From: Eubacteriales bacterium
GTDB taxonomy: Bacteria; Bacillota; Clostridia; Oscillospirales; JAAYXM01
Assembly: GCA_045636865.1 (NCBI GenBank)
Contig: JAZTYJ010000025.1
Span: 10,679-74,678 of the forward strand
Reading direction: 5' to 3'
DNA: 64,000 bases
Part shown: positions 1 to 64,000 of the stretch, one piece after another
Layout of the letters: each line of letters starts with the position of its first letter
How positions within the stretch are numbered: the first letter of the stretch is position 1
Translations under genes and position numbers: made by a program
Notes under the pieces: generated by a model
Database searches by the model: none
What the model saw: the letters and a program-made list of their open reading frames with translations, nothing else
Told to the model about the DNA's origin: nothing

Positions 1-617
1 TCTCTTGATTATATTTTTAAGTTCATCCGGCGAATAAAGCTCAAGACGCATTATAACTCCGAATCGGTCTCGAAGCGGTGAGGTAAGCTGGCCTGCGCGC
101 GTCGTAGCTCCGATGAGCGTGAATTTATGAAGACCAAGTCTCACGCTCCTTGCAGAAGGGCCTTTGCCGATGATGATGTCAAGTGCATAGTCCTCCATCG
201 CAGGATAAAGAACCTCTTCTATGCTTCGGTTGAGCCTGTGAATTTCGTCTATGAAGAGAATGTCATTTTCATTGAGGCTCGTAAGAAGTGCCGCAAGATC
301 CCCCGTTTTTTCTATGGCAGGGCCTGAGGTTGTTCTTATATTTACGCCCATTTCATTTGCGATAATCGTTGCAAGAGTCGTTTTGCCGAGTCCCGGAGGA
401 CCGTAGAGCAAAACATGGTCAAGTGATTCCCCTCTTCCGCGCGCCGCCTCGATATAAACAGAGAGCATATCCTTAACCTTATCCTGTCCCGTATACTCCG
501 AGAGATATTTCGGGCGGAGAGTGTTTTCATTATCGTCGCGGTTTGTGAGCATGGATGAAACCATTCTCTCTTCTTCCATATACTCTGACGGTGAAGGGTT
601 ATTGAATTCAATACTCA
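1..617 (-). CDS. ruvB: Holliday junction branch-migration helicase RuvB (C-terminus cut by window edge)
   Basis: Absent from the ORF track because it runs off the edge. Minus-strand translation from ATG 615-617 gives [19 protein letters not shown]...[22 protein letters not shown] (Walker A)...[16 protein letters not shown] (Walker B)...[22 protein letters not shown]. Lies directly upstream of ruvA. Confidence 0.9.
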
Positions 618-631
618 TAAAAAATCACCCG

Positions 632-1231
632 CTATCTCATTAGCCTTGCAAGAGCAAGCTTTATAATATCTTCTGTGTTCATTCCCGATGTATCCGCACC
701 ACGGATAGCCGCAGATATCTCATCTTTTCCGTAGCCGAGAGCAAGAAGTGCTTCAAAAGCTTCAGAATCCGATGCCGTGCTTGGTGCGACAAATGACGAT
801 GCACCGACATTTGAAACATCAAAGCTTCCTTTTGCAACCTTGTCGCGAAGCTCAAGAATTATTCTTCCCGCAAGCTTCTTTCCCACTCCGTTTGCCGCAA
901 CAATAGGCTTTTCGTCACCCATCGTAACTGCACGAACCAGAGTCGAAGTATCTGCCGCAGAAAGAATTGAAACGGCAACTTTCGGCCCTACTCCGGAAAT
1001 TGAAACAAGCAGACGGAACATCTCAAGCTCTTCACGGTCATAAAATGCAAAAAGCTCAAGCGCATCCTCGCGCACATTGAGGTGTGTATAAAGCTTTACC
1101 GATTTTCCGACCGTAAGACGCGATAGCGTCTGAAGTGATGCGTTGCATCCGAAACCAACGCCGCCAACATCAAGAACTACCGACGAGCTCCCAATTTCAT
1201 CAACAGTTCCGCTTAAATAGCTAAACATCAA
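632..1231 (-). CDS. ruvA: Holliday junction DNA-binding protein RuvA
   Basis: 199 aa: MFSYLSGTV...VVLDVGGVGF...LLVSISGVGPKVA (HhH). Sits in ruvC-ruvA-ruvB order. Confidence 0.9.
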   Translation of the reverse strand: MMFSYLSGTVDEIGSSSVVLDVGGVGFGCNASLQTLSRLTVGKSVKLYTHLNVREDALELFAFYDREELEMFRLLVSISGVGPKVAVSILSAADTSTLVRAVTMGDEKPIVAANGVGKKLAGRIILELRDKVAKGSFDVSNVGASSFVAPSTASDSEAFEALLALGYGKDEISAAIRGADTSGMNTEDIIKLALARLMR

Positions 1232-1244
1232 ATTCCCTCCGAAA

Positions 1245-1727
1245 TTACAAATTCATAAGCAGGCTTCCGATGCTGTTTGCATGGCACAGCGCGATAGCAA
1301 GCGCGTCTGCCGCATCATCGGGCTTTGGAATTTTCGAAAGCCCTAAAAGCCTTTTTGTCATATCCATAATCTGTTGTTTTTCTGCTCTGCCGTATCCGAC
1401 GACAGACATTTTAACCTGAAGCGGTGTGTATTCATAAACGGAAACGCCGCATTTGACGCACGCAAGCAGAATCACTCCCCTTGCCTGACTTACGTTTATC
1501 GCCGTTTTTTCGTTTGTGTTGAAATAAAGCTTTTCAATCGCAACGTGGTCAGGGCGAAAAACCGAGAGCAGCTCGCACATATTGTCATATATTTCAGCAA
1601 GTCTGTCTTCTATCTTCCTTCCCGCTTCCGTTCTTATCGCACCGTAGGAAAGCGGTTTCATACCGTTTGTGTCGATAACGCCGTAGCCGACAATTGCATA
1701 TCCCGGATCTATTCCCAAAACGATCAT
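1245..1727 (-). CDS. ruvC: crossover junction endodeoxyribonuclease RuvC
   Basis: 160 aa: MIVLGIDPGYAIVGYGVI...AIEKLYF...DAADALAIALCH (RNase H-like acidic residues). Its start overlaps the stop of the upstream gene by 4 nt. Confidence 0.9.
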   Translation of the reverse strand: MIVLGIDPGYAIVGYGVIDTNGMKPLSYGAIRTEAGRKIEDRLAEIYDNMCELLSVFRPDHVAIEKLYFNTNEKTAINVSQARGVILLACVKCGVSVYEYTPLQVKMSVVGYGRAEKQQIMDMTKRLLGLSKIPKPDDAADALAIALCHANSIGSLLMNL

Positions 1728-3601
1728 CGGCGTTTCCCCCTTTTCTTCCCGCCGCCTCGTTCAAACGGGCGCGCGGCATCGGGTGCTTTTCTGTTCGGAA
1801 TCTTCTCACGGTCAGGCTTTATAAGGCAACGTTTTGCCTGACCTATAAGGTCATATCTTCCCGTCTTTTCGAGAGCCTTCTTGACGAGTGCGCGGCACTC
1901 GGGACGTCGCCATTGAAGAAGCGCTCTCTGCATAGCCTTCTCCTCCTGGCTTTTGGGCACAAAAACCTTTTCCATTGTCATCGGGTCAAGCTCCGTATAA
2001 TACATACACGTTGCGATTGTTCCCGGTGTCGGATAAAAATCCTGCACCTGCTCAGGCATATGACCGATGCTGTTTAAATATTCCGCAAGCGAAACTGCAT
2101 CTGAAAGCGTGCAGCCCGGATGCGAAGAAATAAGATACGGAACAAGAAACTGATTTTTCTTATACTCTGCATCAAGGTCAAAAAACTTTTTATAGAATCT
2201 TCGAAAAACGTCAAAATACGGCTTTCCCATATATTTGAGAACACTGTCGCACGAGTGCTCGGGAGCTACCTTGAGCTGACCGCTTATGTGGTAACGGACA
2301 AGCTCTCTGAAAAACTCATCGGACTTGTCTGCCATTACATAATCATATCGTACACCCGAACGGATGAACACTTTTTTGACCTTTGGTAGTTCACGAAGCT
2401 TTTTAAGGAGAGAAATATAGTCCGTATGGTCAACCTTCAAGTTTTTACACGGGCGCGGTGCAAGACAGTTTTTCTTGCACATTCCCCTCTCCTTCTGCCC
2501 GTCACACGAGCAGTCACGGAAGTTTGCGGTAGGGCCTCCGACATCGTGAATGTATCCCTTGAAACCGGTCATCTCCGTAAGCTTTTTTGCCTCTTCAACC
2601 ACAGATTCGTGGCTTCTCGTGCTTATCATCCTTCCCTGATGGAAGGCAAGAGAGCAGAAGTTACAACCACCAAAGCAACCGCGGTTGTGAATAATCGAAA
2701 ACTTCACCTCTTCGATAGCCTTGATACCACCGAGCTTTTCGTATGCCGGATGGTAGTCCCTCATATACGGAAGACCGTAAACGTGATCAAAACGCTCCGT
2801 TGTTATCGGATACGGTGGCGGTGTCTGCACGACATAAGTATCTCCGTGCTTCTGCGCCACTGCGCGACCGCGTATCGCATCTTGTTCATCCTGCTCAATC
2901 TTTGCGGCGATTGCATATTTTCGCTTATCCTTTGAAACCTCATCATATGACGGTGCGGTAACAAAAGGATATATGCAGTCGTCAAGTGTCTTGCTTTTGT
3001 AAACCGTTCCTCTTATGTTTTTTATTTCGGAAATCGGAACACCTGCCGCAAGATTTTCCGCGAGTGTTACGATAGTGTCCTCTCCCATTCCGAACATAAG
3101 CAGGTCCGCCCCCGACTCTATGAGCTCGGATTTGCGGACAGCATCATCCCAATAATCATAATGCGCAAAACGGCGAAGCGAAGCTTCAAGCCCCCCTGCC
3201 GCTATGGGAACATCGGGAAATGCACGTCTTACAGCCTTGCAGTAGGTTGAAAGTGCACGGTCAGGTCGCTTGCCCATAACACCTCCGGGTGTATAGTCAT
3301 CCCTGCGGCGTCGATTTTTCGCAACCGTATAATGTGCAACCATCGAGTCGATATTTCCGCCCGTTACTAAAACTCCGAGACGCGGTTTTCCGAATTCGCG
3401 GAAGGAGTTTAAGTCTGTCCAGTCAGGCTGTGAAAGAATTGCAACGCGATATCCCTCATCTTCAAGCACGCGCGAAATAACCGCGACACCGAAACTCGGG
3501 TGGTCAACGTACGCATCCCCCGTGATGTAGAGGAAGTCGTACCATTCCCACCCTAATTTCTTCATATCTTCAGGACTTACAGGCAAAAACCCATTCTGCA
3601 T
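1724..3601 (-). CDS. YgiQ-family (UPF0313) radical SAM protein
   Basis: N-terminus FLPVSPEDMKKLGWEWYDFLYITGDAYVDHPSFGVAVISR and a radical-SAM cluster motif RGCFGGCNFCS. Start trimmed to ATG 3601 (MQNGFLP); the longer track ORF begins at a GTG inside ftsK. Confidence 0.85.
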   Translation of the reverse strand: MQNGFLPVSPEDMKKLGWEWYDFLYITGDAYVDHPSFGVAVISRVLEDEGYRVAILSQPDWTDLNSFREFGKPRLGVLVTGGNIDSMVAHYTVAKNRRRRDDYTPGGVMGKRPDRALSTYCKAVRRAFPDVPIAAGGLEASLRRFAHYDYWDDAVRKSELIESGADLLMFGMGEDTIVTLAENLAAGVPISEIKNIRGTVYKSKTLDDCIYPFVTAPSYDEVSKDKRKYAIAAKIEQDEQDAIRGRAVAQKHGDTYVVQTPPPYPITTERFDHVYGLPYMRDYHPAYEKLGGIKAIEEVKFSIIHNRGCFGGCNFCSLAFHQGRMISTRSHESVVEEAKKLTEMTGFKGYIHDVGGPTANFRDCSCDGQKERGMCKKNCLAPRPCKNLKVDHTDYISLLKKLRELPKVKKVFIRSGVRYDYVMADKSDEFFRELVRYHISGQLKVAPEHSCDSVLKYMGKPYFDVFRRFYKKFFDLDAEYKKNQFLVPYLISSHPGCTLSDAVSLAEYLNSIGHMPEQVQDFYPTPGTIATCMYYTELDPMTMEKVFVPKSQEEKAMQRALLQWRRPECRALVKKALEKTGRYDLIGQAKRCLIKPDREKIPNRKAPDAARPFERGGGKKRGKRR

Positions 3602-3609
3602 AAGACTTT

Positions 3610-6075
3610 TTACATTTCCTCTCTGCGCATTTTCATTTCGTTCCACTCATCACGCGTAATGAGAATTTTTCTCGGCTTTGAGCCTTCAAACTCGCCGACG
3701 ATTCCGCGCTCTTCCATCTGATCGATGATTCTTGCCGCGCGCGAATATCCAAGCTTGAGCCTTCGCTGAAGCAGCGAGGTTGACGCCTGACCGGATTCGA
3801 CCACGACGTCGATTGCCGCAGAGAGCATCTCGTCTGCGTCCTCATCATCGGCAAACGCATCTGCCGCGCCTTCGTTCTTTTCTACCTGCTTTTCAATCTG
3901 ATCCATAACATCCTGTGAATACTCTGCAGTACTTCCCTGCTTTACGTATTCGACAACTGCCTCAACCTCATCCGAAGAAATAAAGCATCCCTGAACACGA
4001 ATAGGCTTTGATGCTCCCATCGGCTCGTAAAGCATATCACCTTTACCGATAAGTTTTTCAGCACCCATACTGCCGAGAATGATATTTGACTCAATTTTTG
4101 ACGCGACCGCAAATGCAATCCGTGACGGAATGTTTGACTTGATAACGCCTGTGATGACATCAACAGACGGACGCTGTGTCGCGATGATAAGATGCATTCC
4201 CGCAGCACGTGCCATCTGACTGAGTCGCATAATGGAGTCTTCAACATCCTTCTTTGCAACAACCATAAGGTCAGCAAGCTCGTCAATAACGACAACAATG
4301 CTCGGCATAGGCTCTGCATCTCCGGTTTTTGCAACCGCCTTGTTATATGCCTTCATATCTCGCACACCGCGTTCAGAAAACATCTTGTATCTTCTCATCA
4401 TTTCAAAAACTGCCCACTGAAGCGCACCTGCTGCTTTTTTCGGGTCCGTAACAACAGGGATAAGAAGATGCGGAATACCATTATATCCTACAAGCTCTAC
4501 CATCTTCGGGTCGATCATAATGAGTCGGACCTGCTCCGGCGTTGAGCGATAAAGCAAGCTTACGATAATCGAGTTTATGCAGACCGACTTACCTGAACCT
4601 GTCGTACCCGCAATGAGCATATGCGGAAGCTTTGAAATATCGCACACCATACACTTGCCTGAAATATCTTTTCCGAGAGCAAACGAAACATCGCTTTCGT
4701 TTTTCATAAACTCTTCAGACGCGATAACCTCCGATATATTTACCATCTGTGTATTCTGGTTCGGAACCTCAATTCCTATGAGCGGTTTTCCCGGAACCGG
4801 TGCAATAACTATGCCCGATGCGCTGAGAGAAAGCGCAATATCATCTGCAAGTGATGTAATCTTTGCAAGCTTTACACCTGCATCAGGCTGAACTTCAAAG
4901 CGCGTTACCGATGGGCCTCGGACGATGTTTACAACCTTGATATCAATACCAAAATTTCTTACCGTCTCACGAAGCTTTATGCCCATATTCTGAAGTTCTG
5001 TTGATGCCGCCGCAACGTTTGACACCTTCGGTGCATCAAGAAGCGATATGGGGGGATATGAATAAATCTTTTTGTTTTCTACGTTTTCAACCTCGCCGCC
5101 GAGGACACTCTCTGCAGTTTCAAGAAGCTCTTTGTTTTTTTCTTCTTCCTGCTTCGAGCTTTTTTCTATCGCATCCAGAATATCCTGTGTAAATACTTCT
5201 TCGCTATCCTCTGGCTCATCAACAGGTGTCTCATCGGGAACAGCCTCTTCCTCTGCTACAACTTCAGCAGGTGTTTTTACATTGCTCGGCGGAAATACAT
5301 ATGCAGGAACCTCTTCTTCCTCCTCTTCCACGTGGTCATCGTCAAGCGGAATATCGATTGATGCGCGTTTTTTCGGTGATTTTTTCGGTTCATTTTTAAC
5401 TACGGGCTCTTCAACAAATTCCTCTTCCTCTTCTTCATCGTCTTCATCATATTCCACTTCATGATGCATATTTGCAAAGAGGTTTTTGAGGAAATCATAT
5501 ACTCCCATAACTGTAACATTGAATGCAACAAGAAGCACAAACAATGTTGCCGCGACAAATAAGATTGCCGTTGCTATGGGGTTTATCCATTTCATGAGGA
5601 GAGCCGTAGGAAACCCTGCAAGAACTCCACCGCCGGTAAGCATTATTCCGGACTCAACCATACTTTTCCATACAAGATCAGTCGTTCCCACAAGCGAGTG
5701 TGCCGTTGCACCTACAAAATACGGAACGAGAAGCGTCGCTATAACCCTTCCCTTTATCGGCTTTCCGCGGCAGATCATGAGAAGCACGCCCACCATTACA
5801 AGCGCAAAAGGCAAGAGCATAAATCCGACACCTATCGCCGAGCTCATAAGATTTCTTAAACCTTCAATAACTACTCCTTCTGCACCGAAAAGGGCAAAGA
5901 ATGCAAGCAATGCAATTGCAAACACAACTATCGCCCATCTCTGATTAAGCTGCGCACGTCTTTTCTGCGTTATGCGCGTATTCGACGGCTTTCTCGAAGA
6001 TGACTTTCTTCTTGTCGAGCTTGTACTTTTTCTCACAGCCTTCGACTGCGTTGTTTTTTTCTTTTTCTGCGCCAT
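3610..6075 (-). CDS. ftsK: DNA translocase FtsK/SpoIIIE
   Basis: Basic N-terminus, 4-5 TM segments, acidic linker, motor domain with [13 protein letters not shown] (Walker A) and [10 protein letters not shown] (Walker B), and a C-terminal winged-helix gamma domain [21 protein letters not shown]. Start set at ATG 6075 (MAQKKKK). Confidence 0.9.
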
Positions 6076-6185
6076 TATGTACACCTCAAAATAATTTAAA
6101 ATCGTCCTTTTAGGGCAATGTATATTTTTACACAAATATATTATAACACAAATAAAATCAAATTGCCAGTAGTTATTTTTGCATA

Positions 6186-6216
6186 GCAAAAGAGCAGATC
6201 TGAATCTGCTCTTTTT
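6186..6216 (-). terminator. intrinsic terminator after the acyl-CoA ligase fusion gene
   Basis: Hairpin AAAGAGCAGAT-ctga-ATCTGCTCTTT flanked by A/T runs, 12 nt below the stop at 6228. Confidence 0.6.
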
Positions 6217-6227
6217 GCCGATATTCT

Positions 6228-8702
6228 TTACTTTTCAATGCCGAGGAGACCGAGGGATTCCTCACGCATTTTATATTTGAGAATTTTCCCTGCAGCATTC
6301 ATCGGGAAGTTCTTTACAAACAGGAAGTATCTCGGAACCTTGTGGCGGGCGATATGCTCGTTACCAAACTCGCGCATTTCAGCTTCATCCGCCTCCACGC
6401 CGTCGTGAAGGATAATCCACGCACAGCACTCCTCGCCGTACTTCTTGTCCGGAACACCGATAACCTGAACGTCGCGAACCTTCGGGTTTGTGAGATAGAA
6501 TTCTTCAATTTCACGCGGGTAGAGGTTTTCACCACCACGGATAATCATATCCTTGAGTCGTCCCGTAACCTTGTAATAGCCGTCGGGAGTTCTGCAACAG
6601 ATATCGCCCGAATGGAGCCATCCGTCTTTATCTATCGTCTGCGCTGTTGCCTGCGGCATCTTGTAATATCCCTTCATAATATTGAAACCGCGTGCTACAA
6701 ACTCTCCGCTTTCACCGTCGGGGAGCTCTTCTCCCGTTTCGGGATCAATTATCTTACACTCAACACCGGGGAATGCGCTGCCGACAGTTTCAACTCTGTG
6801 GTCGATATCTTCGTTAACCTCGCCCATCGTACATCCGGGAGACGCTTCGGTCTGACCGTAAACGCTGATGATTTCCTTCATATTCATCTCATCTGCCGCG
6901 CGACGCATAAGATCTGCCGGACAGTTTGCGCCTGCCATAATTCCCGTGCGGATATATGAGAAATCGGTCTTTGCGAAATCGGGATGGTTGAACATCGCGA
7001 TAAACATAGTCGGAACGCCGTTGAAGCACGTTATATGCTCATCATTTACACATGCAAGCGACGACTTCGGTGAGAAATACGGCATCGGACAGAGCGTTCC
7101 GCCGTGTGTCATCATAGATGTCATTGAAAGAACCATTCCGAAACAATGGAACATCGGAACCTGAATCATCATGCGGTCTGCCGTTGAGAGATCCATTCTG
7201 TCTCCGATAGTTTTGCCGTTGTTGACAATATTTCTGTGAGTGAGCATAACGCCCTTCGGAAATCCCGTTGTGCCGGACGTGTACTGCATATTACATACAT
7301 CGTCGGGCTTTACAAGTGATGCACGGCGGCGCACCTCTTCCTTCGGGATCTCGTTTGCGCGGTCAAGCATCTGCTCCCAGTTGAGGCATCCCGGCATATC
7401 AAAACCTACCGTTACGATATTGCGAAGGAACGGAAGCTTCTTTGCATAAAGCGGCTCGCCCGGCTGCATCTCTGAAAGTTCAGGACAAAGCTCCTGCATA
7501 ATTTCGCGATAGTTTGTATCCTTGCAGTCTTCAATCATAACGAGTGTATGAGTATCCGACTGACGAAGAAGGTATTCGATTTCGTGAATTTTGTATGCAG
7601 TATTGACGGTTACGAGCACCGCGCCGATTTTCGTTGTCGCCCAGAAGGTTATAAACCACTGCGGGACATTTGTTGCCCAGATAGCAACGTGGTCGCCTGC
7701 CTTTACACCGAGAGCAATGAGAGCCGCTGCCGCTTCATCAACATCCGCGCGGAATTCCGAATAAGTTCTCGTATAATCAAGTGTGGTGTATTTAAAAGCA
7801 TACTGGTCGGGATACATATCGACCATCGTATCAAGAACCTCCGAAAAGGTCTTGTCAATTACCTTATATTTCTCCCACACAAAAGTTCCTGTTTTCGCTC
7901 TGTTATAGTAAACAGGCTTTGAAACCTTCTTCTCTCCGCCGCTTTTTGCAATGTAATTTAAAAAGTGGGTGAGAACAATGTCGGCATCGTCAATCTCATC
8001 GTTCCACGCAACAGAGATAAAACCGTCGTAATTGAGTGATGAAAGTGCGGAGATAACTTCTCCTACAGGAAGAGTTCCCTCTCCGATGAGAACGTTTTTA
8101 CCGTCCTTGCGGTCACCGAGACGAACATATTTAATGTATGCACCGAGGTTTGTGATGGTATCCTCGGCACTTTCGCCGCCGTCAAAATACGTCTCGCGCA
8201 CATCCCAGGCAGCACCAAGAACCGCGCTTGAGAAGTAGTTTATGATATCAAGGACATTCTCCGTATGAGAAAGATAATCGGATGTTGAGAGAAGAAGCTT
8301 TACATCTGTCCCCTCTGCTCGCTCAATTGCCGGCGAAAGCTTTTCTGAAAGCTTTTCCAGATCAGGCTTTTTCTCAACGTGAACAATAACCCCCGAAACA
8401 CCTGCGCCGCGAGCCATATCCACATATCGCTTAACCGCTTCGGCATCTGCATTCTCCGAATCAAGCGCATGCGGATAAATGAGAGCAGAAACCTCAAGTC
8501 CGCGGTTTATGAGCTTGCGTTTTGAATCAGACACGCTTCCGCTGCGAAGGATGCTGTCGTGATGACGGACTCTCTCGCCGTCTGCATCGTAGATTTCAAA
8601 ACCCGAGAATCCGTAATCGTATGCATATTTGCAGAGATCAAGGAATGACGGACGTGATACGTTTTTTGTTGAAAATGTGAGTTTCATCTTAATTCTCCTC
8701 AA
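6228..8702 (-). CDS. fusion protein: xylose-isomerase-like TIM barrel (sugar-phosphate isomerase/epimerase family) + AMP-dependent acyl-CoA synthetase/ligase
   Basis: Residues ~1-260 ([10 protein letters not shown]...[10 protein letters not shown]...VHVEKKP...VRLGDRK) look like an AP-endonuclease-2/TIM barrel. Residues ~290-824 carry the adenylation motifs [18 protein letters not shown]-like [34 protein letters not shown] and GKILK. Confidence 0.8.
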
Positions 8703-10080
8703 AGACGATCTTGTTCAGCGCATTGATGTACGCGCGTACACTCGCCGCAACGATGTCAGTTGAAATTCCGTTTCCTGAATAGAGCTTTCCCTGACTGCGA
8801 AGACGGACAATAGCTGAACCGAGAGCCTCCTTGCCCTCCGTTACTGCCTGAATCTGGAAATCGTCGAGTTCATAGTGATATCCTATGCTGTTTTCTATTG
8901 CACGGAAAACAGAGTCGATCGGACCGTCACCCGTGCTGACTCCGCAGAGAAGTTCGTTTCCGCAACGGAGTGTAACCTGCGACATCGAGCTTGTGAGATT
9001 GCCGCAATTTGTTGTGTAGCTCTCAAGGTGATATTTCGACGGAGCCTGCATGGCAAAGCTTGCGATAAGGGCTTCAAGTTCTCTTGCGGCTACGCTGTCT
9101 TTCTTCTCACAGACTTTCTTGAGCTCTGCAAAAACGGTTCCGCAATCCTCATCCGAAAGGTCATATCCCAGAATCTTTGCGGCATCAGCAACCTCGGAGA
9201 GTGTGCTTTCAAAAGTGAGAAGAATTGAGCTTCGTGAGCCGTCTGCATCCTCATCGGTCTTCGGTGTGTCATGTGAAATTCTTTCAAGAAGCTCGCGGGT
9301 ACTTGTATGCACCTTCGTGCTCTTTAAGTCTGTATATGCATCAAATGCCTCGCCCCTGCGACTTATTGCATCTGAAATCGCACCTGTTGCAAGCACCTTA
9401 TCGCCTGCAAGGGCACACTTAATTCCTTCTGCACCTGCGCGGACAGCTGAAAGAGCGATTGCAACCGCCATATCGAGGCTGTCTGAAACCTGAACAAAAA
9501 CAGGAGTCTTAACCTTTGCGGTGATTTTTGCAACAAGCTCTGCCATTTCTTCGGGGAGAACCATTCCCGCGCTGTCGCAAAGAGTAACTTCCTTTGCACC
9601 TGCATTTACTGCCTCCGCAACACAACTCTCAAGGAAATCGTAATCTGCGCGCGTTGCATCAAGTGCAACAAACTCAACATCAGCACAATACTTGAGTGCC
9701 TCTCCTACAAGAGCTGAAATCTTCGGAAGCATCTTTTCTGCCTTGATGTGGTATGTATATTCCATAGCGACGGTAGATGTCGGAACAACTACCTGAAGGC
9801 GCGGCTTTTCCGCATCCTTTATGCATTCCCAGGCGGTCGCAACCTCATCCTCCGAAAAGCCTACAGGGATTGCAACCGTGCAACCCTTGACGGTTGATGC
9901 GATTGTCTTATAGATTATTGTATCCTCACGTAAATTTTTGATAGGAGCCAACTCAATAGCATCTGCGCCGAGAGCATTTGCAGCAGAAGCAATTGCAGTT
10001 TTCTCACGGAAAAGCAAAGCTACCTCGCGGCTCTGCGCAAGCTCCTTTAAAGTGATGTCAGAAATGTAGATTTTTTTCAT
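8689..10080 (-). CDS. 2-isopropylmalate synthase/homocitrate synthase homologue with degenerate catalytic motifs and an intact LeuA-type C-terminal regulatory domain
   Basis: Collinear with LeuA, but DTTLRDGEQ is replaced by DITLKELAQ and the HxH metal site (VHTHDD) by VQVSDS. The C-terminus TGDGPIDSVFRAIENSI...GKEALGSAIVRL...GISTDIVAASVRAYINALN matches the LeuA allosteric domain. ATG 10080 has RBS GGGG 8 nt upstream; the track start at 10098 is a TTG. Confidence 0.75.
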   Translation of the reverse strand: MKKIYISDITLKELAQSREVALLFREKTAIASAANALGADAIELAPIKNLREDTIIYKTIASTVKGCTVAIPVGFSEDEVATAWECIKDAEKPRLQVVVPTSTVAMEYTYHIKAEKMLPKISALVGEALKYCADVEFVALDATRADYDFLESCVAEAVNAGAKEVTLCDSAGMVLPEEMAELVAKITAKVKTPVFVQVSDSLDMAVAIALSAVRAGAEGIKCALAGDKVLATGAISDAISRRGEAFDAYTDLKSTKVHTSTRELLERISHDTPKTDEDADGSRSSILLTFESTLSEVADAAKILGYDLSDEDCGTVFAELKKVCEKKDSVAARELEALIASFAMQAPSKYHLESYTTNCGNLTSSMSQVTLRCGNELLCGVSTGDGPIDSVFRAIENSIGYHYELDDFQIQAVTEGKEALGSAIVRLRSQGKLYSGNGISTDIVAASVRAYINALNKIVFEEN

Positions 10081-10124
10081 TTTGAAAGCCCCTTTCAAAT
10101 TTATATCTGCAAAATTTTATCAAA

Positions 10125-10405
10125 CCAACAAAAAAACGCTTTCGTCTCATTGTCGATTCAAAGAGACGAAAACGTTAAGTTCAAAACTGTTTCCGCGGTA
10201 CCACTCTTTTTCACCCTTACGGATGCACTTTGGATGCCAACACATCTTAACTCTGTTACGGGAGTGCCCGTCTGCCCCTACTGCAAGTTCACGGCAGCCG
10301 CTCAACGGTGAGTTCTGCAAGTCTTCCCCGATGTCTCGCACCACCCGACATCTCTCTCGAGGCGAAAGAATTTTGCATACTATTCCGCATCACTGCGTTT
10401 ACAAT
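10125..10405 (-). promoter_or_regulatory. T-box riboswitch leader, specifier CUC (leucine)
   Basis: Minus-strand elements:
- AGTA S-turn half, AGAGAG bulge and GGTGGTGCGA distal loop;
- specifier loop GAA-CUC-A (codon is the complement of 10310-10312);
- T-box sequence AGAGTGGTACCGCGG (complement of 10193-10207);
- terminator TTTTCGTCTC-n14-GAGACGAAAGCGTTTTTTT ending ~10130. Confidence 0.85.
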
Positions 10406-10411
10406 AATGGA

Positions 10412-10440
10412 ATTTTACCACAGTAGAATATAAAAGTCAA
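10412..10440 (-). promoter_or_regulatory. sigma-A-type promoter of the T-box operon
   Basis: Minus strand: TTGACT, 17 nt, TAAAAT, with a TG at the extended -10 position. Confidence 0.6.
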
Positions 10441-10471
10441 GACTTTTTCAGAAAGAATTTCCGAAAAAGTC
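10441..10471 (-). terminator. terminator after putP
   Basis: GACTTTTTC-n13-GAAAAAGTC hairpin between the putP stop and the T-box promoter, with T-rich flanks. Confidence 0.55.
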
Positions 10472-10484
10472 TTGTTTGTTTTTA

Positions 10485-12017
10485 TTAGTCGTCTATTTCG
10501 TTGTTTGTTGCATTTTCAAAAATTGCCAAAACTTCAGCTGACGGCTTTTTGTCGATAAGTGTTACAACTACCGCCGCAATTGCACCGATTATAAAGCCCG
10601 GTATAATCTCATAGATTCCTGTTGCTGCTGTGAGTGTTGCACCGTTAATCGGGAGCCACAACCAGAGCATATCAACCAAAGCACCGACTACGATACCTGC
10701 AACCGCACCCTTGTATGTAAAGCGTTTCCAGAAAAGTGAGAACAAAACTGCAGGACCGAATGCCGCGCCGAAGATACCCCATGCGTTTGAAACGAGGTCC
10801 ATAATAGCCTGTGCCGCATCACCTTCGCTGCTTGCGATAAAGTATGCAACAACTGCGATAACAATAACTATAAAGCGGCTTACCCAGAGCATTTCCTTGT
10901 TTGATGCGTTCTTTCTGATAATCGGCTTATAGAGGTCGCTTGCAAATGAAGATGCCGCAACAAGAAGCTGTGAGTCGGCAGTTGACATTGATGCCGCGAT
11001 AATTGCAGCAAGCAAAAGTCCTGCGATAAATGCCGGGAATACATCACGGGCAAGCTCGACAAATATCAATGACTGCTGACCGTTTTCAAGCAATACCTTT
11101 GAAAGGTCTGTGCCGTTTGAATATACAAACATTCTGCCGAGATACGCAATTACAACTGCTGCGCCGAGTGAAAGAATAACCCAGATAATTGCAACCGTTG
11201 CTGATTTTTTTACCATTGACGGCTTTTCGATTGCCATAAATCTTACGATGATATGCGGCATACCGAAATAACCAAGACCCCAGCCAAGACCTGAAACAAT
11301 ATCCTTCCAGCTTGCGTTCATAAAGCTTGCGACAAACTCAAACTCTTCGCCGTTCGGACCGTGATAAATCGTCGTAAGCGCTGCAGGATCAAGATCTTTT
11401 GCAAAACCTATGACAATAGGCACGATAAGTAGTGCCGCAAGCATAAGAAGTCCCTGGAAGAAGTCCGTCCAGCAAACTGCCTTGAATCCGCCGAGGAATG
11501 TGTATGCAAGAACGATTACTGCAAAAATGATCATCGCAGTTGACTTTGAGAGAGCGGGAACAAGCGTTGTGAAGACGTCTGAACCTGCAACGAATGCTGA
11601 TGCAACGTAGATCGTAAAGCAAACCAAAAATACTACTGCACAGATGATGCTCAAAGTATGGCTCTTTGAAAGAAAACGATTTGAAAGATACTGTGGAAGC
11701 GTGATAGCATCTCCTGATGCCTTTGAGAACTTACGGAGTCTCTTTGCCACGATAATCCAGTTTGCAGCAGTACCTATTGCAAGACCGATACCAATCCAGG
11801 CCTGACCGAAACCGAATGCCAGAATGCTTCCGGGAAGACCCATCAAAAGCCATGCGCTCATATCCGATGCTTGAGCACTCATAGCGGTTACCCACGGACC
11901 CATTGATCTGCCGCCGAGGAAGTAATCCTTTTCTGTTTCACTCTTTGACTTGAAGAAGAACCAAACACCTATAGCAACCATTGCTACAAAGTACAATGCA
12001 AATGCTAAAATATCCAT
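10485..12017 (-). CDS. putP: sodium/proline symporter (SSS family)
   Basis: 510 aa, ~13 TM. N-terminus DYFLGGRSMGPWVTAMSAQASDMSAWLLMGLPG is typical of PutP. Confidence 0.8.
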   Translation of the reverse strand: MDILAFALYFVAMVAIGVWFFFKSKSETEKDYFLGGRSMGPWVTAMSAQASDMSAWLLMGLPGSILAFGFGQAWIGIGLAIGTAANWIIVAKRLRKFSKASGDAITLPQYLSNRFLSKSHTLSIICAVVFLVCFTIYVASAFVAGSDVFTTLVPALSKSTAMIIFAVIVLAYTFLGGFKAVCWTDFFQGLLMLAALLIVPIVIGFAKDLDPAALTTIYHGPNGEEFEFVASFMNASWKDIVSGLGWGLGYFGMPHIIVRFMAIEKPSMVKKSATVAIIWVILSLGAAVVIAYLGRMFVYSNGTDLSKVLLENGQQSLIFVELARDVFPAFIAGLLLAAIIAASMSTADSQLLVAASSFASDLYKPIIRKNASNKEMLWVSRFIVIVIAVVAYFIASSEGDAAQAIMDLVSNAWGIFGAAFGPAVLFSLFWKRFTYKGAVAGIVVGALVDMLWLWLPINGATLTAATGIYEIIPGFIIGAIAAVVVTLIDKKPSAEVLAIFENATNNEIDD

Positions 12018-12098
12018 TCTTTAATCAAACCCCTTTTCATATTTTTCATATAAAAATCAGTATATCACAAAAAGAAACTTTTGCCAATAGTAAAATTT

Positions 12099-12136
12099 AA
12101 AAATCCCGAACTCCGAGCTTCGGAGTTCGGGATTTT
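12099..12136 (-). terminator. bidirectional intrinsic terminator
   Basis: AAAATCCCGAACTCCGA-gct-TCGGAGTTCGGGATTTT, immediately below the AGCS stop. Confidence 0.75.
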
Positions 12137-12138
12137 AA

Positions 12139-13566
12139 TTACTTATCCTTATTTGAATCTGATGATTTCTTAACGAGCTTTGAGAGAGCGACGAGTGCAA
12201 GAACGTTCGGGATAACCATAAGGTAGTTGAAGAAGTCTGTGAGCTCCCAGACGAGGTCGTTTGAAAGAAGTGTTCCGAGGAAGATGAACACGATTGCAAT
12301 TACTGAATAGATGACAACTGCAACCTTGCTGTTCTTGAAAAGATACTGAACATTGATCTTACCAAAGAAGTTCCAGCCGATAATTGTTGAGTATGCAAAG
12401 AAGAGAAGGCATATCGCAACAAACGCACTACCAAAACCTGTGCCGAAAACGCTTCCCATAGCCATCTGCATAGCATTTGTCTTTGCGATTCCGTTTGCAG
12501 AAATTGCATCCAGATAATTTGCGCTTGAGAGAAGACCGCCCTCACCAACGTAGAGAGTTGAGATGACAACAAGAGCTGTCATTGTGAGAACAACGAATGT
12601 GTCTACAAACACGCCTACCATAGCAACAACACCCTGGTCGTGCGGCTTCTTGACATCTGCCATCGCGTGAGCATGCGGAGTTGAACCCATACCTGCTTCA
12701 TTTGAGAAGAGCCCGCGCTTTGCACCCTGGCTGATGGCAGTCTTGAGAGCAACACCAATAGTTGCACCGAGAATAGCATCCGGCTTGAATGCATACTTGA
12801 AGATTGCCGCAAATGTTGCCGGGATGTACTGGATTCTTGCAATAATAACTACAAGACCACCGAGAAGGAAGAGAACTGCCATAATCGGAACGAGCTTTTC
12901 TGTAACTGATGCGATTCTCTTGATGCCACCGATGAAGATGAATGCAGAAACAACTGCAATAACAATACCGATAATCCAGCCCCACTGTGTGTAGTCAACA
13001 TTTACAGCGCTGCAAGCGGCCTCTGCGATTGAGTTTGACTGAACCATTGAACCAAAGAAGCCAAGAGCAACTGTGATTGCAAGAGCAAAGAATACTGCAA
13101 GGAATGTTCCGAAGCCGTTCGGGAACGCTTTTTTGATGTAGTAAACCGGACCGCCGTGGATTTCGCCGTTTGCATCAACCTCTTTTGTCTCCTGAGCGAG
13201 AACTGCTTCAGCGTAGATTGTTGCCATACCGAGGAATGCGATGATCCACATCCAGAAGATAGCACCTGGACCACCGACGAGGATAGCGCCTGATGCACCA
13301 ACGATGTTACCTGTACCTACCTGTGCTGCAACAGCAGTTGCAAGAGCCTGGAATGAGGTAAGACCTGCACCGTCACTCTTACCAAAGAGCTTAATGTTTC
13401 CAAAAACACTCTTCATACCTTCACCAAAGCAACGAATCTGAACGAAACGTGTTTTGAATGTGAAGAAGAGACCTACTCCAACGAGGAGCACGATGAGAAT
13501 GTAGTCCGCGAGAAAGCCGTTGGCTGTCTGGACCATTGCGAGAAGTGAGTCAAGAAATGCCTGCAT
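12139..13566 (-). CDS. alanine/glycine:cation symporter (AGCS family amino-acid carrier)
   Basis: MQAFLDSLLAMV...GLFFTFKTRFVQIRCFGEGMK...SFQALATAVAAQVGTGNIVG is typical of AGCS carriers. Start at ATG 13566 with AGGAGG RBS; the track ORF carries a spurious 21-aa extension. Confidence 0.85.
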   Translation of the reverse strand: MQAFLDSLLAMVQTANGFLADYILIVLLVGVGLFFTFKTRFVQIRCFGEGMKSVFGNIKLFGKSDGAGLTSFQALATAVAAQVGTGNIVGASGAILVGGPGAIFWMWIIAFLGMATIYAEAVLAQETKEVDANGEIHGGPVYYIKKAFPNGFGTFLAVFFALAITVALGFFGSMVQSNSIAEAACSAVNVDYTQWGWIIGIVIAVVSAFIFIGGIKRIASVTEKLVPIMAVLFLLGGLVVIIARIQYIPATFAAIFKYAFKPDAILGATIGVALKTAISQGAKRGLFSNEAGMGSTPHAHAMADVKKPHDQGVVAMVGVFVDTFVVLTMTALVVISTLYVGEGGLLSSANYLDAISANGIAKTNAMQMAMGSVFGTGFGSAFVAICLLFFAYSTIIGWNFFGKINVQYLFKNSKVAVVIYSVIAIVFIFLGTLLSNDLVWELTDFFNYLMVIPNVLALVALSKLVKKSSDSNKDK

Positions 13567-13632
13567 AATTTTTCCTCCTAAAAAATAAAAAAAGTTATCG
13601 CCTGCGATAACTCTGAAAACGCACAACATGAC

Positions 13633-13790
13633 ACCTTTTTAAAAGTGTTGTGCTTTTCTCTGTTCTTTTGCCTGAGAGATTCAGCGAAAATTCGCCTTAC
13701 ACCTTCGGCACCCATTTAAGAGATTCTCCAGAGTTCCCTCCCCTTTCAGTTTCTTTCGATTCTGAAAGTTTCACAGGGCAATATTAAATT
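13633..13790 (-). promoter_or_regulatory. glycine riboswitch (one clear aptamer plus expression-platform hairpin)
   Basis: The minus strand reads CTCTGGAGAATCTCTTAAATGGGTGCCGAAGGTGTAAGGCGAATTTTCGCTGAATCTCTCAGGCAAAAGAACAGAG. This matches the conserved CUCUGGAGA...GCCGAAGG...CUCUCAGGCAAAAGGACAGAG core. It is followed by GCACAAC...GTTGTGC-GTTTTC. Confidence 0.8.
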
Positions 13791-13796
13791 ATCGTA

Positions 13797-13825
13797 AGTA
13801 TAGCACAACATTTTGCATAATGCAA
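13797..13825 (-). promoter_or_regulatory. promoter of the glycine riboswitch/AGCS unit
   Basis: Minus strand: TTGCAT, 17 nt, TATACT. Confidence 0.55.
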
Positions 13826-13857
13826 CACTTTTTTGCAAAAAAATCCGTTTTTATTTA

Positions 13858-14637
13858 TTATCCGAGCACAACGTCGAGGATCATCATAAGCGAAAAACCG
13901 ACAGCAAACATAATCGTTCCGATGTTTGAGTGTTCACCCTCCGACATTTCTGGGATAAGCTCTTCAACGACAACATACAACATCGCACCTGCCGCAAAGC
14001 TTAAGAAATACGGAAGTAACGGAAGGACAAGTCCTGCCGCAACAACGGTTAAAAGTGCGCCAATCGGCTCTACAACACCTGATGCAAAACCGTATAAAAA
14101 CGATTTTTTTCGACTCATTCCTTCGTTTTTAAGCGGTAAGGATATTATCGCGCCCTCGGGAAAATTCTGAATCGCTATTCCTATTGATAGTGCAAGTGCA
14201 CCTGCGCCGGAAACCGAAGCTTCGCCGTGAACAACTCCTGCAAGCACGGCGCCGACCGCCATACCTTCCGGCAGGTTATGAAGCGCAACCGCAAGAGCGA
14301 GCATCGAAGACCTTTTGAAATTTGACTTTATACCCTCGCACTCACCTTCGCTTCCGTGGATGTGCGGTATAATCTTATCAAGCAAAAGCAAAAACAAGAC
14401 GCCGAGCCAGAAACCGACAGTTGCCGGCACGAACGAAAACGAGCCGAGTCCTTCCGACTGTTCAAACGACGGAATTATAAGGCTCCAGACGGATGCCGCG
14501 ACCATAACTCCCGCCGCAAACCCCATAAGAGCGCGTTTTATCAAGCTGTTGAGATTTCCCTTTACAAAGAAAACACACGCAGAACCAAGAACGGTTCCGA
14601 AAAGCGGAATCATTATTTCTCTTATAACTTCGCCCAT
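13858..14637 (-). CDS. ZIP-family divalent metal (zinc) transporter
   Basis: 259 aa multi-TM protein with ALHNLPEGMAVG and AIQNFPEGAIISLPL motifs. Confidence 0.8.
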   Translation of the reverse strand: MGEVIREIMIPLFGTVLGSACVFFVKGNLNSLIKRALMGFAAGVMVAASVWSLIIPSFEQSEGLGSFSFVPATVGFWLGVLFLLLLDKIIPHIHGSEGECEGIKSNFKRSSMLALAVALHNLPEGMAVGAVLAGVVHGEASVSGAGALALSIGIAIQNFPEGAIISLPLKNEGMSRKKSFLYGFASGVVEPIGALLTVVAAGLVLPLLPYFLSFAAGAMLYVVVEELIPEMSEGEHSNIGTIMFAVGFSLMMILDVVLG

Positions 14638-15357
14638 TTATCTCTTCTCCTTTTCTTCAACGCTAACAACACAAAGCACATCTCCGCACACTCTGAAGCG
14701 GACATCAAGCCCCGCAAATGACATACCGTATACGCGCGCCTCATCCTCCTGATACGACGGACGAGGGTCCTGCGAAAGACATCCGACAAGAGCTTTTCGC
14801 TTGTCGCCAGGAACAGCTTTTAAAAGTTCCTCCGGAAAATCCACCGCAAGAACTTTCTTTTCAACAGTTTCGGTGTATCCGCCTGCCGCATCCGCATGAC
14901 AATCGGCATACGGAACATACGGTTTTATATCGTATATCGGTGTCATATCAAGAAGGTCTGCACCGCTTACAATCAATACGGTGCCGTCTTTCTCCGTCGC
15001 TTCAACACCCTCAAGGCGCACAGATGAAAGTCCGAGACTGTTCGGGCGAAACGGCGATCGGCTTGCAAAAACACCGATGCGACGATTCCCTCCGAATCTC
15101 GGCGGACGAACTGTCGGTGACCACTCGTCTCTGTGTGCTTTTGAAAAATCGAATATCAGCCAGAGATGCGAAAATCCCTCTATCTCACGCAGAGCCTCCT
15201 CGCATCTGTACTCTTCTTCGAAAACGATTTTCCCCAAAAGTTCCGGCACAAGTCCGCTCTGCCTCGGGATTCCGAACTTTTCGGAAAAGTCCGTTCTTAT
15301 GTACGCAACAGGTCGGATTTTTCTTTCTTTTTCCACAGGATACATCGCCTTAATCAA
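14638..15357 (-). CDS. trmO: tRNA (t6A37-N6)-methyltransferase TrmO/TsaA family
   Basis: VAYIRTDFSEKFGIPRQSGLV...FSHLWLIFDFS...PPRFGGNRRIGVFASRSPFRPN. The start could instead be the internal ATG at 15345. Confidence 0.75.
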   Translation of the reverse strand: MIKAMYPVEKERKIRPVAYIRTDFSEKFGIPRQSGLVPELLGKIVFEEEYRCEEALREIEGFSHLWLIFDFSKAHRDEWSPTVRPPRFGGNRRIGVFASRSPFRPNSLGLSSVRLEGVEATEKDGTVLIVSGADLLDMTPIYDIKPYVPYADCHADAAGGYTETVEKKVLAVDFPEELLKAVPGDKRKALVGCLSQDPRPSYQEDEARVYGMSFAGLDVRFRVCGDVLCVVSVEEKEKR

Positions 15358-15694
15358 GAAGAATGAGAGCCATAAAGTTCAGGTTTTCCTCGCCCGTGTT
15401 CTTAAGGCCGTGACCGCTTCCCGACGGAGTCATTGTTATGCTTCCCGGAAGAATTTCGATTTCTTCACCGTTATCGTTATAAACGCCGCTGCCCGAGAGT
15501 ATGTAATACATTTCGCTCTCACCCTCGTGGATGTGATACGGAACCTCTTCCCCCGGCAAAAGCTCAATAAAGCCGTACATTCTTATCTTTTCATTCTGCT
15601 CTGAAAATGCCGCAAGGTTTGATTTGTAAAATGCGGGCGCACCTTTTGAGTTATTCTCTGCAACCTTGTTTATGTTTTCTTTTTTAATAATCAT
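15350..15694 (-). CDS. cupin domain protein
   Basis: 114 aa with the two-His cupin motif PYHIHEGESEMYYILSGSG...GSGHGLKNTG. Confidence 0.6.
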   Translation of the reverse strand: MIIKKENINKVAENNSKGAPAFYKSNLAAFSEQNEKIRMYGFIELLPGEEVPYHIHEGESEMYYILSGSGVYNDNGEEIEILPGSITMTPSGSGHGLKNTGEENLNFMALILLD

Positions 15695-15708
15695 CTTTCT
15701 CTCTCCTT

Positions 15709-16209
15709 TTACTTTTTGAGTTTAATCTTGTCCGGTGAAACGTGTTTTCTTACATATCCCAAAAACTCCGCCTTTGCATCGTCTGACTCAAAGCTTCGCT
15801 TGGGGAAATAAAACGCCTTGCGTTTTGTGAGGAAAACATAGTAGCTCTCCTCCGATTCTCTCACGGCATAAACATCCGACCACGGAAGACGCGTTTCTCC
15901 CGAATTTGATATCTGCAGTATTTCGTCGTCATTAACCGTGAGATCAAGCTCGCTTGATGCTCCGAATGCAGCAAAGCGTCTGTCCGCACGCCTTTTAACA
16001 CTTTTCTTCTGAATAAACCAGACAAGCGGATATATCGCAATTGCAATAACGATGCCTATAATAACTCCGAGAAGTCCCGAAACGGCACTTCCGAGCGAAA
16101 GGCCTATCGCAAGGGATATGCAAACCCCGAGAAAGCGCGATATCGCCTTTGCCTGAAACCAACAGAGACCGCTGTAATCCTCCGCGAGAAAATCCGTTTT
16201 AAAATTCAT
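15709..16209 (-). CDS. membrane protein, YcxB-like (uncharacterised)
   Basis: 166 aa with two central TM helices followed by a soluble tail. Tentative family call made from architecture only. Confidence 0.35.
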   Translation of the reverse strand: MNFKTDFLAEDYSGLCWFQAKAISRFLGVCISLAIGLSLGSAVSGLLGVIIGIVIAIAIYPLVWFIQKKSVKRRADRRFAAFGASSELDLTVNDDEILQISNSGETRLPWSDVYAVRESEESYYVFLTKRKAFYFPKRSFESDDAKAEFLGYVRKHVSPDKIKLKK

Positions 16210-16221
16210 ATCTTTCTCTCC

Positions 16222-18264
<2,043 letters not shown>

Positions 18265-18279
18265 TTAAAAGACTTTTTA

Positions 18280-18933
18280 TCACTTCTCACTTAAAAACTT
18301 TGGTATCTCTCCAACTATGACCGTTTCCGCGATGCATATGTCCGTATCAACAAACGTTCCTATTTCTCGCCCTGCAAACATCATCCCCACCTGAACTTTA
18401 AAATTTATAAGTACGCGGTAGTTTGTCTGATTTATCCCCGCCTCGGTAAAGGAAGTTAAAACCTCACTGTCAACTCCCGAAACCCAGTACACGTGAACAT
18501 TGATTTTCGGTCCTCTGCCCGTGAGAAAATCTATCCCCGTAAGGCTTCCGAGAGGAACCGAAACCACATCGTCCGTTCTCTTGAGCATAATCTGTGACAG
18601 CTCGTTTGAAATCCGTAGCTTTAAGAGATTGAGTTTCTTTGTATCACCGGTTATTGAAGTTATCCTCCCGCTGTCATCGCGCTCAATTTTGACTATGTCG
18701 TCATAATCATCTTTCATAATCTCGCGCTCTGCCACCTCTCCGATTATGTCGTATGCAATGCTGTCAAGCTCCGACTGTGCAACCTCGCGCAACATTGTCG
18801 ACATTTTCCCGAAAGAGAGAAAGAGTAAAATAAAAAATAACGGAATAACAGGAATGAGCAATGCCCATTTTTTGATTATCTTCTTTCTACGTCTTCTCCT
18901 CGGTTTTATTTCAAGGCGCAACCTAACCACCAC
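18280..18933 (-). CDS. yunB: sporulation protein YunB
   Basis: Basic N-terminus plus one TM, then ...VKIERDDSGRITSI...VPLGSLTG...FLTGRGPKI...TNYRVLINFKV, the pattern characteristic of YunB. Confidence 0.65.
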   Translation of the reverse strand: MVVRLRLEIKPRRRRRKKIIKKWALLIPVIPLFFILLFLSFGKMSTMLREVAQSELDSIAYDIIGEVAEREIMKDDYDDIVKIERDDSGRITSITGDTKKLNLLKLRISNELSQIMLKRTDDVVSVPLGSLTGIDFLTGRGPKINVHVYWVSGVDSEVLTSFTEAGINQTNYRVLINFKVQVGMMFAGREIGTFVDTDICIAETVIVGEIPKFLSEK

Positions 18934-19021
18934 CGCACAAATGATATAGAATTATATTTTGAAAACTCTCCTTTTATTTCAGATTGTGCTACCCGTAAGT
19001 TAATTTTTTATTTCTTTTCTA

Positions 19022-19050
19022 TTGACTTTTCACCCCGTAATCTGTATAAT
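19022..19050 (+). promoter_or_regulatory. consensus promoter of the tRNA-Asp/tRNA-Thr unit
   Basis: TTGACT (19022-19027), 17 nt, TATAAT (19045-19050), 18 nt before tRNA-Asp. Confidence 0.75.
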
Positions 19051-19068
19051 ATCAAAGGTACAAATTCT

Positions 19069-19145
19069 GGCCCGGTAGTTCAGTTGGTTAGAACGCTAGC
19101 CTGTCACGCTAGAGGTCGTGGGTTCGAGCCCCATCCGGGTCGCCA
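19069..19145 (+). tRNA. tRNA-Asp (anticodon GTC), CCA encoded
   Basis: Hand-folded cloverleaf: acceptor GGCCCGG/CCGGGTC, anticodon arm CTAGC-CTGTCAC-GCTAG, T-arm GTGGG-TTCGAGC-CCCAT. Confidence 0.9.
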
Positions 19146-19152
19146 TTTTTTT

Positions 19153-19230
<78 letters not shown>

Positions 19231-19232
19231 CT

Positions 19233-19275
19233 AAAACCCCTGTAACCGCAACGGTTACAGGGGTTCTTGTTTTAT
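19233..19275 (+). terminator. intrinsic terminator after tRNA-Thr
   Basis: AACCCCTGTAACCG-caa-CGGTTACAGGGGTT followed by CTTGTTTTATT. Confidence 0.8.
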
Positions 19276-19348
19276 TCTGAAGTTGTGCAGTTAGCGGAGT
19301 TTGTATAACGATTGTATAACAAATGTGTTTTTCAGTATCAAAATACAT

Positions 19349-20272
19349 TTATCTAACAAAACCACTTTCTTGTAATCTTTGATCCAGGTGGTCAAATACA
19401 TACTGGTATTTATCAAGACTGACGCCCGATATATTGGCATATGCCTTTTGAATTATGTCAGGCAAACTTTCGATATCTCTCGCTTTGTATTTATTATCGC
19501 GATTAAGTCTTCCTTCTGCGCCCATACTATGTATCGTTCGTGAACCCATCTGATATATTTCTATTGTCTCTATTTTCTTTGTGGAAGAATTAAGAATTGA
19601 ATTCAAGAAAGCTTTATCGTTGACACTTGGCATAATAATATAATCAGGCTTTAAACGTTCAATATCAGAACGGATATATTCATGAGAATCACTCAGAAAA
19701 CTAATATTGCCTGCGTAGTCTTTATTTATGTTTTTCTTTTCTTTTTTCAGTGCTTCTCTGTCGGATAGGTTTGGATTTTCCCTGACTATGCGCTGGTATT
19801 CAGTTTCTATACTGAATTTCCCGTAATTACCAAATGCGATTGTTTCATAAAACGCACGAGGTTCATCCACAGTCTCTCCTCTTATAATTCCAGCAAGATA
19901 CATAACCGCAGTTGCCAGGCTTCCTCTGTTCATCGGAGTTATGTGAACATTCGGAAAGAACGGTGTTGCATTCAAAAAGGACTCTTCAAAACATTTGCGG
20001 TGTCGATTCTCCGCCTGTGTGTCATCATCCAGCCACGGACGATTGGTTTCCTCACCACAACAATAATCAGTCAGAACCTCTGCACTCGCATAAACAAGGA
20101 TTCTCTTTTCTTGTTCAGCATAATACTTGCCTACAAACGGAATTGTCGGCACAACCATTTCACTTCTTTTGCCCTCGCGTATTTTATGAACTGCCCATTT
20201 TGGAAGTCCAGCCTGCTGTATTTTTCTATAATCATCAAGCAACTCGTTTATTATCTGTTCGTAAGTATTCAT
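19349..20272 (-). CDS. hypothetical protein, distant UDG-fold-like paralogue (last gene of the 4-gene operon)
   Basis: 307 aa: ...PTIPFVGKYYAEQEKRILVYASAE...IERLKPDYIIMPSVNDKAF. It shares the pattern [aromatic pair]-x-(K)R-hydrophobic strand-E and L(K/R)P-x-x-hydrophobic strand with the 239-aa and 224-aa neighbours. Confidence 0.3.
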   Translation of the reverse strand: MNTYEQIINELLDDYRKIQQAGLPKWAVHKIREGKRSEMVVPTIPFVGKYYAEQEKRILVYASAEVLTDYCCGEETNRPWLDDDTQAENRHRKCFEESFLNATPFFPNVHITPMNRGSLATAVMYLAGIIRGETVDEPRAFYETIAFGNYGKFSIETEYQRIVRENPNLSDREALKKEKKNINKDYAGNISFLSDSHEYIRSDIERLKPDYIIMPSVNDKAFLNSILNSSTKKIETIEIYQMGSRTIHSMGAEGRLNRDNKYKARDIESLPDIIQKAYANISGVSLDKYQYVFDHLDQRLQESGFVR

Positions 20273-20289
20273 CCTCTTATTCCCTCTCT

Positions 20290-21009
20290 TTAATCATCAA
20301 GCAAAAAAGTTTTAAATATGTTATTTGCGTGATTAAAACTATCCTCTCTGCTCCAACCCGGTCTTGACGGATGATAGGAATTCGCAAAAATCGTTGATTC
20401 TCTTTCAAAAAAGCGAACACCGTTCTTTATCTTTTCTTCAGCATCGTTTACAAATACTTTCTTTGCAAAATCGAATGTTCCTCCACACAATACCAATGTC
20501 GGTTTCAACTCACTCAACTGATGCTTCAATATCTCTCTGCGCTGACTATTATCAAGATATTTATCCATCTCATTCCAGTCAGTACTTTCTGTGCCCCAAC
20601 TCTTTTTGAGATTAACAATCGATACATTCAGCAGCGATCCACACAATTTATCGTCAACTATTATTCCGTTTTCGTCGATTAACTCAACTACTTCCGGCAT
20701 TCTTTTTTCATCAATACATATATTGAACATTCTCGACCACATGGCTATATTCCTGTAAACAGAACGATAAAGAGGTTCTTCCTGCAGAGCCTGCTTATAA
20801 ACCCAATCCATATAATTCCAATCAGTCAGAACATCGTTTCTATCACCATTATTGTCGTTTCCATTTGTCTCTTTCAGCAAGAGCATCAATCTTTTATCCC
20901 GCGAAAAGAAGTGCTCGCTTACTACCCCATCGAAACATATTCCGTTATTCGGATTGTTATCTGTGATAATCTCTCTGTGCTGCTTCAAATATTCCTTAAA
21001 CACAATCAT
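20290..21009 (-). CDS. hypothetical protein with uracil-DNA-glycosylase-superfamily-like motifs
   Basis: 239 aa: KRLMLLLKETNGND (position of UDG motif A), ELKPTLVLCGGTFDF and ANSYHPSRPGW (HPS-type motif B). Motif-level inference only. Confidence 0.35.
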   Translation of the reverse strand: MIVFKEYLKQHREIITDNNPNNGICFDGVVSEHFFSRDKRLMLLLKETNGNDNNGDRNDVLTDWNYMDWVYKQALQEEPLYRSVYRNIAMWSRMFNICIDEKRMPEVVELIDENGIIVDDKLCGSLLNVSIVNLKKSWGTESTDWNEMDKYLDNSQRREILKHQLSELKPTLVLCGGTFDFAKKVFVNDAEEKIKNGVRFFERESTIFANSYHPSRPGWSREDSFNHANNIFKTFLLDD

Positions 21010-21073
21010 CTTCCTTTCGCAACTATTTCATTTTAATTATATCACACCTGCTGTTTTTTTCAAGAAAAGCATA

Positions 21074-21427
21074 TCACACAACATATCCCTCGTTACACAT
21101 ATGGCACTGGTAGTGTTCATCATATGAAAGGATATATTTTTTGTCTTTATACACATCTGTTACCCTGTCTATATCTCGCTCCATGCATCTGTCGTAATAG
21201 ATAAGATATGTATCATCGCTCTTTCGGTAAACCACGCGACCTCTGGGGAAGTAGTCAAAATCAACACCGAATTCCTTTGCATAGTTCTTCTGCCAGATGA
21301 GGTTATGGCTGTATGGATAGTTTTTAAAATCCCCATACTCCTCCGCATCCGCAAGCGAACAAGAGTGAAACAAAAGCCCACCTTCTACAAAAAAGAAAAG
21401 CGCAGGTCCGATTTTGTTATTATTCAT
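21074..21427 (-). CDS. hypothetical protein (117 aa)
   Basis: AAGGAG RBS. Sequence FFFVEGGLLFHSCSL...YGDFKNYPYSH...DYFPRGRVVYRK...CHMCNEGY. No family recognised. Confidence 0.4.
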   Translation of the reverse strand: MNNNKIGPALFFFVEGGLLFHSCSLADAEEYGDFKNYPYSHNLIWQKNYAKEFGVDFDYFPRGRVVYRKSDDTYLIYYDRCMERDIDRVTDVYKDKKYILSYDEHYQCHMCNEGYVV

Positions 21428-21458
21428 ATTCTTCTCCTTTCACTTTTTAACGTATGAT

Positions 21459-22253
21459 TCAAGACAAATTTCTTCTTTTTCTTTCTTTGTTCCATTTTTT
21501 GATTACATCCTGATGTTCCGGTTTTTCAGAAAGCGTTTTATATGCTATTTGCAAAAACTCACGGTCACCCAGTCCGCCTTCTTGAAAATCATGCAAAAAC
21601 ATTCCGCACGCAGTATAAGGATCTTCAAAACCTGATGAAACTTCGCAGATATATTTTGTCAAGTTTCCGACTTCGGAGTTTATGTCCAAATAGTATTCTA
21701 CCGTTTTTTTATCTATCAAGTAGCGAGACAAGTCAATTGTTTTATGATTGCAAACCAACTCGCAATATGCACTGTGTGAACCGAAAACATCAATCACTTT
21801 GATTTCCTTAGCCAAGAAACTGTGATTCCCTTCACAAACTATGACACGAGTTATTTCTTTCGCCAATTTTTCTTGTTCAATATACGCCTGCATCGTAAGT
21901 TGCCAAATTTGAGAAACATAACAATCATACTGTAGAAGAATTATTTCTGCCCCTTTCATTTCTAAAAGTTTTCGCAATTCAGATGCATTTTCACGCTCAT
22001 ACTCCTCGACAGTATATTCACCATACAGTGCACCACTTAACGCATCTGCCCTCATCCTTATAAATTCTTCGGACAGTATTTCCGGAGTAGCCGATCCTAC
22101 CGCCATATAATCGTAAAGGTAAATGACCTTTGTTTGATCCAAACCCTTTATTCGACAAAGGTCCCCCTTCATACTATCGCCATCAACTAAAAAAACTGCA
22201 TTGTCATACTTTTGAGCTAATTCTTCAACTACGTTTTCCAATGTTTTTTTCAT
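21459..22253 (-). CDS. hypothetical protein (264 aa), first gene divergent from the WYL regulator
   Basis: Start at ATG 22253 (MKKTLENV) with a GGGGTGG RBS. No family recognised. Confidence 0.4.
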   Translation of the reverse strand: MKKTLENVVEELAQKYDNAVFLVDGDSMKGDLCRIKGLDQTKVIYLYDYMAVGSATPEILSEEFIRMRADALSGALYGEYTVEEYERENASELRKLLEMKGAEIILLQYDCYVSQIWQLTMQAYIEQEKLAKEITRVIVCEGNHSFLAKEIKVIDVFGSHSAYCELVCNHKTIDLSRYLIDKKTVEYYLDINSEVGNLTKYICEVSSGFEDPYTACGMFLHDFQEGGLGDREFLQIAYKTLSEKPEHQDVIKKWNKERKRRNLS

Positions 22254-22307
22254 ATCATTCCACCCCTTCATTTTTAATTTGGCATATATATAAATATCAT
22301 ATTTAGC

Positions 22308-22341
22308 TGTACAAAAATCTGTACATATGCTATGATATAAT
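22308..22341 (+). promoter_or_regulatory. divergent promoter/operator region with tandem CTGTACA boxes
   Basis: The palindromic hexamer TGTACA occurs at 22308-22313 and 22320-22325 (12-bp phasing). It overlaps a TGTACA-17nt-TATGAT promoter 30 nt before the WYL gene RBS (AAGGAG 22351-22356). Confidence 0.4.
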
Positions 22342-22364
22342 AGAAATCGAAAGGAGCGATTATT

Positions 22365-23342
22365 ATGCTTACAGACCGTGCAAATGCCATTTGTCTTCTC
22401 GAAATTCTGCGTGAATTTTCAGACGAGGAACACATCCTCCCCATGCGCGAGATTATACCTAAAATGAATCTTCTCTACGGAATCACCCCGGACAGAAGAA
22501 CTGTTTACAGCGCAATATCCCTGCTCACCGAACTTGGACACGATATTTCTACATATGAAGAAAACGGAATCGGATACTATCTGCGTAGCCGTGAATTTGA
22601 GAAATCAGAAATTCACCTTCTCAGCGATGCAGTGTATTCATTTCCTTTTATCTCTCCGAAGCAGACGGACGAACTTGTCGGAAAATTACAAAAACAACTC
22701 AGTGTTCATCAGCGAAAGAGCTTTAAGCACCTGACAATCGCAAAAAGCGAGAAGAAGACGGATAACCGTCAGGTATTTCTCAACATTGAGTGTCTCGACG
22801 AGGCAATCGACACAGGCAAACAAGTAAGCTTTACATACCTGCAATACGACTTGGATAAAAAACAGCATCCACGCCGCGAAAAACCTTATGTAGTAAACCC
22901 TTATGAACTTATATACACAAATGAACATTATTACCTTATCTGCAACTACGTCGGACACGATAACACAAGTTTTTACCGAATTGACAGAATGTGCGATATA
23001 AAGATACTCGAAACTAAGATTGATAAGAAAACGAGTGATCTCTCCGATTTTCGCAATGCAACTTATGCATTTGCGAGTGAACCTGAGAGAATTGTTCTCC
23101 ATTGTGATAAGTGGATGATTGATGAAGTTATCGACAAATTCGGAACGGATATTTCCATCACAAAGCTTGACGAGGAAAAAATATCGGTAAGCTTCACAGC
23201 TCCCTCAACCGGAATCAAGTTCTTTGCGTTGCAGTATCTGCCCTATATGGAAGTCATAAAACCCGAATGGATAAGGAGCGAGATTGATGAGGACTTACAG
23301 AAAGTTTTGCACCGGAGAAAAAACTCTTCTGAGAATAAATAA
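22365..23342 (+). CDS. WYL-domain transcriptional regulator (wHTH-WYL-WCX architecture, BrxR/CapW-like)
   Basis: 325 aa. N-terminal wHTH (ICLLEILREFSDEEHILPMREI...DRRTVYSAISLL). Central WYL-type region (VSFTYLQYD...PYVVNPYELIYTNEHYYLICNY...FYRIDRM). C-terminal extension. Confidence 0.75.
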   Translation: MLTDRANAICLLEILREFSDEEHILPMREIIPKMNLLYGITPDRRTVYSAISLLTELGHDISTYEENGIGYYLRSREFEKSEIHLLSDAVYSFPFISPKQTDELVGKLQKQLSVHQRKSFKHLTIAKSEKKTDNRQVFLNIECLDEAIDTGKQVSFTYLQYDLDKKQHPRREKPYVVNPYELIYTNEHYYLICNYVGHDNTSFYRIDRMCDIKILETKIDKKTSDLSDFRNATYAFASEPERIVLHCDKWMIDEVIDKFGTDISITKLDEEKISVSFTAPSTGIKFFALQYLPYMEVIKPEWIRSEIDEDLQKVLHRRKNSSENK

Positions 23343-24165
23343 AGACGGATATGACGATGTAACCGGCGGCGGACACATTTATAATGAATTCAAGTTTTCT
23401 CTGACCGAAAAACTTGCCATTGTTTCAAAGGGCGGCAAATTCGGAATTCTTCTTATCCGAGAAGCACTCAACAAGGACTCAAAAGACATTTCCGAGAACA
23501 CCTTGACTGTATGTCAATGTAAATACGACAACATATGCATTATCGGAAATTACGGAGAAGATTTTTGTGATTTCCAATTGTATCAAAATGGCAAATGCGG
23601 GCTCGGCAGAGTTCGCATTACAACAGATGGACTTTACACTAAAGCTGAATTTTGTGAATTGCTGCCCTGCAAATACAAAACAGAACGCAATGAAGAATGG
23701 GCATTTATATGGCAATATTCCGATGATTGTGACTATATAAAATACTACCATAACGAAACACACGAAATCTCTGAAGAATACACCACGATACATATCAAAG
23801 CAGGTTTTCTCATCTGCCTTTACGAGGACCAAGATTTGATAACCCTTGTGCATGAACGGACAAACAAAAAGCTATTTACATGTGAGGCACATGTTGTTGA
23901 ACACCTCGCATCATACGCAGAAGGAGAAGTATTCCTCTTCAACAACTTCGATTCCGTCTTTCTCGTTTTCTGCAACACAAAAGAAATGCAGGCATATGCA
24001 ACCAAGGATTTCTCGGACATCCGTGCCGAAGTAACCTGCGATATGTTTGATAAATACCTGACCTGTCTTTCGTACAAAACGAACGAAGAGTGGTACACTC
24101 TTCCGCAAACAGGTAGTGTCATCTCGCAAAAGGATATATCGGGATCGTCACCTATTCACAAATAA
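23287..24165 (+). CDS. hypothetical protein with WG/KWG-like repeats, overlapping the regulator 3' end
   Basis: AAGGAG RBS 8 nt before ATG 23287, with a 56-nt overlap onto the WYL gene. Repeats of the type KGGKFGIL and NGKCGLGRV are present. Confidence 0.45.
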   Translation: MRTYRKFCTGEKTLLRINKDGYDDVTGGGHIYNEFKFSLTEKLAIVSKGGKFGILLIREALNKDSKDISENTLTVCQCKYDNICIIGNYGEDFCDFQLYQNGKCGLGRVRITTDGLYTKAEFCELLPCKYKTERNEEWAFIWQYSDDCDYIKYYHNETHEISEEYTTIHIKAGFLICLYEDQDLITLVHERTNKKLFTCEAHVVEHLASYAEGEVFLFNNFDSVFLVFCNTKEMQAYATKDFSDIRAEVTCDMFDKYLTCLSYKTNEEWYTLPQTGSVISQKDISGSSPIHK

Positions 24166-24230
24166 AGCACCCCTGTGCAGACATTTGCACAGGGGGTTCG
24201 TGTATAATTGTATATGGGAGGTGTAGCAGA

Positions 24231-24905
24231 ATGAATATTTCAGGACCACAACATCGACAGATGCCTTATGAGATGGCAGAAGCATACAGAGAGCTTTTTC
24301 GCATGGTAAAAAAAGAGTTTCCCGCAGAAACTCTTACATACACCTTCCCCGTTATGGGAAGCTACTATAACGAACATATCCAAATCTCCCGACTCACTCC
24401 GTTTGAGGGCGAAGATTATCCCGCAAATGACGAAGAGGCGATGCGGTATATTGAGCCCGCAGTACGACTTATGGTTATCGGTGAACACAAAATAAAGCAG
24501 ACAAAACTTACATCGAAAACTGCCGAAGAATTTTCCCGCTCCGCAGGAGATTTTATTTGCTATACAAATTACATAGCGCATTGTAGCATTGACCAAAACC
24601 ACGTTCCCGAATATCCCGGACGGATTATAGAAAAACTCAAACCCACTTCTGCACTCAACAATAAGTGGCATGAGCATATTCTTTGGTATAATCCGTTCGT
24701 TTTTGAATCTCCCGAAAACAAATCAACAAACAAGCAACTGCAGAAGCATCAGCTCCCACTTTGTCAGAAACTTCTCACTTTACATATTGACTTCTTCCGT
24801 CCTACCCATATTCTTTTTTTGGATGGATGCGAGCAATTTGCAGATGCATTTGCCGATAACAGACAGTTTATCAAAAAAATCACGAAAGCGTCTCTGCAGG
24901 CATAA
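24231..24905 (+). CDS. hypothetical protein, third UDG-fold-like paralogue
   Basis: 224 aa with GGGAGGTG RBS. FPVMGSYYNEH...VRLMVIGEHK...FFRPTHILFLDGCEQF parallels the 239-aa and 307-aa proteins. Confidence 0.3.
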   Translation: MNISGPQHRQMPYEMAEAYRELFRMVKKEFPAETLTYTFPVMGSYYNEHIQISRLTPFEGEDYPANDEEAMRYIEPAVRLMVIGEHKIKQTKLTSKTAEEFSRSAGDFICYTNYIAHCSIDQNHVPEYPGRIIEKLKPTSALNNKWHEHILWYNPFVFESPENKSTNKQLQKHQLPLCQKLLTLHIDFFRPTHILFLDGCEQFADAFADNRQFIKKITKASLQA

Positions 24906-24983
24906 AAACAGTCCCACGTACGGCGTGGCTTCTTAGGGAGAATTCGGTTTTGACTTGCTATTTTCCGCTTATAGTGCACAAAA

Positions 24984-25019
24984 AAAAATACGGACATACG
25001 CCGGTATGTCCGTATTTTT
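24984..25019. terminator. bidirectional terminator
   Basis: AAAAATACGGACATAC-gccg-GTATGTCCGTATTTTT. Confidence 0.75.
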
Positions 25020-25098
25020 AAATTTCTCTAAGACAAAAAACATCTGATCCTAAACTGCTTCGCACCCTGAAATCATAAGTTTGAGTGCAGAACAAGGG

Positions 25099-25134
25099 AA
25101 AAATCTCTCAACCCTGACGGGTTGGGAGATTTTT
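25099..25134 (+). terminator. second terminator hairpin
   Basis: AAAAATCTCTCAACCC-tgac-GGGTTGGGAGATTTTT. Confidence 0.7.
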
Positions 25135-25348
25135 CAACGCAGTTATGTGCCAAAATCTATGGCGACATTTTTGTTTTCACAGCAAATTCAGAAACTGTTC
25201 CTGATCTATTGATTGTGAACGTTTTTTTTGCTATAATAATCACAAAAGTTACAAAAGAATTTTTCTGTCATACACTTTATACCAAAGATGATATAAAACC
25301 CTTTTGTCGCTGATAAAATGACAACTGTAAAAGGACTGATACACTGAT

Positions 25349-27562
25349 ATGAAAAACAAAACACACTCATCCCGCAATTCACTCAGAATAATAAGCCTTA
25401 TTATGATGTTTTTTATGCTGCCTTCCCTTTTACCCTCAGCATATGCTCAGAACGCCTGGAACATGAGTGCCTTTCTCAAAAACTATCCTGACTCACATTT
25501 TAATCTGAACAATGAACCTAACCGCGTTATGACAATCGAAGAATTTATCGCTTTAACACATACATATTCCTATTATGGCGCAGGCGCAGAAAACGTTACC
25601 GTAGTTGACAAAAACGGAAAATCGCCCTCTGCCTGGTGCGGGAAATATGTTCAAGCAGAGGCCAACAAAAAAGTCTTTGACCCCGAGCGCATATCGTGGA
25701 ACGACCCGGTTACACTCGCTTTTGCAGCCCAGTTTATGGTGCGCTCAAAAGGTAAATACTCATACGACGCTAACAATCTCTACACTTTCTCCGGTACACA
25801 AAACCTCTCGGCAGACGATATATTGTATTTATGCGCTGCTGTTGATTACGGTTTGATTCCTTACAAACCCGGAATGGACGTTTCCGTAAAAATACTGCGC
25901 CGCGATGCACGGAAATATGAAATTCCGACTACACTTCCACCGATCAAACCTACCATAGCAGGAAACGCAAACTCCATGCGGGAACTGAACGCATATTTTA
26001 TTGACTGCTATTGGGACACTCAACAAAAAAAAGAACAACTGAACAAGTTAAAGCAGGCAAGCGAATACATAACTATGGTCACCTTCTTCTCGTCTTATAT
26101 AAACGGTGAAAGCGTTACTGACAACAATCGTTTTCTTGGTTGTTATATAGAGAATTCCAATGAAAATTCCAAAAAAGACCCTCAACTGGATGCAATACAG
26201 TTCTGCAAAGAAAACGGAAAGCTTGCCTTACTTGGAGTATGCAACGCATTAGGTAACGGCTTCCCCGCTTCGACAACAAAGGAGATGCTTGAAAGTGAGG
26301 GGAATATGCAGACCGCTATAAAAGAAATAATGGCTGCTGTTAAACAATACGATTTGGACGGCGTTAATTTAGGAATCGAAATCTCAGACCCGGCATTCAG
26401 TAATATGAGAAACAATTATTCCACATTTGTAAGACGCCTCTCTGAAGCACTCCATAAACAGAACAAAGTTCTTATGGTAAGCGTCGGTGCATATTTCACA
26501 GACAAACAAGAGGGTTCATCGATTTATGATTATTCAGAAATCGGTAAGTCCGCAGATTATGTGCACATCATTCTTTACGACGACTTCAACGACACCGGCT
26601 ACCCATATCGCGGAACCCACGGCCCCATCAGCAACATCGTCAGAATCGGGCGTTGTCTGAGATATGCAGCAGCTAAAATGGATCGAAGCAAAATTCTTTT
26701 AGGAACCGGAACTTTTGCAATAGATTTTAATCTGACCGCCAGAACAGCTAAAGACATCAACTATGCAGAAGCCACCGCCCTTTATCAGAACTCCGGCGCG
26801 CAGGTTGTTTACGATAATGCTGACAATGCGGCCGGCGCATATTTCGAATACACCGATTCCTCCTCAAACAAGCACAGAGTATATTGGGAAACCGGAAAAA
26901 CCGCTGCACAAAGAGCAAATATAGTCAAAGACTACAACCTGGGCGGATTCAGTGTATTCAATCTCAACGACAATAACGAACCCGTGTATAAAGCTTTGGA
27001 TGCAATATCTTCTTTCAAGCCTGAAGTAACTCACGCCATAGCAAGCGGACTTGTTCCCATCAACCTGAGAAGCAATTACGACAAACCTATCCTACGCCGT
27101 GAATTCTGTTCTGTAATCGTCAAGTTCATAGAAAGCAAATCCGGAATGAGTTCTGAAAAATTCATTGAGTCGAAGGGCAAAAATATTGTTTCTTCTGCTT
27201 TCACCGATACAAAAGACGAGAATGTTCTGATCGTTAATGCACTCGGTATTGTAGGTGGATACGGCAACGGAAAGTTCGCTCCCGACAAAACGATTTCCCG
27301 CCAGGAAGCCGCTGTTATGCTTATGAGGCTTGCAAAAGTTATGGGATTTGAGAAACCCAACAGCACACCGATAACATTCAAAGAATCCGCCACGCTCCCC
27401 TCTTGGGCGAAGCAAGGTGTCGACTTCATTTCAGCTTGCATCGACTCTAAAAACGCAAAAAGAGTTATGGGTGGCACCGGAAACAATATGTTTTCACCGC
27501 AAGGAACATATACAAGAGAACAAACATTTATGTCAATCTTCCGCTTGTACAACGCTTTTTAA
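25349..27562 (+). CDS. secreted GH18-like (chitinase-fold) protein with SLH cell-wall-anchoring domains
   Basis: Signal peptide (MMFFMLPSLLPSAYAQ). GH18-like barrel whose DGxDxDxE motif reads DGVNLGIE. C-terminal SLH repeats (FTDTKDENVLIVNALGIVGGYGNGKFAPDKTISRQEAAVMLMRL; MFSPQGTYTREQTFMSIFRL). Confidence 0.65.
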   Translation: MKNKTHSSRNSLRIISLIMMFFMLPSLLPSAYAQNAWNMSAFLKNYPDSHFNLNNEPNRVMTIEEFIALTHTYSYYGAGAENVTVVDKNGKSPSAWCGKYVQAEANKKVFDPERISWNDPVTLAFAAQFMVRSKGKYSYDANNLYTFSGTQNLSADDILYLCAAVDYGLIPYKPGMDVSVKILRRDARKYEIPTTLPPIKPTIAGNANSMRELNAYFIDCYWDTQQKKEQLNKLKQASEYITMVTFFSSYINGESVTDNNRFLGCYIENSNENSKKDPQLDAIQFCKENGKLALLGVCNALGNGFPASTTKEMLESEGNMQTAIKEIMAAVKQYDLDGVNLGIEISDPAFSNMRNNYSTFVRRLSEALHKQNKVLMVSVGAYFTDKQEGSSIYDYSEIGKSADYVHIILYDDFNDTGYPYRGTHGPISNIVRIGRCLRYAAAKMDRSKILLGTGTFAIDFNLTARTAKDINYAEATALYQNSGAQVVYDNADNAAGAYFEYTDSSSNKHRVYWETGKTAAQRANIVKDYNLGGFSVFNLNDNNEPVYKALDAISSFKPEVTHAIASGLVPINLRSNYDKPILRREFCSVIVKFIESKSGMSSEKFIESKGKNIVSSAFTDTKDENVLIVNALGIVGGYGNGKFAPDKTISRQEAAVMLMRLAKVMGFEKPNSTPITFKESATLPSWAKQGVDFISACIDSKNAKRVMGGTGNNMFSPQGTYTREQTFMSIFRLYNAF

Positions 27563-27737
27563 TACCGATACACAGAGTCTCCGAGGCTTTTATCCCCGGA
27601 GACTCATTTCATTTATTTCGTATTTCCTCTCACTCGCTAAAGCAAATACCCTCAAGCTGTTTGTATGTAACAGCTTGAGGGTAACGATGTAAAAAACGGA
27701 TTGTTCTCGTTCCGGATTTACAGTTATTTATCGTCGT

Positions 27738-29123
27738 TTATCTTGCATCGAACCTTTCCATAAACGGCTCACATTCTTCAAGCGGAAGCGGTTTTGAATA
27801 ATACCACCCCTGAATATAGTCACAGTCTGATTCTGATACAAACTCATTCTGCTCTTTGGTTTCGACACCTTCACAAATAACCTTGATATTCAGACTATGC
27901 GCAAGAGCTATAATTCCCAAGAACAAGTCCCTTCCCTTTTTCGTTTCTGTCTTAAGAAGAATATCACGGTCAATTTTTACAACATCTATCGGATAATCAC
28001 AAAGATTTATAAGCGAAGTGTAGCCGCTTCCAAGGTCATCGAGATAAACATTGAAGCCGAGCTCCTTGCATTTTGCAACATTTTCCATTGCAAGATTTCT
28101 GTCTTTCTCCATGGCGTCTTCTGTAATCTCTATAACAAGCTTTGAGTTGTCAAACTCGTATTTACTCGAGATTGCGGTGAGGTTATCAACAAAGCTTTCT
28201 TCCGACAGAGTAATTCGTGTGAAGTTGCAGGAAATCGAAATATCCTTGCATTCCGTATCCTTCCACTTTTCAAGCTGACGGCAGACAAGCTCAAACATAT
28301 AGAAATCAAGCTTGCTGATAAGCCCTACCATTTCCATATTCTCGATATACATAGCAGGGCTCTGCAGTCCCTTATCCACGCTGTTCCATCTGGAAAGGGC
28401 TTCGGCAGATACTATCTTCTTTGTCTTATTATCGACAACGAACTGCAGATACATCTTGAATTCGTTGTTTTCAAAGCCTTTCAGGATGCTTTCCGTAATC
28501 TGCTTTTCTTCCTGAACAGAATTCATTGAATTTTTATCGCAAAATATAACCTGCTTTTCTGTACCAAAGATTCTGTTGCAATTTTTCCGCAGGTTAAAGA
28601 GCAGGAGCTCGCAGTTGCGGTCAGCTTCCGAAAGCGGATACACCGCCGCATAACAAGCAAGCTTTCCTCTTTTATCTCTTATGCCATCAAAAGCATTAAG
28701 CTTATTCATAAGCTCATTAAATCTCTTCTGAGCCTCTTCCTCTGTTTCCGACCGAAAAGCAAATGCAAAGCCGTTTTCGGTAATTCTTGCCGAAAAACTT
28801 CCGTCATCCGTACACTCTGACAAAACAGATGCAGCGTATTTGAGCGCATCTGCAAACGAGATCCCGCTTCTATCAGCCCTCAAAGATGCGATATCCAGAA
28901 CAATATATGCAACATAATAGGTGCTTCTGAGAATATCTCCTATGGTATATTTGAAATGGTATTTGAAAAACTGCAGATTTCCTATCCCTGTTTCACTATC
29001 TGTTACTTTATCTTCTTCGCTTTCCTTTTTCACCTGCCTTATCTTCGCAACCAAAACAGCTATCAGAACAAGCAATATCGGAATGAGCACGAATCTTATC
29101 AGAATCTTATCCATCGGATACAT
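27738..29123 (-). CDS. membrane-anchored c-di-GMP phosphodiesterase (degenerate GGDEF + EAL)
   Basis: One TM and a GGDEF-like domain lacking the GGDEF motif (ARITENGFAFAF). The EAL domain has EALSRW, EITED, DDLGSGYTSL, KIDRD, EGVETKEQ and QGWYYSKP. Start trimmed to ATG 29123 or 29114. Confidence 0.8.
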   Translation of the reverse strand: MYPMDKILIRFVLIPILLVLIAVLVAKIRQVKKESEEDKVTDSETGIGNLQFFKYHFKYTIGDILRSTYYVAYIVLDIASLRADRSGISFADALKYAASVLSECTDDGSFSARITENGFAFAFRSETEEEAQKRFNELMNKLNAFDGIRDKRGKLACYAAVYPLSEADRNCELLLFNLRKNCNRIFGTEKQVIFCDKNSMNSVQEEKQITESILKGFENNEFKMYLQFVVDNKTKKIVSAEALSRWNSVDKGLQSPAMYIENMEMVGLISKLDFYMFELVCRQLEKWKDTECKDISISCNFTRITLSEESFVDNLTAISSKYEFDNSKLVIEITEDAMEKDRNLAMENVAKCKELGFNVYLDDLGSGYTSLINLCDYPIDVVKIDRDILLKTETKKGRDLFLGIIALAHSLNIKVICEGVETKEQNEFVSESDCDYIQGWYYSKPLPLEECEPFMERFDAR

Positions 29124-29359
29124 CTCCCCTCTTTCAAGGACATTATATTCGTCGTGGTCTTGTATGATGTAACAAGCCCGACCGCAAATAAAAAACTGCA
29201 ACAACAGAAAGCCCTGCTTATGGGCCACTATTATTGCAGCTGGACTGGCATAGTATAAAACCTTAGCCTCTTTGCTTTGCGTCGCCGGCTTTCGCCGGGT
29301 TTGCCAAATATTCAATTTCTATCAGTTTATCACACTAAAGTTTTTCTGTCAAATATTAT

Positions 29360-31660
29360 TTAATCTTTTGCAAAAACCCAAAGGGTTTCGTTTGCGCGTT
29401 CATCCTCATCATTAAGCTTATATACAGTAAGAATAACGGTTTCACCATTGACCTTCTTGTAGGTGATTCTCGGAGCATTCCCTTCAATAAGCTGTTTTTT
29501 TATAGCATCATAATTCAGGAAACTTTCAACATATCTGTGAAAATCAGGGTGCACCATATCATTTATATACATCTCAAGAAGAGAAGAGAATTTATCTTCA
29601 TTCTCATTGTATCCAAGATATGCCGGCATAAGAATCCTGTGAGCTTTATTTGTGTCAAGAGAAACACGGTAGATTCCGTTATAGTGTTCCTTCACGACAG
29701 AAATCATTGTATCAATCTCACGGATTCCGGTCTTCGTTTGGACATAGCCGCTGTCTTCGTTTTTGACCGTACTCTTGTTTTCCTTGTTCTGGTAATAAGA
29801 AGCCTTTGCCTCATACATTCTCACCTCGGCCTCTCTTACCATTTCTTCGGTGTCTGTGTTCTGCGTTCTGTAAGATGTACCGATTGCGACATTATAATCC
29901 ATCGGCTTTAATCGTTCAACAAGAAGCTCTACTCCCTTCTGAATATCCGACGAATCTGTATCTTTTGCAAATACAAGGAATTCATCGCCGCCCATGCGAT
30001 ATATATTGTGGCCGTAGAATACCTCTTTCAAAGTGTTCGCAATAAATACAAGCATTTCGTCGCCTGCCGCATGGCCATATCTGTTATTGCGAAGATGAAG
30101 CTCGTTTACATCAATATAAACGCAGGAGAACTTGTACGGTTTTTCGCTGTCAAAATCGCAAATATCCCGCTTATAAACAACGCGATTGAGAACACCCGTG
30201 AGCGAGTCTGTCGTTGCAGCACGCTCTGTCTGGTTAAGATGTTTTTTGTTATAGAGCGCAATAGAGAAGCAAACTGCAATGTTTTCTGCAAGAAGCAAAG
30301 CATCTCTGCTCCTTGTTGGGTTGATTGCGCCAATAATAGAGATGTGATTGTCCTTACTTGTTACGGCAGCAAAAGAAACCTCTTTTATACCGTGAAATCT
30401 CAAGAATGTGAAAAAGCGTTTATTGGTTTCTGAAAGATGTTCATCCGGAACAATGCGCATAACATTCACGGTTGTTCCGCTCATCTTCCGAAGCTGCGCA
30501 GAATGATGCAACAACTCTTCGATAAAATACTTTCTGTCCTCACCCGTTAAGAGCTTACTCTCCTCCGTCGACAATATATAATGATAATCTTCGCCATCTG
30601 TATCAAAGAAGAAAGCCGACTGTGACTTCGCAAACAAACAAATCTTGCGGAGTGCTTCGGTTATATTGTTTTGCTGCTGATTGATTTCAAGGAGAGTCTT
30701 TCTTACATCAGACGAGCAGACAGTAACAGCATTTCTGCGTTTTTCGGCAGCCAGAATAAGCATTATATACAACGCCATCACAACAATCATTGCAAAGAAG
30801 GTGAGCAACAAGACCTTTGATATAGTATGTGTATCAGCAAATACCTGCGATTCATATCTCGCAAGAGTAATCTTCCAGCCAATATCCTCAATAGTAGAAT
30901 AATGAACATAGAGATTCTCTCCGTTATACGCCGAAACGAATGATGTGAACCCCTTATCGCTTTCCATCATCTCTTTATAGGAATAGCCATCGTTATATTT
31001 ACGGTCGCTGAGGAAGTTTATATTTCCGAGAGTTTCATGAAGCGAGTCAATAACAATGACACCATTTTCAAGGTCATGAACAAAAAGCTGAGCATCAAGC
31101 TCTTTTGCCATAAGGCTGTACCTTCTGTTTATAACCTCAGTATCGATGATACCGTACAATATACCGACAATCTCATCATTTACCTTTATCGGAACGGCAC
31201 TTCGGACAACTTCGTCACCTTCGGTTATGATAGACGGTACCCTTCCGCTTATGTACTTTCCCTTTGCGCTTTCCTCTTCAAAAGAAAGCTTGCCATTTAA
31301 GTCGAATTGTCTTCCGCGCGAAACAAATATGTTGTCAGGTGTCAAAATACCTATGCGCGAAAAAAGGCCTATAGGCTTAAAGGATTCAAAAACGCGGTCA
31401 TAGCTTTCGCCATCAGCATAAAGCTTTGCGGCAAAGTTTGCCATAGTGATAAGATTTTCTCTGTCAGAGATCATCTGCAGTGTGAGATCGTCTTTAATCT
31501 GCTTCGTCTGGATATGGAGCATCTCATACGCCTCGTTTTCGGCCTTTGTATAAAAATAACTCACCATCGACAAGAATATCACACACAATAAAAATACCGC
31601 TGTAACTGTACCCAAAACATTACTCTGTCTTTGTTTTCTTTTCTCGTATGTTATCGCCAT
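29360..31660 (-). CDS. sensor diguanylate cyclase (TM-Cache-like-TM, GAF-like, GGDEF, C-terminal PAS-like domain)
   Basis: 766 aa. LTGVLNR...YIDVNELHLRNNRYGHAAGDEMLV...IYRMGGDEFLVFA shows an intact GGDEF. No RxxD I-site lies 5 residues upstream. Confidence 0.8.
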   Translation of the reverse strand: MAITYEKRKQRQSNVLGTVTAVFLLCVIFLSMVSYFYTKAENEAYEMLHIQTKQIKDDLTLQMISDRENLITMANFAAKLYADGESYDRVFESFKPIGLFSRIGILTPDNIFVSRGRQFDLNGKLSFEEESAKGKYISGRVPSIITEGDEVVRSAVPIKVNDEIVGILYGIIDTEVINRRYSLMAKELDAQLFVHDLENGVIVIDSLHETLGNINFLSDRKYNDGYSYKEMMESDKGFTSFVSAYNGENLYVHYSTIEDIGWKITLARYESQVFADTHTISKVLLLTFFAMIVVMALYIMLILAAEKRRNAVTVCSSDVRKTLLEINQQQNNITEALRKICLFAKSQSAFFFDTDGEDYHYILSTEESKLLTGEDRKYFIEELLHHSAQLRKMSGTTVNVMRIVPDEHLSETNKRFFTFLRFHGIKEVSFAAVTSKDNHISIIGAINPTRSRDALLLAENIAVCFSIALYNKKHLNQTERAATTDSLTGVLNRVVYKRDICDFDSEKPYKFSCVYIDVNELHLRNNRYGHAAGDEMLVFIANTLKEVFYGHNIYRMGGDEFLVFAKDTDSSDIQKGVELLVERLKPMDYNVAIGTSYRTQNTDTEEMVREAEVRMYEAKASYYQNKENKSTVKNEDSGYVQTKTGIREIDTMISVVKEHYNGIYRVSLDTNKAHRILMPAYLGYNENEDKFSSLLEMYINDMVHPDFHRYVESFLNYDAIKKQLIEGNAPRITYKKVNGETVILTVYKLNDEDERANETLWVFAKD

Positions 31661-31742
31661 TTTCTGTATCTTCTTTCTTTATTTATAATCAAATACAACT
31701 TTACTTCTACATTATACTACATTTTTCACTAAAAAACAACAC

Positions 31743-31774
31743 AAAAAAGCACCGCCGTACAGCGGTGCTTTTTT
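31743..31774 (-). terminator. terminator ending the pel/CotH/VTC/DUF4956 operon
   Basis: AAAAAAGCACCGC-cgtaca-GCGGTGCTTTTTT, 11 nt below the DUF4956 stop. Confidence 0.8.
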
Positions 31775-31784
31775 CGTTTCAAAT

Positions 31785-32456
31785 TTATCCGTGATATTCA
31801 CCATTGTACTGAATGAGCGTGACATCCTCTACACCCTCAACAGCCCGAATTTTCTCAAGAATGAATGTATCGTTATTCTTGCAGTAAACCTCAACTGCCA
31901 TCTCAACAACATCTTTTCTGACAGTTTTTGATTTAATGAAATACTTCATCTTGCCAAACGCGCGAATGATGTTATCTCCTGCTTCATCTGTAACATAATG
32001 AATAACCGCTATGTAAATTCTTCCTTTGAGCTGGTGCTTGTTGAAGATTATTATTATGAGCACCATAACAACAGCGGCAATAAGCACGAGCAGGTACATA
32101 TTTGCGCCCGCTGCGATACCGGATGTTATCGCCCAGAAAAGATAAAGAAGGTCAAGCGGATCCTTTACCGCAGTTCTGAAGCGGACGATCGAAAGAGCAC
32201 CGACCATACCAAGAGATATTACGACATTCGTACTGATTGCAAGTGTTATGACCGCTGTCATAATCGTCATACCGATAAGCGTTACAGCAAAGCTTTTTGA
32301 ATAAATAACACCTGTGTAGAACTTCTGATAAGTCAGGTATATAACCGCACCGATTATAATGGCGGTTATAAGACCAAGCGCAATATTTGTAAGGCTTAAT
32401 CCGTCAAATGCACCCGACTCCAGTATTGATTTTTTTATAACATCCTGAACACTCAT
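31785..32456 (-). CDS. DUF4956-family membrane protein
   Basis: 223 aa: 4-5 N-terminal TM helices (FRTAVKDPLDLLYLFWAI) plus a soluble C-terminal domain. Sits in the usual VTC/CotH neighbourhood. Confidence 0.65.
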   Translation of the reverse strand: MSVQDVIKKSILESGAFDGLSLTNIALGLITAIIIGAVIYLTYQKFYTGVIYSKSFAVTLIGMTIMTAVITLAISTNVVISLGMVGALSIVRFRTAVKDPLDLLYLFWAITSGIAAGANMYLLVLIAAVVMVLIIIIFNKHQLKGRIYIAVIHYVTDEAGDNIIRAFGKMKYFIKSKTVRKDVVEMAVEVYCKNNDTFILEKIRAVEGVEDVTLIQYNGEYHG

Positions 32457-32469
32457 TTTTTATCTCTCC

Positions 32470-33192
32470 TCAATTTTCATACCAGTATTTTGTGAACGCA
32501 TTCATATATTCGGTCTTCTCATAGCAGAGAACATATTTTGATACTGCTGTAAACTCCGAGGCGCGGTCTGGGAGTATCTCACGGACACCCTGTGGAAGAA
32601 ACTCCGTGAACTTGACCTCCATAACGCACTTCCCCGGTTCAAGCACAGGAAGCGTCGGGAGTGTCGCATCAAATATGTCGAAACTTCCGACTGCGGCGCG
32701 GACATCCATATCAAAGGTTATTCTTACAGTACCCTCATCGGCTATCCATGGCTCGCGGTCGTAATCTACTGTTACTCTCGGCCGCATAACATTCGATACA
32801 CACTCAAAATAGAATTCATTCAAAAGACTTTTGTCACTCTCCAGCAGGAAACCGTAATCTCCGTCTAAAATCTTATAAACCTCGTCGCGTGTAAGCGATG
32901 CCGCTTCTTTGAATATATAGCTTCCGTACTTTTTCTTTCTCTCAAGCTTGATGCTTGAATCAGAACAGTTATAGATTCGGATGCGGTATTTTTTTCGCTG
33001 CAGGAATCCGCCTTCCTTTTCTTCGTAGGCAGTATCGTAATAATCGTCAAAATAGAGACTCCGTATCATATATCCGCCGTTTTTTGCATGTTTATCAAGC
33101 GTAAGATACGGTGAAAGTCGTCTGCATATTACCTCTTTCTGAGCAGTATCAATAAGATACTTCCACTCGTTTCTGTATCGCTCAGCCTTCAT
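32470..33192 (-). CDS. VTC-domain protein (polyphosphate-polymerase-like triphosphate tunnel fold)
   Basis: MKAERYRNEWKYLI...YMIRSLYFDD...KYRIRIY...MEVKF are alternating charged beta-strands typical of CYTH/VTC tunnels. ATG 33192 overlaps the cotH stop by 11 nt and has a GGAGGA RBS. Confidence 0.65.
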   Translation of the reverse strand: MKAERYRNEWKYLIDTAQKEVICRRLSPYLTLDKHAKNGGYMIRSLYFDDYYDTAYEEKEGGFLQRKKYRIRIYNCSDSSIKLERKKKYGSYIFKEAASLTRDEVYKILDGDYGFLLESDKSLLNEFYFECVSNVMRPRVTVDYDREPWIADEGTVRITFDMDVRAAVGSFDIFDATLPTLPVLEPGKCVMEVKFTEFLPQGVREILPDRASEFTAVSKYVLCYEKTEYMNAFTKYWYEN

Positions 33193-34945
33193 ATGCATCC
33201 TCCACGACATTGCCGTCTGCATCTATATAGAAGCACTTTGTACCGTATTTCTTTCCGCCGTCGATATAGTAATAGTCAAAGGCGGTCTGGGTGTATCCGC
33301 TCTTGTTCGTCGCCGTTACTCTTACGAAGTACTGGCCTCGCGGAAGCATATCTATTTCAGTAGTCGGGAGCGGAACATCCTGCTTATCAAGTATGAGATT
33401 CCTGAAGTCGTAATCTCTTGCAACCTGTATGTCATAAGTAATCGGCTCAGCATCAAAATCAAACGAACTCTGGCTTGAGATTATAAGCTTATCACCTTTT
33501 TTTCTCGGTGCGTCAATAAAAAACGGCATCGGCTTTTCAAATGACGCCTTATAGAGGTTGTAGTTCAAATCAATCTCTGACGAAAGTCCCGCTACAACTC
33601 TGTCATACTGCGCAGATGTAAGCGGAAGATGAAGAATGTCGGGGTAAGAATAGACATACGGTTTTACAATAGAGGCATATCGCTTTGACATACTGTCTAT
33701 TTTCGATTTTGTAAGGTAATTTGCTTTAAGATCTTCTATTGCAGCATCAAGCGCCTTTCTGTATTTTTCGCTCTTGAGCGCTCTCTGGAACAGAACATTG
33801 CCCCAGTAGTTGCTGACGCCCGTTTCCCACTCTGCATAAGAAACTCTGTTCATCTCGGAATACTCGGTTTTGTTCAACATACCGTCGTTATCCCATGATA
33901 TAAAGTACCACTTATCAAGATTGAGCGGACTGTATATGTAAACATTTCGGCTCTGAGTATCAGCATTTCCCGTAAGAATATGGAACGCCATCCAGTAGCT
34001 TAAGTTTTCGATATCAAAATACTTATCAAGAACTTCATCAACAGGCTTTGAGAAATCGTTTACTTCCTCAAGCATTTTTATAAGCTTTCCATGGTCATCG
34101 CTGCCCTTTGTTTCTATAAGTTCTTCAAACGCCGCCTCGTCGAATGTCGAGTCTTCCTTCATTTTGATTATATCTTCGTATCTGTAAAACTCAAATACAT
34201 TTATCTTGTAAAGATGAGCGTTTGCATCAAGTCCATGAACCTTGAGTGCCTTTTTGTTCAGCTGTTCAACATAGGTGTAGATACCGTAATCGGTAAATTC
34301 ATTGTTGCCACCCTTCGTTGTATCCTTTACATAAAGATGGACAAACTTTGTGCGAAGTCCCATCATCTGCGGAATCTCCGAAATAAGGTCATAAGCCATC
34401 TTGTTGCGGAAACGGAGACCTTCGTTGACATGCTTATTGAGCGGAATGGAGGTATTCCCCATCCACATACCTTTATTGTCCTTAAGGCTTATCTTATAGT
34501 TCTTCACAGACTGGCGGCTCGACGTCTGACCTCGGATCTGTATTGTGCAGTTCGGCGAGACCTGCCCGTAACCAAGCTTTCCGGGAAGCGGACCTGACTC
34601 GTCTCCAATCTGCAAAAGACCCTCTACCTTATATCTTTCAACTCCCATATCCTCATAATCGAATACGGAATATGTGTTTATCTCACTCCAGGTGTGGTTC
34701 GTTTTTTCGCCATCGTTGCCTTCAGAAACGGTAAGATACATTGTTACAACATCTTCAGGCTTATCGACCGCGTACAAATCAGGCTTATCGCGAAGCTTAT
34801 ATTTTTCATTGTACTCAAGATCAGGCACATAAACACTTTCCGTGTTTTCGGGAAGCGCCTCCTCCTGCGGCAGAACTTCGGCGCAGCCTGATAAAAGGAT
34901 GCCGAGTATTATCACCAAAGGGATTATTCTGAACGTCTTTTTCAT
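33182..34945 (-). CDS. CotH-family kinase-like lipoprotein
   Basis: Lipobox LLSGC at the N-terminus, then a CotH-type core (...NKHVNEGLRFRNKMAYDL...YWMAFHILTGNADTQSRNVYIY...WYFISWDNDG). Its start overlaps the pelG stop (ATGA). Confidence 0.7.
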   Translation of the reverse strand: MKKTFRIIPLVIILGILLSGCAEVLPQEEALPENTESVYVPDLEYNEKYKLRDKPDLYAVDKPEDVVTMYLTVSEGNDGEKTNHTWSEINTYSVFDYEDMGVERYKVEGLLQIGDESGPLPGKLGYGQVSPNCTIQIRGQTSSRQSVKNYKISLKDNKGMWMGNTSIPLNKHVNEGLRFRNKMAYDLISEIPQMMGLRTKFVHLYVKDTTKGGNNEFTDYGIYTYVEQLNKKALKVHGLDANAHLYKINVFEFYRYEDIIKMKEDSTFDEAAFEELIETKGSDDHGKLIKMLEEVNDFSKPVDEVLDKYFDIENLSYWMAFHILTGNADTQSRNVYIYSPLNLDKWYFISWDNDGMLNKTEYSEMNRVSYAEWETGVSNYWGNVLFQRALKSEKYRKALDAAIEDLKANYLTKSKIDSMSKRYASIVKPYVYSYPDILHLPLTSAQYDRVVAGLSSEIDLNYNLYKASFEKPMPFFIDAPRKKGDKLIISSQSSFDFDAEPITYDIQVARDYDFRNLILDKQDVPLPTTEIDMLPRGQYFVRVTATNKSGYTQTAFDYYYIDGGKKYGTKCFYIDADGNVVEDAYEG

Positions 34946-36402
34946 TTCTTATCTTCCTCCAGCACATCTTCAAGAAATACTTTCATTTTTCGGAATACTC
35001 CTGATTTGTCCTCGCTTACAAGCGGTTGAACTGCAAGTATATAATACGGCAGGCGTTTCGTAAAATAATCGAGCCTGAGAGTCGCAACTATCAGAAACGC
35101 CATTGATGCAAGAAGGAACCCGAAGCCGTAATAAACCTGTGGCAGGAACAGCGATATCACCGAGAATACAACCGAGCATACCGCAAAGATTCCTGTTGCA
35201 AAAAATGCGCCTTTATAGTCAGTAAAATACAAAAGCATAAGCATTGTCATATTGCCGATGGCGTAAAGCCCATATCCTACACAGAGGGTTCTGAAATATC
35301 CTCTCATCATCTCATTGAATCCAAGCGGCAGGATATCGAGCAAAAATCCACCTGCGGCGATGAAGATAGCCGTACAGAGAAGCTGTTTTATGGCAGTATA
35401 GAGTGTTTCTGTCTTTAGTGTATCAAGCATCTCCTTCTCTGCCTGAAGAATATCTTTCACCGTACCTTTATCGTTATATAAGCTGTAATGGTTACGATAC
35501 TTTCCGTAGAAATTCACTTCAACCGATACAACAAAGTTTACCGTTGTTATAAGCGTTGTCATAAACGCCAGAAGTGCCGGCACATCGTGTTCAGGTGCGC
35601 CGTAGAAAAGCCCGTGAACCTTTACACCTACTTTTGAAAACCACATTATGACAAGATGTGCAAACATTCCGATATTCACAAAGAAACCCGCCAGCGTCAG
35701 ATGCAGATATTCATCCACCCACTCAAGGAAAACAAATGCTCCGACATCAGATTTCGGGAAATACTTATGCAGAAGCACAAGATTCCAGATAACCATAACG
35801 CCGTAGCCCACCGTTATGGAAAGAAGAAGCATCTCTATTACATACGATTTGAAAATAAGAGTCAGAATAAAACCGAGCACGAATATTACAAGTATCGCAG
35901 TAAGATACGAAAGAAAGATTCCTTTATAATCTTTTATTGCAGTCAGATAGCTCATCGCATTCCACACGATTATCATTTCATTGAAGAATATGAACATAAG
36001 AACCGAGCACATAAGATTTGCGCCTGAAAACGCGAGAAAGATCGTCCACAGCACACTTCCTACGGTCATCATAAGTGCGCTGCTTCCCCAGAATGACGGA
36101 AGGACTGCGCTCTTTTTCTCTTCATAGAGCATATCTGCAGTAAATCGCGTTATGGTCATTGAGAAGAAGGAGGTAACGGTAATTGATGCAAGCAGAGTAT
36201 AGGTTATCATACATATCAGAAGCTCTCTTGTTGCGGTTTCGACCCCCGCTCTTGCGCAAAGGAACATTATACCGAGCAGCAGAATGACTCCCAGAAGCAT
36301 CGGTCCCGAACAGATAACCGTAGCATAACCGTATGCTTTGACTGAGTTTAAGATTCCCTTTTTCTGAAAGAGCTTTCTGAGTTCAAACCCTATGCCTGCC
36401 AA
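34942..36402 (-). CDS. pelG: Pel exopolysaccharide export/flippase-like protein PelG
   Basis: MAGIGFELRKLFQKKGILNSVKAYGYA... is the hallmark PelG N-terminus, followed by ~12 TM segments. Confidence 0.8.
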   Translation of the reverse strand: MAGIGFELRKLFQKKGILNSVKAYGYATVICSGPMLLGVILLLGIMFLCARAGVETATRELLICMITYTLLASITVTSFFSMTITRFTADMLYEEKKSAVLPSFWGSSALMMTVGSVLWTIFLAFSGANLMCSVLMFIFFNEMIIVWNAMSYLTAIKDYKGIFLSYLTAILVIFVLGFILTLIFKSYVIEMLLLSITVGYGVMVIWNLVLLHKYFPKSDVGAFVFLEWVDEYLHLTLAGFFVNIGMFAHLVIMWFSKVGVKVHGLFYGAPEHDVPALLAFMTTLITTVNFVVSVEVNFYGKYRNHYSLYNDKGTVKDILQAEKEMLDTLKTETLYTAIKQLLCTAIFIAAGGFLLDILPLGFNEMMRGYFRTLCVGYGLYAIGNMTMLMLLYFTDYKGAFFATGIFAVCSVVFSVISLFLPQVYYGFGFLLASMAFLIVATLRLDYFTKRLPYYILAVQPLVSEDKSGVFRKMKVFLEDVLEEDKK

Positions 36403-37817
36403 CCTTCTTCAACCTCCTTATAAAGATTTCTGTATTTTCCGAGCATTATCGGATATCTGTAATGCTCGTATGCTCTCTTTTTTCCTATTTCGCCCATCGT
36501 GAGCCTTAACTCACGCGACTCGCACATAATTTCCATCTTGTCAGCGAGCTGTTCTCTCTGCATAGGCGGTACACAGTATCCTGCAACACCGAAGGTATCA
36601 CCAGGACTTCCTTCGAGAAGCTCACGGCAGCAGCCCACTTCTGTAGTTACGCACGGTCTTCCTGCTGCAAACGACTCAAGTACCGACAGAGGCTGTCCTT
36701 CGGAGATGCTTGTAAGTATCGTAAAGTCAAGCTTCTCAAAATACTCAACAACATTTACTCTTCCCGGCATTATAACCTTATCGTCTATGCCAAGCTGGGT
36801 GATGAGGTCGCGGCATTCCTGCGCGTACTCTTCATCATCAACGCCTCCCATTATGTGAAGCCTTACATTATCCATTCGCGTTGAGAGTTCAAAGAATGAA
36901 TATATCATAGTTTTAATATCCTTAATTGGTGCAAATCGTACAACAGCACCGATATCAACATATCCGTCGTCTTCCTTTATCGGGATATCACAGAATCTCT
37001 CGTAACTTATTCCGTTTTCTATAACATAACATTTTTCTCTCGGACATCCCATTTCAACCTGAGTTTCCCTTGCTCGTGTAAAGAGCGAGGTTACGCGGAA
37101 AGCCCGGTCATATATGAGATCTGAAAGCATATAGAAGAACTTTACCCATTGCCCCTTGAACGCCTTTCCAACCCATTTCGCACGAATTATTTCTTCTTCT
37201 CTTTCGCGGGTATATATACCATGTTCTGTAAGTAAAACGGGTTTATTCTTTATATAGCCGCCAAGGCACGCAAGAAGACCTCCATATCCCGTTGAAATAG
37301 CATGGTAACAGTCTGCCTCCGGAATTTCGCTACCCATAAGGTACAGAACAGGCAAAAGCCTTGATCGAACCGAATGGAATGCATCCGAAAAGGCGGTATA
37401 CGGAAATTCTGTCTGGCAAATTTCTATGAGAGTTTTCAAAAAGTGTTCACTTTTCAAATAACTCATCGGGTTTATCTTCTTTTTATGGTACATATCAAAG
37501 AGAAGTTCCCAGTCAGGCTTATCAGAAAATACAAGTCTTCTGAGCGCTTCGTTTTCTTTCTCCGAGAAGGTATGGTTAAACACCTTGTTTGGTTTAACTC
37601 TCAAGGCGTCATCAAGAAACACCTGCTTCACTTCCACAACATTCGGCGGAAGCTTATATACGAACTTGTCCTTGTCCTCAGCTTTTGCGCCTATAACCCA
37701 AAGAACAAATTCGTGCTCAGGCATCTCTGTTATATACTGATGTGCCCAGGTGGACACACCGCCGTTTATGTAGGGGTAGCACCCCTCAAGCACCATACAA
37801 ATTCTCATTGTTTTCAC
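36390..37817 (-). CDS. pelF: GT4 glycosyltransferase PelF
   Basis: MRICMVLEGCYPYINGGVSTWAHQYI (DUF3492/PelF N-terminus). C-terminal GT1/GT4 motif SISEGQPLSVLESFAAGRPCVTTEVG. Confidence 0.8.
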   Translation of the reverse strand: MKTMRICMVLEGCYPYINGGVSTWAHQYITEMPEHEFVLWVIGAKAEDKDKFVYKLPPNVVEVKQVFLDDALRVKPNKVFNHTFSEKENEALRRLVFSDKPDWELLFDMYHKKKINPMSYLKSEHFLKTLIEICQTEFPYTAFSDAFHSVRSRLLPVLYLMGSEIPEADCYHAISTGYGGLLACLGGYIKNKPVLLTEHGIYTREREEEIIRAKWVGKAFKGQWVKFFYMLSDLIYDRAFRVTSLFTRARETQVEMGCPREKCYVIENGISYERFCDIPIKEDDGYVDIGAVVRFAPIKDIKTMIYSFFELSTRMDNVRLHIMGGVDDEEYAQECRDLITQLGIDDKVIMPGRVNVVEYFEKLDFTILTSISEGQPLSVLESFAAGRPCVTTEVGCCRELLEGSPGDTFGVAGYCVPPMQREQLADKMEIMCESRELRLTMGEIGKKRAYEHYRYPIMLGKYRNLYKEVEEGWQA

Positions 37818-37822
37818 CAGAA

Positions 37823-39682
37823 TTATTTTAAATTGATTGTAACCGTTTCTTTTTCTGCGCGAAGGAGATACAGATTCCCCGTGAGGTGGGTAAGACTGCC
37901 GCCGTCAACGCTTTCATATTCTCCCTCATTGAAGCGAACAAAGAAATATCCCTCATCGTAGAAGTTTCCGATTTTCAGAACGAGTTCATCTTCCGTTCTT
38001 TCTTTTTCAACATTGATTGCCGCATATCTCTGCACCGCAGCCGATGTCTCAGACCCTGTAAGGTTTCTGATCATCGGAGCCGAGGTATAGAGATAATCAA
38101 GATATTCACCAAAGCTTTTCGAAAGACTTCTCCACCCCTTTTCCGCACCTCGCTCCGGGTCAAGCGCATCGTCAGGGTGCGTAAAGTGACTGTTTATAAA
38201 ATGCATATTAAGCTCTGAAACAAGTGCAAGCTCCATAAACGGAGTAAGCTCACAGCCCGAAATAACTCGTGGCTGATGCACTCTTCCATCAGGCAAAACC
38301 TCAAACTCCTGCACACAGCCGAACTTAAAATCGCCGTCAGGAAAATAGATTCCCGATATCGTCTTTATATGTGGATATGTATCAAGCAGAAAAGACTCTC
38401 CAACACTTGACATAATGTTTGAAGGTGGAACATAAAGCGATACATCAACACCCGGGAAAAGTCTGTCGCAAAGGTCAACAAGCGAATCAAACGCGCTCTT
38501 CATCGCCCTCTCACTTTCCCATGTTTTATAATCGTACAATCCCTCGTAGTCGCACTCACTCATACAAAGCGGCTGATGGTTATAACCATGATATCCGACC
38601 TCACCACCCTGACGGAGAAGCATATTTCCAAAATTCAGGAATGTTCCCTCATCCGGCTCCGACGGGGTTGTTCCGTCAACCTCATCGTCATAGCCCGTGA
38701 TTGCAAGCCCTGTGTATTTCATGCCGTACTTATCGGCAAAGTCCATCATTGCAGGCCACCAGATATTGACATAAAAGTCTCTTGTTGTTGCACCGAAATC
38801 ACGCATTATATATTCGTTACTTCCCTGCGGAATCTGCGACGGGAAGTCGTCGAGATAGAATGTTGACGCATTTATAACGGGGTAAACGAACACATCATCC
38901 ATAAGACTTAAGGCTGCCGCGTAGAATCCTCGCGTAACCCTTTCGCAAAGGCCTGTGTTATTTACAACAAACTTGCCTTTTCCGTATTCCGTTTCCCATA
39001 TAAGCGGTGCGCGACTTTCATTATCAACCCAGGCATGAATCTTCGCTCTGTTCTCGTCAAGGCGAACAGCCCATACCGAATCGTAGCCGTCTTCAACAAT
39101 AAAACTTCTGCCTCCGCCTACCATAAAACCATCTTCAATATAAATGCCTTCAAGATGTGCATTCTCCCAGGAAGCTTCAAGGATGCCGAGTGCACCCTCA
39201 AGCACGGATACATATATGTCTCTCTTAAGCGTAAGCGCAAACATTACAGCGCCACCGTCATATACCCAATCCCGCAATGTAATAATATTTTCGCCGACAG
39301 GTTCAAGATCAGTCAAAAGCACAATCACCTTATCGTACTTTGACAAATCAGGGAAGGCGTTTTCCGACAAATCGCAAGCATCACACCCTACCTTCATATC
39401 AGAGAGTATTGTCGGAAATTCATCGAGCGCATCGCGACTTTCAGGCTGTGTTGCATCAAACAGAACAAGTGTATTTTTCTCAATCCACTCGTTTGCCTCA
39501 CGCTTTGTGACAACACTTTCCTCTTCCATAAACCCGAGCGAGTTTTTATTGTAATTGTACTGTATTCCGCTTCGCTCAACAAAAAGAACAACTGCCATAA
39601 GCGCAAACATCAGCGCAACTACCAGCATACCGTTATATCTGAATTTAAGAAACCGTTCTTTTAGTTCTTTTAATTTTTCCAA
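37823..39682 (-). CDS. DUF2194 protein (Gram-positive PelA deacetylase-type, PelA_DA-like)
   Basis: N-terminal TM, then a large extracytoplasmic domain with a CE4-like HGYNHQP motif. Its position between the pelE-like gene and pelF matches the Gram-positive pelDEA(DA)FG order. Confidence 0.6.
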   Translation of the reverse strand: MEKLKELKERFLKFRYNGMLVVALMFALMAVVLFVERSGIQYNYNKNSLGFMEEESVVTKREANEWIEKNTLVLFDATQPESRDALDEFPTILSDMKVGCDACDLSENAFPDLSKYDKVIVLLTDLEPVGENIITLRDWVYDGGAVMFALTLKRDIYVSVLEGALGILEASWENAHLEGIYIEDGFMVGGGRSFIVEDGYDSVWAVRLDENRAKIHAWVDNESRAPLIWETEYGKGKFVVNNTGLCERVTRGFYAAALSLMDDVFVYPVINASTFYLDDFPSQIPQGSNEYIMRDFGATTRDFYVNIWWPAMMDFADKYGMKYTGLAITGYDDEVDGTTPSEPDEGTFLNFGNMLLRQGGEVGYHGYNHQPLCMSECDYEGLYDYKTWESERAMKSAFDSLVDLCDRLFPGVDVSLYVPPSNIMSSVGESFLLDTYPHIKTISGIYFPDGDFKFGCVQEFEVLPDGRVHQPRVISGCELTPFMELALVSELNMHFINSHFTHPDDALDPERGAEKGWRSLSKSFGEYLDYLYTSAPMIRNLTGSETSAAVQRYAAINVEKERTEDELVLKIGNFYDEGYFFVRFNEGEYESVDGGSLTHLTGNLYLLRAEKETVTINLK

Positions 39683-40557
39683 AATGCTATAGCCTCCTTA
39701 ACCCGTCTGGAAACAAACATTTTCTTGGACTGTATATCAGAAATCAATTCTCTTATCTTATCAGCCATCTTCATCTGGGAATAGTATTTGAGCTTGAGCA
39801 GTATTATTTCCTCAAAGTCACCGTACAATTCATCTGCCTTGGCAAGTATCTTCCCTGCCGTGCCGTAATTTTCAAGAGCAAATTCATTTTCGAAGTAATT
39901 TATGTAATCTTCCATCGTCTCCACACTTTTTAGCTTCTTTGAGACGAGCTGTGAATAGAGGTTTCTGTTCATTATCTCAACCTGACCCGAAAGGAGCTTC
40001 TGCTCGAGCACTAACCACAGAAAGTCACAGTAGCCGGAATGAACATCAATATCATCAGGGTTTTCTGCATATTCGCGGCTGAGTTCCCGGAGTTTCTCAT
40101 CGTTTTCCTTTGAGATTTCCACCATCGCAGTAACAGCATAATGGACAACTTCGGGGTCTTTGTTATTTCCCGCTTTCTGCAGAAATTCGACATATTCCGC
40201 CGGATTGTCATTCAACACATCCATTATTATCTCGCGGCGAACCTTCGGCGAATTTATGATAAGCGCCTCTTCGATTGCAACAAGTGCATCGTCATTTTTC
40301 TTTTCTTCAACTGCAATTCCTTTGTAAAGCGCAGAGTCAAGCTTCATTTTCTGCACACCGACGGCAATGGTGTCGTCTTTTTCAAATACTACCTGGAAGT
40401 GCAAGAACATAACCGCCATAAATCCCCAGAACGGAAGGCACAGCACCACGAAAAACATATATTTATGGACTTTTAAAAACTTGAAATGAGTTCCTAAGAA
40501 TGTAAAAATGCACAAAAGGATATGTATAAAAATCAAAACAACAGCCAAATGATTCAT
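39670..40557 (-). CDS. PelE-like membrane/TPR-like protein
   Basis: Two N-terminal TM helices plus a helical-repeat C-terminus. Called by position between pelD and pelA(DA); sequence-level assignment is weak. Confidence 0.45.
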   Translation of the reverse strand: MNHLAVVLIFIHILLCIFTFLGTHFKFLKVHKYMFFVVLCLPFWGFMAVMFLHFQVVFEKDDTIAVGVQKMKLDSALYKGIAVEEKKNDDALVAIEEALIINSPKVRREIIMDVLNDNPAEYVEFLQKAGNNKDPEVVHYAVTAMVEISKENDEKLRELSREYAENPDDIDVHSGYCDFLWLVLEQKLLSGQVEIMNRNLYSQLVSKKLKSVETMEDYINYFENEFALENYGTAGKILAKADELYGDFEEIILLKLKYYSQMKMADKIRELISDIQSKKMFVSRRVKEAIAFWKN

Positions 40558-40571
40558 ACATATCCCTCCTT

Positions 40572-43352
40572 TTATTTTATATTGATTTCCAGATCAAGAT
40601 TCTCAAATCTTGGCAGGATGAACTCAAGGTCATCCTTTGTCGCCTGCGCGAGAAGAATACCGAGTTTCCCTTCTTCGATTTCACCCAAGATATCGTTTGC
40701 TCGGATTTTACCCGATAGCATTTTGTCAACCTCTGCGTATGAATGCCCCTTTACGCCAATCTCCATAAACTCATAGGCAAAAACTTTTCTTTCTGCCATA
40801 TCCTTGAAGTTTAAGTAAACCTTGTCAAACTCTTCTCTGTGCAGAATGTGTGTTCCCTGCATATACTGGTTTTCGTATAAATGCTGATTGTAGTCATACG
40901 CGCGAAGAAGCGAAATTTCAACAAGATCGCGCAAAATCTTGAACAGGTTCACATAGTAAAGCGAGTTCTGCTCGGGCTTCACATGCCAGATGAAAATCAA
41001 GAGCTCAAGCTTGTCACGTCTCCAGACTCCTGCTGCATACATCGGCAGATTCGGCAGAAATTCCGTATTTCTCCAAATCTCATCATTTTTTATCTCATCG
41101 AGAATCGGCTTATATGTGTCAAGCGATATCGACCTTGAAACCGCGCTCAATATATCTCTCGACGACACTTCAAGTCGACCGAATGCACTCTTGTCGTTTA
41201 TTGAATATACGCTGAGGCTCTTGTTCTCAAGCGTATCCTCAAAGGTATCCATAATCTTGAGATAAAGCTTGTGCGGCTCAACGGTATCGAGCTTTCTCGT
41301 AACATCGAAGATTTTTCCGAAGCTGTCCTTTGAACCTATAATCTGCTTTTTGAGGTCACGCTTTTCGTCAAATGTATCCTGATAAAGCTCACGTGTAAAC
41401 TCAAGCTTTTCTTCAAGGAGACCTATCTGTTCATTGGCGAATCTTATTTTATCGTCCTTAGTAAGGCGAACATACCCTGAAACTGCTCCGACCAGGAAAA
41501 AGTAAACAAACGCAAACCAGTTCGAGGGTTCATAGAATATTGTAAGCCAGCTCGTTCCTGAAACAATCTTCGCAATAAACCACGCAACCGACGAAAGCCC
41601 CGCTGCAAAAAGTCCGGAGTAAAGACCATGAACGGTTGCAACTATAACGATAAACGCCATTCTGAAATCGACTATCGAGAACATTACCGATGAGCCCGTT
41701 GCGAGATTTAAAAGCTCCGTGATAATGAACATAAGCGCAATTTCCACAGCCTTTATTATGGGACTATGCTCCCCCAACCACTTTCTGACCCTACTCCAGA
41801 AATCCGTTACCTTGAGATTTTTTTCGACAAGGAATTTTTCATATTCTTCTTCGATGTCGTCTATAATAGATATTCTCGAAAACCAACCGTATTCATTTCG
41901 AAGTGCTGTGTTCTTTATCTCAAGAAGCGCCCCTTCTTCTTCGCCTGTGTACTTTACACGAAGAGACGGGTTTAATTCCGAAATCTTCCTCATCACATCA
42001 CCAAATGTGATATTGAACTCATCGCTTACATTGAGCGTGCCGATTCCTTCCTGCCAGTTTTCAAGGAAGCGCGCAACAAGAACCGAAACATCGTGCATAG
42101 AGATAAAGAAAGCGCCTGAGCCTTCTGTTTCCTTTAACGTAACAGTTCCTTTTTCCATATCGGCAAAAGCTCTGTTCAGGAAGTCACCCTCAAGCATTCC
42201 GCTGTACAGGTGAGGAATTCTTACAATCTTTATATCAACACCAAAATGCTTTGTATAGAATTCGCAAAGATTCTCCTTTGACAGCGTAATAACGCTTATG
42301 TCCTTTTTATTTGAATATGCACCGTCAAGAGACGAGAAATATATAACCTTTGCATCTTTTTGGTATTTTGCAGTATGTCCCAATATCTCACGCAGTTTTT
42401 CCGTATCAGGAGCTTCTTCCGAACGGTATGTAAGCTCCCTTGCAAAGAATACAACAACGTCAAAATCGTATGTCTCAAATATTCTATCATAAGGAATCTG
42501 CTTTCCGTTATAAACCTTGACTCTTCCCTTTGATTTTAGATGCGTCTCCCCTGCGATGAGTATATTATTATTTTCAAAAGTATCTTCTATGAATTTTTCC
42601 GTGACATAACCTGTATTTCCCACAAGTAAAATTCTTTTTGTTGTAAGAGTATTCGGATCTGTAACGATGCTGTTCTTGCTTGCAAGCTGTTCTCTTATCT
42701 CAAGAAGGTCGTTGTTGTTAACAACGTTGAGAAGACACTCAACCAGAAAATCGTCAAACGCGCCGCTCATGCCGTTTGAAATCATCTCTATCGCAACATC
42801 CTGAGAGAAGGCATCCTTATAGCTTCTTGTGCTCGTGAGCGCATCAAAAGCGTCAGCCATCGCGACAATGCGTGCAGCGATGGGTATCTCTTCTCCTTTC
42901 AAGCCTTCAGGATAACCTGTTCCATCTATTCTCTCGTGATGATATTTTGCAATATCCTTCGCGTGTTTTATGATTTTTTCATCAATGTCCAATGAAATTC
43001 CATCAATCATTTCATTGCCAAAAATCGTATGTTTTTTTACTATATCATATTCTATCGAAGAAAGCTTACCCGGAAAATTGAGGATACTTTCCGGAATTTT
43101 ACTTTTTCCTATATCGTGAAGTGAGGATGCGATTGACATATACCTTATGTCTTCTTCTGACAAAACATATTTATCTGTTACATTATTAAGCTCACGAAGC
43201 ATAAGCTCTGTGAGCATTCTTACATGATAAATATGAAAACCCGTTTCACCATTGAGCATCTCAGGGATGTTGTCGCTTGAAACATCAACAACTTCAAGAT
43301 ATTTTCTCTCGTCTTCATTATTCAGCACAAGAAGAGGGTTTACTGATGCCAT
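40572..43352 (-). CDS. pelD: tripartite fusion: HD-GYP phosphodiesterase domain + SDR/epimerase-like domain + PelD-like module (4 TM, GAF-like, degenerate GGDEF)
   Basis: - HD-GYP: SLHDIGKSKIP...KYHHERIDGTGYPEGL...ADAFDALTSTRSYK.
- Rossmann-type: ILLVGNTGYVTEKF, with LSK in place of the YxxxK tyrosine.
- Hydrophobic block at residues ~540-640.
- C-terminal GAF/GGDEF-like region lacking a GGDEF motif (RANDILGEIEEGKLGILL). Confidence 0.7.
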   Translation of the reverse strand: MASVNPLLVLNNEDERKYLEVVDVSSDNIPEMLNGETGFHIYHVRMLTELMLRELNNVTDKYVLSEEDIRYMSIASSLHDIGKSKIPESILNFPGKLSSIEYDIVKKHTIFGNEMIDGISLDIDEKIIKHAKDIAKYHHERIDGTGYPEGLKGEEIPIAARIVAMADAFDALTSTRSYKDAFSQDVAIEMISNGMSGAFDDFLVECLLNVVNNNDLLEIREQLASKNSIVTDPNTLTTKRILLVGNTGYVTEKFIEDTFENNNILIAGETHLKSKGRVKVYNGKQIPYDRIFETYDFDVVVFFARELTYRSEEAPDTEKLREILGHTAKYQKDAKVIYFSSLDGAYSNKKDISVITLSKENLCEFYTKHFGVDIKIVRIPHLYSGMLEGDFLNRAFADMEKGTVTLKETEGSGAFFISMHDVSVLVARFLENWQEGIGTLNVSDEFNITFGDVMRKISELNPSLRVKYTGEEEGALLEIKNTALRNEYGWFSRISIIDDIEEEYEKFLVEKNLKVTDFWSRVRKWLGEHSPIIKAVEIALMFIITELLNLATGSSVMFSIVDFRMAFIVIVATVHGLYSGLFAAGLSSVAWFIAKIVSGTSWLTIFYEPSNWFAFVYFFLVGAVSGYVRLTKDDKIRFANEQIGLLEEKLEFTRELYQDTFDEKRDLKKQIIGSKDSFGKIFDVTRKLDTVEPHKLYLKIMDTFEDTLENKSLSVYSINDKSAFGRLEVSSRDILSAVSRSISLDTYKPILDEIKNDEIWRNTEFLPNLPMYAAGVWRRDKLELLIFIWHVKPEQNSLYYVNLFKILRDLVEISLLRAYDYNQHLYENQYMQGTHILHREEFDKVYLNFKDMAERKVFAYEFMEIGVKGHSYAEVDKMLSGKIRANDILGEIEEGKLGILLAQATKDDLEFILPRFENLDLEINIK

Positions 43353-43423
43353 AACTTTTCATCCTCCTTTCACAAAATTAAAATAATTATATTTTTGTAT
43401 GCAAACTTTATTCTTGATATATT

Positions 43424-43452
43424 ATTATAAAACATTTTTTGATTTTTTTCAA
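43424..43452 (-). promoter_or_regulatory. promoter of the pel operon
   Basis: Minus strand: TTGAAA, 17 nt, TATAAT, ~70 nt upstream of the pelD-fusion ATG (RBS AAAGGAGGA). Confidence 0.6.
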
Positions 43453-43478
43453 CACCCACCGTTATATTATGACAATAA

Positions 43479-43513
43479 AATCCCTATGATAGAACAAAAC
43501 TATCATAGGGATT
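43479..43513 (-). terminator. terminator after the 60-aa gene
   Basis: AATCCCTATGATAG-n7-CTATCATAGGGATT followed by TTTATT on the minus strand. Confidence 0.7.
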
Positions 43514-43516
43514 CAT

Positions 43517-43699
43517 TTAACGTTTTAACTTTGTTTTACTTTGCCTTTTTCTCATGTTGCACGATTTCCCGTTATCAAAGACACCGATGAAAGTTTTGTC
43601 TGTAATCTTCAACTCATTGGCATGAGTTGCTGTGTGAACTTCGTGGTGAAGTCCAGGGTTTCTCGTCTGATTATTATTTACATAGTAAAGCTGATACAT
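43517..43699 (-). CDS. small conserved-looking hypothetical protein (60 aa)
   Basis: Strong RBS AGGAGGT 8 nt before the ATG, plus its own terminator. The MYQLYYVNNNQT...HHEVH...IGVFDNGKSC pattern recalls a widespread family of small YYVN...HEVH proteins (recollection only). Confidence 0.55.
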   Translation of the reverse strand: MYQLYYVNNNQTRNPGLHHEVHTATHANELKITDKTFIGVFDNGKSCNMRKRQSKTKLKR

Positions 43700-43817
43700 T
43701 GTAATTTACCTCCTGCCACTCAAAAGCAGCTTTATATTTTAGTATCTATGTGAACTAAAACATGAAAAAACTTGCCTATTCAACGACGCTCCTTCCCGGC
43801 AAAATTCCCCGAAGACA

Positions 43818-43932
43818 TTGACAAGCAAGTTCAAATATGATAAAATTACAAAACCTTGGTAATCAATCATTAACTTGGTTGATGCCTTCAAAGCTCCGAC
43901 GATATTGGCGTGTTGTCGGAGTTTTGCTTTTT
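43818..43932 (+). ncRNA. candidate ~80-nt small RNA (promoter to terminator unit)
   Basis: TTGACA (43818-43823), 17 nt, TAAAAT (43841-43846). An internal hairpin ATCAA..TTGAT is followed by terminator CTCCGAC-n14-GTCGGAG-TTTTGCTTTTT (43894-43932). No RBS/ORF lies in between. Confidence 0.4.
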
Positions 43933-44239
43933 CACATTTCAAGCATCCTCACTATACCATAGTTACCAGTTTTTTGTCAAGCGATTTCCACAACATATTA
44001 CATATAATATATATATAGTATACAACATCTTGTGTTTTTTCATTTATTTGTACCATCTTTCAAATTCACAACCTATTTTCCTCTTCTGTGTTGACTGCTC
44101 ACCTCTTGTTCAATTTTTGTTTAACAACGAGATTTTGGCAGATGCAAGATATTCGTTATAATCGTTTTGGTTTTTGTGTGTTTTGGTGATATATCAAGAC
44201 ATTTCACCCGCGAAAAGTTAGTGAATTTTTCGCAGGCCA

Positions 44240-44288
44240 CCTTGGTAAGGATGAGGTCGGCGGTTCAAATCCGCCTAACAGCTCCAAA
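44240..44288 (+). repeat. 49-bp direct repeat, copy 2: orphan 3' half of tRNA-Thr (putative attR)
   Basis: Identical to 19182-19230. The upstream sequence cannot form the acceptor, D or anticodon 5' strands, so this is a fragment and not a tRNA. Confidence 0.9.
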
Positions 44289-44325
44289 AGCCTTGGAAAC
44301 GTAATGTTTCCAAGGCTTTTTGTTT
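44287..44325 (+). terminator. terminator following the tRNA remnant (probably the original tRNA-Thr terminator)
   Basis: AAAAGCCTTGGAAAC-gtaat-GTTTCCAAGGCTTTTTGTTTG. Confidence 0.75.
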
Positions 44326-44332
44326 GTTTTTG

Positions 44333-44392
44333 GAGAAAATTCATGACCTCATCCCTGAATGCGAAATTCAACGAAGGGATAAGGTCATACTT
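44333..44392. repeat. ~60-nt palindromic repeat element, copy A
   Basis: GAGAAAATTCATGACCTCATCCCTGAATGCGAAATTCAACGAAGGGATAAGGTCATACTT. It contains the internal hairpin ATGACCTCATCCCT/AGGGATAAGGTCAT and is near-identical to 48601-48660. Confidence 0.8.
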
Positions 44393-44540
44393 TTTTGTTG
44401 ATTTATGAACAAAAAAGGGATATAACATAATTACCACATAAAACATTGCAAATTTTACTTTAAATGCAGAGAGGTTTCTGTCTCTGCATTTGAAAAGATT
44501 ATATAGAAAAACGGCTGTGACTTTTCACAGCCGTTTTTTA

Positions 44541-45350
44541 TTACTTTCTTGAATCTACAACTTTGCGGATGCTCCAGTCGTTCTCTTCGAGAAGACTCTC
44601 TGCCTCTTCTTCGCTTACACCGAGAATATCAGAAACAATAAAGAGCATTCTTCTTGTAAGCTTTATGTTTGTCGGGCGCAAGTTTATCATGAGATTTTCA
44701 TAAACATAGCCGCACTTTATCATGACACTTGTTGATATCATATTAAGGATAAACTTTTGCGCTGAACCTGCCTTCATTCTGGTAGAACCGGTTATTACCT
44801 CTGCCCCCGTATCCGGAACAATTGAGATATCTGCTACCTGATCCGTGAGCGAACCTTCGTTTGATGTTATGCCGACAGTAAGACAGCCTTTTTCCTTTGC
44901 ATACTTCATCGCATCTACAACATATGCCGCATTTCCTGCAACAGAGATTCCGACTACGGTATCCTTTTCATTGATATTGTACTTTGAGAGATCTGCGATA
45001 CCGTCTGCTCCACTATCCTCGTTTCCTTCACCTGCGATTGCAAGGCACTTTTCTCCACCTGCAATTATTCCGATTACTCTGTCTTTATTGAGGCCGAATG
45101 TCGGAGGGCATTCTGCCGCGTCAATGATTCCGAGTCTTCCTGATGTTCCGGCGCCCATATAGAAGATTCTGCCGCCGTCCTTGAATCTTTCAGATATTGC
45201 ATCAATCGCCTCGGCAACACTTGCAAGAGTTGCATCTACCGCTTTTACGGCATTCATATTCTCTTCGTTGATGAGCTTTACCATCGAAAGGGTGTCCATC
45301 TTGTCAATATTGATACTCTTTGGGTTTCTTGATTCTGTTCTTGATCTCAT
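44541..45350 (-). CDS. murQ: N-acetylmuramic acid 6-phosphate etherase MurQ
   Basis: TESRNPKSINIDKM...GRIFYMGAGTSGRLG (SIS)...GSTRMKAGSAQK. The start may be 45350 or 45368. Confidence 0.85.
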   Translation of the reverse strand: MRSRTESRNPKSINIDKMDTLSMVKLINEENMNAVKAVDATLASVAEAIDAISERFKDGGRIFYMGAGTSGRLGIIDAAECPPTFGLNKDRVIGIIAGGEKCLAIAGEGNEDSGADGIADLSKYNINEKDTVVGISVAGNAAYVVDAMKYAKEKGCLTVGITSNEGSLTDQVADISIVPDTGAEVITGSTRMKAGSAQKFILNMISTSVMIKCGYVYENLMINLRPTNIKLTRRMLFIVSDILGVSEEEAESLLEENDWSIRKVVDSRK

Positions 45351-45354
45351 TTTA

Positions 45355-46515
45355 TCACTCTCCCTCATTCAAAACCTTTTCGTATTCCCATTTGAATTTT
45401 TCTTTAAGTTTATCAGCACTTATGCCCAAAAGCTTACAGCAGAGAACACACGCACCGAGCACCTGCGGATTTTCTGCAATTATACAATTAATCTCAGGGT
45501 GTACCTTCTTCTTTACAGCTTCAGAAAATTTCTTATTTTTATAAAGCGAGCCTGCAAGGATCAGAGTTTTGCACTCTCTGTTTTTTTCATATGCCGTGTT
45601 TATAAGATACGCAATGCGGTCAACATTCTCGCATATTATCCGATCCGCAGCTGCATCGCCATTTTCCCACGCTTTAAAAACAAGCTTAGAAAAAGACGCA
45701 ATATATGACACATCTTTGTTATAAAACTCCGGAAGAATGCTTATCATTTGGTCTGTTCCAAGCCACTCTGTAACAAGCCCGGTTATCATCGATTTTTCTC
45801 CGATACCTTCACTCTCTTCAAGTGCCGTTTTTATGGCTTCTCTGCCGATATCATATCCACTTCCCGCTTTATCAAACAGAACTCCGTATCCGCCGTACTT
45901 TTTAATTTCACCACTCTTATATGCAAACGTGACATTTCCAGTACCGCTTATTGTTCCGAGGCAATTTTCTTCATCCGTTGTACAGGCGATGACATTGAGC
46001 ATATCGCTCGCACACCTTATCTTTATCATCGAAAAAAAGTTTTTAAGCCGATTTTTTATGTACTCTGCATTACCACCTGTCAGGTATCCCGAACCGCCAA
46101 TAAATATGCCTTTTACATTCGGCTTTGTTGCAAGACATGTCTTTATTCCATTTTTAAGCCTTTCACAGACCTCGTCACGTCCGTAAAAATTCGGGTTTGT
46201 CCCGTCTCCTACAAATCTTTTAAAAATCGTCCCGCTCTCACCAAAGAGGATATACTCGGTTTTTGTACCGCCACCATCAATACCTATCATAGCCTTTTCA
46301 CTATCTTCAGAATGCCCGACGAGCACATCAACACTGCATCCGAGAAGTTCTGCAAGCAAGCAAAGCTTGTCTATTTCAGGAACCGCCACGCCTCTCTCCC
46401 ACTTTGAAATCGCCTGATAGCTGACAAACATTTTTTCTGCAAGTTCTTTCTGAGATATACCTTTCATTTCTCTATGTTTTTTGATGTTATATGCAAGAAC
46501 GCTGATATCGAACAC
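45355..46515 (-). CDS. XRE-type HTH fused to a BadF/BadG/BcrA/BcrD-type sugar kinase (MurK/GlcNAc-kinase-like)
   Basis: N-terminus ISQKELAEKMFVSYQAISKWERGVAVPEIDKLCLLAELLG (Cro/C1 HTH). Then GIDGGGTKTEY, TISGTGNV and GGYGVLFDKAGSGYDIGREA (ASKHA phosphate/adenosine motifs). Confidence 0.7.
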   Translation of the reverse strand: MFDISVLAYNIKKHREMKGISQKELAEKMFVSYQAISKWERGVAVPEIDKLCLLAELLGCSVDVLVGHSEDSEKAMIGIDGGGTKTEYILFGESGTIFKRFVGDGTNPNFYGRDEVCERLKNGIKTCLATKPNVKGIFIGGSGYLTGGNAEYIKNRLKNFFSMIKIRCASDMLNVIACTTDEENCLGTISGTGNVTFAYKSGEIKKYGGYGVLFDKAGSGYDIGREAIKTALEESEGIGEKSMITGLVTEWLGTDQMISILPEFYNKDVSYIASFSKLVFKAWENGDAAADRIICENVDRIAYLINTAYEKNRECKTLILAGSLYKNKKFSEAVKKKVHPEINCIIAENPQVLGACVLCCKLLGISADKLKEKFKWEYEKVLNEGE

Positions 46516-46517
46516 AA

Positions 46518-48452
46518 CTACTCCTCCTTCATAAAGAGTTTTGAAGCGTATTCGTCCGCCGGAACAAAGAGTTTTCCTCCAACTGCTTCATACTTTTCTC
46601 CTGTAAAGAGTTCTTCGTAAACTCCGTCTTCGCGCACATTAAGAACCGTATCCACAAATGAATATACGCCTACAAGTCGGTCACTTACATATACAGGATC
46701 CGTATCCGAATAGATATGAACGCCTGCGACGCGACAGATTTCTCTTAAAACCTTTGCATCCAGAAGACCTATTGCGCTGTAAACAGAAATATAGTCTTTG
46801 CACTTTTTATAACCGAGTGCCATCTTTCCGCAGTCATAATCAACAATCGAAACGGCATCTTTATCGTTTATGAAGAAATACGGTGACGGCAGGATTTCTC
46901 CGGTCTTTACCGACGGTCGCTCATTCATAACTTCAATTTCCAAATCGGTGATTTTCTTCATCTTATCAATTCCGCCGTTTAAATAATCAGGCGCATACAT
47001 CCACAAGAGTGTTTTTCCTTCTTTTTTGAGTTTTTCAACTCTCTCAAAATTTTCTGTTTTCAATGCAAACGGAATCAAAAATACAACGAGCTTATACTGT
47101 GAAAAATCGATTTTACTCATGTCTCCCTCTGAGTACAAATCAAACGGCGCACCAAGTCGCATATATCCTTCGCGCTGACTAAAGAGGAGAAGATCGTGGA
47201 TATTGTTGTTTTTATTTGCACCGTACATCGCCTCAGGTGACCCGATGACTGCGACCTCGGCACAGGATTTTCTGGGAAACGCTGAAATTCGGTCTGTTAT
47301 CTTTATCATATCCGAAATCGCGCCCATCATCGCATCACTTCTGTACCATCCCTCAAACATATCAAACCACCAAAGGGCAGAATTGTTTGATGTGCAGAGC
47401 ATAAAATCACGGCGCATAAGGTCAACAGCTTCTCTGTCTGTCTTGCAGTAATATCCTGCCCCCTCAAGAGCAAAGTCCTGAGAGAGGTATGTTCTCTGGT
47501 CATATTCGTAAAAATACAGCTTGTCGTTTGCATCAAGTGATTTGAAAGTGAGCATAAATGCGCTCGTAGAATCCGGCTCACGGAATCCGTAAGACGCAGG
47601 GGACGAAATCATATTTATATCCTTGCTATGGAAAATCTTTTCATATGCAAGGTGTCCCGCATCATTTACGAAATTCTGAAACTCAAAAAGATATCCGAAA
47701 TAAAGACCGAGGAGCTTTTTATGGTTTATTATTGTCTGCACTTCTTTTGCAAAAAGAAGAATTGTATCAGCAATAAGCTCTGCATGCGCGCGCTGATAGA
47801 GCACTACCTCATCGTCATCATAAAAAGACACGTCCGCAGGCAGATTCAATCTCTCCTTTGACGGAATCTGCGCATCGGGATTTCCAGTATATTCTTTAAA
47901 ATACTTTTCCTTTATCGGATGTGAAGCCTGAAAGTCCTGATAACAGAACCATTCCGTACCTTTACCGCAGAGCATAAAATAGCCGTAAATACACTCGCCA
48001 TACTGCTCCTCAATATGCCTTACTACAGCTTTAAGGTAGTCGATAGTTGCCGCTCTCCACTCAGGATCTGCAATCGCCTGAGAAAGGTGAGTAAAGCTTC
48101 TTGGAAAATTTTCGTGAGTTTCATGCCACCAGTCCCTTGTATCCAGGTGTATCATCACTGCGTAATAACAGCCGGGTGCACTCTTCATAAAAAGCTCTAT
48201 CTGCTCATCAATCGGTGTAAAGTCATACTTTCCCTTTCCAAACCACGTTTCACCGTATATTGAATACGGCACCTCATAATGGCATTTAAGGCCGCTGACA
48301 AGAAGTGTAAAAAGCTTTACACCTGCTTCTGCAAATTCCGATATGTTTCTCTCTGTTGGTCTGAAGCTTTTAAACGAAAGCGGTTCATATAACTTTCCGT
48401 CAATATCAACTTTCAGAACTCCGTTTTCGCGTCGTAAGGATGCAACCATCAC
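46518..48452 (-). CDS. hypothetical glycoside-hydrolase-like protein (644 aa)
   Basis: Long clean ORF in the sugar cluster. TIM-barrel-like N-terminal half (FKSFRPTERNISEFAEAGVKLFT...). Family not recognised with confidence. Confidence 0.3.
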   Translation of the reverse strand: MMVASLRRENGVLKVDIDGKLYEPLSFKSFRPTERNISEFAEAGVKLFTLLVSGLKCHYEVPYSIYGETWFGKGKYDFTPIDEQIELFMKSAPGCYYAVMIHLDTRDWWHETHENFPRSFTHLSQAIADPEWRAATIDYLKAVVRHIEEQYGECIYGYFMLCGKGTEWFCYQDFQASHPIKEKYFKEYTGNPDAQIPSKERLNLPADVSFYDDDEVVLYQRAHAELIADTILLFAKEVQTIINHKKLLGLYFGYLFEFQNFVNDAGHLAYEKIFHSKDINMISSPASYGFREPDSTSAFMLTFKSLDANDKLYFYEYDQRTYLSQDFALEGAGYYCKTDREAVDLMRRDFMLCTSNNSALWWFDMFEGWYRSDAMMGAISDMIKITDRISAFPRKSCAEVAVIGSPEAMYGANKNNNIHDLLLFSQREGYMRLGAPFDLYSEGDMSKIDFSQYKLVVFLIPFALKTENFERVEKLKKEGKTLLWMYAPDYLNGGIDKMKKITDLEIEVMNERPSVKTGEILPSPYFFINDKDAVSIVDYDCGKMALGYKKCKDYISVYSAIGLLDAKVLREICRVAGVHIYSDTDPVYVSDRLVGVYSFVDTVLNVREDGVYEELFTGEKYEAVGGKLFVPADEYASKLFMKEE

Positions 48453-48600
48453 GATTCCTCCCAGGTATTTTTATACCTTTATATTAACACAGTGACTCAA
48501 GTCAGACAATAATCTCAAAAGTTTAATTGTCTTTTCTAATTCTACCACAGGTTGATTTATTTTTCAACTTCACAAAAATTCACTCAACAGTTGTTTTTGC

Positions 48601-48660
48601 GAGAAATACTATGACCTCATCCCTGAATGCAAAATTCAACGAAGGGATAAGGTCATACTT
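48601..48660. repeat. ~60-nt palindromic repeat element, copy B
   Basis: GAGAAATACTATGACCTCATCCCTGAATGCAAAATTCAACGAAGGGATAAGGTCATACTT. Confidence 0.8.
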
Positions 48661-48683
48661 ATGCAAGAAATTACGTTTTAAAA

Positions 48684-50015
48684 TTAATCGTCTGTCTCTG
48701 TAACAATGCCGAGTGCCTGAGCCATAAACCTAAGCTCAACATTCTTATGGCCGATAACAAAGCAACCGTGGTGAGAATAGAGCTTGTTTATAAATTTGTG
48801 TCCGTCCTTAACGCGAACAATACCACCGTTTCTGCAGTCTGAACCCGGATACTGTGCATATCCTTCAAGCTCTGCCTCTACAGTCAAAAGGCTCTTGAGG
48901 TTCGGATGAATCTTTACAAGTGTAACATGTCCCTTCGGGAGGTCACCGTCCACTACCATAGCATTGTCATTTACCATTGCAAGAACTTTCGGCTTAACTT
49001 CCCAACGTGAGCACATTTTTCTCGGAGCAAATCCCATATATCCGCAATGAACGAGAAGCATTGTGTCTTCAGGATTCGGAACATCCGGGAATGATGTTAT
49101 TCTCTCATGCTTGAGAGCCGCCATACCGATAAGAACCGGATAAATATTTGTCATCATTACATCCTGCTTCAATGCCCGGTTGACGATATACTGTGTAAAC
49201 ATTGTCATTGTATCTGCTTCGCAGGCCCATAATGTATCATCATCTTCATACATAAGGTTATATGCAAGGCAGGGTGTTGTGTCGATGTAAATAGATTCGT
49301 TGAGGCAGTTTACTGCAATGCACTTTATGTTTTTGTCCTCGTCAGCTGCTTCTCTTAAAACCATATAAAGCTTTACTGCTGAACGAAGTTGCTTTTCGTT
49401 GAGCTGTGTGTAGTTGATTTTCTTCTGCTCAATTACTGCATCAACTTCATTGTCCGGAATTGACATTGCACGTTTTGCAAGCTCTTTGTAGCTTCTGACT
49501 TCAATGGTAATGCCGAAGTGCTCCTTAAGGTCGTTCATCCAGCTTTCTTCCCACCAATAGAAGCGCTTGTTGATTTCAGGCTGCTGTGTAATTACCGGAA
49601 CGCCGGGGTTATCCTGATAAACAACAAATTTTGCAGTTTTCATTTCGCGTCTGAGCGCTAATGCGCGAAGTGCTATGCGAGTATACTCAAGCTTATACGG
49701 TGTGATGAGCTCGACATCATGCGAACGAAGAAATGCTATCATTTCCCAGTCCCACATATTTACTGTTCCGAACTCAGATGTAACAATCATAATCGGTTTA
49801 TTGATAGCCCTGAATTTGTCGAGGCTACGATATGCAACGCCCATGAGAACCGGGAAAAGAACGCCGTCACAATCCTCAGGAATTTCAGTTCCCAATTCTA
49901 CCGGAGACAAAAACTCCGCTTCCTCTCCAACGAGCCCCTCAAGGCTTTTGATCTGCGCCTCAAACTCTTCATCTTTATAACCAGGGAAATAAATCGGTAC
50001 TATTCTTGCTTTCAT
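48684..50015 (-). CDS. putative sugar isomerase (FucI/AraA-like fold), uncertain
   Basis: 443 aa cytosolic protein divergent from an AraC regulator. Weak resemblance to the L-fucose/L-arabinose isomerase family. Confidence 0.3.
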   Translation of the reverse strand: MKARIVPIYFPGYKDEEFEAQIKSLEGLVGEEAEFLSPVELGTEIPEDCDGVLFPVLMGVAYRSLDKFRAINKPIMIVTSEFGTVNMWDWEMIAFLRSHDVELITPYKLEYTRIALRALALRREMKTAKFVVYQDNPGVPVITQQPEINKRFYWWEESWMNDLKEHFGITIEVRSYKELAKRAMSIPDNEVDAVIEQKKINYTQLNEKQLRSAVKLYMVLREAADEDKNIKCIAVNCLNESIYIDTTPCLAYNLMYEDDDTLWACEADTMTMFTQYIVNRALKQDVMMTNIYPVLIGMAALKHERITSFPDVPNPEDTMLLVHCGYMGFAPRKMCSRWEVKPKVLAMVNDNAMVVDGDLPKGHVTLVKIHPNLKSLLTVEAELEGYAQYPGSDCRNGGIVRVKDGHKFINKLYSHHGCFVIGHKNVELRFMAQALGIVTETDD

Positions 50016-50146
50016 ATTTCACGCTTCCTTCCTTAATTATTTTGAATTAAGCCGTCTCTCTGGAAAAAGTATAGCATATTTAAGATGTCTGTGATATAAT
50101 AAATGAAACAAAAAATATCAAGTTTTTACGATTTGGGTGAATTTGG

Positions 50147-51025
50147 ATGAATACGTTTCTTGAGCAGCCTTTTACGATAGACGGTATTAAAAGCCAGATA
50201 CATTGTCTCGACAGAAAAATGAAACCGTCGGATAATTACATTCAGGAAAACCACAATTATCATTATCACGATTATATAGAGCTTCTTTTTTCTTTGGATT
50301 CCGAAGCAGTTGTCTGGATAAACCAGGAAAGCTTCAATTTCACAAACGGTGATATGCTGATTGTAAATTCAAACGAGCCTCATCGCTTGTCCTTCCTCGG
50401 TCCGTCACACTATATAGTCGTTAAAATCGCACCGGAACTTCTTTATTCCGACGGAAACTCTCTTTTTTTATCCAAATATCTCCTTCCGTTTTTAAAAGAA
50501 AATCCATATAAGCAAACTTTCAAAAGCGAAAATTTTAGAAACCTCGACTTATCAAGCTGTTTTGAAGGCATAATGAAGGAATGGAACGAAAAAAAGCCCG
50601 CTTACGAGCTTGCGATATATTCAATTATTTTGAGAATCTTCACCGAGGTTTTCAGGCACCATTCCCTGAACAACCCCGCATCACTTAAAATCAATATAAG
50701 CGAGCGTTTAAGGCACACACTTGTATATATATCAGAAAATTTTGACACCATAACAGAGAAAGATGCAGCAAACTACTGCAACTACAGTTGTAATTATTTC
50801 TCTCACGTTTTCAAAAAGACTTTCGGCAAAAATTTCCATGATTATATAACTGCCCTGCGGCTGAGCGAGGCTGAAAAGAAGCTCATTTCTTCTGATTGTG
50901 ACATTACAGAAATTGCGCTTTCTTCAGGTTTTTCTTCGGCAAGTCATTTTATTTCTCAATTTAAGAAAACGCGCGGTATTACGCCTTACCAATTCAGAAA
51001 GAAATACATCAGCTCCTCTTTTTAA
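50147..51025 (+). CDS. AraC-family transcriptional regulator (cupin sensor + HTH)
   Basis: C-terminus ITEIALSSGFSSASHFISQFKKTRGITPYQFRKK. N-terminal cupin-like domain (HYHDYIELLF). Confidence 0.85.
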   Translation: MNTFLEQPFTIDGIKSQIHCLDRKMKPSDNYIQENHNYHYHDYIELLFSLDSEAVVWINQESFNFTNGDMLIVNSNEPHRLSFLGPSHYIVVKIAPELLYSDGNSLFLSKYLLPFLKENPYKQTFKSENFRNLDLSSCFEGIMKEWNEKKPAYELAIYSIILRIFTEVFRHHSLNNPASLKINISERLRHTLVYISENFDTITEKDAANYCNYSCNYFSHVFKKTFGKNFHDYITALRLSEAEKKLISSDCDITEIALSSGFSSASHFISQFKKTRGITPYQFRKKYISSSF

Positions 51026-51260
51026 AATTCACCCACACGCCTTCAACTATCGGATAAAAGGATATGACTTTGTGTCAGTGCGCAAACACAGAAGCATAGT
51101 GTTTTCAGAGTGGTCGTTGTTTTCACGAAAAAACGCGCTTTATTCTGTTGCACATATCCTCAAAAGCTGTTATGATTATTGTAACGAACGGAGTTGCATA
51201 ATCCATTATGTAAACGGATAATATTCTTACTGTATCTTTAATTGCATATGAGGTTGTAAA

Positions 51261-51596
51261 ATGAACAATAAAAACAAATTTGTATTATCAATTATCGGAG
51301 TAGTTGTGAGCATTGCATTGCTCGTTATAATCGCGATACTCGCAGAAGAATCGGTGATAAGGGAAACTTCTGCAATCGTGCTCATCGTTATTTCTGAAAT
51401 TCTGCTTTTAGTTGCAGTTTTCTTTGCCGCAAAGGTTGACTATGAAACAGGCGTTTACGAATGCAGGAACTGCCATCATATATTCAAGCCAAAATTCATG
51501 GCATATTTGCTTGGTCCGCACAGCTTGACAACAAGATCTCTCAAATGCCCCGAATGCGGCAAATCAACCTGGTGCAAGAGAAGAAGTGCTAAGTAA
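51261..51596 (+). CDS. small membrane protein with C-terminal zinc ribbon
   Basis: Two TM helices, then CRNCHH...CPECG. Confidence 0.45.
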   Translation: MNNKNKFVLSIIGVVVSIALLVIIAILAEESVIRETSAIVLIVISEILLLVAVFFAAKVDYETGVYECRNCHHIFKPKFMAYLLGPHSLTTRSLKCPECGKSTWCKRRSAK

Positions 51597-51708
51597 GGAG
51601 ATAATTGGTATAGTCTAAAAATAATTCGCGAAATTTACAAAGTACAATATGAGGTGAATTAAATGAAAATAAGTTTTGATAAAAATAAATCTATAAGGAG
51701 TTGCAACT

Positions 51709-51897
51709 ATGGCAAAAAGTAAGTGGGTAGCGTTTTTCTTGTGTTTATTTCTCGGATATTTAGGAATACATAAATTTTACGAGGGCAGAGTTTTACTTGG
51801 GATTGTATATCTATGCACATGCGGTCTTTTCGGAATAGGCATAATTTTTGACCTGATTTCGTTATTCTTCAAACCGAATCCATATTATCCGGGATAA
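51709..51897 (+). CDS. TM2-domain small membrane protein
   Basis: KWVAFFLCLFLGYLGIHKFYEGR..GI.YL.TCGLFGIG is a typical TM2 signature. Confidence 0.6.
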   Translation: MAKSKWVAFFLCLFLGYLGIHKFYEGRVLLGIVYLCTCGLFGIGIIFDLISLFFKPNPYYPG

Positions 51898-51937
51898 AAC
51901 TGCAAACGCAAAACAAGTGCCAAAACATCCAAATTTC

Positions 51938-51969
51938 AAAAGCCTTGAAGCTTTCGCTTCAAGGCTTTT
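51938..51969. terminator. bidirectional terminator hairpin (repeat family copy 1)
   Basis: AAAAGCCTTGAAGC-tttc-GCTTCAAGGCTTTT. Confidence 0.75.
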
Positions 51970-51978
51970 GGTTTAATT

Positions 51979-53358
51979 TTATACTTTTTTCAAGAATATA
52001 ATCTGCTCGGGAGGTACTGTAAACACACTTCCGCGCGCGCCGCATCTTCGGTCTTCCCACTCATCCGTAAGCTCTGCTTCCCACGGTGTCTTTCCGATGT
52101 TTGAAAATACAAGGTACTGCTCTTCATTTGAGAACAAGGATGCAATAATCTCATCCGGCACTTTGGGATTTTTAAGCAACGTTGTTTCGTGAAGCTCTAT
52201 ATGCGCAACGGTATCGTCTTTTACCATAGGGAGATATAACTGCAGATACTCTCCGTATCTGTCCACCAAGTCATCCGGATCGGGAATTGATGAAAATTCA
52301 CCGTGTGTATACGGACCATTCGGATGTTCTTTTCCCCACTTTGCTGCATTTCTCCAGAACTGAACTATCGATTTTTCTCCCGGATTATTCATATCAACAT
52401 CATACCACGGAACATCAGCAGTTGTCTTATCGCGAGTTAAGCGTCTGCCGTGATTTAAGCAAGTAAACTGCATATACGGAATAGAAAGAACAAACGGATA
52501 GTCCGGACCGAATTCAGTCTGGGTCTTTCTGTCAACAAGATTTATAATGTAAGGCATATATGCTTTACCCTTAAGAAGATCTGCACTTGACCCGATATTT
52601 TCTCCGATCATCAGATAGTCATACACACGCTCTTTGCAAGGCGGATAGTAATTCTCTCCAATATGCAAAATCGCTGTTCCTCCACGACTCTTTATGCCAT
52701 GGTAAAGCTGTGAGTAAAAGTCCTCAGCATATGGGTCATACGGAAAATCCTCAGGCTGGAAACGAGTACCGTATTTTTCAAGATGCTCGCGGCTTAAACG
52801 GAACATTTCATCCGGCGCATGATCATCATAAAGTCCGTCAACACCATACTCGTCCATAACGTTCATTGCCTTGTCATAGAGATATCCGCGCCACTCAGCA
52901 CTCTCAAGACTGCAGTTACCATATTTAAAATACTGACCAGAGAGATATATCTCCTGTTTTGCAAATTCCGGTCGGAAATCGGGGTCGTAGATGTGAAAAT
53001 ATCCCGCTGATATGTACGGCAAAATCTTAAGTCCGAAGGAATGGCACATATCTATGAATTTGCGAAATCCTTTTTCATCATGTGTAGTAAATTTATCTGC
53101 GCCAAATAAGCGAATCGCATCGTTCCACTCCTCGTGAACCTTTATATATGTGATGCCGAGTTCTGAATACTTTTTGAGTGTTTCATAATCATATTCCGTA
53201 GGCTCTATTGAGAACTTAAGCGGATATTCCCCCAAAAAGTACGACACATTTCCGGGATGATAATCGTAAATACGATGTTCATACAGACAATCTTTTACCG
53301 CTTCTCGTGCATGTTTCAGATTGTCCATACGTTTTCTTTGAAGTTCAACAGAAGTCAT
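51979..53358 (-). CDS. hypothetical TIM-barrel glycosidase-like protein
   Basis: Start at ATG 53358 (MTSVELQ) with AAGGAG RBS. ...GITYIKVHEEWNDAIRLFGADKF...GLKILPYISAGYF. Family uncertain. Confidence 0.35.
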   Translation of the reverse strand: MTSVELQRKRMDNLKHAREAVKDCLYEHRIYDYHPGNVSYFLGEYPLKFSIEPTEYDYETLKKYSELGITYIKVHEEWNDAIRLFGADKFTTHDEKGFRKFIDMCHSFGLKILPYISAGYFHIYDPDFRPEFAKQEIYLSGQYFKYGNCSLESAEWRGYLYDKAMNVMDEYGVDGLYDDHAPDEMFRLSREHLEKYGTRFQPEDFPYDPYAEDFYSQLYHGIKSRGGTAILHIGENYYPPCKERVYDYLMIGENIGSSADLLKGKAYMPYIINLVDRKTQTEFGPDYPFVLSIPYMQFTCLNHGRRLTRDKTTADVPWYDVDMNNPGEKSIVQFWRNAAKWGKEHPNGPYTHGEFSSIPDPDDLVDRYGEYLQLYLPMVKDDTVAHIELHETTLLKNPKVPDEIIASLFSNEEQYLVFSNIGKTPWEAELTDEWEDRRCGARGSVFTVPPEQIIFLKKV

Positions 53359-53457
53359 TTCAAAGCTCCTTTCAGCACCTTTTTTTATTCGAATTAATTC
53401 TATCACAGCACTTTCTTTTGTCAATAAAAAATCCCTCTTCACTCCGCACAGAATACA

Positions 53458-53488
53458 TAAAAGCCTTGAAGCTTTCGCTTCAAGGCCT
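53458..53488. terminator. hairpin nearly identical to 51938-51969 (repeat family copy 2)
   Basis: AAAAGCCTTGAAGC-tttc-GCTTCAAGGCCTT. Confidence 0.6.
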
Positions 53489-53586
53489 TTATGTTATTCT
53501 TCTGATATTTTAAACATCTTCTTAAGTATTCCGACCATTGATTTTGGTGCTTTGACAACTACTACCTTCATTCTGCGACACCTCCG

Positions 53587-53733
53587 TCATATAAGTATCA
53601 GCACGCCTATCGTAATAAGCAGGACGCACAATACAAACACAAGAAAGCTCGACGGAAATACTACTCCGCAAAGAATGCCTGCGGCTATTGCAATTGCACA
53701 CAGGATATATCCACCGCCGCTTTTTCTGCACAT
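53587..53733 (-). CDS. possible 48-aa two-TM membrane peptide (below ORF-track size cut-off)
   Basis: Own translation: MCRKSGGGYILCAIAIAAGILCGVVFPSSFLVFVLCVLLITIGVLILI*. It is more protein-like than the overlapping 69-aa track ORF. The RBS is weak. Confidence 0.35.
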   Translation of the reverse strand: MCRKSGGGYILCAIAIAAGILCGVVFPSSFLVFVLCVLLITIGVLILI

Positions 53734-53813
53734 TGAAAATATCACCGCCTCTTTCTTTCCTTTTGCTACATTTTACGCAAAAAGAACAGAAAGGGTGAGT
53801 TGTCCGCAGTTAT

Positions 53814-55616
53814 CTATTTGTCCAAAAGCAATTTAAGCTCCGAAAGAGCTCCTGCCATATCTGCTATGACAGAACGCGCCGCATCTCCTTTTTCAAGGTC
53901 AACCCCTGCATCCTTTAGGAGCTCAAGTGGATATTTCGAGCTTCCGCCGCAAAGAAATTCCATATACTTCTTTGCCGCATCGGAAGATGAGATAACAAGA
54001 TCTTTTATCTTCGTAGCCGCGGCAAAGCCTGTTGCATACTGATAAACATAAAAACTTCTGTAAAAATGCGGAATGCGCGCCCATTCATAAGATATATTCT
54101 CATCAAGCTCACAGACTGCGCCGTAATACTTCTTATTGAGATTTCCGTACATCTCGCACAACGACTCAGCGGTAAGCGCCTCACCGTTTGCATATGCAGA
54201 GTGCGCCAGCTTCTCAAATTCCGCAAACATTGTCTGGCGGTAGAACGTTGTCCTTATCGCCTCAAGGCGTCTTCCGAGAAGGTATGCACGGCGTTTTCCC
54301 GTTGCACTTTTGAGAAGGTATTCAAGAAGCAAGTTTTCGTTAACCGTGCTTGCAACCTCGGCTACAAATATCTTATAATCGCGGTATATCGACGGTTGAA
54401 CTTTATTCGTATAGTACGAATGCATCGCGTGTCCCATCTCGTGAGCAAGCGTAAAGACATCCTCCGTCTTTCCCTGATAATTGAGAAGAACATACGGATG
54501 CACCGTCTTATCCCCCCACGAATATGCACCCGGGGTTTTTCCGCGATTTTCGTATACGTCTATCCAACCTTCAGAAAAAGCGCGTTTCATATCTTTTATA
54601 TACTCTTCCCCAAGCGGAGCAACTGCGGAAAGCACCATCTCACACGCCTCTTCATACGGGATTTCTTCATTCTCGTCGGAAACAAGCGGTGTGTATAAAT
54701 CATACATACAGAGCTTATCAAGCCCAAGGCCCTTTTTTATGAGGACAAGATAATCAGAAAGCACGGAAATGCCGTCGTTTACGTCTTTTATGAGATTGTC
54801 ATAAACACTTTCCGGAATAAAGCTTCCTGAAAGCTTCATCGCAATTGAACTTTCGTATTTTCGTGCTTTTGCATAGAAACTGTCACTCTTTACATTTGTC
54901 GAATACATCGCTGCAAAGGTGTTTTTGTATTTTTTGTACTGCTCGTACATCGCATCATACGCCGACTTGCGAAGAGTTCTGTCCGCGCTTTCGATAAAGC
55001 TTCCGTAGCGGCCGTGCGTGAGCTCGTGGAGATTTCCGTCCTTGTCCTCCACCTTTGAAAAGCTCATATCTGCATTGTTCATCGCAGAAAAAATATCGTG
55101 TGCGCCATCGCCCATATTTGATGACATCGCAAGAAGCTTTTCACTTTCAGCATCAAGAACGTGCTCCGCTTCGCGGAAGAGATTTTCAAAAAACTGTCTA
55201 TATATGGCAAGCACGCTTTCTTCTTCCATATACTCTGAAACCTTTTCTTTTCCGAGCGCAATCAACTCCGGCTCAAAAAAAGAGCACGCGCTCATAACCG
55301 CGCTCTCAAGCTCGCCTGTGCGATCGCTCATTGCGCGGTATCTAGAAACGGTGTTGTCTTCATCTCTTCTCATACAAGCATAAACGATAACCGAAAGGAG
55401 CATATCCCCCATCTCGTCAAGCTCTCTTATTGCACCAAGGAGAGATTTAGCGCAAAGTCCAATCTTCCCCTCAAATTGCGAAAAACGTTCAGCGCGCTCG
55501 CGTACGTCCGAAAACGCCTTTTCCCAAGCTTCGTCGTTTTCAAATATATCTTCAAGATGCCATTTGTATTTAGCCTCTATATCTTTTCTTTCTTTGATTT
55601 CCTGCAAAGTTTCCAC
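53814..55616 (-). CDS. pepF: oligoendopeptidase F (M3B family)
   Basis: 600 aa with HEMGHAMH zinc motif and FAEVAST.. downstream Glu. Confidence 0.85.
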   Translation of the reverse strand: METLQEIKERKDIEAKYKWHLEDIFENDEAWEKAFSDVRERAERFSQFEGKIGLCAKSLLGAIRELDEMGDMLLSVIVYACMRRDEDNTVSRYRAMSDRTGELESAVMSACSFFEPELIALGKEKVSEYMEEESVLAIYRQFFENLFREAEHVLDAESEKLLAMSSNMGDGAHDIFSAMNNADMSFSKVEDKDGNLHELTHGRYGSFIESADRTLRKSAYDAMYEQYKKYKNTFAAMYSTNVKSDSFYAKARKYESSIAMKLSGSFIPESVYDNLIKDVNDGISVLSDYLVLIKKGLGLDKLCMYDLYTPLVSDENEEIPYEEACEMVLSAVAPLGEEYIKDMKRAFSEGWIDVYENRGKTPGAYSWGDKTVHPYVLLNYQGKTEDVFTLAHEMGHAMHSYYTNKVQPSIYRDYKIFVAEVASTVNENLLLEYLLKSATGKRRAYLLGRRLEAIRTTFYRQTMFAEFEKLAHSAYANGEALTAESLCEMYGNLNKKYYGAVCELDENISYEWARIPHFYRSFYVYQYATGFAAATKIKDLVISSSDAAKKYMEFLCGGSSKYPLELLKDAGVDLEKGDAARSVIADMAGALSELKLLLDK

Positions 55617-55701
55617 TCCCTAACAAGCATAAAAATTTTTAATCACCAAATAATATTAATCATATCACACTTTGAAATAAATATGCAAGGAGTTTTGATT
55701 T

Positions 55702-56166
55702 ATGGTTTGTGTCTCGATCTTCGAAAACGAAGATTTTTCTCTTTCGCGATCTCTTCTTCAGCATATCGACTGTGCCATAATAACAAACCCGCGCAATTTC
55801 AAAACCGACGTTGCTTTGATTTCAACTACGTTTTCGAAGAAAAAACTATCAATAAAATCAGATATCGCAATAGTTCCCGACTCACTTAACAAAGACACTC
55901 TCTCTTCAATTTCGGCAAAAAGCGTAATCTCCTACGGGCTCTGCCGAAAAAACACCGTTACGGCATCAAGCCTCATCGGCTCAAAGCTCGGCATTTCACT
56001 ACAGCGAAAAATCCCGGATGTATGCGGTCATATTATTGATGAACAGGAGCTCTTTGTTGACATTGACCGCGGTATGCATACCGAAGATGCGCTTGGAGTC
56101 GTATCTGCCATGCTCGCGCTCGGAATAAATCCGGAGCATATTTCGGAAAAGTTTATCTCCTCTTAA
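55702..56166 (+). CDS. hypothetical protein (154 aa)
   Basis: AAGGAG RBS. No family recognised. Confidence 0.4.
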   Translation: MVCVSIFENEDFSLSRSLLQHIDCAIITNPRNFKTDVALISTTFSKKKLSIKSDIAIVPDSLNKDTLSSISAKSVISYGLCRKNTVTASSLIGSKLGISLQRKIPDVCGHIIDEQELFVDIDRGMHTEDALGVVSAMLALGINPEHISEKFISS

Positions 56167-56243
56167 AAGTTTCTGTGTCATATTACACTATCTTTTTTAA
56201 TATATTTTATCGATAAACTCAAATTTACTTTCAGAGGTGTAAT

Positions 56244-56852
56244 ATGGAAAATTCAACACAAAACATTCTCACTTTATGTGGAAAAGTAGACGATTACCCC
56301 GTTTTCTCGCACGAATCGCACGATATAAAGTTTTTTAGCTTTACACTGCTTACCAAGCGGCTTTCGGGCGCATTTGACAAAATCCCGGTAATAGCCAACG
56401 AAGACGTGCTCTCCAAAGCCGACATTTACCTCGACAGATTCATAAGGATAGATTCAACGCTTCGCTCCTTTAACAAAAAAAGTGCAAACGGAAACAAGCT
56501 CATCATTTCCGCTCTTGCAAAAGAAATTATTGAATGTGACGCAGAAGAGTATGAAAACACGCTTGAGCTTACGGGAACGGTGTGCAAAACCCCGACTTAC
56601 CGCAAAACACCCTTGGGGCGCGAAATCTGCGATCTTATGCTTGCAACAAACAGAAAGTACGGTCGTTCCGATTATCTTCCTCTTATTTTGTGGGGGCAGA
56701 ACGCGCGTCGTGCTGCTGATCTCTGCACCGGACATATGATAAACCTTCTCGGCCGTCTTCAGAGTCGCGAATACATAAAGGTCATCGACGGAACTGAAAG
56801 CATCCGCACAACGTACGAGGTATCAGTCTCCGCATTTGAAAAGATTATGTAA
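56244..56852 (+). CDS. SSB/PriB-like protein with two OB-fold-like halves
   Basis: The second half LELTGTVCKTPTYRKTPLGREICDLMLATNR...LPLILWGQNARRA...INLLGRLQSREY resembles the single-stranded DNA-binding OB fold. The first half repeats the LTLCGKV... pattern. Confidence 0.45.
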   Translation: MENSTQNILTLCGKVDDYPVFSHESHDIKFFSFTLLTKRLSGAFDKIPVIANEDVLSKADIYLDRFIRIDSTLRSFNKKSANGNKLIISALAKEIIECDAEEYENTLELTGTVCKTPTYRKTPLGREICDLMLATNRKYGRSDYLPLILWGQNARRAADLCTGHMINLLGRLQSREYIKVIDGTESIRTTYEVSVSAFEKIM

Positions 56853-56939
56853 TGGGCGGGCATCTCTTTAATGAAATCAAATATTCCCATCTTATCCGTT
56901 ATTCAAAGTTATCATATGTATAATTAAGTCAAACAAAAA

Positions 56940-56973
56940 CCATCAGTTGCAAGTTTTACAACTGATGGTTTTT
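56940..56973. terminator. bidirectional terminator
   Basis: CCATCAGTTG-n9-CAACTGATGG flanked by A5/T5 runs. Confidence 0.7.
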
Positions 56974-57170
56974 GGCTCCCCCTGTTGGACTTGAACCAAC
57001 GTCCTGTTGCGGTGCCCGACGATTCGGCTCATCCGAGCCTCACTTGTCGACCGCTGCCACTCCTTTTTCCTCGCTTCATCGCCCACCGGGCGCGCTCGGA
57101 AACGTCCCCCTGCGGGTTTGCTTTGCAAACTGAATTAACCGCAGAGTCGTTCGTTGGCAAGGTCAAAACA
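56973..57170 (-). ncRNA. unclassified GC-rich structured RNA candidate with tRNA-like 3' module
   Basis: ~200 nt with no credible ORF, bracketed by two terminators and much more GC-rich than its flanks. Nested helices: CTGCGG..CCGCAG, GCGCCC-ggt-GGGCG, GCGGTCGAC..GGCTC-ggat-GAGCC..GTCGGGCACCGC. The minus-strand 3' end is GTTGG-TTCAAGT-CCAAC-AGGGGGA-G-CCA, i.e. T-arm-like plus acceptor-like plus CCA. Confidence 0.4.
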
Positions 57171-57175
57171 AACAA

Positions 57176-57213
57176 TAAAAAACAAGGTGCACGATTGTGT
57201 ACCTTGTTTTTTT
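57176..57213. terminator. bidirectional terminator after the aldehyde dehydrogenase gene
   Basis: 11-bp stem ACAAGGTGCAC-gatt-GTGTACCTTGT flanked by A and T runs. Confidence 0.75.
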
Positions 57214-57238
57214 GGAAGAACCGAACGGTTTAGATGCC
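57214..57238 (+). repeat. 25-nt repeat, copy 1
   Basis: GGAAGAACCGAACGGTTTAGATGCC matches 60699-60723 at 23/25 positions. Each copy immediately follows a terminator hairpin. Confidence 0.7.
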
Positions 57239-57243
57239 GTTCA

Positions 57244-58626
57244 TTATTTTAAGAAAATATGTAAAAGTTTCTCATAAAGCTTGTTTTTATACGGCTGATA
57301 GCGCATTGGCAAATCAAGCCAGGTCTTTTTATCCATAACTGATTTGTAGTGAGAAAATGCTTCAAATCCGTCTTTGCCGTGATATGAACCCATACCGCTT
57401 TCGCCAACACCGCCAAAGCCCATTTCGCTTGTTGCGAGGTGAACCACTACATCATTTATGCAACCTCCGCCGTAAGAAAGCTCTTTTGTAACGCGGTTAA
57501 TGTGCTTTTTGTTGCTTGAAAACAGATACAATGCAAGGGGCTTATCTTTGTCTTTTAATTCATCAACCAAGTTGTCAAAGTCATCAAATGTAAGTATCGG
57601 CATAATAGGTCCGAAGATTTCTTCTCCCATAACCGCATCATTTTCTGTTACATTATCCATAACAGTTGGTGCAATTTGGTGAGTTTTGCTGTTTGTTTCT
57701 CCACCGATAATAACTTTATCTTTATCTATAAGTCCACAAAGTCTTTCAAAATGTCTTTCGTTGATTATCTTACCGTAATCTTTGTTTTCTAACGGAGTAT
57801 CACCATATTGCTTCTTTATTTGCTTTACAACTTCGTCTATAAATTTATCCTTTATAGAACTTTCGCAAAGAATGTAGTCGGGTGCAACACAGGTCTGACC
57901 GCAGTTTAAATATTTACCGAACACAATCCTTTTTGCCGCAAGTTTAATATTGGCACTATCATCTACGATACACGGGCTTTTGCCACCAAGCTCCAATACA
58001 GCAGGTGTTAAATGCTCGGCAGTTTTACGAAGAACTTCTTTGCCAACCTCCTGGCTTCCCGTGAAGAAAACAAAATCAAACTTCTGCTCTAAAAGTGCTT
58101 GATTTTCTGCTCTGCCTCCCGTTACAACTGCGACATATTCAGGGTCAAAACATTCTGTTATGATTTTCTCTATAATCTTGCTTGTTGCAGGAGAATATGC
58201 ACTTGGTTTAACAATTGCTGTGTTACCTGCTGAAATAGCATCTGCAAGTGGATCAATGGTCAAAAGGAAAGGATAATTCCACGGACTCATAATAAGAGTA
58301 TTGCCATAAGGAACAGGTTGTTTAAAGCTATGGGATGCAAAGTTCGTAATTGGAGTAGCAACTGTTTTTCGCTTTGCAAATCTTTTTGTATGACGAATCA
58401 TATATGAAATCTCGGAAAGAACAAGGCCGCTTTCACACATAAAACCTTCAAAATGGCTTTTCCCCAAATCCATTTTCAAGGCATCATTTACTTCGTTTTG
58501 GTATTTCTTTATGGTTGCGTAAAGTTTTTTAAGCTTTTCAATACGGAATTTAACCGGAATTGTAGCACCGCTTTTATAATATTTCCTCTGCTTTTCAAGC
58601 AGGCTGTTTATTTGTTCACTTGTCAT
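57244..58626 (-). CDS. aldehyde dehydrogenase (ALDH3/YwdH-like)
   Basis: ELGGKSPCIV and the catalytic Cys context NCGQTCVAPDY. Start at ATG 58626 (MTSEQIN). Confidence 0.85.
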   Translation of the reverse strand: MTSEQINSLLEKQRKYYKSGATIPVKFRIEKLKKLYATIKKYQNEVNDALKMDLGKSHFEGFMCESGLVLSEISYMIRHTKRFAKRKTVATPITNFASHSFKQPVPYGNTLIMSPWNYPFLLTIDPLADAISAGNTAIVKPSAYSPATSKIIEKIITECFDPEYVAVVTGGRAENQALLEQKFDFVFFTGSQEVGKEVLRKTAEHLTPAVLELGGKSPCIVDDSANIKLAAKRIVFGKYLNCGQTCVAPDYILCESSIKDKFIDEVVKQIKKQYGDTPLENKDYGKIINERHFERLCGLIDKDKVIIGGETNSKTHQIAPTVMDNVTENDAVMGEEIFGPIMPILTFDDFDNLVDELKDKDKPLALYLFSSNKKHINRVTKELSYGGGCINDVVVHLATSEMGFGGVGESGMGSYHGKDGFEAFSHYKSVMDKKTWLDLPMRYQPYKNKLYEKLLHIFLK

Positions 58627-58627
58627 T

Positions 58628-59836
58628 TTATTTACTCCAATCTGCAATCATATAATAAAAGTTTTCTAACTCTTTTCTTGTCATAAGCTTTGGTACAGGA
58701 TAAAGAGGATTAGCTTCCTTTTCAGCGTATTTTGCCATCAACGGAATATCTTCTTTTTTGATTCCATTTAATTTATCAGGAATACCCATGTCTTTATTCA
58801 ACTTCTTTACTGCTGCAATAAACTTTTTCGCACCTGTTTCATAAGAATCCTTTTTATCACAAATTCCTGCAACCGAGCCAAGCTTATGGAGTTTTTTATA
58901 CACACTTTCCCCGTAAGTTTCAAGGACATAAGGCATAATTACCGCATTAGCAAGACCGTGAGGTGTTCCGTATTTCCCGCCGAGAGAATGTGCAATAGCA
59001 TGAACATATCCTACATAAGATTTTGAAAAGGCAACACCGGCATTGTAAGCTGCATGAAGCATGTTTTCTCTTGCTTTATGATTTGTTCCGTCTTTATAGG
59101 CTTCTTCTACATTATCAAAAATAAGCTTTACCGCCGTAAGTGCAAGCTTTCTTGTTTCTTTTGTTGTTGAACGTCCGATATATGCTTCAACGGCATGCGT
59201 AAGAGCATCCATTCCCGTTGTTGATGTCAAATGCGGCGGTAATGTATATGTAAGAGAAGCATCAAGCACTGCATAGTGGGGGATCAAAGGAAAGCTCATA
59301 AGAGCATATTTATGTTGTTTTTCGCTATCCGTGATAATAGATGCCAAGGTTACTTCACTTCCCGTTCCAGCTGTAGTAGGAACAGCAATTAGTGTTGGCA
59401 ATTTGCGCAGCACTCGAAGAATTCCTTTCATTTGTCCTACAGTTTTCTTAGGATATGCAACTCTTGCTCCGACTGCTTTTGCACAATCCATTGAGGAACC
59501 TCCGCCGATAGCAATAAGGCAGTCGCAATTATTTGATTTGTAAACCGACAATGCTTCTTCAACATTTTTAACTGTGGGATTAGGCATAGTTTTATCATAC
59601 ACCTTATAATGAACCTTGCTCTTTTTTAACGCTTCTTCAAGGGGTGAAACAAGTCCGTTGTTTACAATTCCTTTATCTGTAACGATAAGCACAGATTTAA
59701 CATTTTCTTTTTTCAATACACCATCAAGATCTGCACATGAACTAATAATTTCCGGTTCTCTGTACGGAAGAATGGGCAATGCAATACGGAATGCCGTTTG
59801 AAACACACGACAGAATGCTGATTTAATAAAAAACAT
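58628..59836 (-). CDS. iron-containing alcohol dehydrogenase
   Basis: IAIGGGSSMDCAKA and the His cluster HAIAHSLGGKYGTPHG. Confidence 0.85.
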   Translation of the reverse strand: MFFIKSAFCRVFQTAFRIALPILPYREPEIISSCADLDGVLKKENVKSVLIVTDKGIVNNGLVSPLEEALKKSKVHYKVYDKTMPNPTVKNVEEALSVYKSNNCDCLIAIGGGSSMDCAKAVGARVAYPKKTVGQMKGILRVLRKLPTLIAVPTTAGTGSEVTLASIITDSEKQHKYALMSFPLIPHYAVLDASLTYTLPPHLTSTTGMDALTHAVEAYIGRSTTKETRKLALTAVKLIFDNVEEAYKDGTNHKARENMLHAAYNAGVAFSKSYVGYVHAIAHSLGGKYGTPHGLANAVIMPYVLETYGESVYKKLHKLGSVAGICDKKDSYETGAKKFIAAVKKLNKDMGIPDKLNGIKKEDIPLMAKYAEKEANPLYPVPKLMTRKELENFYYMIADWSK

Positions 59837-59868
59837 AACTATTTCCTTTCTATTATTAATATAACTCT

Positions 59869-59883
59869 AGCACACAGTGTGCT
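59869..59883. promoter_or_regulatory. palindromic operator AGCACACAGTGTGCT upstream of the ADH-ALDH operon
   Basis: Perfect 15-bp palindrome 33 nt upstream of the ADH start. An identical copy lies upstream of tetR. Confidence 0.65.
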
Positions 59884-59928
59884 GTATATTTTTAAAATAG
59901 AGAAAACCTCTCTATTTTAAAAATTATA

Positions 59929-60507
59929 TTAATTCTTTAATCCATCTAAAATAAATTTAAAACCATATCTGTATCGCTTTATCGCTTCGTCCAACGAAAG
60001 TTTTCTGCCAATTGCATCAGTATTAAATCCACGGATAAAACACCAGATTGCATAACTTGTCATATCTGTGTCAACCTTTTTAACATACCCCTTACCAATG
60101 GCATAATTAAGTATCTTCTTGATTTCTTCTATCCACCATTGATAATTACTATCAGTAACAGAATCGTTTTCAAAAACATAATGTGCAAAATTCATCCTTG
60201 TTTCATAGGAAATGATAAGAGTTTTTTCAACTTCATCCATTATTTGTTCAAAAAAATCCAATTCTTCATTAAAATTAAATTTCAAACTCTCCCTAATTTT
60301 TAACACAGATCGTTCGGAAATTATATCAAGAACTTCTTCAATATTGTGAAAACGATTATAAAAAACTCTGTTTGTTATACCAAGGTATTTTAAGATTTTA
60401 CGCACGCTTATATTATGCGCATTTTCAGATAAAGTTAATTTCTCAACAGCTTCTATTATTTGTTCAGACATCTCATCATAAATCAACTTATCACAGGTAT
60501 TAGTCAT
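59929..60507 (-). CDS. TetR/AcrR-family transcriptional regulator
   Basis: HNISVRKILKYLGITNRVFYNRFHNIEEVL (TetR HTH). Start trimmed to ATG 60507 because the operator palindrome lies inside the longer track ORF. Confidence 0.8.
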   Translation of the reverse strand: MTNTCDKLIYDEMSEQIIEAVEKLTLSENAHNISVRKILKYLGITNRVFYNRFHNIEEVLDIISERSVLKIRESLKFNFNEELDFFEQIMDEVEKTLIISYETRMNFAHYVFENDSVTDSNYQWWIEEIKKILNYAIGKGYVKKVDTDMTSYAIWCFIRGFNTDAIGRKLSLDEAIKRYRYGFKFILDGLKN

Positions 60508-60524
60508 AAGAACACCCCTTGTCC

Positions 60525-60539
60525 AGCACACAGTGTGCT
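60525..60539. promoter_or_regulatory. second copy of operator AGCACACAGTGTGCT (tetR autoregulation site)
   Basis: Identical 15-bp palindrome 18 nt upstream of the tetR ATG. Confidence 0.65.
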
Positions 60540-60698
60540 GATTCATATTACCATATTATTCATTAATTGTCAATAGCTTTGTTATTCTCAATTGCTCAAA
60601 ATCACATTAAAATCATACGCTGAATCAATTTAACAATTCTTTATATACATAAAAAAACAGAACGATTTAGAATGTCATCTAAATCGTTCTGTTTTGGT

Positions 60699-60723
60699 GG
60701 AAGAGCCGAATGGTTTAGATGCC
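60699..60723 (+). repeat. 25-nt repeat, copy 2
   Basis: GGAAGAGCCGAATGGTTTAGATGCC, preceded by the hairpin ACAGAACGATTTAGA-n5-TCTAAATCGTTCTGT. A more diverged third copy (GAAGCGAACAATTTAGATAC) lies at ~60789-60810. Confidence 0.7.
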
Positions 60724-61070
60724 ACCTCTGAAAGCCTTATTTTATCAGGCTTTTCGGACATCATCCTTTTTAGTCAGAACTAAGGAGTGAAGCGAACAAT
60801 TTAGATACACTTCGTCAAAACGCAATACTATCAAGGGTTTGTGGAGGAAATTCAAATGAAACAAAATCTTTAAGGAGGATAGATACCAAAATTAGATTTA
60901 TAAGAATCAAGACTGTTCGTTAGAATTTGTTACTTAATACTAATCCTATATATTCTTTCCTATTATTAACGGTCGAAAGGAAGCATTGTTTCCTCTCGAC
61001 CGTTGTTCGTGCAATATTTATTTAGTCGATGGTTCGAATTGGAGACGTGTCACCAACAGATATAAATGAT

Positions 61071-61526
61071 TTACTGCAGGCTCATTCCTTCGTCCTGATC
61101 CTGCTCTTCAACACATGCATCTTCAAATTCCATTCCGTAATTCTTTATGGAATTCATATCTTCGACCATCTCTATATGATTCGAGTCAAAATTGTCTGAT
61201 GGGCATTTCAATGTAATGCCTTTATCTCTGAATGTTCGGAGAGCTGCTAGTGTATCTTCGAGATTTCTACTAAAATTTTTCATTGATACACTGGCTATCA
61301 TATCTACTTCACCTGCATCAACCATTTCCATAACCTTTTGGTATCCCGGTCGATCTAAAAGTGGAGTTGTTGCAGAACAGTCATCAGAGAATTCAGCGAC
61401 TATAGTATACTCAGAATACTGCCCTATCTCTTCTTCCAATTCAGAAATCTTATCTAAATGAAGCTTTCTTGTTTCTTCATTAAGCGAAACATAACAGTCA
61501 TAAATTACAACTCTGCATTTATCCAT
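61071..61526 (-). CDS. serine-recombinase (resolvase) catalytic-domain-only protein
   Basis: 151 aa: VVIYDCYVSLNEE (YxxVS nucleophile context), DRPGYQKVMEMVDAGEVDMI, NFSRNLEDT. There is no C-terminal DNA-binding domain. Confidence 0.55.
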   Translation of the reverse strand: MDKCRVVIYDCYVSLNEETRKLHLDKISELEEEIGQYSEYTIVAEFSDDCSATTPLLDRPGYQKVMEMVDAGEVDMIASVSMKNFSRNLEDTLAALRTFRDKGITLKCPSDNFDSNHIEMVEDMNSIKNYGMEFEDACVEEQDQDEGMSLQ

Positions 61527-61916
61527 ACAATTCCCTCCGTTTCCTATTTATATTATATCACAAGTTATAAACAATGCAATTTACATTATCTACAATTTTC
61601 TCATTCAAGTTTATTGCTCATCTTTTAATCGCTTGGTGTGCTGCCGATGTCCGGCTGTGACATTTCAAAGCAAACAAGCTAGGACTACTATAAAACCCAT
61701 TAGGGAGACTTTGAATGCACAATCGGCAGCACACAAGCTTCGAATAAAAGGAGAAACTTTATAATAAGGATGATTTTCCTGAAATGCTGACTGCCCAAAG
61801 AACACTACGAGAGCTAAAGGAGATGGGGTATGAATGAACCCAAAAAAATTCTCTGTGTATTCACCATCAGCACTCAAGGATAGCGAAGTATCCTTACCAT
61901 AAAGTTAATGGCATAG

Positions 61917-62663
61917 TTATTGCGTTTTGAAATACTCTTTTATAATTCTTCTGTAAAACTCCAAAATCAAGACACGTTCCATATGCTTATCAAAATGAGT
62001 ATAGATTCCAGGTTTTCTATCTTTGTACTTCAAAACATCGTAGAAATAATCAACAAACATTTCCTTCGCAGACCTTTCGACAGTTCTGCTTGTTGGAATA
62101 TACCTGTTGATTTCGTGGTGTATGTATTCAGCATCAAACTTTTTACTGATTACTCTGTATAAGGTCGTGCCTATTAAATTTGCGATATACTTCTCTTTAT
62201 CTTCCTGAATATTGATTTTTGGAAGGAAAACATTTATGACATCATTCTTTTCTTTAACGCACAGTTCAACACAACCACTGATCATAGGAAGTTCCGCTAT
62301 ATTTAATGTACCTTCTGCCTCCATGCAGGACAGCACTTCACACTTGCTTTCACATTCGTCCAAAACCGCCTCAAATTCTTCTTTAGTAATCTGTTCGGTT
62401 TCTTCTTCGTCTGTTTCTGCAAACATTCTACAATTGCTCACAAACTCGTACAATGCTTCGACTACTTCATCTCCATCTTCTGCAACAACCATATATGATG
62501 AAAGAATTGTTAAATAGTCATTACCTGTCGCATCTTCGAGCTTTGCTTTTAATTCCATGCATTCGTCATCATTATCTCTCAGCAGGGCATTTTTGCAGAA
62601 TTCATCCGCAGCATCTATCAATTCTGATAATGACCTTGCGTTTAATATATTATTGATAGTCAT
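61917..62663 (-). CDS. hypothetical protein, tandem paralogue 1 (248 aa)
   Basis: Collinear with the 62695-63441 product (ILNA.., QIT.EEF...EC..CE, N(V/I)FLP, KYI...IG..(L)Y). Confidence 0.45.
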   Translation of the reverse strand: MTINNILNARSLSELIDAADEFCKNALLRDNDDECMELKAKLEDATGNDYLTILSSYMVVAEDGDEVVEALYEFVSNCRMFAETDEEETEQITKEEFEAVLDECESKCEVLSCMEAEGTLNIAELPMISGCVELCVKEKNDVINVFLPKINIQEDKEKYIANLIGTTLYRVISKKFDAEYIHHEINRYIPTSRTVERSAKEMFVDYFYDVLKYKDRKPGIYTHFDKHMERVLILEFYRRIIKEYFKTQ

Positions 62664-62694
62664 AAACTTTCTCCTTTCACTACATTTATCAATC

Positions 62695-63441
62695 TCATTT
62701 TTTTGAATTATAAATTATATTTGAAATAATCACTCTCAAGTGATTTGCCACCTTACCTGCATCTCTTTTGGGTACAAAGCATTCCTCTGCGTTTTCATCA
62801 AAAAGAAACATATCATAAAAACAAATCTTATACAGTTCCTGCGTAGTCAGGTTACTTTCCCTTATCTTTTTCGAATTATTTCTTAAATTCTTGCATATTC
62901 GGAAACTTCCCGATCTTTGCACTTCAAGTTCGTAGATTAATAGGCCGATAAATTCGCCTATATATTTCCTTATATTTGTTTCTGTCGGTACACGAGGTAA
63001 AAATATATTCAAGGTTTTGTCTACTATCAGATAGCAGTTCTCTTGACTATATACTCCCTTGTCCGTTTCAATTATATTTAAATTATAAACTTCTGAAAGC
63101 AGTTCTTTTAATTCACAATATTCACTGCATTCTTCTACTATTTCCATGAACTCTTTCTCTGTAATCTGAATTGTTGTTTCCTTTTTTACATTATGGAAAG
63201 CTTCACAATCTACTTCAAATGTAATAAGGCTATCCATAAACTCCTCACCGTCATTACATGGTGGCAAATATGAATATAACCACCTGTGGATTGCACTATC
63301 AGTTTTTTTCTTCAACGCATCCATTAGCAAATGTAAAATATCATCACTTTCTCTTTCATTAAACCCAAACCAGAAATCACTTACAGTTCGGATCAAACCA
63401 GGGATTGTCTTTGCATTTAATATTCTTTCTATAAGATCCAT
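62695..63441 (-). CDS. hypothetical protein, tandem paralogue 2 (248 aa)
   Basis: Same length and motif order as 61917-62663. Confidence 0.45.
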   Translation of the reverse strand: MDLIERILNAKTIPGLIRTVSDFWFGFNERESDDILHLLMDALKKKTDSAIHRWLYSYLPPCNDGEEFMDSLITFEVDCEAFHNVKKETTIQITEKEFMEIVEECSEYCELKELLSEVYNLNIIETDKGVYSQENCYLIVDKTLNIFLPRVPTETNIRKYIGEFIGLLIYELEVQRSGSFRICKNLRNNSKKIRESNLTTQELYKICFYDMFLFDENAEECFVPKRDAGKVANHLRVIISNIIYNSKK

Positions 63442-63483
63442 ATATATTTCCTCCCTCGAAACAAAAACAGCCTTTCGGCTGTT

Positions 63484-63690
63484 TCATCTTTTCTTTATAT
63501 ATTCGTATTCATATTCGGACACGCTGTGCGCCCATTTCACTCTGTTTCTGTATTCCTCTTCCATTAGTTCGAGCCGGATTGCTTCTGTCACTATATCATT
63601 CGAGTCATTCATTATTTCAAGGCTCTCAAAGGTTATTACCTCACCGTATTCTTTGTCGTAAATTATAATGATTTCGTACATTCCTCTCAT
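63484..63690 (-). CDS. small hypothetical protein (68 aa)
   Basis: Lies directly downstream of the recombinase stop. Acidic and helical. Confidence 0.35.
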   Translation of the reverse strand: MRGMYEIIIIYDKEYGEVITFESLEIMNDSNDIVTEAIRLELMEEEYRNRVKWAHSVSEYEYEYIKKR

Positions 63691-63703
63691 GATGTATCAC
63701 CTT

Positions 63704-64000
63704 TTACAAGTTCGTTGTAAGGGTTACTGTGTTCATCAGAGTGATTTCGACCTTTTCCTCTGACAGTATTCTTACTCTGCTAACAAGCTTCCTTGCTACA
63801 TCGTCATCATACTCTTCATACTTGAATGGCATTTGTGAGATCATATCGAATATCTCTCTTATCTCGCCTGAGTGTGCATTTTCAATTTGTTGTTTTGCTC
63901 TTGCTGAGTTGAGTTTTTCTTGCAGGTTTCTTACCTCATCGTGCTTTTCTTTGCACTTACGGTCTATTTCTGTTCTGCTTTCTCTGTTCTCTACGCACTG
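63704..64000 (-). CDS. large serine recombinase, C-terminal end (N-terminus beyond the window)
   Basis: Own translation: ...EIDRKCKEKHDEVRNLQEKLNSARAKQQIENAHSGEIREIFDMISQMPFKYEEYDDDVARKLVSRVRILSEEKVEITLMNTVTLTTNL*. This is the coiled-coil plus 'FDD..VR.L(I/V)..I.V.....I.I' tail typical of TndX/CcrB/phage-type serine integrases. Confidence 0.55.
   Translation of the reverse strand, partial: QCVENRESRTEIDRKCKEKHDEVRNLQEKLNSARAKQQIENAHSGEIREIFDMISQMPFKYEEYDDDVARKLVSRVRILSEEKVEITLMNTVTLTTNL

Follow-up and report, generated by a model that had tools for sequence, protein, structure and literature searches.

The closest described systems to the locus analysed here are the accessory genes of Gram-positive pel operons, which serve the biofilm polysaccharide Pel. 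Whitfield et al. (2020) reported that cotH, a polyphosphate polymerase gene and a DUF4956 gene directly adjoin pelDEA_DAFG in clostridia, streptococci and bifidobacteria, that DUF4832 is a variable member of this accessory group, and that the accessory genes correlate with PelD variants having an N-terminal, inactive SDR domain (PMC7112168). The three genes were each deleted in Streptococcus intermedius in a later study (mBio 2025; PMC12345266): loss of the polymerase (VTC) gene gave no phenotype in the conditions tested, loss of DUF4956 raised Pel and loss of CotH lowered it. The CotH and DUF4956 mutants still made Pel, and their aggregation was more than 50% lower in artificial sputum medium. 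The same authors found S. intermedius Pel to be GalNAc-rich and stated that the trio occurs with pel only (PMC12345266).

The window, a stretch of 64,000 nucleotides from an uncultured member of the Clostridia, carries a further instance of the cassette known to close Gram-positive pelDEA_DAFG operons on their 3' side. The initial annotation had taken a phosphorylating or polyphosphate branch linked to pel to be undescribed, a claim that has to be given up, as the accessory group was published in 2020 (PMC7112168) and the deletions in 2025 (PMC12345266). The window shares with S. intermedius SIR_1594/1593/1592 the three families in the same order, directly downstream of pelG and on the same strand, together with an SDR-like N-terminal domain in PelD, a CotH that has a secretion signal and is extended at its C-terminus, a predicted cytosolic VTC protein and, in DUF4956, a predicted membrane protein of several helices plus an ACT-like domain. 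The difference is that PelD of the window adds an N-terminal HD-GYP domain and that the host is an uncultured clostridial organism. DUF4832, a glycoside hydrolase and the fourth accessory gene elsewhere, does not follow here, and the terminator comes directly after DUF4956; with GGDEF and then GGDEF-EAL genes 3' of this terminator, the window is closer to the bifidobacterial variant. DUF4832 was found in two relatives, L084 and L093.

The pelD-like, pelE-like, pelA_DA, pelF, pelG, cotH, VTC and DUF4956 genes form a tightly packed block on the minus strand, which begins at a promoter-like site near 43,440 and ends with a terminator at 31,774-31,743 (Table 1). The core pelD-E-A_DA-F-G genes are all present and co-linear on this single strand; the bit scores were 317 for the PelF equivalog (cutoff 100), 445 for PelG and 485 for DUF2194, and the PelD-like and PelE-like proteins were assigned from their position and their homology to the pel loci of relatives. 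The promoter candidate lies about 70 nt 5' of the pelD-like ATG at 43352.

Table 1. Features of the pel operon and its accessory cassette (positions in the window)
Feature	Position	Strand	Basis
Sigma-70-like promoter candidate	43424..43452	-	TTGAAA-17-TATAAT, 11/12 consensus, consensus match only
PelD-like, 926 aa	40572..43352	-	Pfam HD_5 1.5e-27; co-linear with PelD-like genes of 60+ loci
PelE-like helical-repeat protein, 295 aa	39670..40557	-	weak HEAT/TPR matches; position and homology kept in pel loci
PelA_DA, DUF2194/DUF2334 polysaccharide deacetylase-like	37823..39682	-	Pfam DUF2194 3.5e-145
PelF, GT4 glycosyltransferase	36390..37817	-	NCBIfam PelF equivalog 1.9e-94; Pfam DUF3492 and Glycos_transf_1
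PelG, membrane protein	34942..36402	-	Pfam PelG 3.1e-133
CotH-family kinase-fold lipoprotein, 587 aa	33182..34945	-	Pfam CotH 1.9e-64
VTC-domain protein, 240 aa, predicted polyphosphate polymerase	32470..33192	-	Pfam VTC 7e-35
DUF4956 membrane protein, 223 aa	31785..32456	-	Pfam DUF4956 3.9e-11
Intrinsic terminator of the eight-gene unit	31743..31774	-	14-pair stem, 6 GC pairs, 4-nt loop, T-run

The junctions of the cassette are as close as had been claimed. The pelG stop TGA (34944-34942) overlaps the cotH ATG (34945-34943) as ATGA, and a GGAGGA lies 9 nt upstream of the cotH start, within pelG. The VTC ATG at 33192 has a ribosome-binding site (GGAGGA, 33203-33198) 5 nt before it, the VTC frame overlaps the end of cotH (stop at 33184-33182) by 11 nt, and the 13-nt gap between the VTC stop (32472-32470) and the DUF4956 start (32456) contains GGAGAG. 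The overlaps and the spacing given in the initial annotation are thereby confirmed, and its view of a trio co-oriented with and translationally coupled to pelG agrees with the shared strand and the ATGA overlap. Its single terminator after DUF4956 proved to be the only strong one on the minus strand between 29 and 44.6 kb, in a scan with a high background where the other minus-strand hairpins had 5-7 pairs. The ORF lister had placed the VTC start at an earlier in-frame ATG (33222), which we rejected: the homologues of 239-241 aa align from 33192, and the ribosome-binding site favours 33192 as well. We predict that the eight genes are one co-transcribed unit in which the cassette is translationally coupled to pelG.

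The PelD-like protein consists, in order, of the extra HD-GYP domain (NCBIfam c-di-GMP phosphodiesterase, 1.6e-24), the SDR-like domain, a transmembrane region and a C-terminal part that we judged by eye to be a GAF domain followed by a degenerate GGDEF domain. Pfam alone gave no match for the SDR/epimerase-like domain; the profile built from homologues matched sugar epimerases at 2.4e-12 and GGDEF weakly, at 0.03. The sequence contains LLVGNTGYV, and a RAND motif stands 5 residues before EEGKL.

A survey of the co-occurrence of pel with the three genes was one of the checks suggested for this locus, and it showed that the linkage is kept. Gene order and strand from pelD to DUF4956 were the same in all 80 closest VTC genome loci wherever the contig reaches; these are species-level genomes of Clostridia (metagenome-assembled), Blautia, Roseburia, Faecalibacterium, about 65 Collinsella and Abiotrophia. 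Such an arrangement, retained in every one of the 80 loci that reaches far enough, is not due to chance. The junctions vary within narrow limits: for cotH-VTC the closest relatives show -11 nt and Collinsella +37 nt, for VTC-DUF4956 the median is +3 nt, and for pelG-cotH the range is -17 to +28 nt. No reliable natural fusion among the trio genes was found. An apparent CotH-VTC fusion in L155 is probably an indel, as L134, nearly identical to it, is interrupted by a stop at this point. The Collinsella and Clostridia blocks are 65-68% identical, and the block seems to be passed as a unit between these phyla.

The trio also recurs widely outside pel, in agreement with the recurrence noted in the initial annotation. 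No pel was found upstream in 12 of 37 informative metagenome trios; pel-free sites include a Wzx/Wzy locus (L089), a locus beside a two-component system (L088), a Paenibacillus chromosome (L175) and a vent contig (L176), the last two free of glycan genes for 10 kb around the trio. These loci contradict the 2025 paper, which restricts the trio to pel. The named trio matches come from Firmicutes, Collinsella and one vent contig. DUF4956 adjoins VTC in 72 of 73 informative metagenome loci and in 10 of 10 distant representatives, a near-obligate neighbourhood that is expected of a catalytic subunit and its membrane partner, and CotH adjoins in all 68 informative metagenome loci. The VTC-DUF4956 pairs L085-L087 had no CotH within 10 kb. 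The trio is kept down to 33-45% VTC identity, with the order at times permuted to VTC-DUF4956-CotH. The cassette is a self-contained, portable three-protein unit that is predicted to span the membrane and is independent of pel.

One could argue from this that the cassette only hitch-hikes on pel, having a job of its own (phosphate storage or scavenging at the cell surface, or phosphorylation of a wall polymer other than Pel), and that it was inserted 3' of pelG to share the promoter, with indirect effects on Pel. The solitary trios of Paenibacillus and the vent contig, the trio in the Wzx/Wzy locus, the roughly one third of informative metagenome trios without pel and the apparent mobility of the block between phyla all suit such an explanation. 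However, in the clade of the window the cassette never departs from pelG across 80 species-level genomes, the reading frames overlap or nearly do so, and even the neighbours of pel-free trios are enriched in surface-glycan genes (GT2, 13 of 101 ORFs, DegT, Bac_transf and LytR-CpsA-Psr). The CotH and DUF4956 mutants of S. intermedius, moreover, show Pel-related phenotypes (PMC12345266). We regard mere hitch-hiking as very improbable.

The VTC protein holds a VTC domain only, an SPX domain and DUF202 transmembrane helices of its own being absent, and it has no signal peptide and no hydrophobic N-terminus. The AF2 model (pLDDT 92.6) gave 3G3R, 3G3Q, 5IIQ and 8I6V_E as top Foldseek matches (E 1e-13 to 1e-12, TM 0.61-0.69), with Vtc4 structures (best at about 1e-13, TM 0.65-0.69) outranking YgiF, CYTH and ThTPase, and the sequence profile matched yeast Vtc4 at 1.3e-10. 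The nine triphosphate- and Mn-binding residues of Vtc4 (K200, R264, R266, K281, Y359, R361, E426, S457 and K458) are all present, as K11, R70, R72, K86, Y144, R146, E192, S218 and K219, and are invariant in alignments of 37 and of 50 sequences; K219 is the equivalent of Lys458, the lysine that separates active Vtc4 from inactive Vtc2/3. The earlier assignment to triphosphate-tunnel-type enzymes is supported by this predicted eight-stranded tunnel fold and by the intact residues, which point to a Vtc4-like enzyme of the cytosol whose active site is complete, a predicted polyphosphate polymerase. The yeast VTC complex, in which Vtc4 works with a DUF202 channel of Vtc1/3/4, has in common with the window the tunnel fold (Foldseek E about 1e-13), the nine residues including the Lys458 equivalent, and a small dedicated membrane protein beside the catalytic domain, encoded here by the gene next door. 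In contrast to yeast, the window enzyme is without SPX and is not fused to transmembrane helices, its membrane partner is an MgtC-like DUF4956 protein with an ACT-like domain that is unrelated to DUF202, and the destination of the product would be the cell exterior instead of the vacuole lumen.

With such an enzyme, polyphosphate could itself be the end product. VTC and DUF4956 would then export an anionic cross-linker or counter-ion for cationic, partly de-N-acetylated Pel, and CotH would anchor, prime or trim the chain without phosphoryl transfer from it. The model for this is extracellular DNA, which binds Pel ionically in Pseudomonas. The intact VTC active site and the PelA_DA deacetylase in the same operon are consistent with the idea, phosphoesterases recur beside pel-free trios and fit the turnover of an extracellular phosphate polymer, and in S. 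intermedius the cassette alters aggregation and not Pel synthesis (PMC12345266). Contrastingly, deletion of VTC in this organism left aggregation unreduced, and its GalNAc-rich Pel (PMC12345266) should carry little cationic charge. The conserved kinase residues of CotH also argue for phosphotransfer over a structural role, and polyphosphate as the end product is in our opinion improbable.

CotH begins with MKKTFRIIPLVIILGILLSGC, a lipobox with LSGC at residues 18-21, followed by a kinase domain at about 135-462 and a C-terminal region at about 480-587 that received no domain call. The Pfam score was 218.6 bits against a cutoff of 23.8 (PF08757), and the profile matched Bacillus cereus CotH 5JD9 at 8e-26. 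D329, N334 and D352 align with the DxxxxN and WDxD motifs (NFDGFVHN and WDYD in 5JD9) and are invariant or nearly so among 12 aligned trio CotH proteins. The roles of the catalytic Asp and Asn (DxxxxN) and of the metal-binding Asp (WDxD) were reportedly described by Nguyen and colleagues in 2016. The extracytoplasmic location proposed in the initial annotation is predicted from the lipobox and is in agreement with the conserved N-terminal Cys or membrane anchor in all 12 aligned proteins; some trio CotH proteins also carry LTD, Fn3_assoc or CHB_HEX_C domains. We predict an active-looking kinase displayed outside the membrane. The Bacillus CotH Ser/Thr kinase (5JD9/5JDA) shares the Pfam family and the catalytic and metal-binding residues, whereas it works in the mother-cell cytoplasm on CotB and CotG with ATP as donor; the CotH of the window is a predicted lipoprotein encoded in an exopolysaccharide operon, with an extra N-terminal region and C-terminal sequence past the kinase domain. 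In the S. intermedius orthologue the equivalent C-terminal region was reported as an FN3-like beta-sandwich (PMC12345266).

The 4-5 helices and soluble domain ascribed earlier to the DUF4956 protein are matched by a model with five predicted transmembrane helices and a beta-alpha-beta-beta-alpha-beta domain (AF2; membrane part of low confidence, pLDDT about 50-65), the latter resembling ACT folds (TM about 0.7, E about 1e-3). No solved relative was found. The invariant motif N77-x3-SLGxVGALSIVRxRxAxK-x3-D102 places R92, R94 and K98 where helix 3 is predicted to meet the cytosol. Matches to MgtC families lie below the family thresholds (PF02308, MgtC/SapB, E = 0.71, 10.7 bits against 31.4; NCBIfam MgtC, 7.7e-4, 19 bits against 214), and a sub-threshold PF02308 match recurs in 13 of 15 family members, at best 1.2e-3. 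The DUF4956 protein would accordingly be a distant relative of MgtC, by a weak but consistent relation. The layout that the low-confidence model suggests, five helices and then a cytosolic ACT-like domain, would be that of the MgtC/SapB/YhiD family (Salmonella MgtC); unlike MgtC, DUF4956 has the SLGxVGALSIVRxRxAxK motif of its own and is almost always paired with a VTC enzyme.

In Salmonella, MgtC is a repressor of cellulose production and targets PhoR and the F1Fo ATPase. By analogy, DUF4956 could be a ligand-sensing (ACT-like) regulator that restrains the Pel synthase or phosphate/ATP homeostasis, CotH could phosphorylate the extracytoplasmic Pel machinery or a partner and so raise output, and the polyphosphate of VTC could remain a cytosolic signal or buffer. 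The relation to MgtC and the ACT-like domain, and the pel-free trios beside two-component systems, speak for such a regulatory module. So does the correlation of the cassette with inactive-SDR PelD variants, which suggests altered regulation. The S. intermedius authors take much the same view, which accommodates the opposite Pel changes in the DUF4956 and CotH deletions and the VTC deletion without phenotype (PMC12345266). However, it leaves unexplained the strict trio of cytosolic polymerase, membrane protein and exported kinase across unrelated loci and phyla, one would not expect a Pel synthase regulator to be retained where pel is missing, and it assigns no evident function to the strongly conserved basic motif that DUF4956 carries at the membrane face. 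We consider regulation alone somewhat unlikely, and tentatively prefer, at a little short of even chances, a relay in which polyphosphate made by VTC would pass through DUF4956 to CotH.

In this relay VTC, docked on DUF4956 at the membrane, would make polyphosphate (phosphoanhydride) from ATP, DUF4956 would pass or gate it to the outer face, and CotH would use it, or act alongside it, to phosphorylate the Pel polymer or matrix or cell-surface proteins. Synthesis of polyphosphate, its export through DUF4956, and the donor and substrate of CotH are all what we infer. We know of no enzyme of the protein-kinase fold that takes polyphosphate as donor. A relay of polyphosphate from the cytosol to the cell surface is plausible, and the published genetics fit it in part only: in a simple linear relay all three deletions should have similar effects, whereas Pel rose without DUF4956 and fell without CotH, and loss of VTC gave no phenotype. 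The likeness of DUF4956 to MgtC, a regulator of other membrane proteins, and not to the DUF202 channel helices also counts against an export role.

The position of the cassette downstream of pelG and the single-gene deletions in S. intermedius were already known. What our analysis adds is the order kept in the 80 closest loci, the pel-free trios, the intact VTC and CotH residues, the CotH anchors and the relation of DUF4956 to MgtC. Under the preferred relay, phosphate added outside the cell would not enable Pel synthesis but would tune the properties of the matrix.

Eight ORFs run head-to-tail on the minus strand (see the table below), and in searches against Pfam and NCBIfam the scores of PelA_DA, PelF, PelG, CotH and VTC are far over threshold and that of DUF4956 is over threshold. 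The initial annotation had described CotH, VTC and DUF4956 as welded onto the end of a pel operon; this observation is confirmed, and the sequence had been read accurately. The pelG stop and the cotH start share an ATGA with GGAGGA 9 nt upstream, the cotH and VTC genes overlap by 11 nt with GGAGGA before the VTC start at a 5-nt spacing, and DUF4956 starts 13 nt past the VTC stop, preceded by GGAGAG. The ORF lister places the VTC start at an earlier in-frame ATG; VTC homologues have 239-241 aa and match the product of the downstream start end to end. The scan of 29-44.6 kb found a single strong minus-strand terminator, directly 3' of DUF4956 as had been claimed, and a promoter-like match (11/12) some 70 nt before the pelD-like gene.

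Features of the window operon, its neighbourhood and selected homologous loci (numbered with L)
Sequence	Position	Strand	Feature
Window	43352-31785	-	eight-gene operon: PelD-like, PelE-like helical-repeat (295 aa), DUF2194/PelA_DA, PelF, PelG, CotH (587 aa), VTC (240 aa), DUF4956 (223 aa)
Window	40572-43352	-	PelD-like (926 aa)
Window	34945-34942	-	ATGA common to pelG stop and cotH start
Window	33222	-	VTC start of the ORF lister
Window	33192	-	VTC ATG
Window	33182	-	cotH end
Window	31774-31743	-	terminator
Window	27738-31660	-	membrane GGDEF protein (766 aa) and GGDEF-EAL protein (525 aa)
Window	25349-27562; 44541-46515	+; -	GH18 protein with SLH anchor; MurQ-like SIS protein; HTH and BadF/BcrA-type ATPase (sugar-kinase-like) gene
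L088			pel-free trio: two-component system, then VTC-DUF4956-CotH
L089			pel-free trio: Wzx/Wzy-type polysaccharide locus
L175			pel-free trio: Paenibacillus chromosome
L176			pel-free trio: hydrothermal-vent contig with nos genes
L103	11608-17865		2086-aa surface protein: phosphodiester glycosidase (NAGPA) and purple-acid-phosphatase domains, choline-binding repeats
L175	8540-9781	divergent	purple-acid-phosphatase-like gene
L085	14225-15067		Metallophos gene beside VTC-DUF4956 pair
L155	8168-10711		CotH-VTC single ORF

The further assertion that a Pel pathway with a phosphorylating or polyphosphate branch was undescribed is wrong at the level of gene content, since the trio genes were published in 2020 and have been deleted in Streptococcus intermedius. 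Whitfield et al. (2020, PMC7112168) defined a "second accessory gene group" of CotH, polyphosphate polymerase, DUF4956 and DUF4832, which directly adjoins pelDEA_DAFG in streptococci and clostridia and whose presence correlates with an N-terminal SDR domain in PelD; in bifidobacteria DUF4832 is replaced by a DGC/PDE gene (PMC7112168). The S. intermedius orthologues of CotH, VTC and DUF4956 (SIR_1594, SIR_1593 and SIR_1592) were analysed and each deleted (bioRxiv 2024; mBio 2025, PMC12345266). Pel production persists in all three single mutants, with less Pel in the CotH deletion and more in the DUF4956 deletion; both of these deletions lower aggregation in artificial sputum medium by more than 50%, and the VTC deletion has no phenotype (PMC12345266). 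The architecture has thus been known from publications since 2020 and probed by genetics, and the window locus itself adds little: its operon is a further member with two minor variants, as it differs from the published accessory-group operons in lacking a DUF4832 gene and in the extra HD-GYP domain of its PelD. What is added here is the pel-independence of the cassette, the complete Vtc4-type active site predicted for its VTC protein and the near-obligate pairing of VTC with DUF4956. In our literature search no functional work on bacterial proteins with a VTC domain came up.

The HD-GYP c-di-GMP phosphodiesterase domain of the PelD-like protein looks intact (HD in SLHDIGK, GYP in GTGYPEGL) and precedes an SDR-like, transmembrane, GAF and degenerate-GGDEF receptor part. 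Pfam did not find SDR, GAF or GGDEF on isolated PelD segments, and a family profile was needed. The extension is common only to the closest relatives L002 and L004, other PelD-like proteins reaching a coverage of about 73%, and the mentions of HD-GYP in the 2020 Pel paper do not refer to PelD (PMC7112168). A c-di-GMP receptor and a c-di-GMP-degrading domain in one protein would be an unusual self-limiting switch. Immediately beyond the terminator and in the same orientation lie a GGDEF and a GGDEF-EAL gene; the nearest relative locus (L001) keeps both of them 3' of its trio, which echoes the bifidobacterial variant. The operon also has cell-wall-related neighbours (see the table), and no neighbour in the window is related to polyphosphate or phosphate uptake.

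The linkage to pel is conserved in close relatives. With a profile from 37 diverse VTC proteins we retrieved 80 species-level genome loci whose VTC identity is 65% or more; tblastn with the window proteins showed the order pelD-E-A-F-G-cotH-VTC-DUF4956 wherever a locus is long enough, with gene junctions that stay tight. The hosts are Clostridia metagenome-assembled genomes, Blautia, Roseburia, Lachnospiraceae, Faecalibacterium prausnitzii, Abiotrophia defectiva and Collinsella; because about 65 Collinsella species dominate this first scan, its result holds for the close clade only. L001, a Eubacteriales MAG, has 95% VTC identity and 82% nucleotide identity. The eight-gene block of Collinsella (Actinomycetota; L011-L079) has 55-68% protein identity to that of Clostridia (L002-L010) in the same order, which suggests that the block may have moved laterally as a unit among gut bacteria.

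The VTC profile matches yeast Vtc4 structures at 1e-10; phmmer searches of PDB sequences with VTC or CotH as single queries were uninformative, and matches required profiles. In the profile alignment K11, R70, R72, K86, Y144, R146, E192, S218 and K219 of VTC fall on Vtc4 K200, R264, R266, K281, Y359, R361, E426, S457 and K458, residues that bind triphosphate and Mn2+ and are required for polyphosphate synthesis according to the cryo-EM paper. K458 is the one residue missing from the inactive Vtc2 and Vtc3, and its bacterial equivalent is invariant among VTC homologues. The AF2 model (pLDDT 92.6) has Vtc4 as its best structural match (E ~1e-13, TM 0.65-0.69) and is clearly nearer to it than to other tunnel enzymes. 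VTC is predicted to be a polyphosphate polymerase with a complete Vtc4-type active site. The protein has neither an SPX domain nor a transmembrane segment, and its N-terminus is free of any hydrophobic stretch, in agreement with the claimed absence of a signal peptide. Some bacterial VTC homologues (P0138, P0140, P0155 and P0260) carry 140-400-residue N-terminal extensions that are Lys/Pro/Gln-rich, disordered-looking and without Pfam match. We rejected their reading as natural fusions, as these basic extensions hold no second domain; it is curious to see a polyphosphate-polymerase-like enzyme with a polycationic tail. The CotH-VTC single ORF of one metagenome contig, L155, was likewise rejected as a fusion: in the near-identical L134 a stop codon separates the two genes, so an assembly indel is the most likely cause.

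The trio is very widespread, with about 4,800 VTC clusters at 50% identity, and its hosts include gut Clostridia, Collinsella, streptococci and Paenibacillus, among others. Distant contexts were reached by sampling homologues at 33-48% identity and by a metagenome scan with a pel-free VTC as profile seed. In that scan DUF4956 adjoins VTC in 72 of 73 informative loci and CotH is adjacent in all 68 informative loci; among the 37 metagenome trios with at least 3 kb upstream, 25 lie downstream of pel genes and 12 do not. The pel-free trios (L088, L089, L096, L102-L107, L110, L114, L115, L148, L153, L175 and L176) contradict the 2025 paper, which states that this arrangement of three genes does not occur away from pel (mBio 2025, PMC12345266). 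The only confirmed case of a VTC-DUF4956 pair with full flanks and no CotH within 10 kb is L085-L087. Our initial CotH HMM was blind to divergent CotH proteins and made several loci appear pair-only; L103, L104, L106, L113 and L128 were rejected as such, as Pfam places CotH directly upstream. Among 101 neighbours of 12 pel-free trios GT2 dominates (13 ORFs), along with DegT, Bac_transf, LytR-CpsA-Psr and ABC exporters. The trio thus looks like a portable cassette, usually on surface-glycan loci, with pel as its commonest host, and since it is not Pel-specific its function can be studied in simpler hosts that lack pel, for example Paenibacillus. The gene list reported for necrotic-enteritis locus 2 of C. 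perfringens, NELoc-2 (two polyphosphate-polymerase-domain proteins, CotH kinase, HEAT-repeat protein, glycosyltransferase and polysaccharide deacetylase; PMC11677781) reads like a pel-type locus with the cassette. Phosphoesterases recur near pel-free loci, which hints at extracellular turnover of phosphate esters or phosphoanhydrides and fits any model that involves either. As a rival reading of the trio, a hitch-hiking cassette with an independent surface-phosphate role appears to us very improbable.

The profile of 12 trio CotH proteins matches Bacillus cereus CotH at 8e-26, and their alignment shows conservation of D329 and N334, both within GNADTQSRN, and of D352 within WDND. The window CotH begins with the lipoprotein signal that had been noted (...LLSGC), a lipobox or membrane anchor is found in 12/12 aligned proteins, and some trio CotH proteins have added LTD, Fn3_assoc or CHB_HEX_C domains. 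The soluble domain and the 4-5 transmembrane helices claimed for DUF4956 agree with five predicted helices and a C-terminal domain matching ACT folds, but the membrane part of its AF2 model (shallow alignment; pLDDT 62) is of low confidence and the fold search was run on the ACT-like domain alone. Profile searches found no PDB sequence relative of DUF4956, and its relation to MgtC is weak but consistent. The motif N-x3-SLGxVGALSIVRxRxAxK-x3-D is strikingly invariant, and in the low-confidence membrane model its basic residues lie where the cytosolic end of helix 3 is predicted. The VTC-DUF4956 pair with this motif is the place to seek a physical complex.

A cytosolic enzyme, a membrane protein and an exported enzyme are strictly inherited together although their host loci are unrelated, and this speaks for a single membrane-crossing pathway. 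The proposal of the initial annotation is its most economical version: VTC would make polyphosphate at DUF4956, the product would reach the outer face and CotH would use it where ATP is absent. We hold this general picture only tentatively, and its specific step, polyphosphate as the donor of CotH, is unlikely. VTC and DUF4956 would then form a bacterial polyphosphate synthase-translocase that functionally resembles the VTC complex of eukaryotes but has an unrelated, MgtC-like membrane partner, and the exported polyphosphate would be the phosphoryl donor of the extracytoplasmic CotH; this combined reading is equally doubtful. The S. intermedius VTC deletion without phenotype and the opposite shifts of Pel levels in the DUF4956 and CotH deletions count against the proposal (PMC12345266). 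So does the kinship of DUF4956 with MgtC, a regulator, rather than with DUF202 channel helices, and an MgtC-like regulatory module is a possible, though not a probable, alternative. We know of no precedent for a kinase-fold enzyme using polyphosphate, which also speaks against the proposal. It could be that exported polyphosphate acts instead as an ionic cross-linker of Pel, although we find this improbable.

The trio brings together an exported kinase and a cytosolic polyphosphate-polymerase-like enzyme. If polyphosphate is indeed the donor, this would get round the lack of extracellular ATP and lead to phosphorylated forms of Pel, of other surface glycans or of matrix proteins, and the trio would be a portable "outside-the-cell phosphorylation kit" plugging into different glycan loci. 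It would then be the first bacterial VTC-type polyphosphate exporter, with the first kinase-fold enzyme running on polyphosphate outside the cell, and would bear on the biofilm matrix chemistry of gut commensals and pathogens.

Follow-up and report, generated by a model that had tools for sequence, protein, structure and literature searches.

PelD is the textbook case of a receptor with a degenerate GGDEF domain by which an exopolysaccharide synthase is licensed, and how such receptors read local as opposed to global pools of c-di-GMP is debated. What is the role of a PelD-like protein that also bears a c-di-GMP phosphodiesterase-type domain? The question is raised by a gene in a stretch of 64,000 nucleotides from a Eubacteriales bacterium (the window). 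Our preferred reading, to which we assign a probability of roughly 0.55, is that the gene product serves a Gram-positive Pel synthase as its PelD subunit, with the Class III layout preceded by an N-terminal HD-GYP phosphodiesterase, and that this Pel-licensing receptor would have in its built-in hydrolase a local sink or reset.

Domain layout and the pel operon

The open reading frame begins with ATG on the minus strand and encodes 926 residues plus a stop, occupying exactly positions 40572-43352; the sequence-only reading had proposed a single frame of this length with the same parts, which is borne out, the strand now being fixed as minus. From the N- to the C-terminus the protein comprises an HD-GYP domain (residues ~30-225), a degenerate SDR/epimerase-like domain (238-510), four transmembrane helices (530-632), a long stalk helix, a GAF-like domain and a degenerate GGDEF domain. 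The parts map as follows, with the evidence in brackets.

40572..43352, minus: whole gene, PelD-like protein with HD-GYP, degenerate SDR, 4TM, GAF and degenerate GGDEF parts (ORF list and translation; full-length orthologues)
42678..43265, minus: HD-GYP phosphodiesterase domain of the E-T-G / HD / HHE..DGTGYP type (Pfam, PDB, Foldseek, conservation)
41823..42641, minus: degenerate extended-SDR / NDP-sugar-epimerase-like domain (profile and Foldseek matches)
41457..41771, minus: four-helix transmembrane block, residues ~528-632, DUF4118-like as in PelD (hydropathy, AF2 helices)
41283..41456, minus: juxtamembrane stalk helix, residues ~633-690 (continuous AF2 helix 609-687)
40878..41282, minus: GAF-like domain, residues ~691-825 (C-terminal model against PelD 4etz/4dn0)
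40575..40877, minus: degenerate GGDEF domain, residues ~826-926 (Foldseek to PelD and diguanylate cyclases; profile match)
40692..40703, minus: I-site RxxD, R884-A-N-D887 (sequence, invariance)

A strong ribosome-binding site (AAAGGAGGA) and a sigma-70-like site, ~70 nt upstream, precede the pelD-like frame; a tRNA-like fragment upstream of it received no tRNA call from ARAGORN. The gene is the first of a Gram-positive pelD-E-A(DA)-F-G operon, continued by cotH, VTC and DUF4956, an accessory set known from pel loci of clostridia and streptococci. It clusters with pelE, pelF and pelG as expected of a pelD, and the synteny extends to 57-75 of 78 related loci.

39670..40557, minus: pelE-like, 295 aa, two N-terminal transmembrane helices and a helical-repeat domain (hydropathy; weak HEAT_2; syntenic in 75/78 loci)
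37823..39682, minus: gene in the pelA(DA) position, DUF2194, polysaccharide deacetylase-like (Pfam DUF2194 3.5e-145; synteny)
36390..37817, minus: pelF glycosyltransferase (NCBIfam PelF NF038011 1.9e-94, above cutoff; Pfam DUF3492 and GT1)
34942..36402, minus: pelG (Pfam PelG PF16933 3.1e-133)
31785..34945, minus: accessory cotH, VTC (polyphosphate polymerase-like) and DUF4956 (Pfam; syntenic in 57-59 loci)
29360..31660, minus: membrane sensor diguanylate cyclase, GGDEF motif intact, closing the cluster on its 3' side (Pfam GGDEF 2.6e-18; motif check)
29232..29315, minus: c-di-GMP-I riboswitch (Rfam RF01051, 63.7 bits against a gathering score of 35)
27738 to ~29123, minus: degenerate-GGDEF and EAL phosphodiesterase gene, preceded by the riboswitch (Pfam EAL 1.3e-60)

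Ahead of its GGDEF motif the cyclase of the cluster lacks an RxxD I-site in the canonical place. No c-di-GMP riboswitch was found ahead of pelD, the only one in the window being that before the EAL gene.

The C-terminal half has the features by which a PelD is recognized, namely GAF and GGDEF folds in the cytoplasm behind four transmembrane helices, with a dead A-site, an RxxD I-site and a second arginine. The proposed four-helix membrane block is hydrophobic over residues 530-632 and is resolved in the AF2 model as helices 530-552, 563-575, 577-597 and 609 onward, although DUF4118 matches in homologues are weak. An even number of helices places both termini on the same side of the membrane, and the HD-GYP, SDR, GAF and degenerate GGDEF domains would consequently all face the cytoplasm in the PelDEFG complex. 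The stalk is the best-conserved segment of the protein (mean identity 75%). The GGDEF motif itself is absent, the A-site reading EEGKL at 893-897, and the RAND sequence of residues 884-887 stands five residues upstream of this degenerate site, with the second arginine, R915, at +31. R884, D887 and R915 are invariant in 76/76 species with the fused protein and are conserved also in the wider family of 700-residue relatives. Their equivalence to R367, D370 and R402 of PelD is assigned by motif position rather than by residue-level superposition. Binding of c-di-GMP at this I-site is a prediction.

Foldseek results for the whole protein were dominated by HD-GYP and SDR matches, and a separate model of the C-terminus was used. 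Its best PDB match is PelD (4etz_B 6e-7, 4dn0 6e-6, ~281 aligned columns), at a low TM-score (~0.32) and a large rmsd, owing to differing domain orientations, and with a model pLDDT of 74, of moderate confidence. The GAF region alone matched 3ci6 and 5w10 at ~5e-3, and the family profile gave a weak match to the GGDEF domain 6khu (7.7e-4). With the retained I-site, these results agree with the proposal of a PelD-like C-terminus in which a GAF domain precedes a GGDEF fold lacking its motif. PelD was not reached by sequence when PDB sequences were searched with phmmer (protein) or hmmsearch (profiles A1 and A3), which returned HD-GYP, SDR and weak GGDEF matches only, and isolated C-terminal pieces gave no Pfam match, PelD_GGDEF (PF16963) staying silent on the isolated C-terminus even at E<=10. 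The latter model also misses the experimentally validated PelD of B. cereus, so a PF16963 match is not a necessary criterion for PelD.

Is the SDR-like domain still an enzyme? It has the Rossmann plus substrate-domain fold of an extended SDR: the family profiles match the UDP-GlcNAc 4-epimerase 3m2p (1.4e-5 with A1, 1.2e-14 with A3), matches to 3m2p and TDH structures span 1e-5 to 4e-17, and Foldseek returns UDP-sugar epimerases at ~1e-9. The GxxGxxG motif and S/T-Y-K triad of that class are lacking. The cofactor motif is degraded to G245-N-T-G248-Y-V-T251, G248 being glycine in only 25/76 species, and the catalytic tyrosine and lysine positions hold I352 and T356, which vary as K/R/I and A/S/T in the clade, positions 352, 356 and 359 all being variable. 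Both motifs named previously were found, GNTGY at 245 and ITLSK at 355, and the register alone needs correction: when aligned by HMM with two SDR structures, the protein has I352 at the tyrosine position, three residues before ITLSK, and T356 at that of the lysine. The conclusion that the domain is non-catalytic stands, since neither register offers a tyrosine.

The HD-GYP domain and its likely activity

Assignment of the N-terminal domain is supported by Pfam HD_5 (1.5e-27), by the PDB sequence of PmGH (4mcw, 2e-36 to 3e-35) and by Foldseek matches to 4r8z and 4mcw (~1e-11 to 1e-12). Both signatures are intact as had been described, HDIGK at residue 79 and HHERIDGTGYPEGL at 138-151. The most informative reference is PmGH, the Persephonella marina GAF-HD-GYP protein and trinuclear-iron c-di-GMP phosphodiesterase, with which the domain has 39% identity over ~190 residues. 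All eight metal ligands are common to both (E36=E185, H40=H189, H79=H221, D80=D222, H108=H250, H138=H276, H139=H277, D167=D305), as is the E-T-G signature, and K225, Y285, R314 and K317 have their counterparts in K83, Y147, R176 and K179; G146-Y147-P148 is present, and D170 is conserved within the PmGH activity and contact set (D183, K225, D308, Y285, R314, K317). Residues E36, H40, H79, D80, K83, H108, H138, H139, E140, D143, G146, Y147 and P148 are identical in 76/76 species, the ligand D167 is kept in 75/76, and for R176 and K179 the figure is 75-76 of 76. Ligands and E-T-G signature agree with the active trinuclear PmGH class, and the domain is apparently catalytically equipped as a c-di-GMP phosphodiesterase; the earlier suggestion of an apparently active enzyme gains from a full alignment in which the catalytic set is complete. 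There are also differences from PmGH. The domain is tethered here to a membrane receptor, and the position of D183 is occupied by Asn34, invariant across the fused clade, a caveat on which the sequence-only reading was silent. The PmGH D183A mutant is inactive, whereas the active V-cGAP3 has serine at this position. HD-GYP domains usually lie C-terminal to sensor domains; here the domain is N-terminal, with no sensor domain upstream.

Could the domain serve mainly for binding? It might be a second c-di-GMP sensor, or its GYP motif might dock a GGDEF cyclase at the Pel complex, as has been proposed for the catalytically weak RpfG. Precedents are at hand, since a survey of HD-GYP proteins describes inactive members working through protein-protein interactions and a degenerate HD-GYP domain fused to PilZ receptor domains, and since DvhD is an HD-GYP-type c-di-GMP receptor whose complex with c-di-GMP has been solved. 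The asparagine at the D183 equivalent would fit such a role, as would the GGDEF cyclase gene that is linked to the operon in this window and in six related loci. The known non-catalytic HD-GYPs, however, have a degraded HD or HHE motif (DvhD reads 'SQVGK' and 'MNEH' there), the invariance of metal ligands, K83, R176 and K179 over 76 species is hard to account for without catalysis, and a cyclase homologue adjoins pelD in only 6/78 related loci. We therefore regard a mainly scaffolding domain as rather unlikely.

Still less probable, in our view, is activity on another nucleotide, such as 3'3'-cGAMP or pGpG, which would tie Pel to a signal other than the I-site ligand. The substrate range of HD-GYP domains is unreadable from sequence, and the match to the cGAMP-specific V-cGAP3 (5z7c, 5e-29) is near that to PmGH (2e-36). 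Yet it is c-di-GMP hydrolases that match best and that bear the E-T-G trinuclear signature, the guanine-contact residues R314 and K317 of PmGH are kept as R176 and K179, and the locus is otherwise full of c-di-GMP parts (I-site, GGDEF, EAL and c-di-GMP-I riboswitch).

Spread and origin of the fusion

The same unbroken frame of 920-930 residues recurs in the genomes of 76 species representatives, isolates included, with identities of 46-86%, and in >120 protein clusters. Most carriers are Oscillospirales-type Clostridia of the gut, and the synteny is shared; among them are the cultured Angelakisella massiliensis and Pseudoflavonifractor phocaeensis. By domain, identity amounts to 64% for HD-GYP, above the 47% for SDR and the 50% for the degenerate GGDEF. 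That the fusion is a frameshift or misassembly, or the C-terminal half a generic GAF-GGDEF protein unrelated to Pel, is hardly credible: Pfam finds the HD domain alone in the whole protein and the Foldseek scores of GAF/PHY-GGDEF cyclases approach that of PelD, but the unbroken frame is conserved across species in independent assemblies, the gene heads pelE-A-F-G in related loci, the combination of four helices, GAF and degenerate GGDEF with dead A-site and retained I-site is the PelD signature, and the 700-residue part belongs to a family of >360 clusters, from which a single sister locus, L080, was inspected and proved to be a pel locus. The sequence-only reading had named three ways in which it could fail, and each time the opposite was found, the C-terminus being PelD-like, the metal ligands present and invariant, and the fusion kept across species.

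The wider family (1060 matches) has as its typical member a protein of ~700 residues, aligned from its second residue and starting at the SDR domain; in the search of representatives, HD-GYP occurs only in the query's own cluster and one other (P0125). One of the clusters of 700-residue relatives has a Bifidobacterium member. In a neighbour-joining tree of the common 700 residues, which included the fused proteins and Class III PelDs of ~700 residues, the former group together as one clade within the Class III PelD family, indicating a single origin. A 714-residue protein (P0121, 52% identity) was considered as the ancestral unfused form and rejected: it nests in the fused clade and retains the last HD-GYP helix, which points to secondary loss. 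Nor does an adjacent HD-GYP gene offer itself as the source, L080 from the sister group having none beside pelD. The HD-GYP core has disappeared from one nested lineage (L079), and the domain is therefore dispensable in at least one background.

The fused receptor and its known counterparts

What would a hydrolase gain from being part of the receptor? Under our preferred reading of a built-in sink, the tethered HD-GYP domain would break down c-di-GMP beside the receptor; local hydrolysis would raise the activation threshold and shield the synthase from the global pool, and would allow its fast reset once cyclase input ends, which amounts to a self-limiting switch. A stronger version, that of a self-contained receptor-enzyme, seems doubtful to us: here the SDR relic, the stalk helix and the transmembrane bundle would link the I-site allosterically to the HD-GYP domain, so that occupancy of the one and activity of the other are coupled. 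If it were true, c-di-GMP binding would trigger Pel synthesis and, somewhat later, the breakdown of c-di-GMP itself (or the reverse); the synthase would have a pulse-like or adaptive output, and the degenerate SDR would be the coupling module. A conserved natural fusion offers a genetically simple test case for a hard-wired local sink at a synthase, and points to Pel as a likely c-di-GMP-controlled matrix polymer in many uncultured Clostridia of ruminant and other animal guts.

The closest known counterpart is Class III PelD, which consists of a degenerate SDR, a DUF4118/4TM block, a GAF and a degenerate GGDEF domain (PMC7112168, PMC7890745); the SDR-extended Gram-positive PelD to which the sequence-only reading referred is the one described in Whitfield et al. 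2020 (PMC7112168) and in the four-class scheme (PMC7890745). Residues 238-926 show exactly this architecture and fall into the one homologous family, and the operon (pelDEA(DA)FG with cotH, VTC and DUF4956), the kept I-site, the dead A-site and the degraded SDR motifs are likewise the same. The difference is the ~225-residue HD-GYP domain with its full catalytic set ahead of the SDR. Strictly, Class III is defined by its four domains and nothing else; all four are present here plus HD-GYP, and the protein is most aptly termed a Class III derivative. An HD-GYP domain and PelD together were not found in the papers searched, and the sequence-only reading cited no such fusion either: the published classes I-IV (PMC7890745) contain no HD-GYP class, and a published survey of HD-GYP architectures never mentions PelD or an epimerase. 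The HD-GYP-fused layout extends the four-class scheme.

The Class I PelDs of P. aeruginosa and B. cereus (4dn0, 4etz, 4eu0-type) also have four transmembrane helices, a GAF domain and a degenerate GGDEF domain with RxxD and a downstream arginine, spaced by 31 residues here, 32 in B. cereus and 35 in P. aeruginosa, and are likewise encoded by the first gene of the synthase core. Residues of this I-site are essential to PelD function in both species. The present protein differs in its two additional N-terminal cytoplasmic domains and in a sequence similarity to Class I that is undetectable with phmmer, hmmsearch and PF16963.

Composite c-di-GMP proteins, such as ECA3548 with a degenerate HD-GYP joined to PilZN-PilZ and the GGDEF-HD-GYP and GGDEF-EAL hybrids, similarly unite c-di-GMP binding and turnover, or a relic of it, in one polypeptide or complex; the concept of local c-di-GMP pools is cited in the HD-GYP survey. 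The HD-GYP domain of ECA3548 is degenerate, unlike the apparently catalytically equipped domain considered here, and in the hybrids GGDEF usually regulates the enzyme rather than licensing a polysaccharide synthase. The local c-di-GMP modules of the E. coli cellulose synthase presumably follow a comparable logic of local signalling; in the clostridial protein an apparently active hydrolase, judged by its conserved residues, is covalently joined to the synthase's own receptor subunit.

A single reading frame with an HD-GYP domain

The pelD gene is a single ATG-initiated reading frame of 926 codons (ORF list and translation), as the sequence-only reading had claimed. A canonical ribosome-binding site precedes it, and some 70 nt 5' lies a match to a sigma-70-like promoter. 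The gene and its surroundings upstream are as follows.

43352 down to 40572, minus strand: pelD
~43470-43510: terminator (hairpin plus T-run) after the 60-aa frame, immediately upstream of the promoter-like site
43519-43698, minus strand: small 60-aa reading frame with a good ribosome-binding site
~44240-44290, plus strand: resembles a tRNA 3' half (T-arm GGTTCAAATCC, acceptor end), within the gap of 850 bp that lies upstream of pelD
46518-48452, minus strand: 644-aa reading frame
48684-50015, minus strand: 443-aa reading frame

The tRNA-like fragment, with terminator-like hairpins on either side, is recognised by neither ARAGORN nor Rfam and may represent an integration scar. For the 644-aa and 443-aa frames, both upstream of the locus, Pfam gave nothing at E<=0.01.

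The motifs quoted in the sequence-only reading were located at residue 79 (HDIGK), residues 138-151 (HHERIDGTGYPEGL) and residue 245 (GNTGY), and its hydrophobic block spans residues 530-632. The only Pfam match in the protein is HD_5/HD (1.5e-27). In PDB sequence searches residues ~30-223 match the HD-GYP phosphodiesterases PmGH of Persephonella marina (4mcw, 2e-36), the cGAMP-specific V-cGAP3 and PA4781, and a full-length AlphaFold2 model (pLDDT 77) matches HD-GYP structures at ~1e-11 to 1e-12 in Foldseek. The domain's E-T-G signature and full set of ligands are those of the active trinuclear PmGH subgroup, and comparison with PmGH indicates that the guanine-contacting residues R176 and K179 are retained. 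Conservation across a 76-sequence alignment is strict: the equivalents of the eight PmGH metal ligands are invariant except D167 (75/76), and so are K83, E140, D143 and G146-Y147-P148. Both signature motifs that the sequence-only reading called intact are indeed present. Mean identity over these sequences is 64% for the HD-GYP domain, 47% for the SDR-like domain and 50% for the degenerate GGDEF domain.

One position departs from the PmGH pattern. N34 (window 43251-43253, minus strand) aligns with D183 of PmGH, whose D183A mutant is inactive, and is an invariant asparagine throughout the alignment of 40 fused orthologues; V-cGAP3, an active enzyme, has serine there. In addition, no sensor domain lies in front of this HD-GYP domain.

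The degenerate SDR and the PelD-like C-terminus

A profile of the 40 orthologues matches UDP-GlcNAc 4-epimerase (3m2p) over residues 240-462 at 1.4e-5, SDR matches improve to 4e-17 with a profile of the wider ~700-aa family, and the whole-protein model matches NDP-sugar epimerases at ~1e-9 in Foldseek. The sequence ITLSK, previously read as the catalytic position, does occur at residue 355 and lacks the tyrosine, but HMM alignment with two SDR structures sets the register three residues earlier, with I352 at the position of the catalytic Tyr and T356 at that of the Lys. The tyrosine is absent in both registers. The catalytic-triad positions are variable, and at G248, the SDR glycine, only 25 of the 76 sequences have Gly.

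For the model of residues 636-926 (pLDDT 74) the best PDB match is Pseudomonas aeruginosa PelD (4etz_B, 6e-7), which upholds the proposed PelD-like nature of the C-terminal half. The c-di-GMP complex 4dn0 matches at 6e-6; below PelD come other GAF/PHY-GGDEF proteins and single GAF or GGDEF domains. About 281 aligned columns extend across both GAF and GGDEF domains; a difference in how the domains are oriented relative to each other keeps the TM-score low (~0.32), so the match to this model backs the fold and the domain order rather than fine detail. The wider-family profile gives a weak sequence match to a GGDEF domain (6khu, 7.7e-4). The GGDEF motif itself is missing, as had been noticed, with EEGKL in its place, preceded by RAND (884-887). 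The I-site residues R884 and D887 and a second arginine, R915, are invariant in the 76 sequences and conserved throughout the ~700-aa family; PelD of P. aeruginosa and Bacillus cereus requires its RxxD motif and downstream Arg for binding and for biofilm formation. Selection has thus maintained the residues of the phosphodiesterase site and of the I-site, but not the SDR active site. With four transmembrane helices the two termini fall on the same side of the membrane, and given a Lys/Arg-rich segment before the first helix all four soluble domains are predicted to be cytoplasmic.

The operon, its neighbours and the distribution of the fusion

Downstream of pelD the locus continues with genes of Pel synthesis and, past them, of c-di-GMP turnover.

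Directly downstream, same strand: PelE-like protein, two TM helices plus helical repeats
Downstream, same strand: DUF2194 protein in the position of the PelA deacetylase
Downstream, same strand: PelF (NCBIfam equivalog, 1.9e-94)
Downstream, same strand: PelG (3e-133)
Downstream, same strand: CotH, VTC polyphosphate-polymerase-like and DUF4956 proteins
29360-31660, minus strand: 766-aa membrane sensor protein with intact GGDEF, 3' end of the pel cluster
29232-29315, minus strand: c-di-GMP-I riboswitch (RF01051, 63.7 bits), just past the cluster end
27738 to ~29123, minus strand: degenerate-GGDEF plus EAL phosphodiesterase gene, directly downstream of the riboswitch

The pelDEA(DA)FG layout with accessory genes has been described in clostridia and streptococci (Whitfield et al. 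2020, PMC7112168), and the order pelD-E-A-F-G-cotH-VTC-DUF4956 is retained in related loci wherever the contig reaches. A motif check of the 766-aa sensor found no canonically placed RxxD I-site upstream of its GGDEF motif. Its homologues occur in six loci (L002, L007, L008, L011, L012, L014), mostly upstream of pelD; it may be a dedicated cyclase of this Pel system, although the two are linked in only 6 of 78 loci. The placement of the riboswitch directly upstream of the EAL gene raises the possibility that a c-di-GMP-sensing RNA controls a c-di-GMP hydrolase adjoining the Pel locus. Elsewhere in the window a T-box leader, a glycine riboswitch and two tRNA genes (10159-10402, minus; 13650-13741, minus; 19069-19225, plus) are ordinary Firmicutes features.

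In the protein database more than 120 clusters match over the full length of the query, with lengths of 918-969 aa and identities of 54-100%; NCBI labels the orthologues merely 'HD domain-containing protein'. A scan of species-representative genomes found 78 loci, and in 76 the gene is full length; recurrence in 76 such genomes excludes a frameshift or assembly artefact and establishes that two genes have not been artificially joined. Most carriers are MAGs from ruminants or other animal guts, under the labels Clostridia, Eubacteriales, Acutalibacteraceae, Oscillospiraceae or Ca. Flemingiibacterium; Pseudoflavonifractor phocaeensis and Angelakisella massiliensis are isolates. In the carriers that diverge most (L059, L060, L061, L064, L075; Pseudoflavonifractor, Angelakisella, Ruthenibacterium, Allofournierella-type) ~250-400 extra nt separate the end of the PelD match from pelE, and the L060 frame stops ~300 nt beyond that end, at 13021, which suggests a C-terminal extension in this sub-clade.

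Residues 225-926, searched against a library of 1.8 billion representatives, have 1060 relatives, 364 of these below 1e-30. Nearly all are ~700 aa long and align from their second residue; these are the SDR-extended PelDs already known. Of the 150 matches listed, just two have ~225 extra N-terminal residues, the representative of the query's own cluster (P0034) and P0125, and in P0125 they are confirmed as HD-GYP. In a neighbour-joining tree of the shared 700 residues all HD-GYP-bearing sequences form one clade with ordinary 700-aa sisters; the sister locus L080 has a pel operon of the same make-up and no HD-GYP gene adjoining pelD. P0121 (locus L079, 1-700) nests in the fused clade without the HD-GYP core; its retained similarity to the last helix and linker suggests secondary loss of the phosphodiesterase.

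Proposed local c-di-GMP depletion and the place among PelD proteins

What could a phosphodiesterase do on a c-di-GMP receptor? The most economical reading, which agrees with the overall interpretation of the sequence-only reading, is a tethered hydrolase depleting c-di-GMP at the receptor. Such local removal would make the activation threshold higher, shield the synthase from c-di-GMP in the bulk pool and hasten switch-off. This reading carries the caveats of the invariant Asn at the D183 equivalent, the missing sensor and a lineage that has dispensed with the domain. Alternatively, the HD-GYP domain could serve as a sensor or scaffold without catalysis, its GYP motif recruiting a GGDEF cyclase, for instance; non-catalytic HD-GYPs working through protein interactions are on record, as is a degenerate one fused to PilZ domains (Galperin and Chou survey), but the strict conservation of the catalytic set speaks against this role. 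Action on a different substrate, in a domain that also matches V-cGAP3, appears less probable still.

Galperin and Chou's survey of HD-GYP architectures, in which these domains normally lie C-terminal to sensors, never mentions PelD or an epimerase, and our full-text literature search found no published PelD/HD-GYP/epimerase fusion. The fusion is genuine and clade-wide, and apparently undescribed. Four PelD classes have been defined (Whitfield et al. 2020, PMC7112168; commentary, PMC7890745) and were still in use in a 2025 S. intermedius paper: DUF4118-GAF-degenerate GGDEF (I), the same with an active SDR (II) or a degenerate SDR (III), and a degenerate SDR without GGDEF (IV). None includes an HD-GYP domain, and we therefore rate the protein as a Class III PelD to which an HD-GYP has been added. 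It is a variant by domain fusion and not a new system, but with its cultured carriers it provides a clean natural experiment for studying how c-di-GMP signals locally at a polysaccharide synthase.
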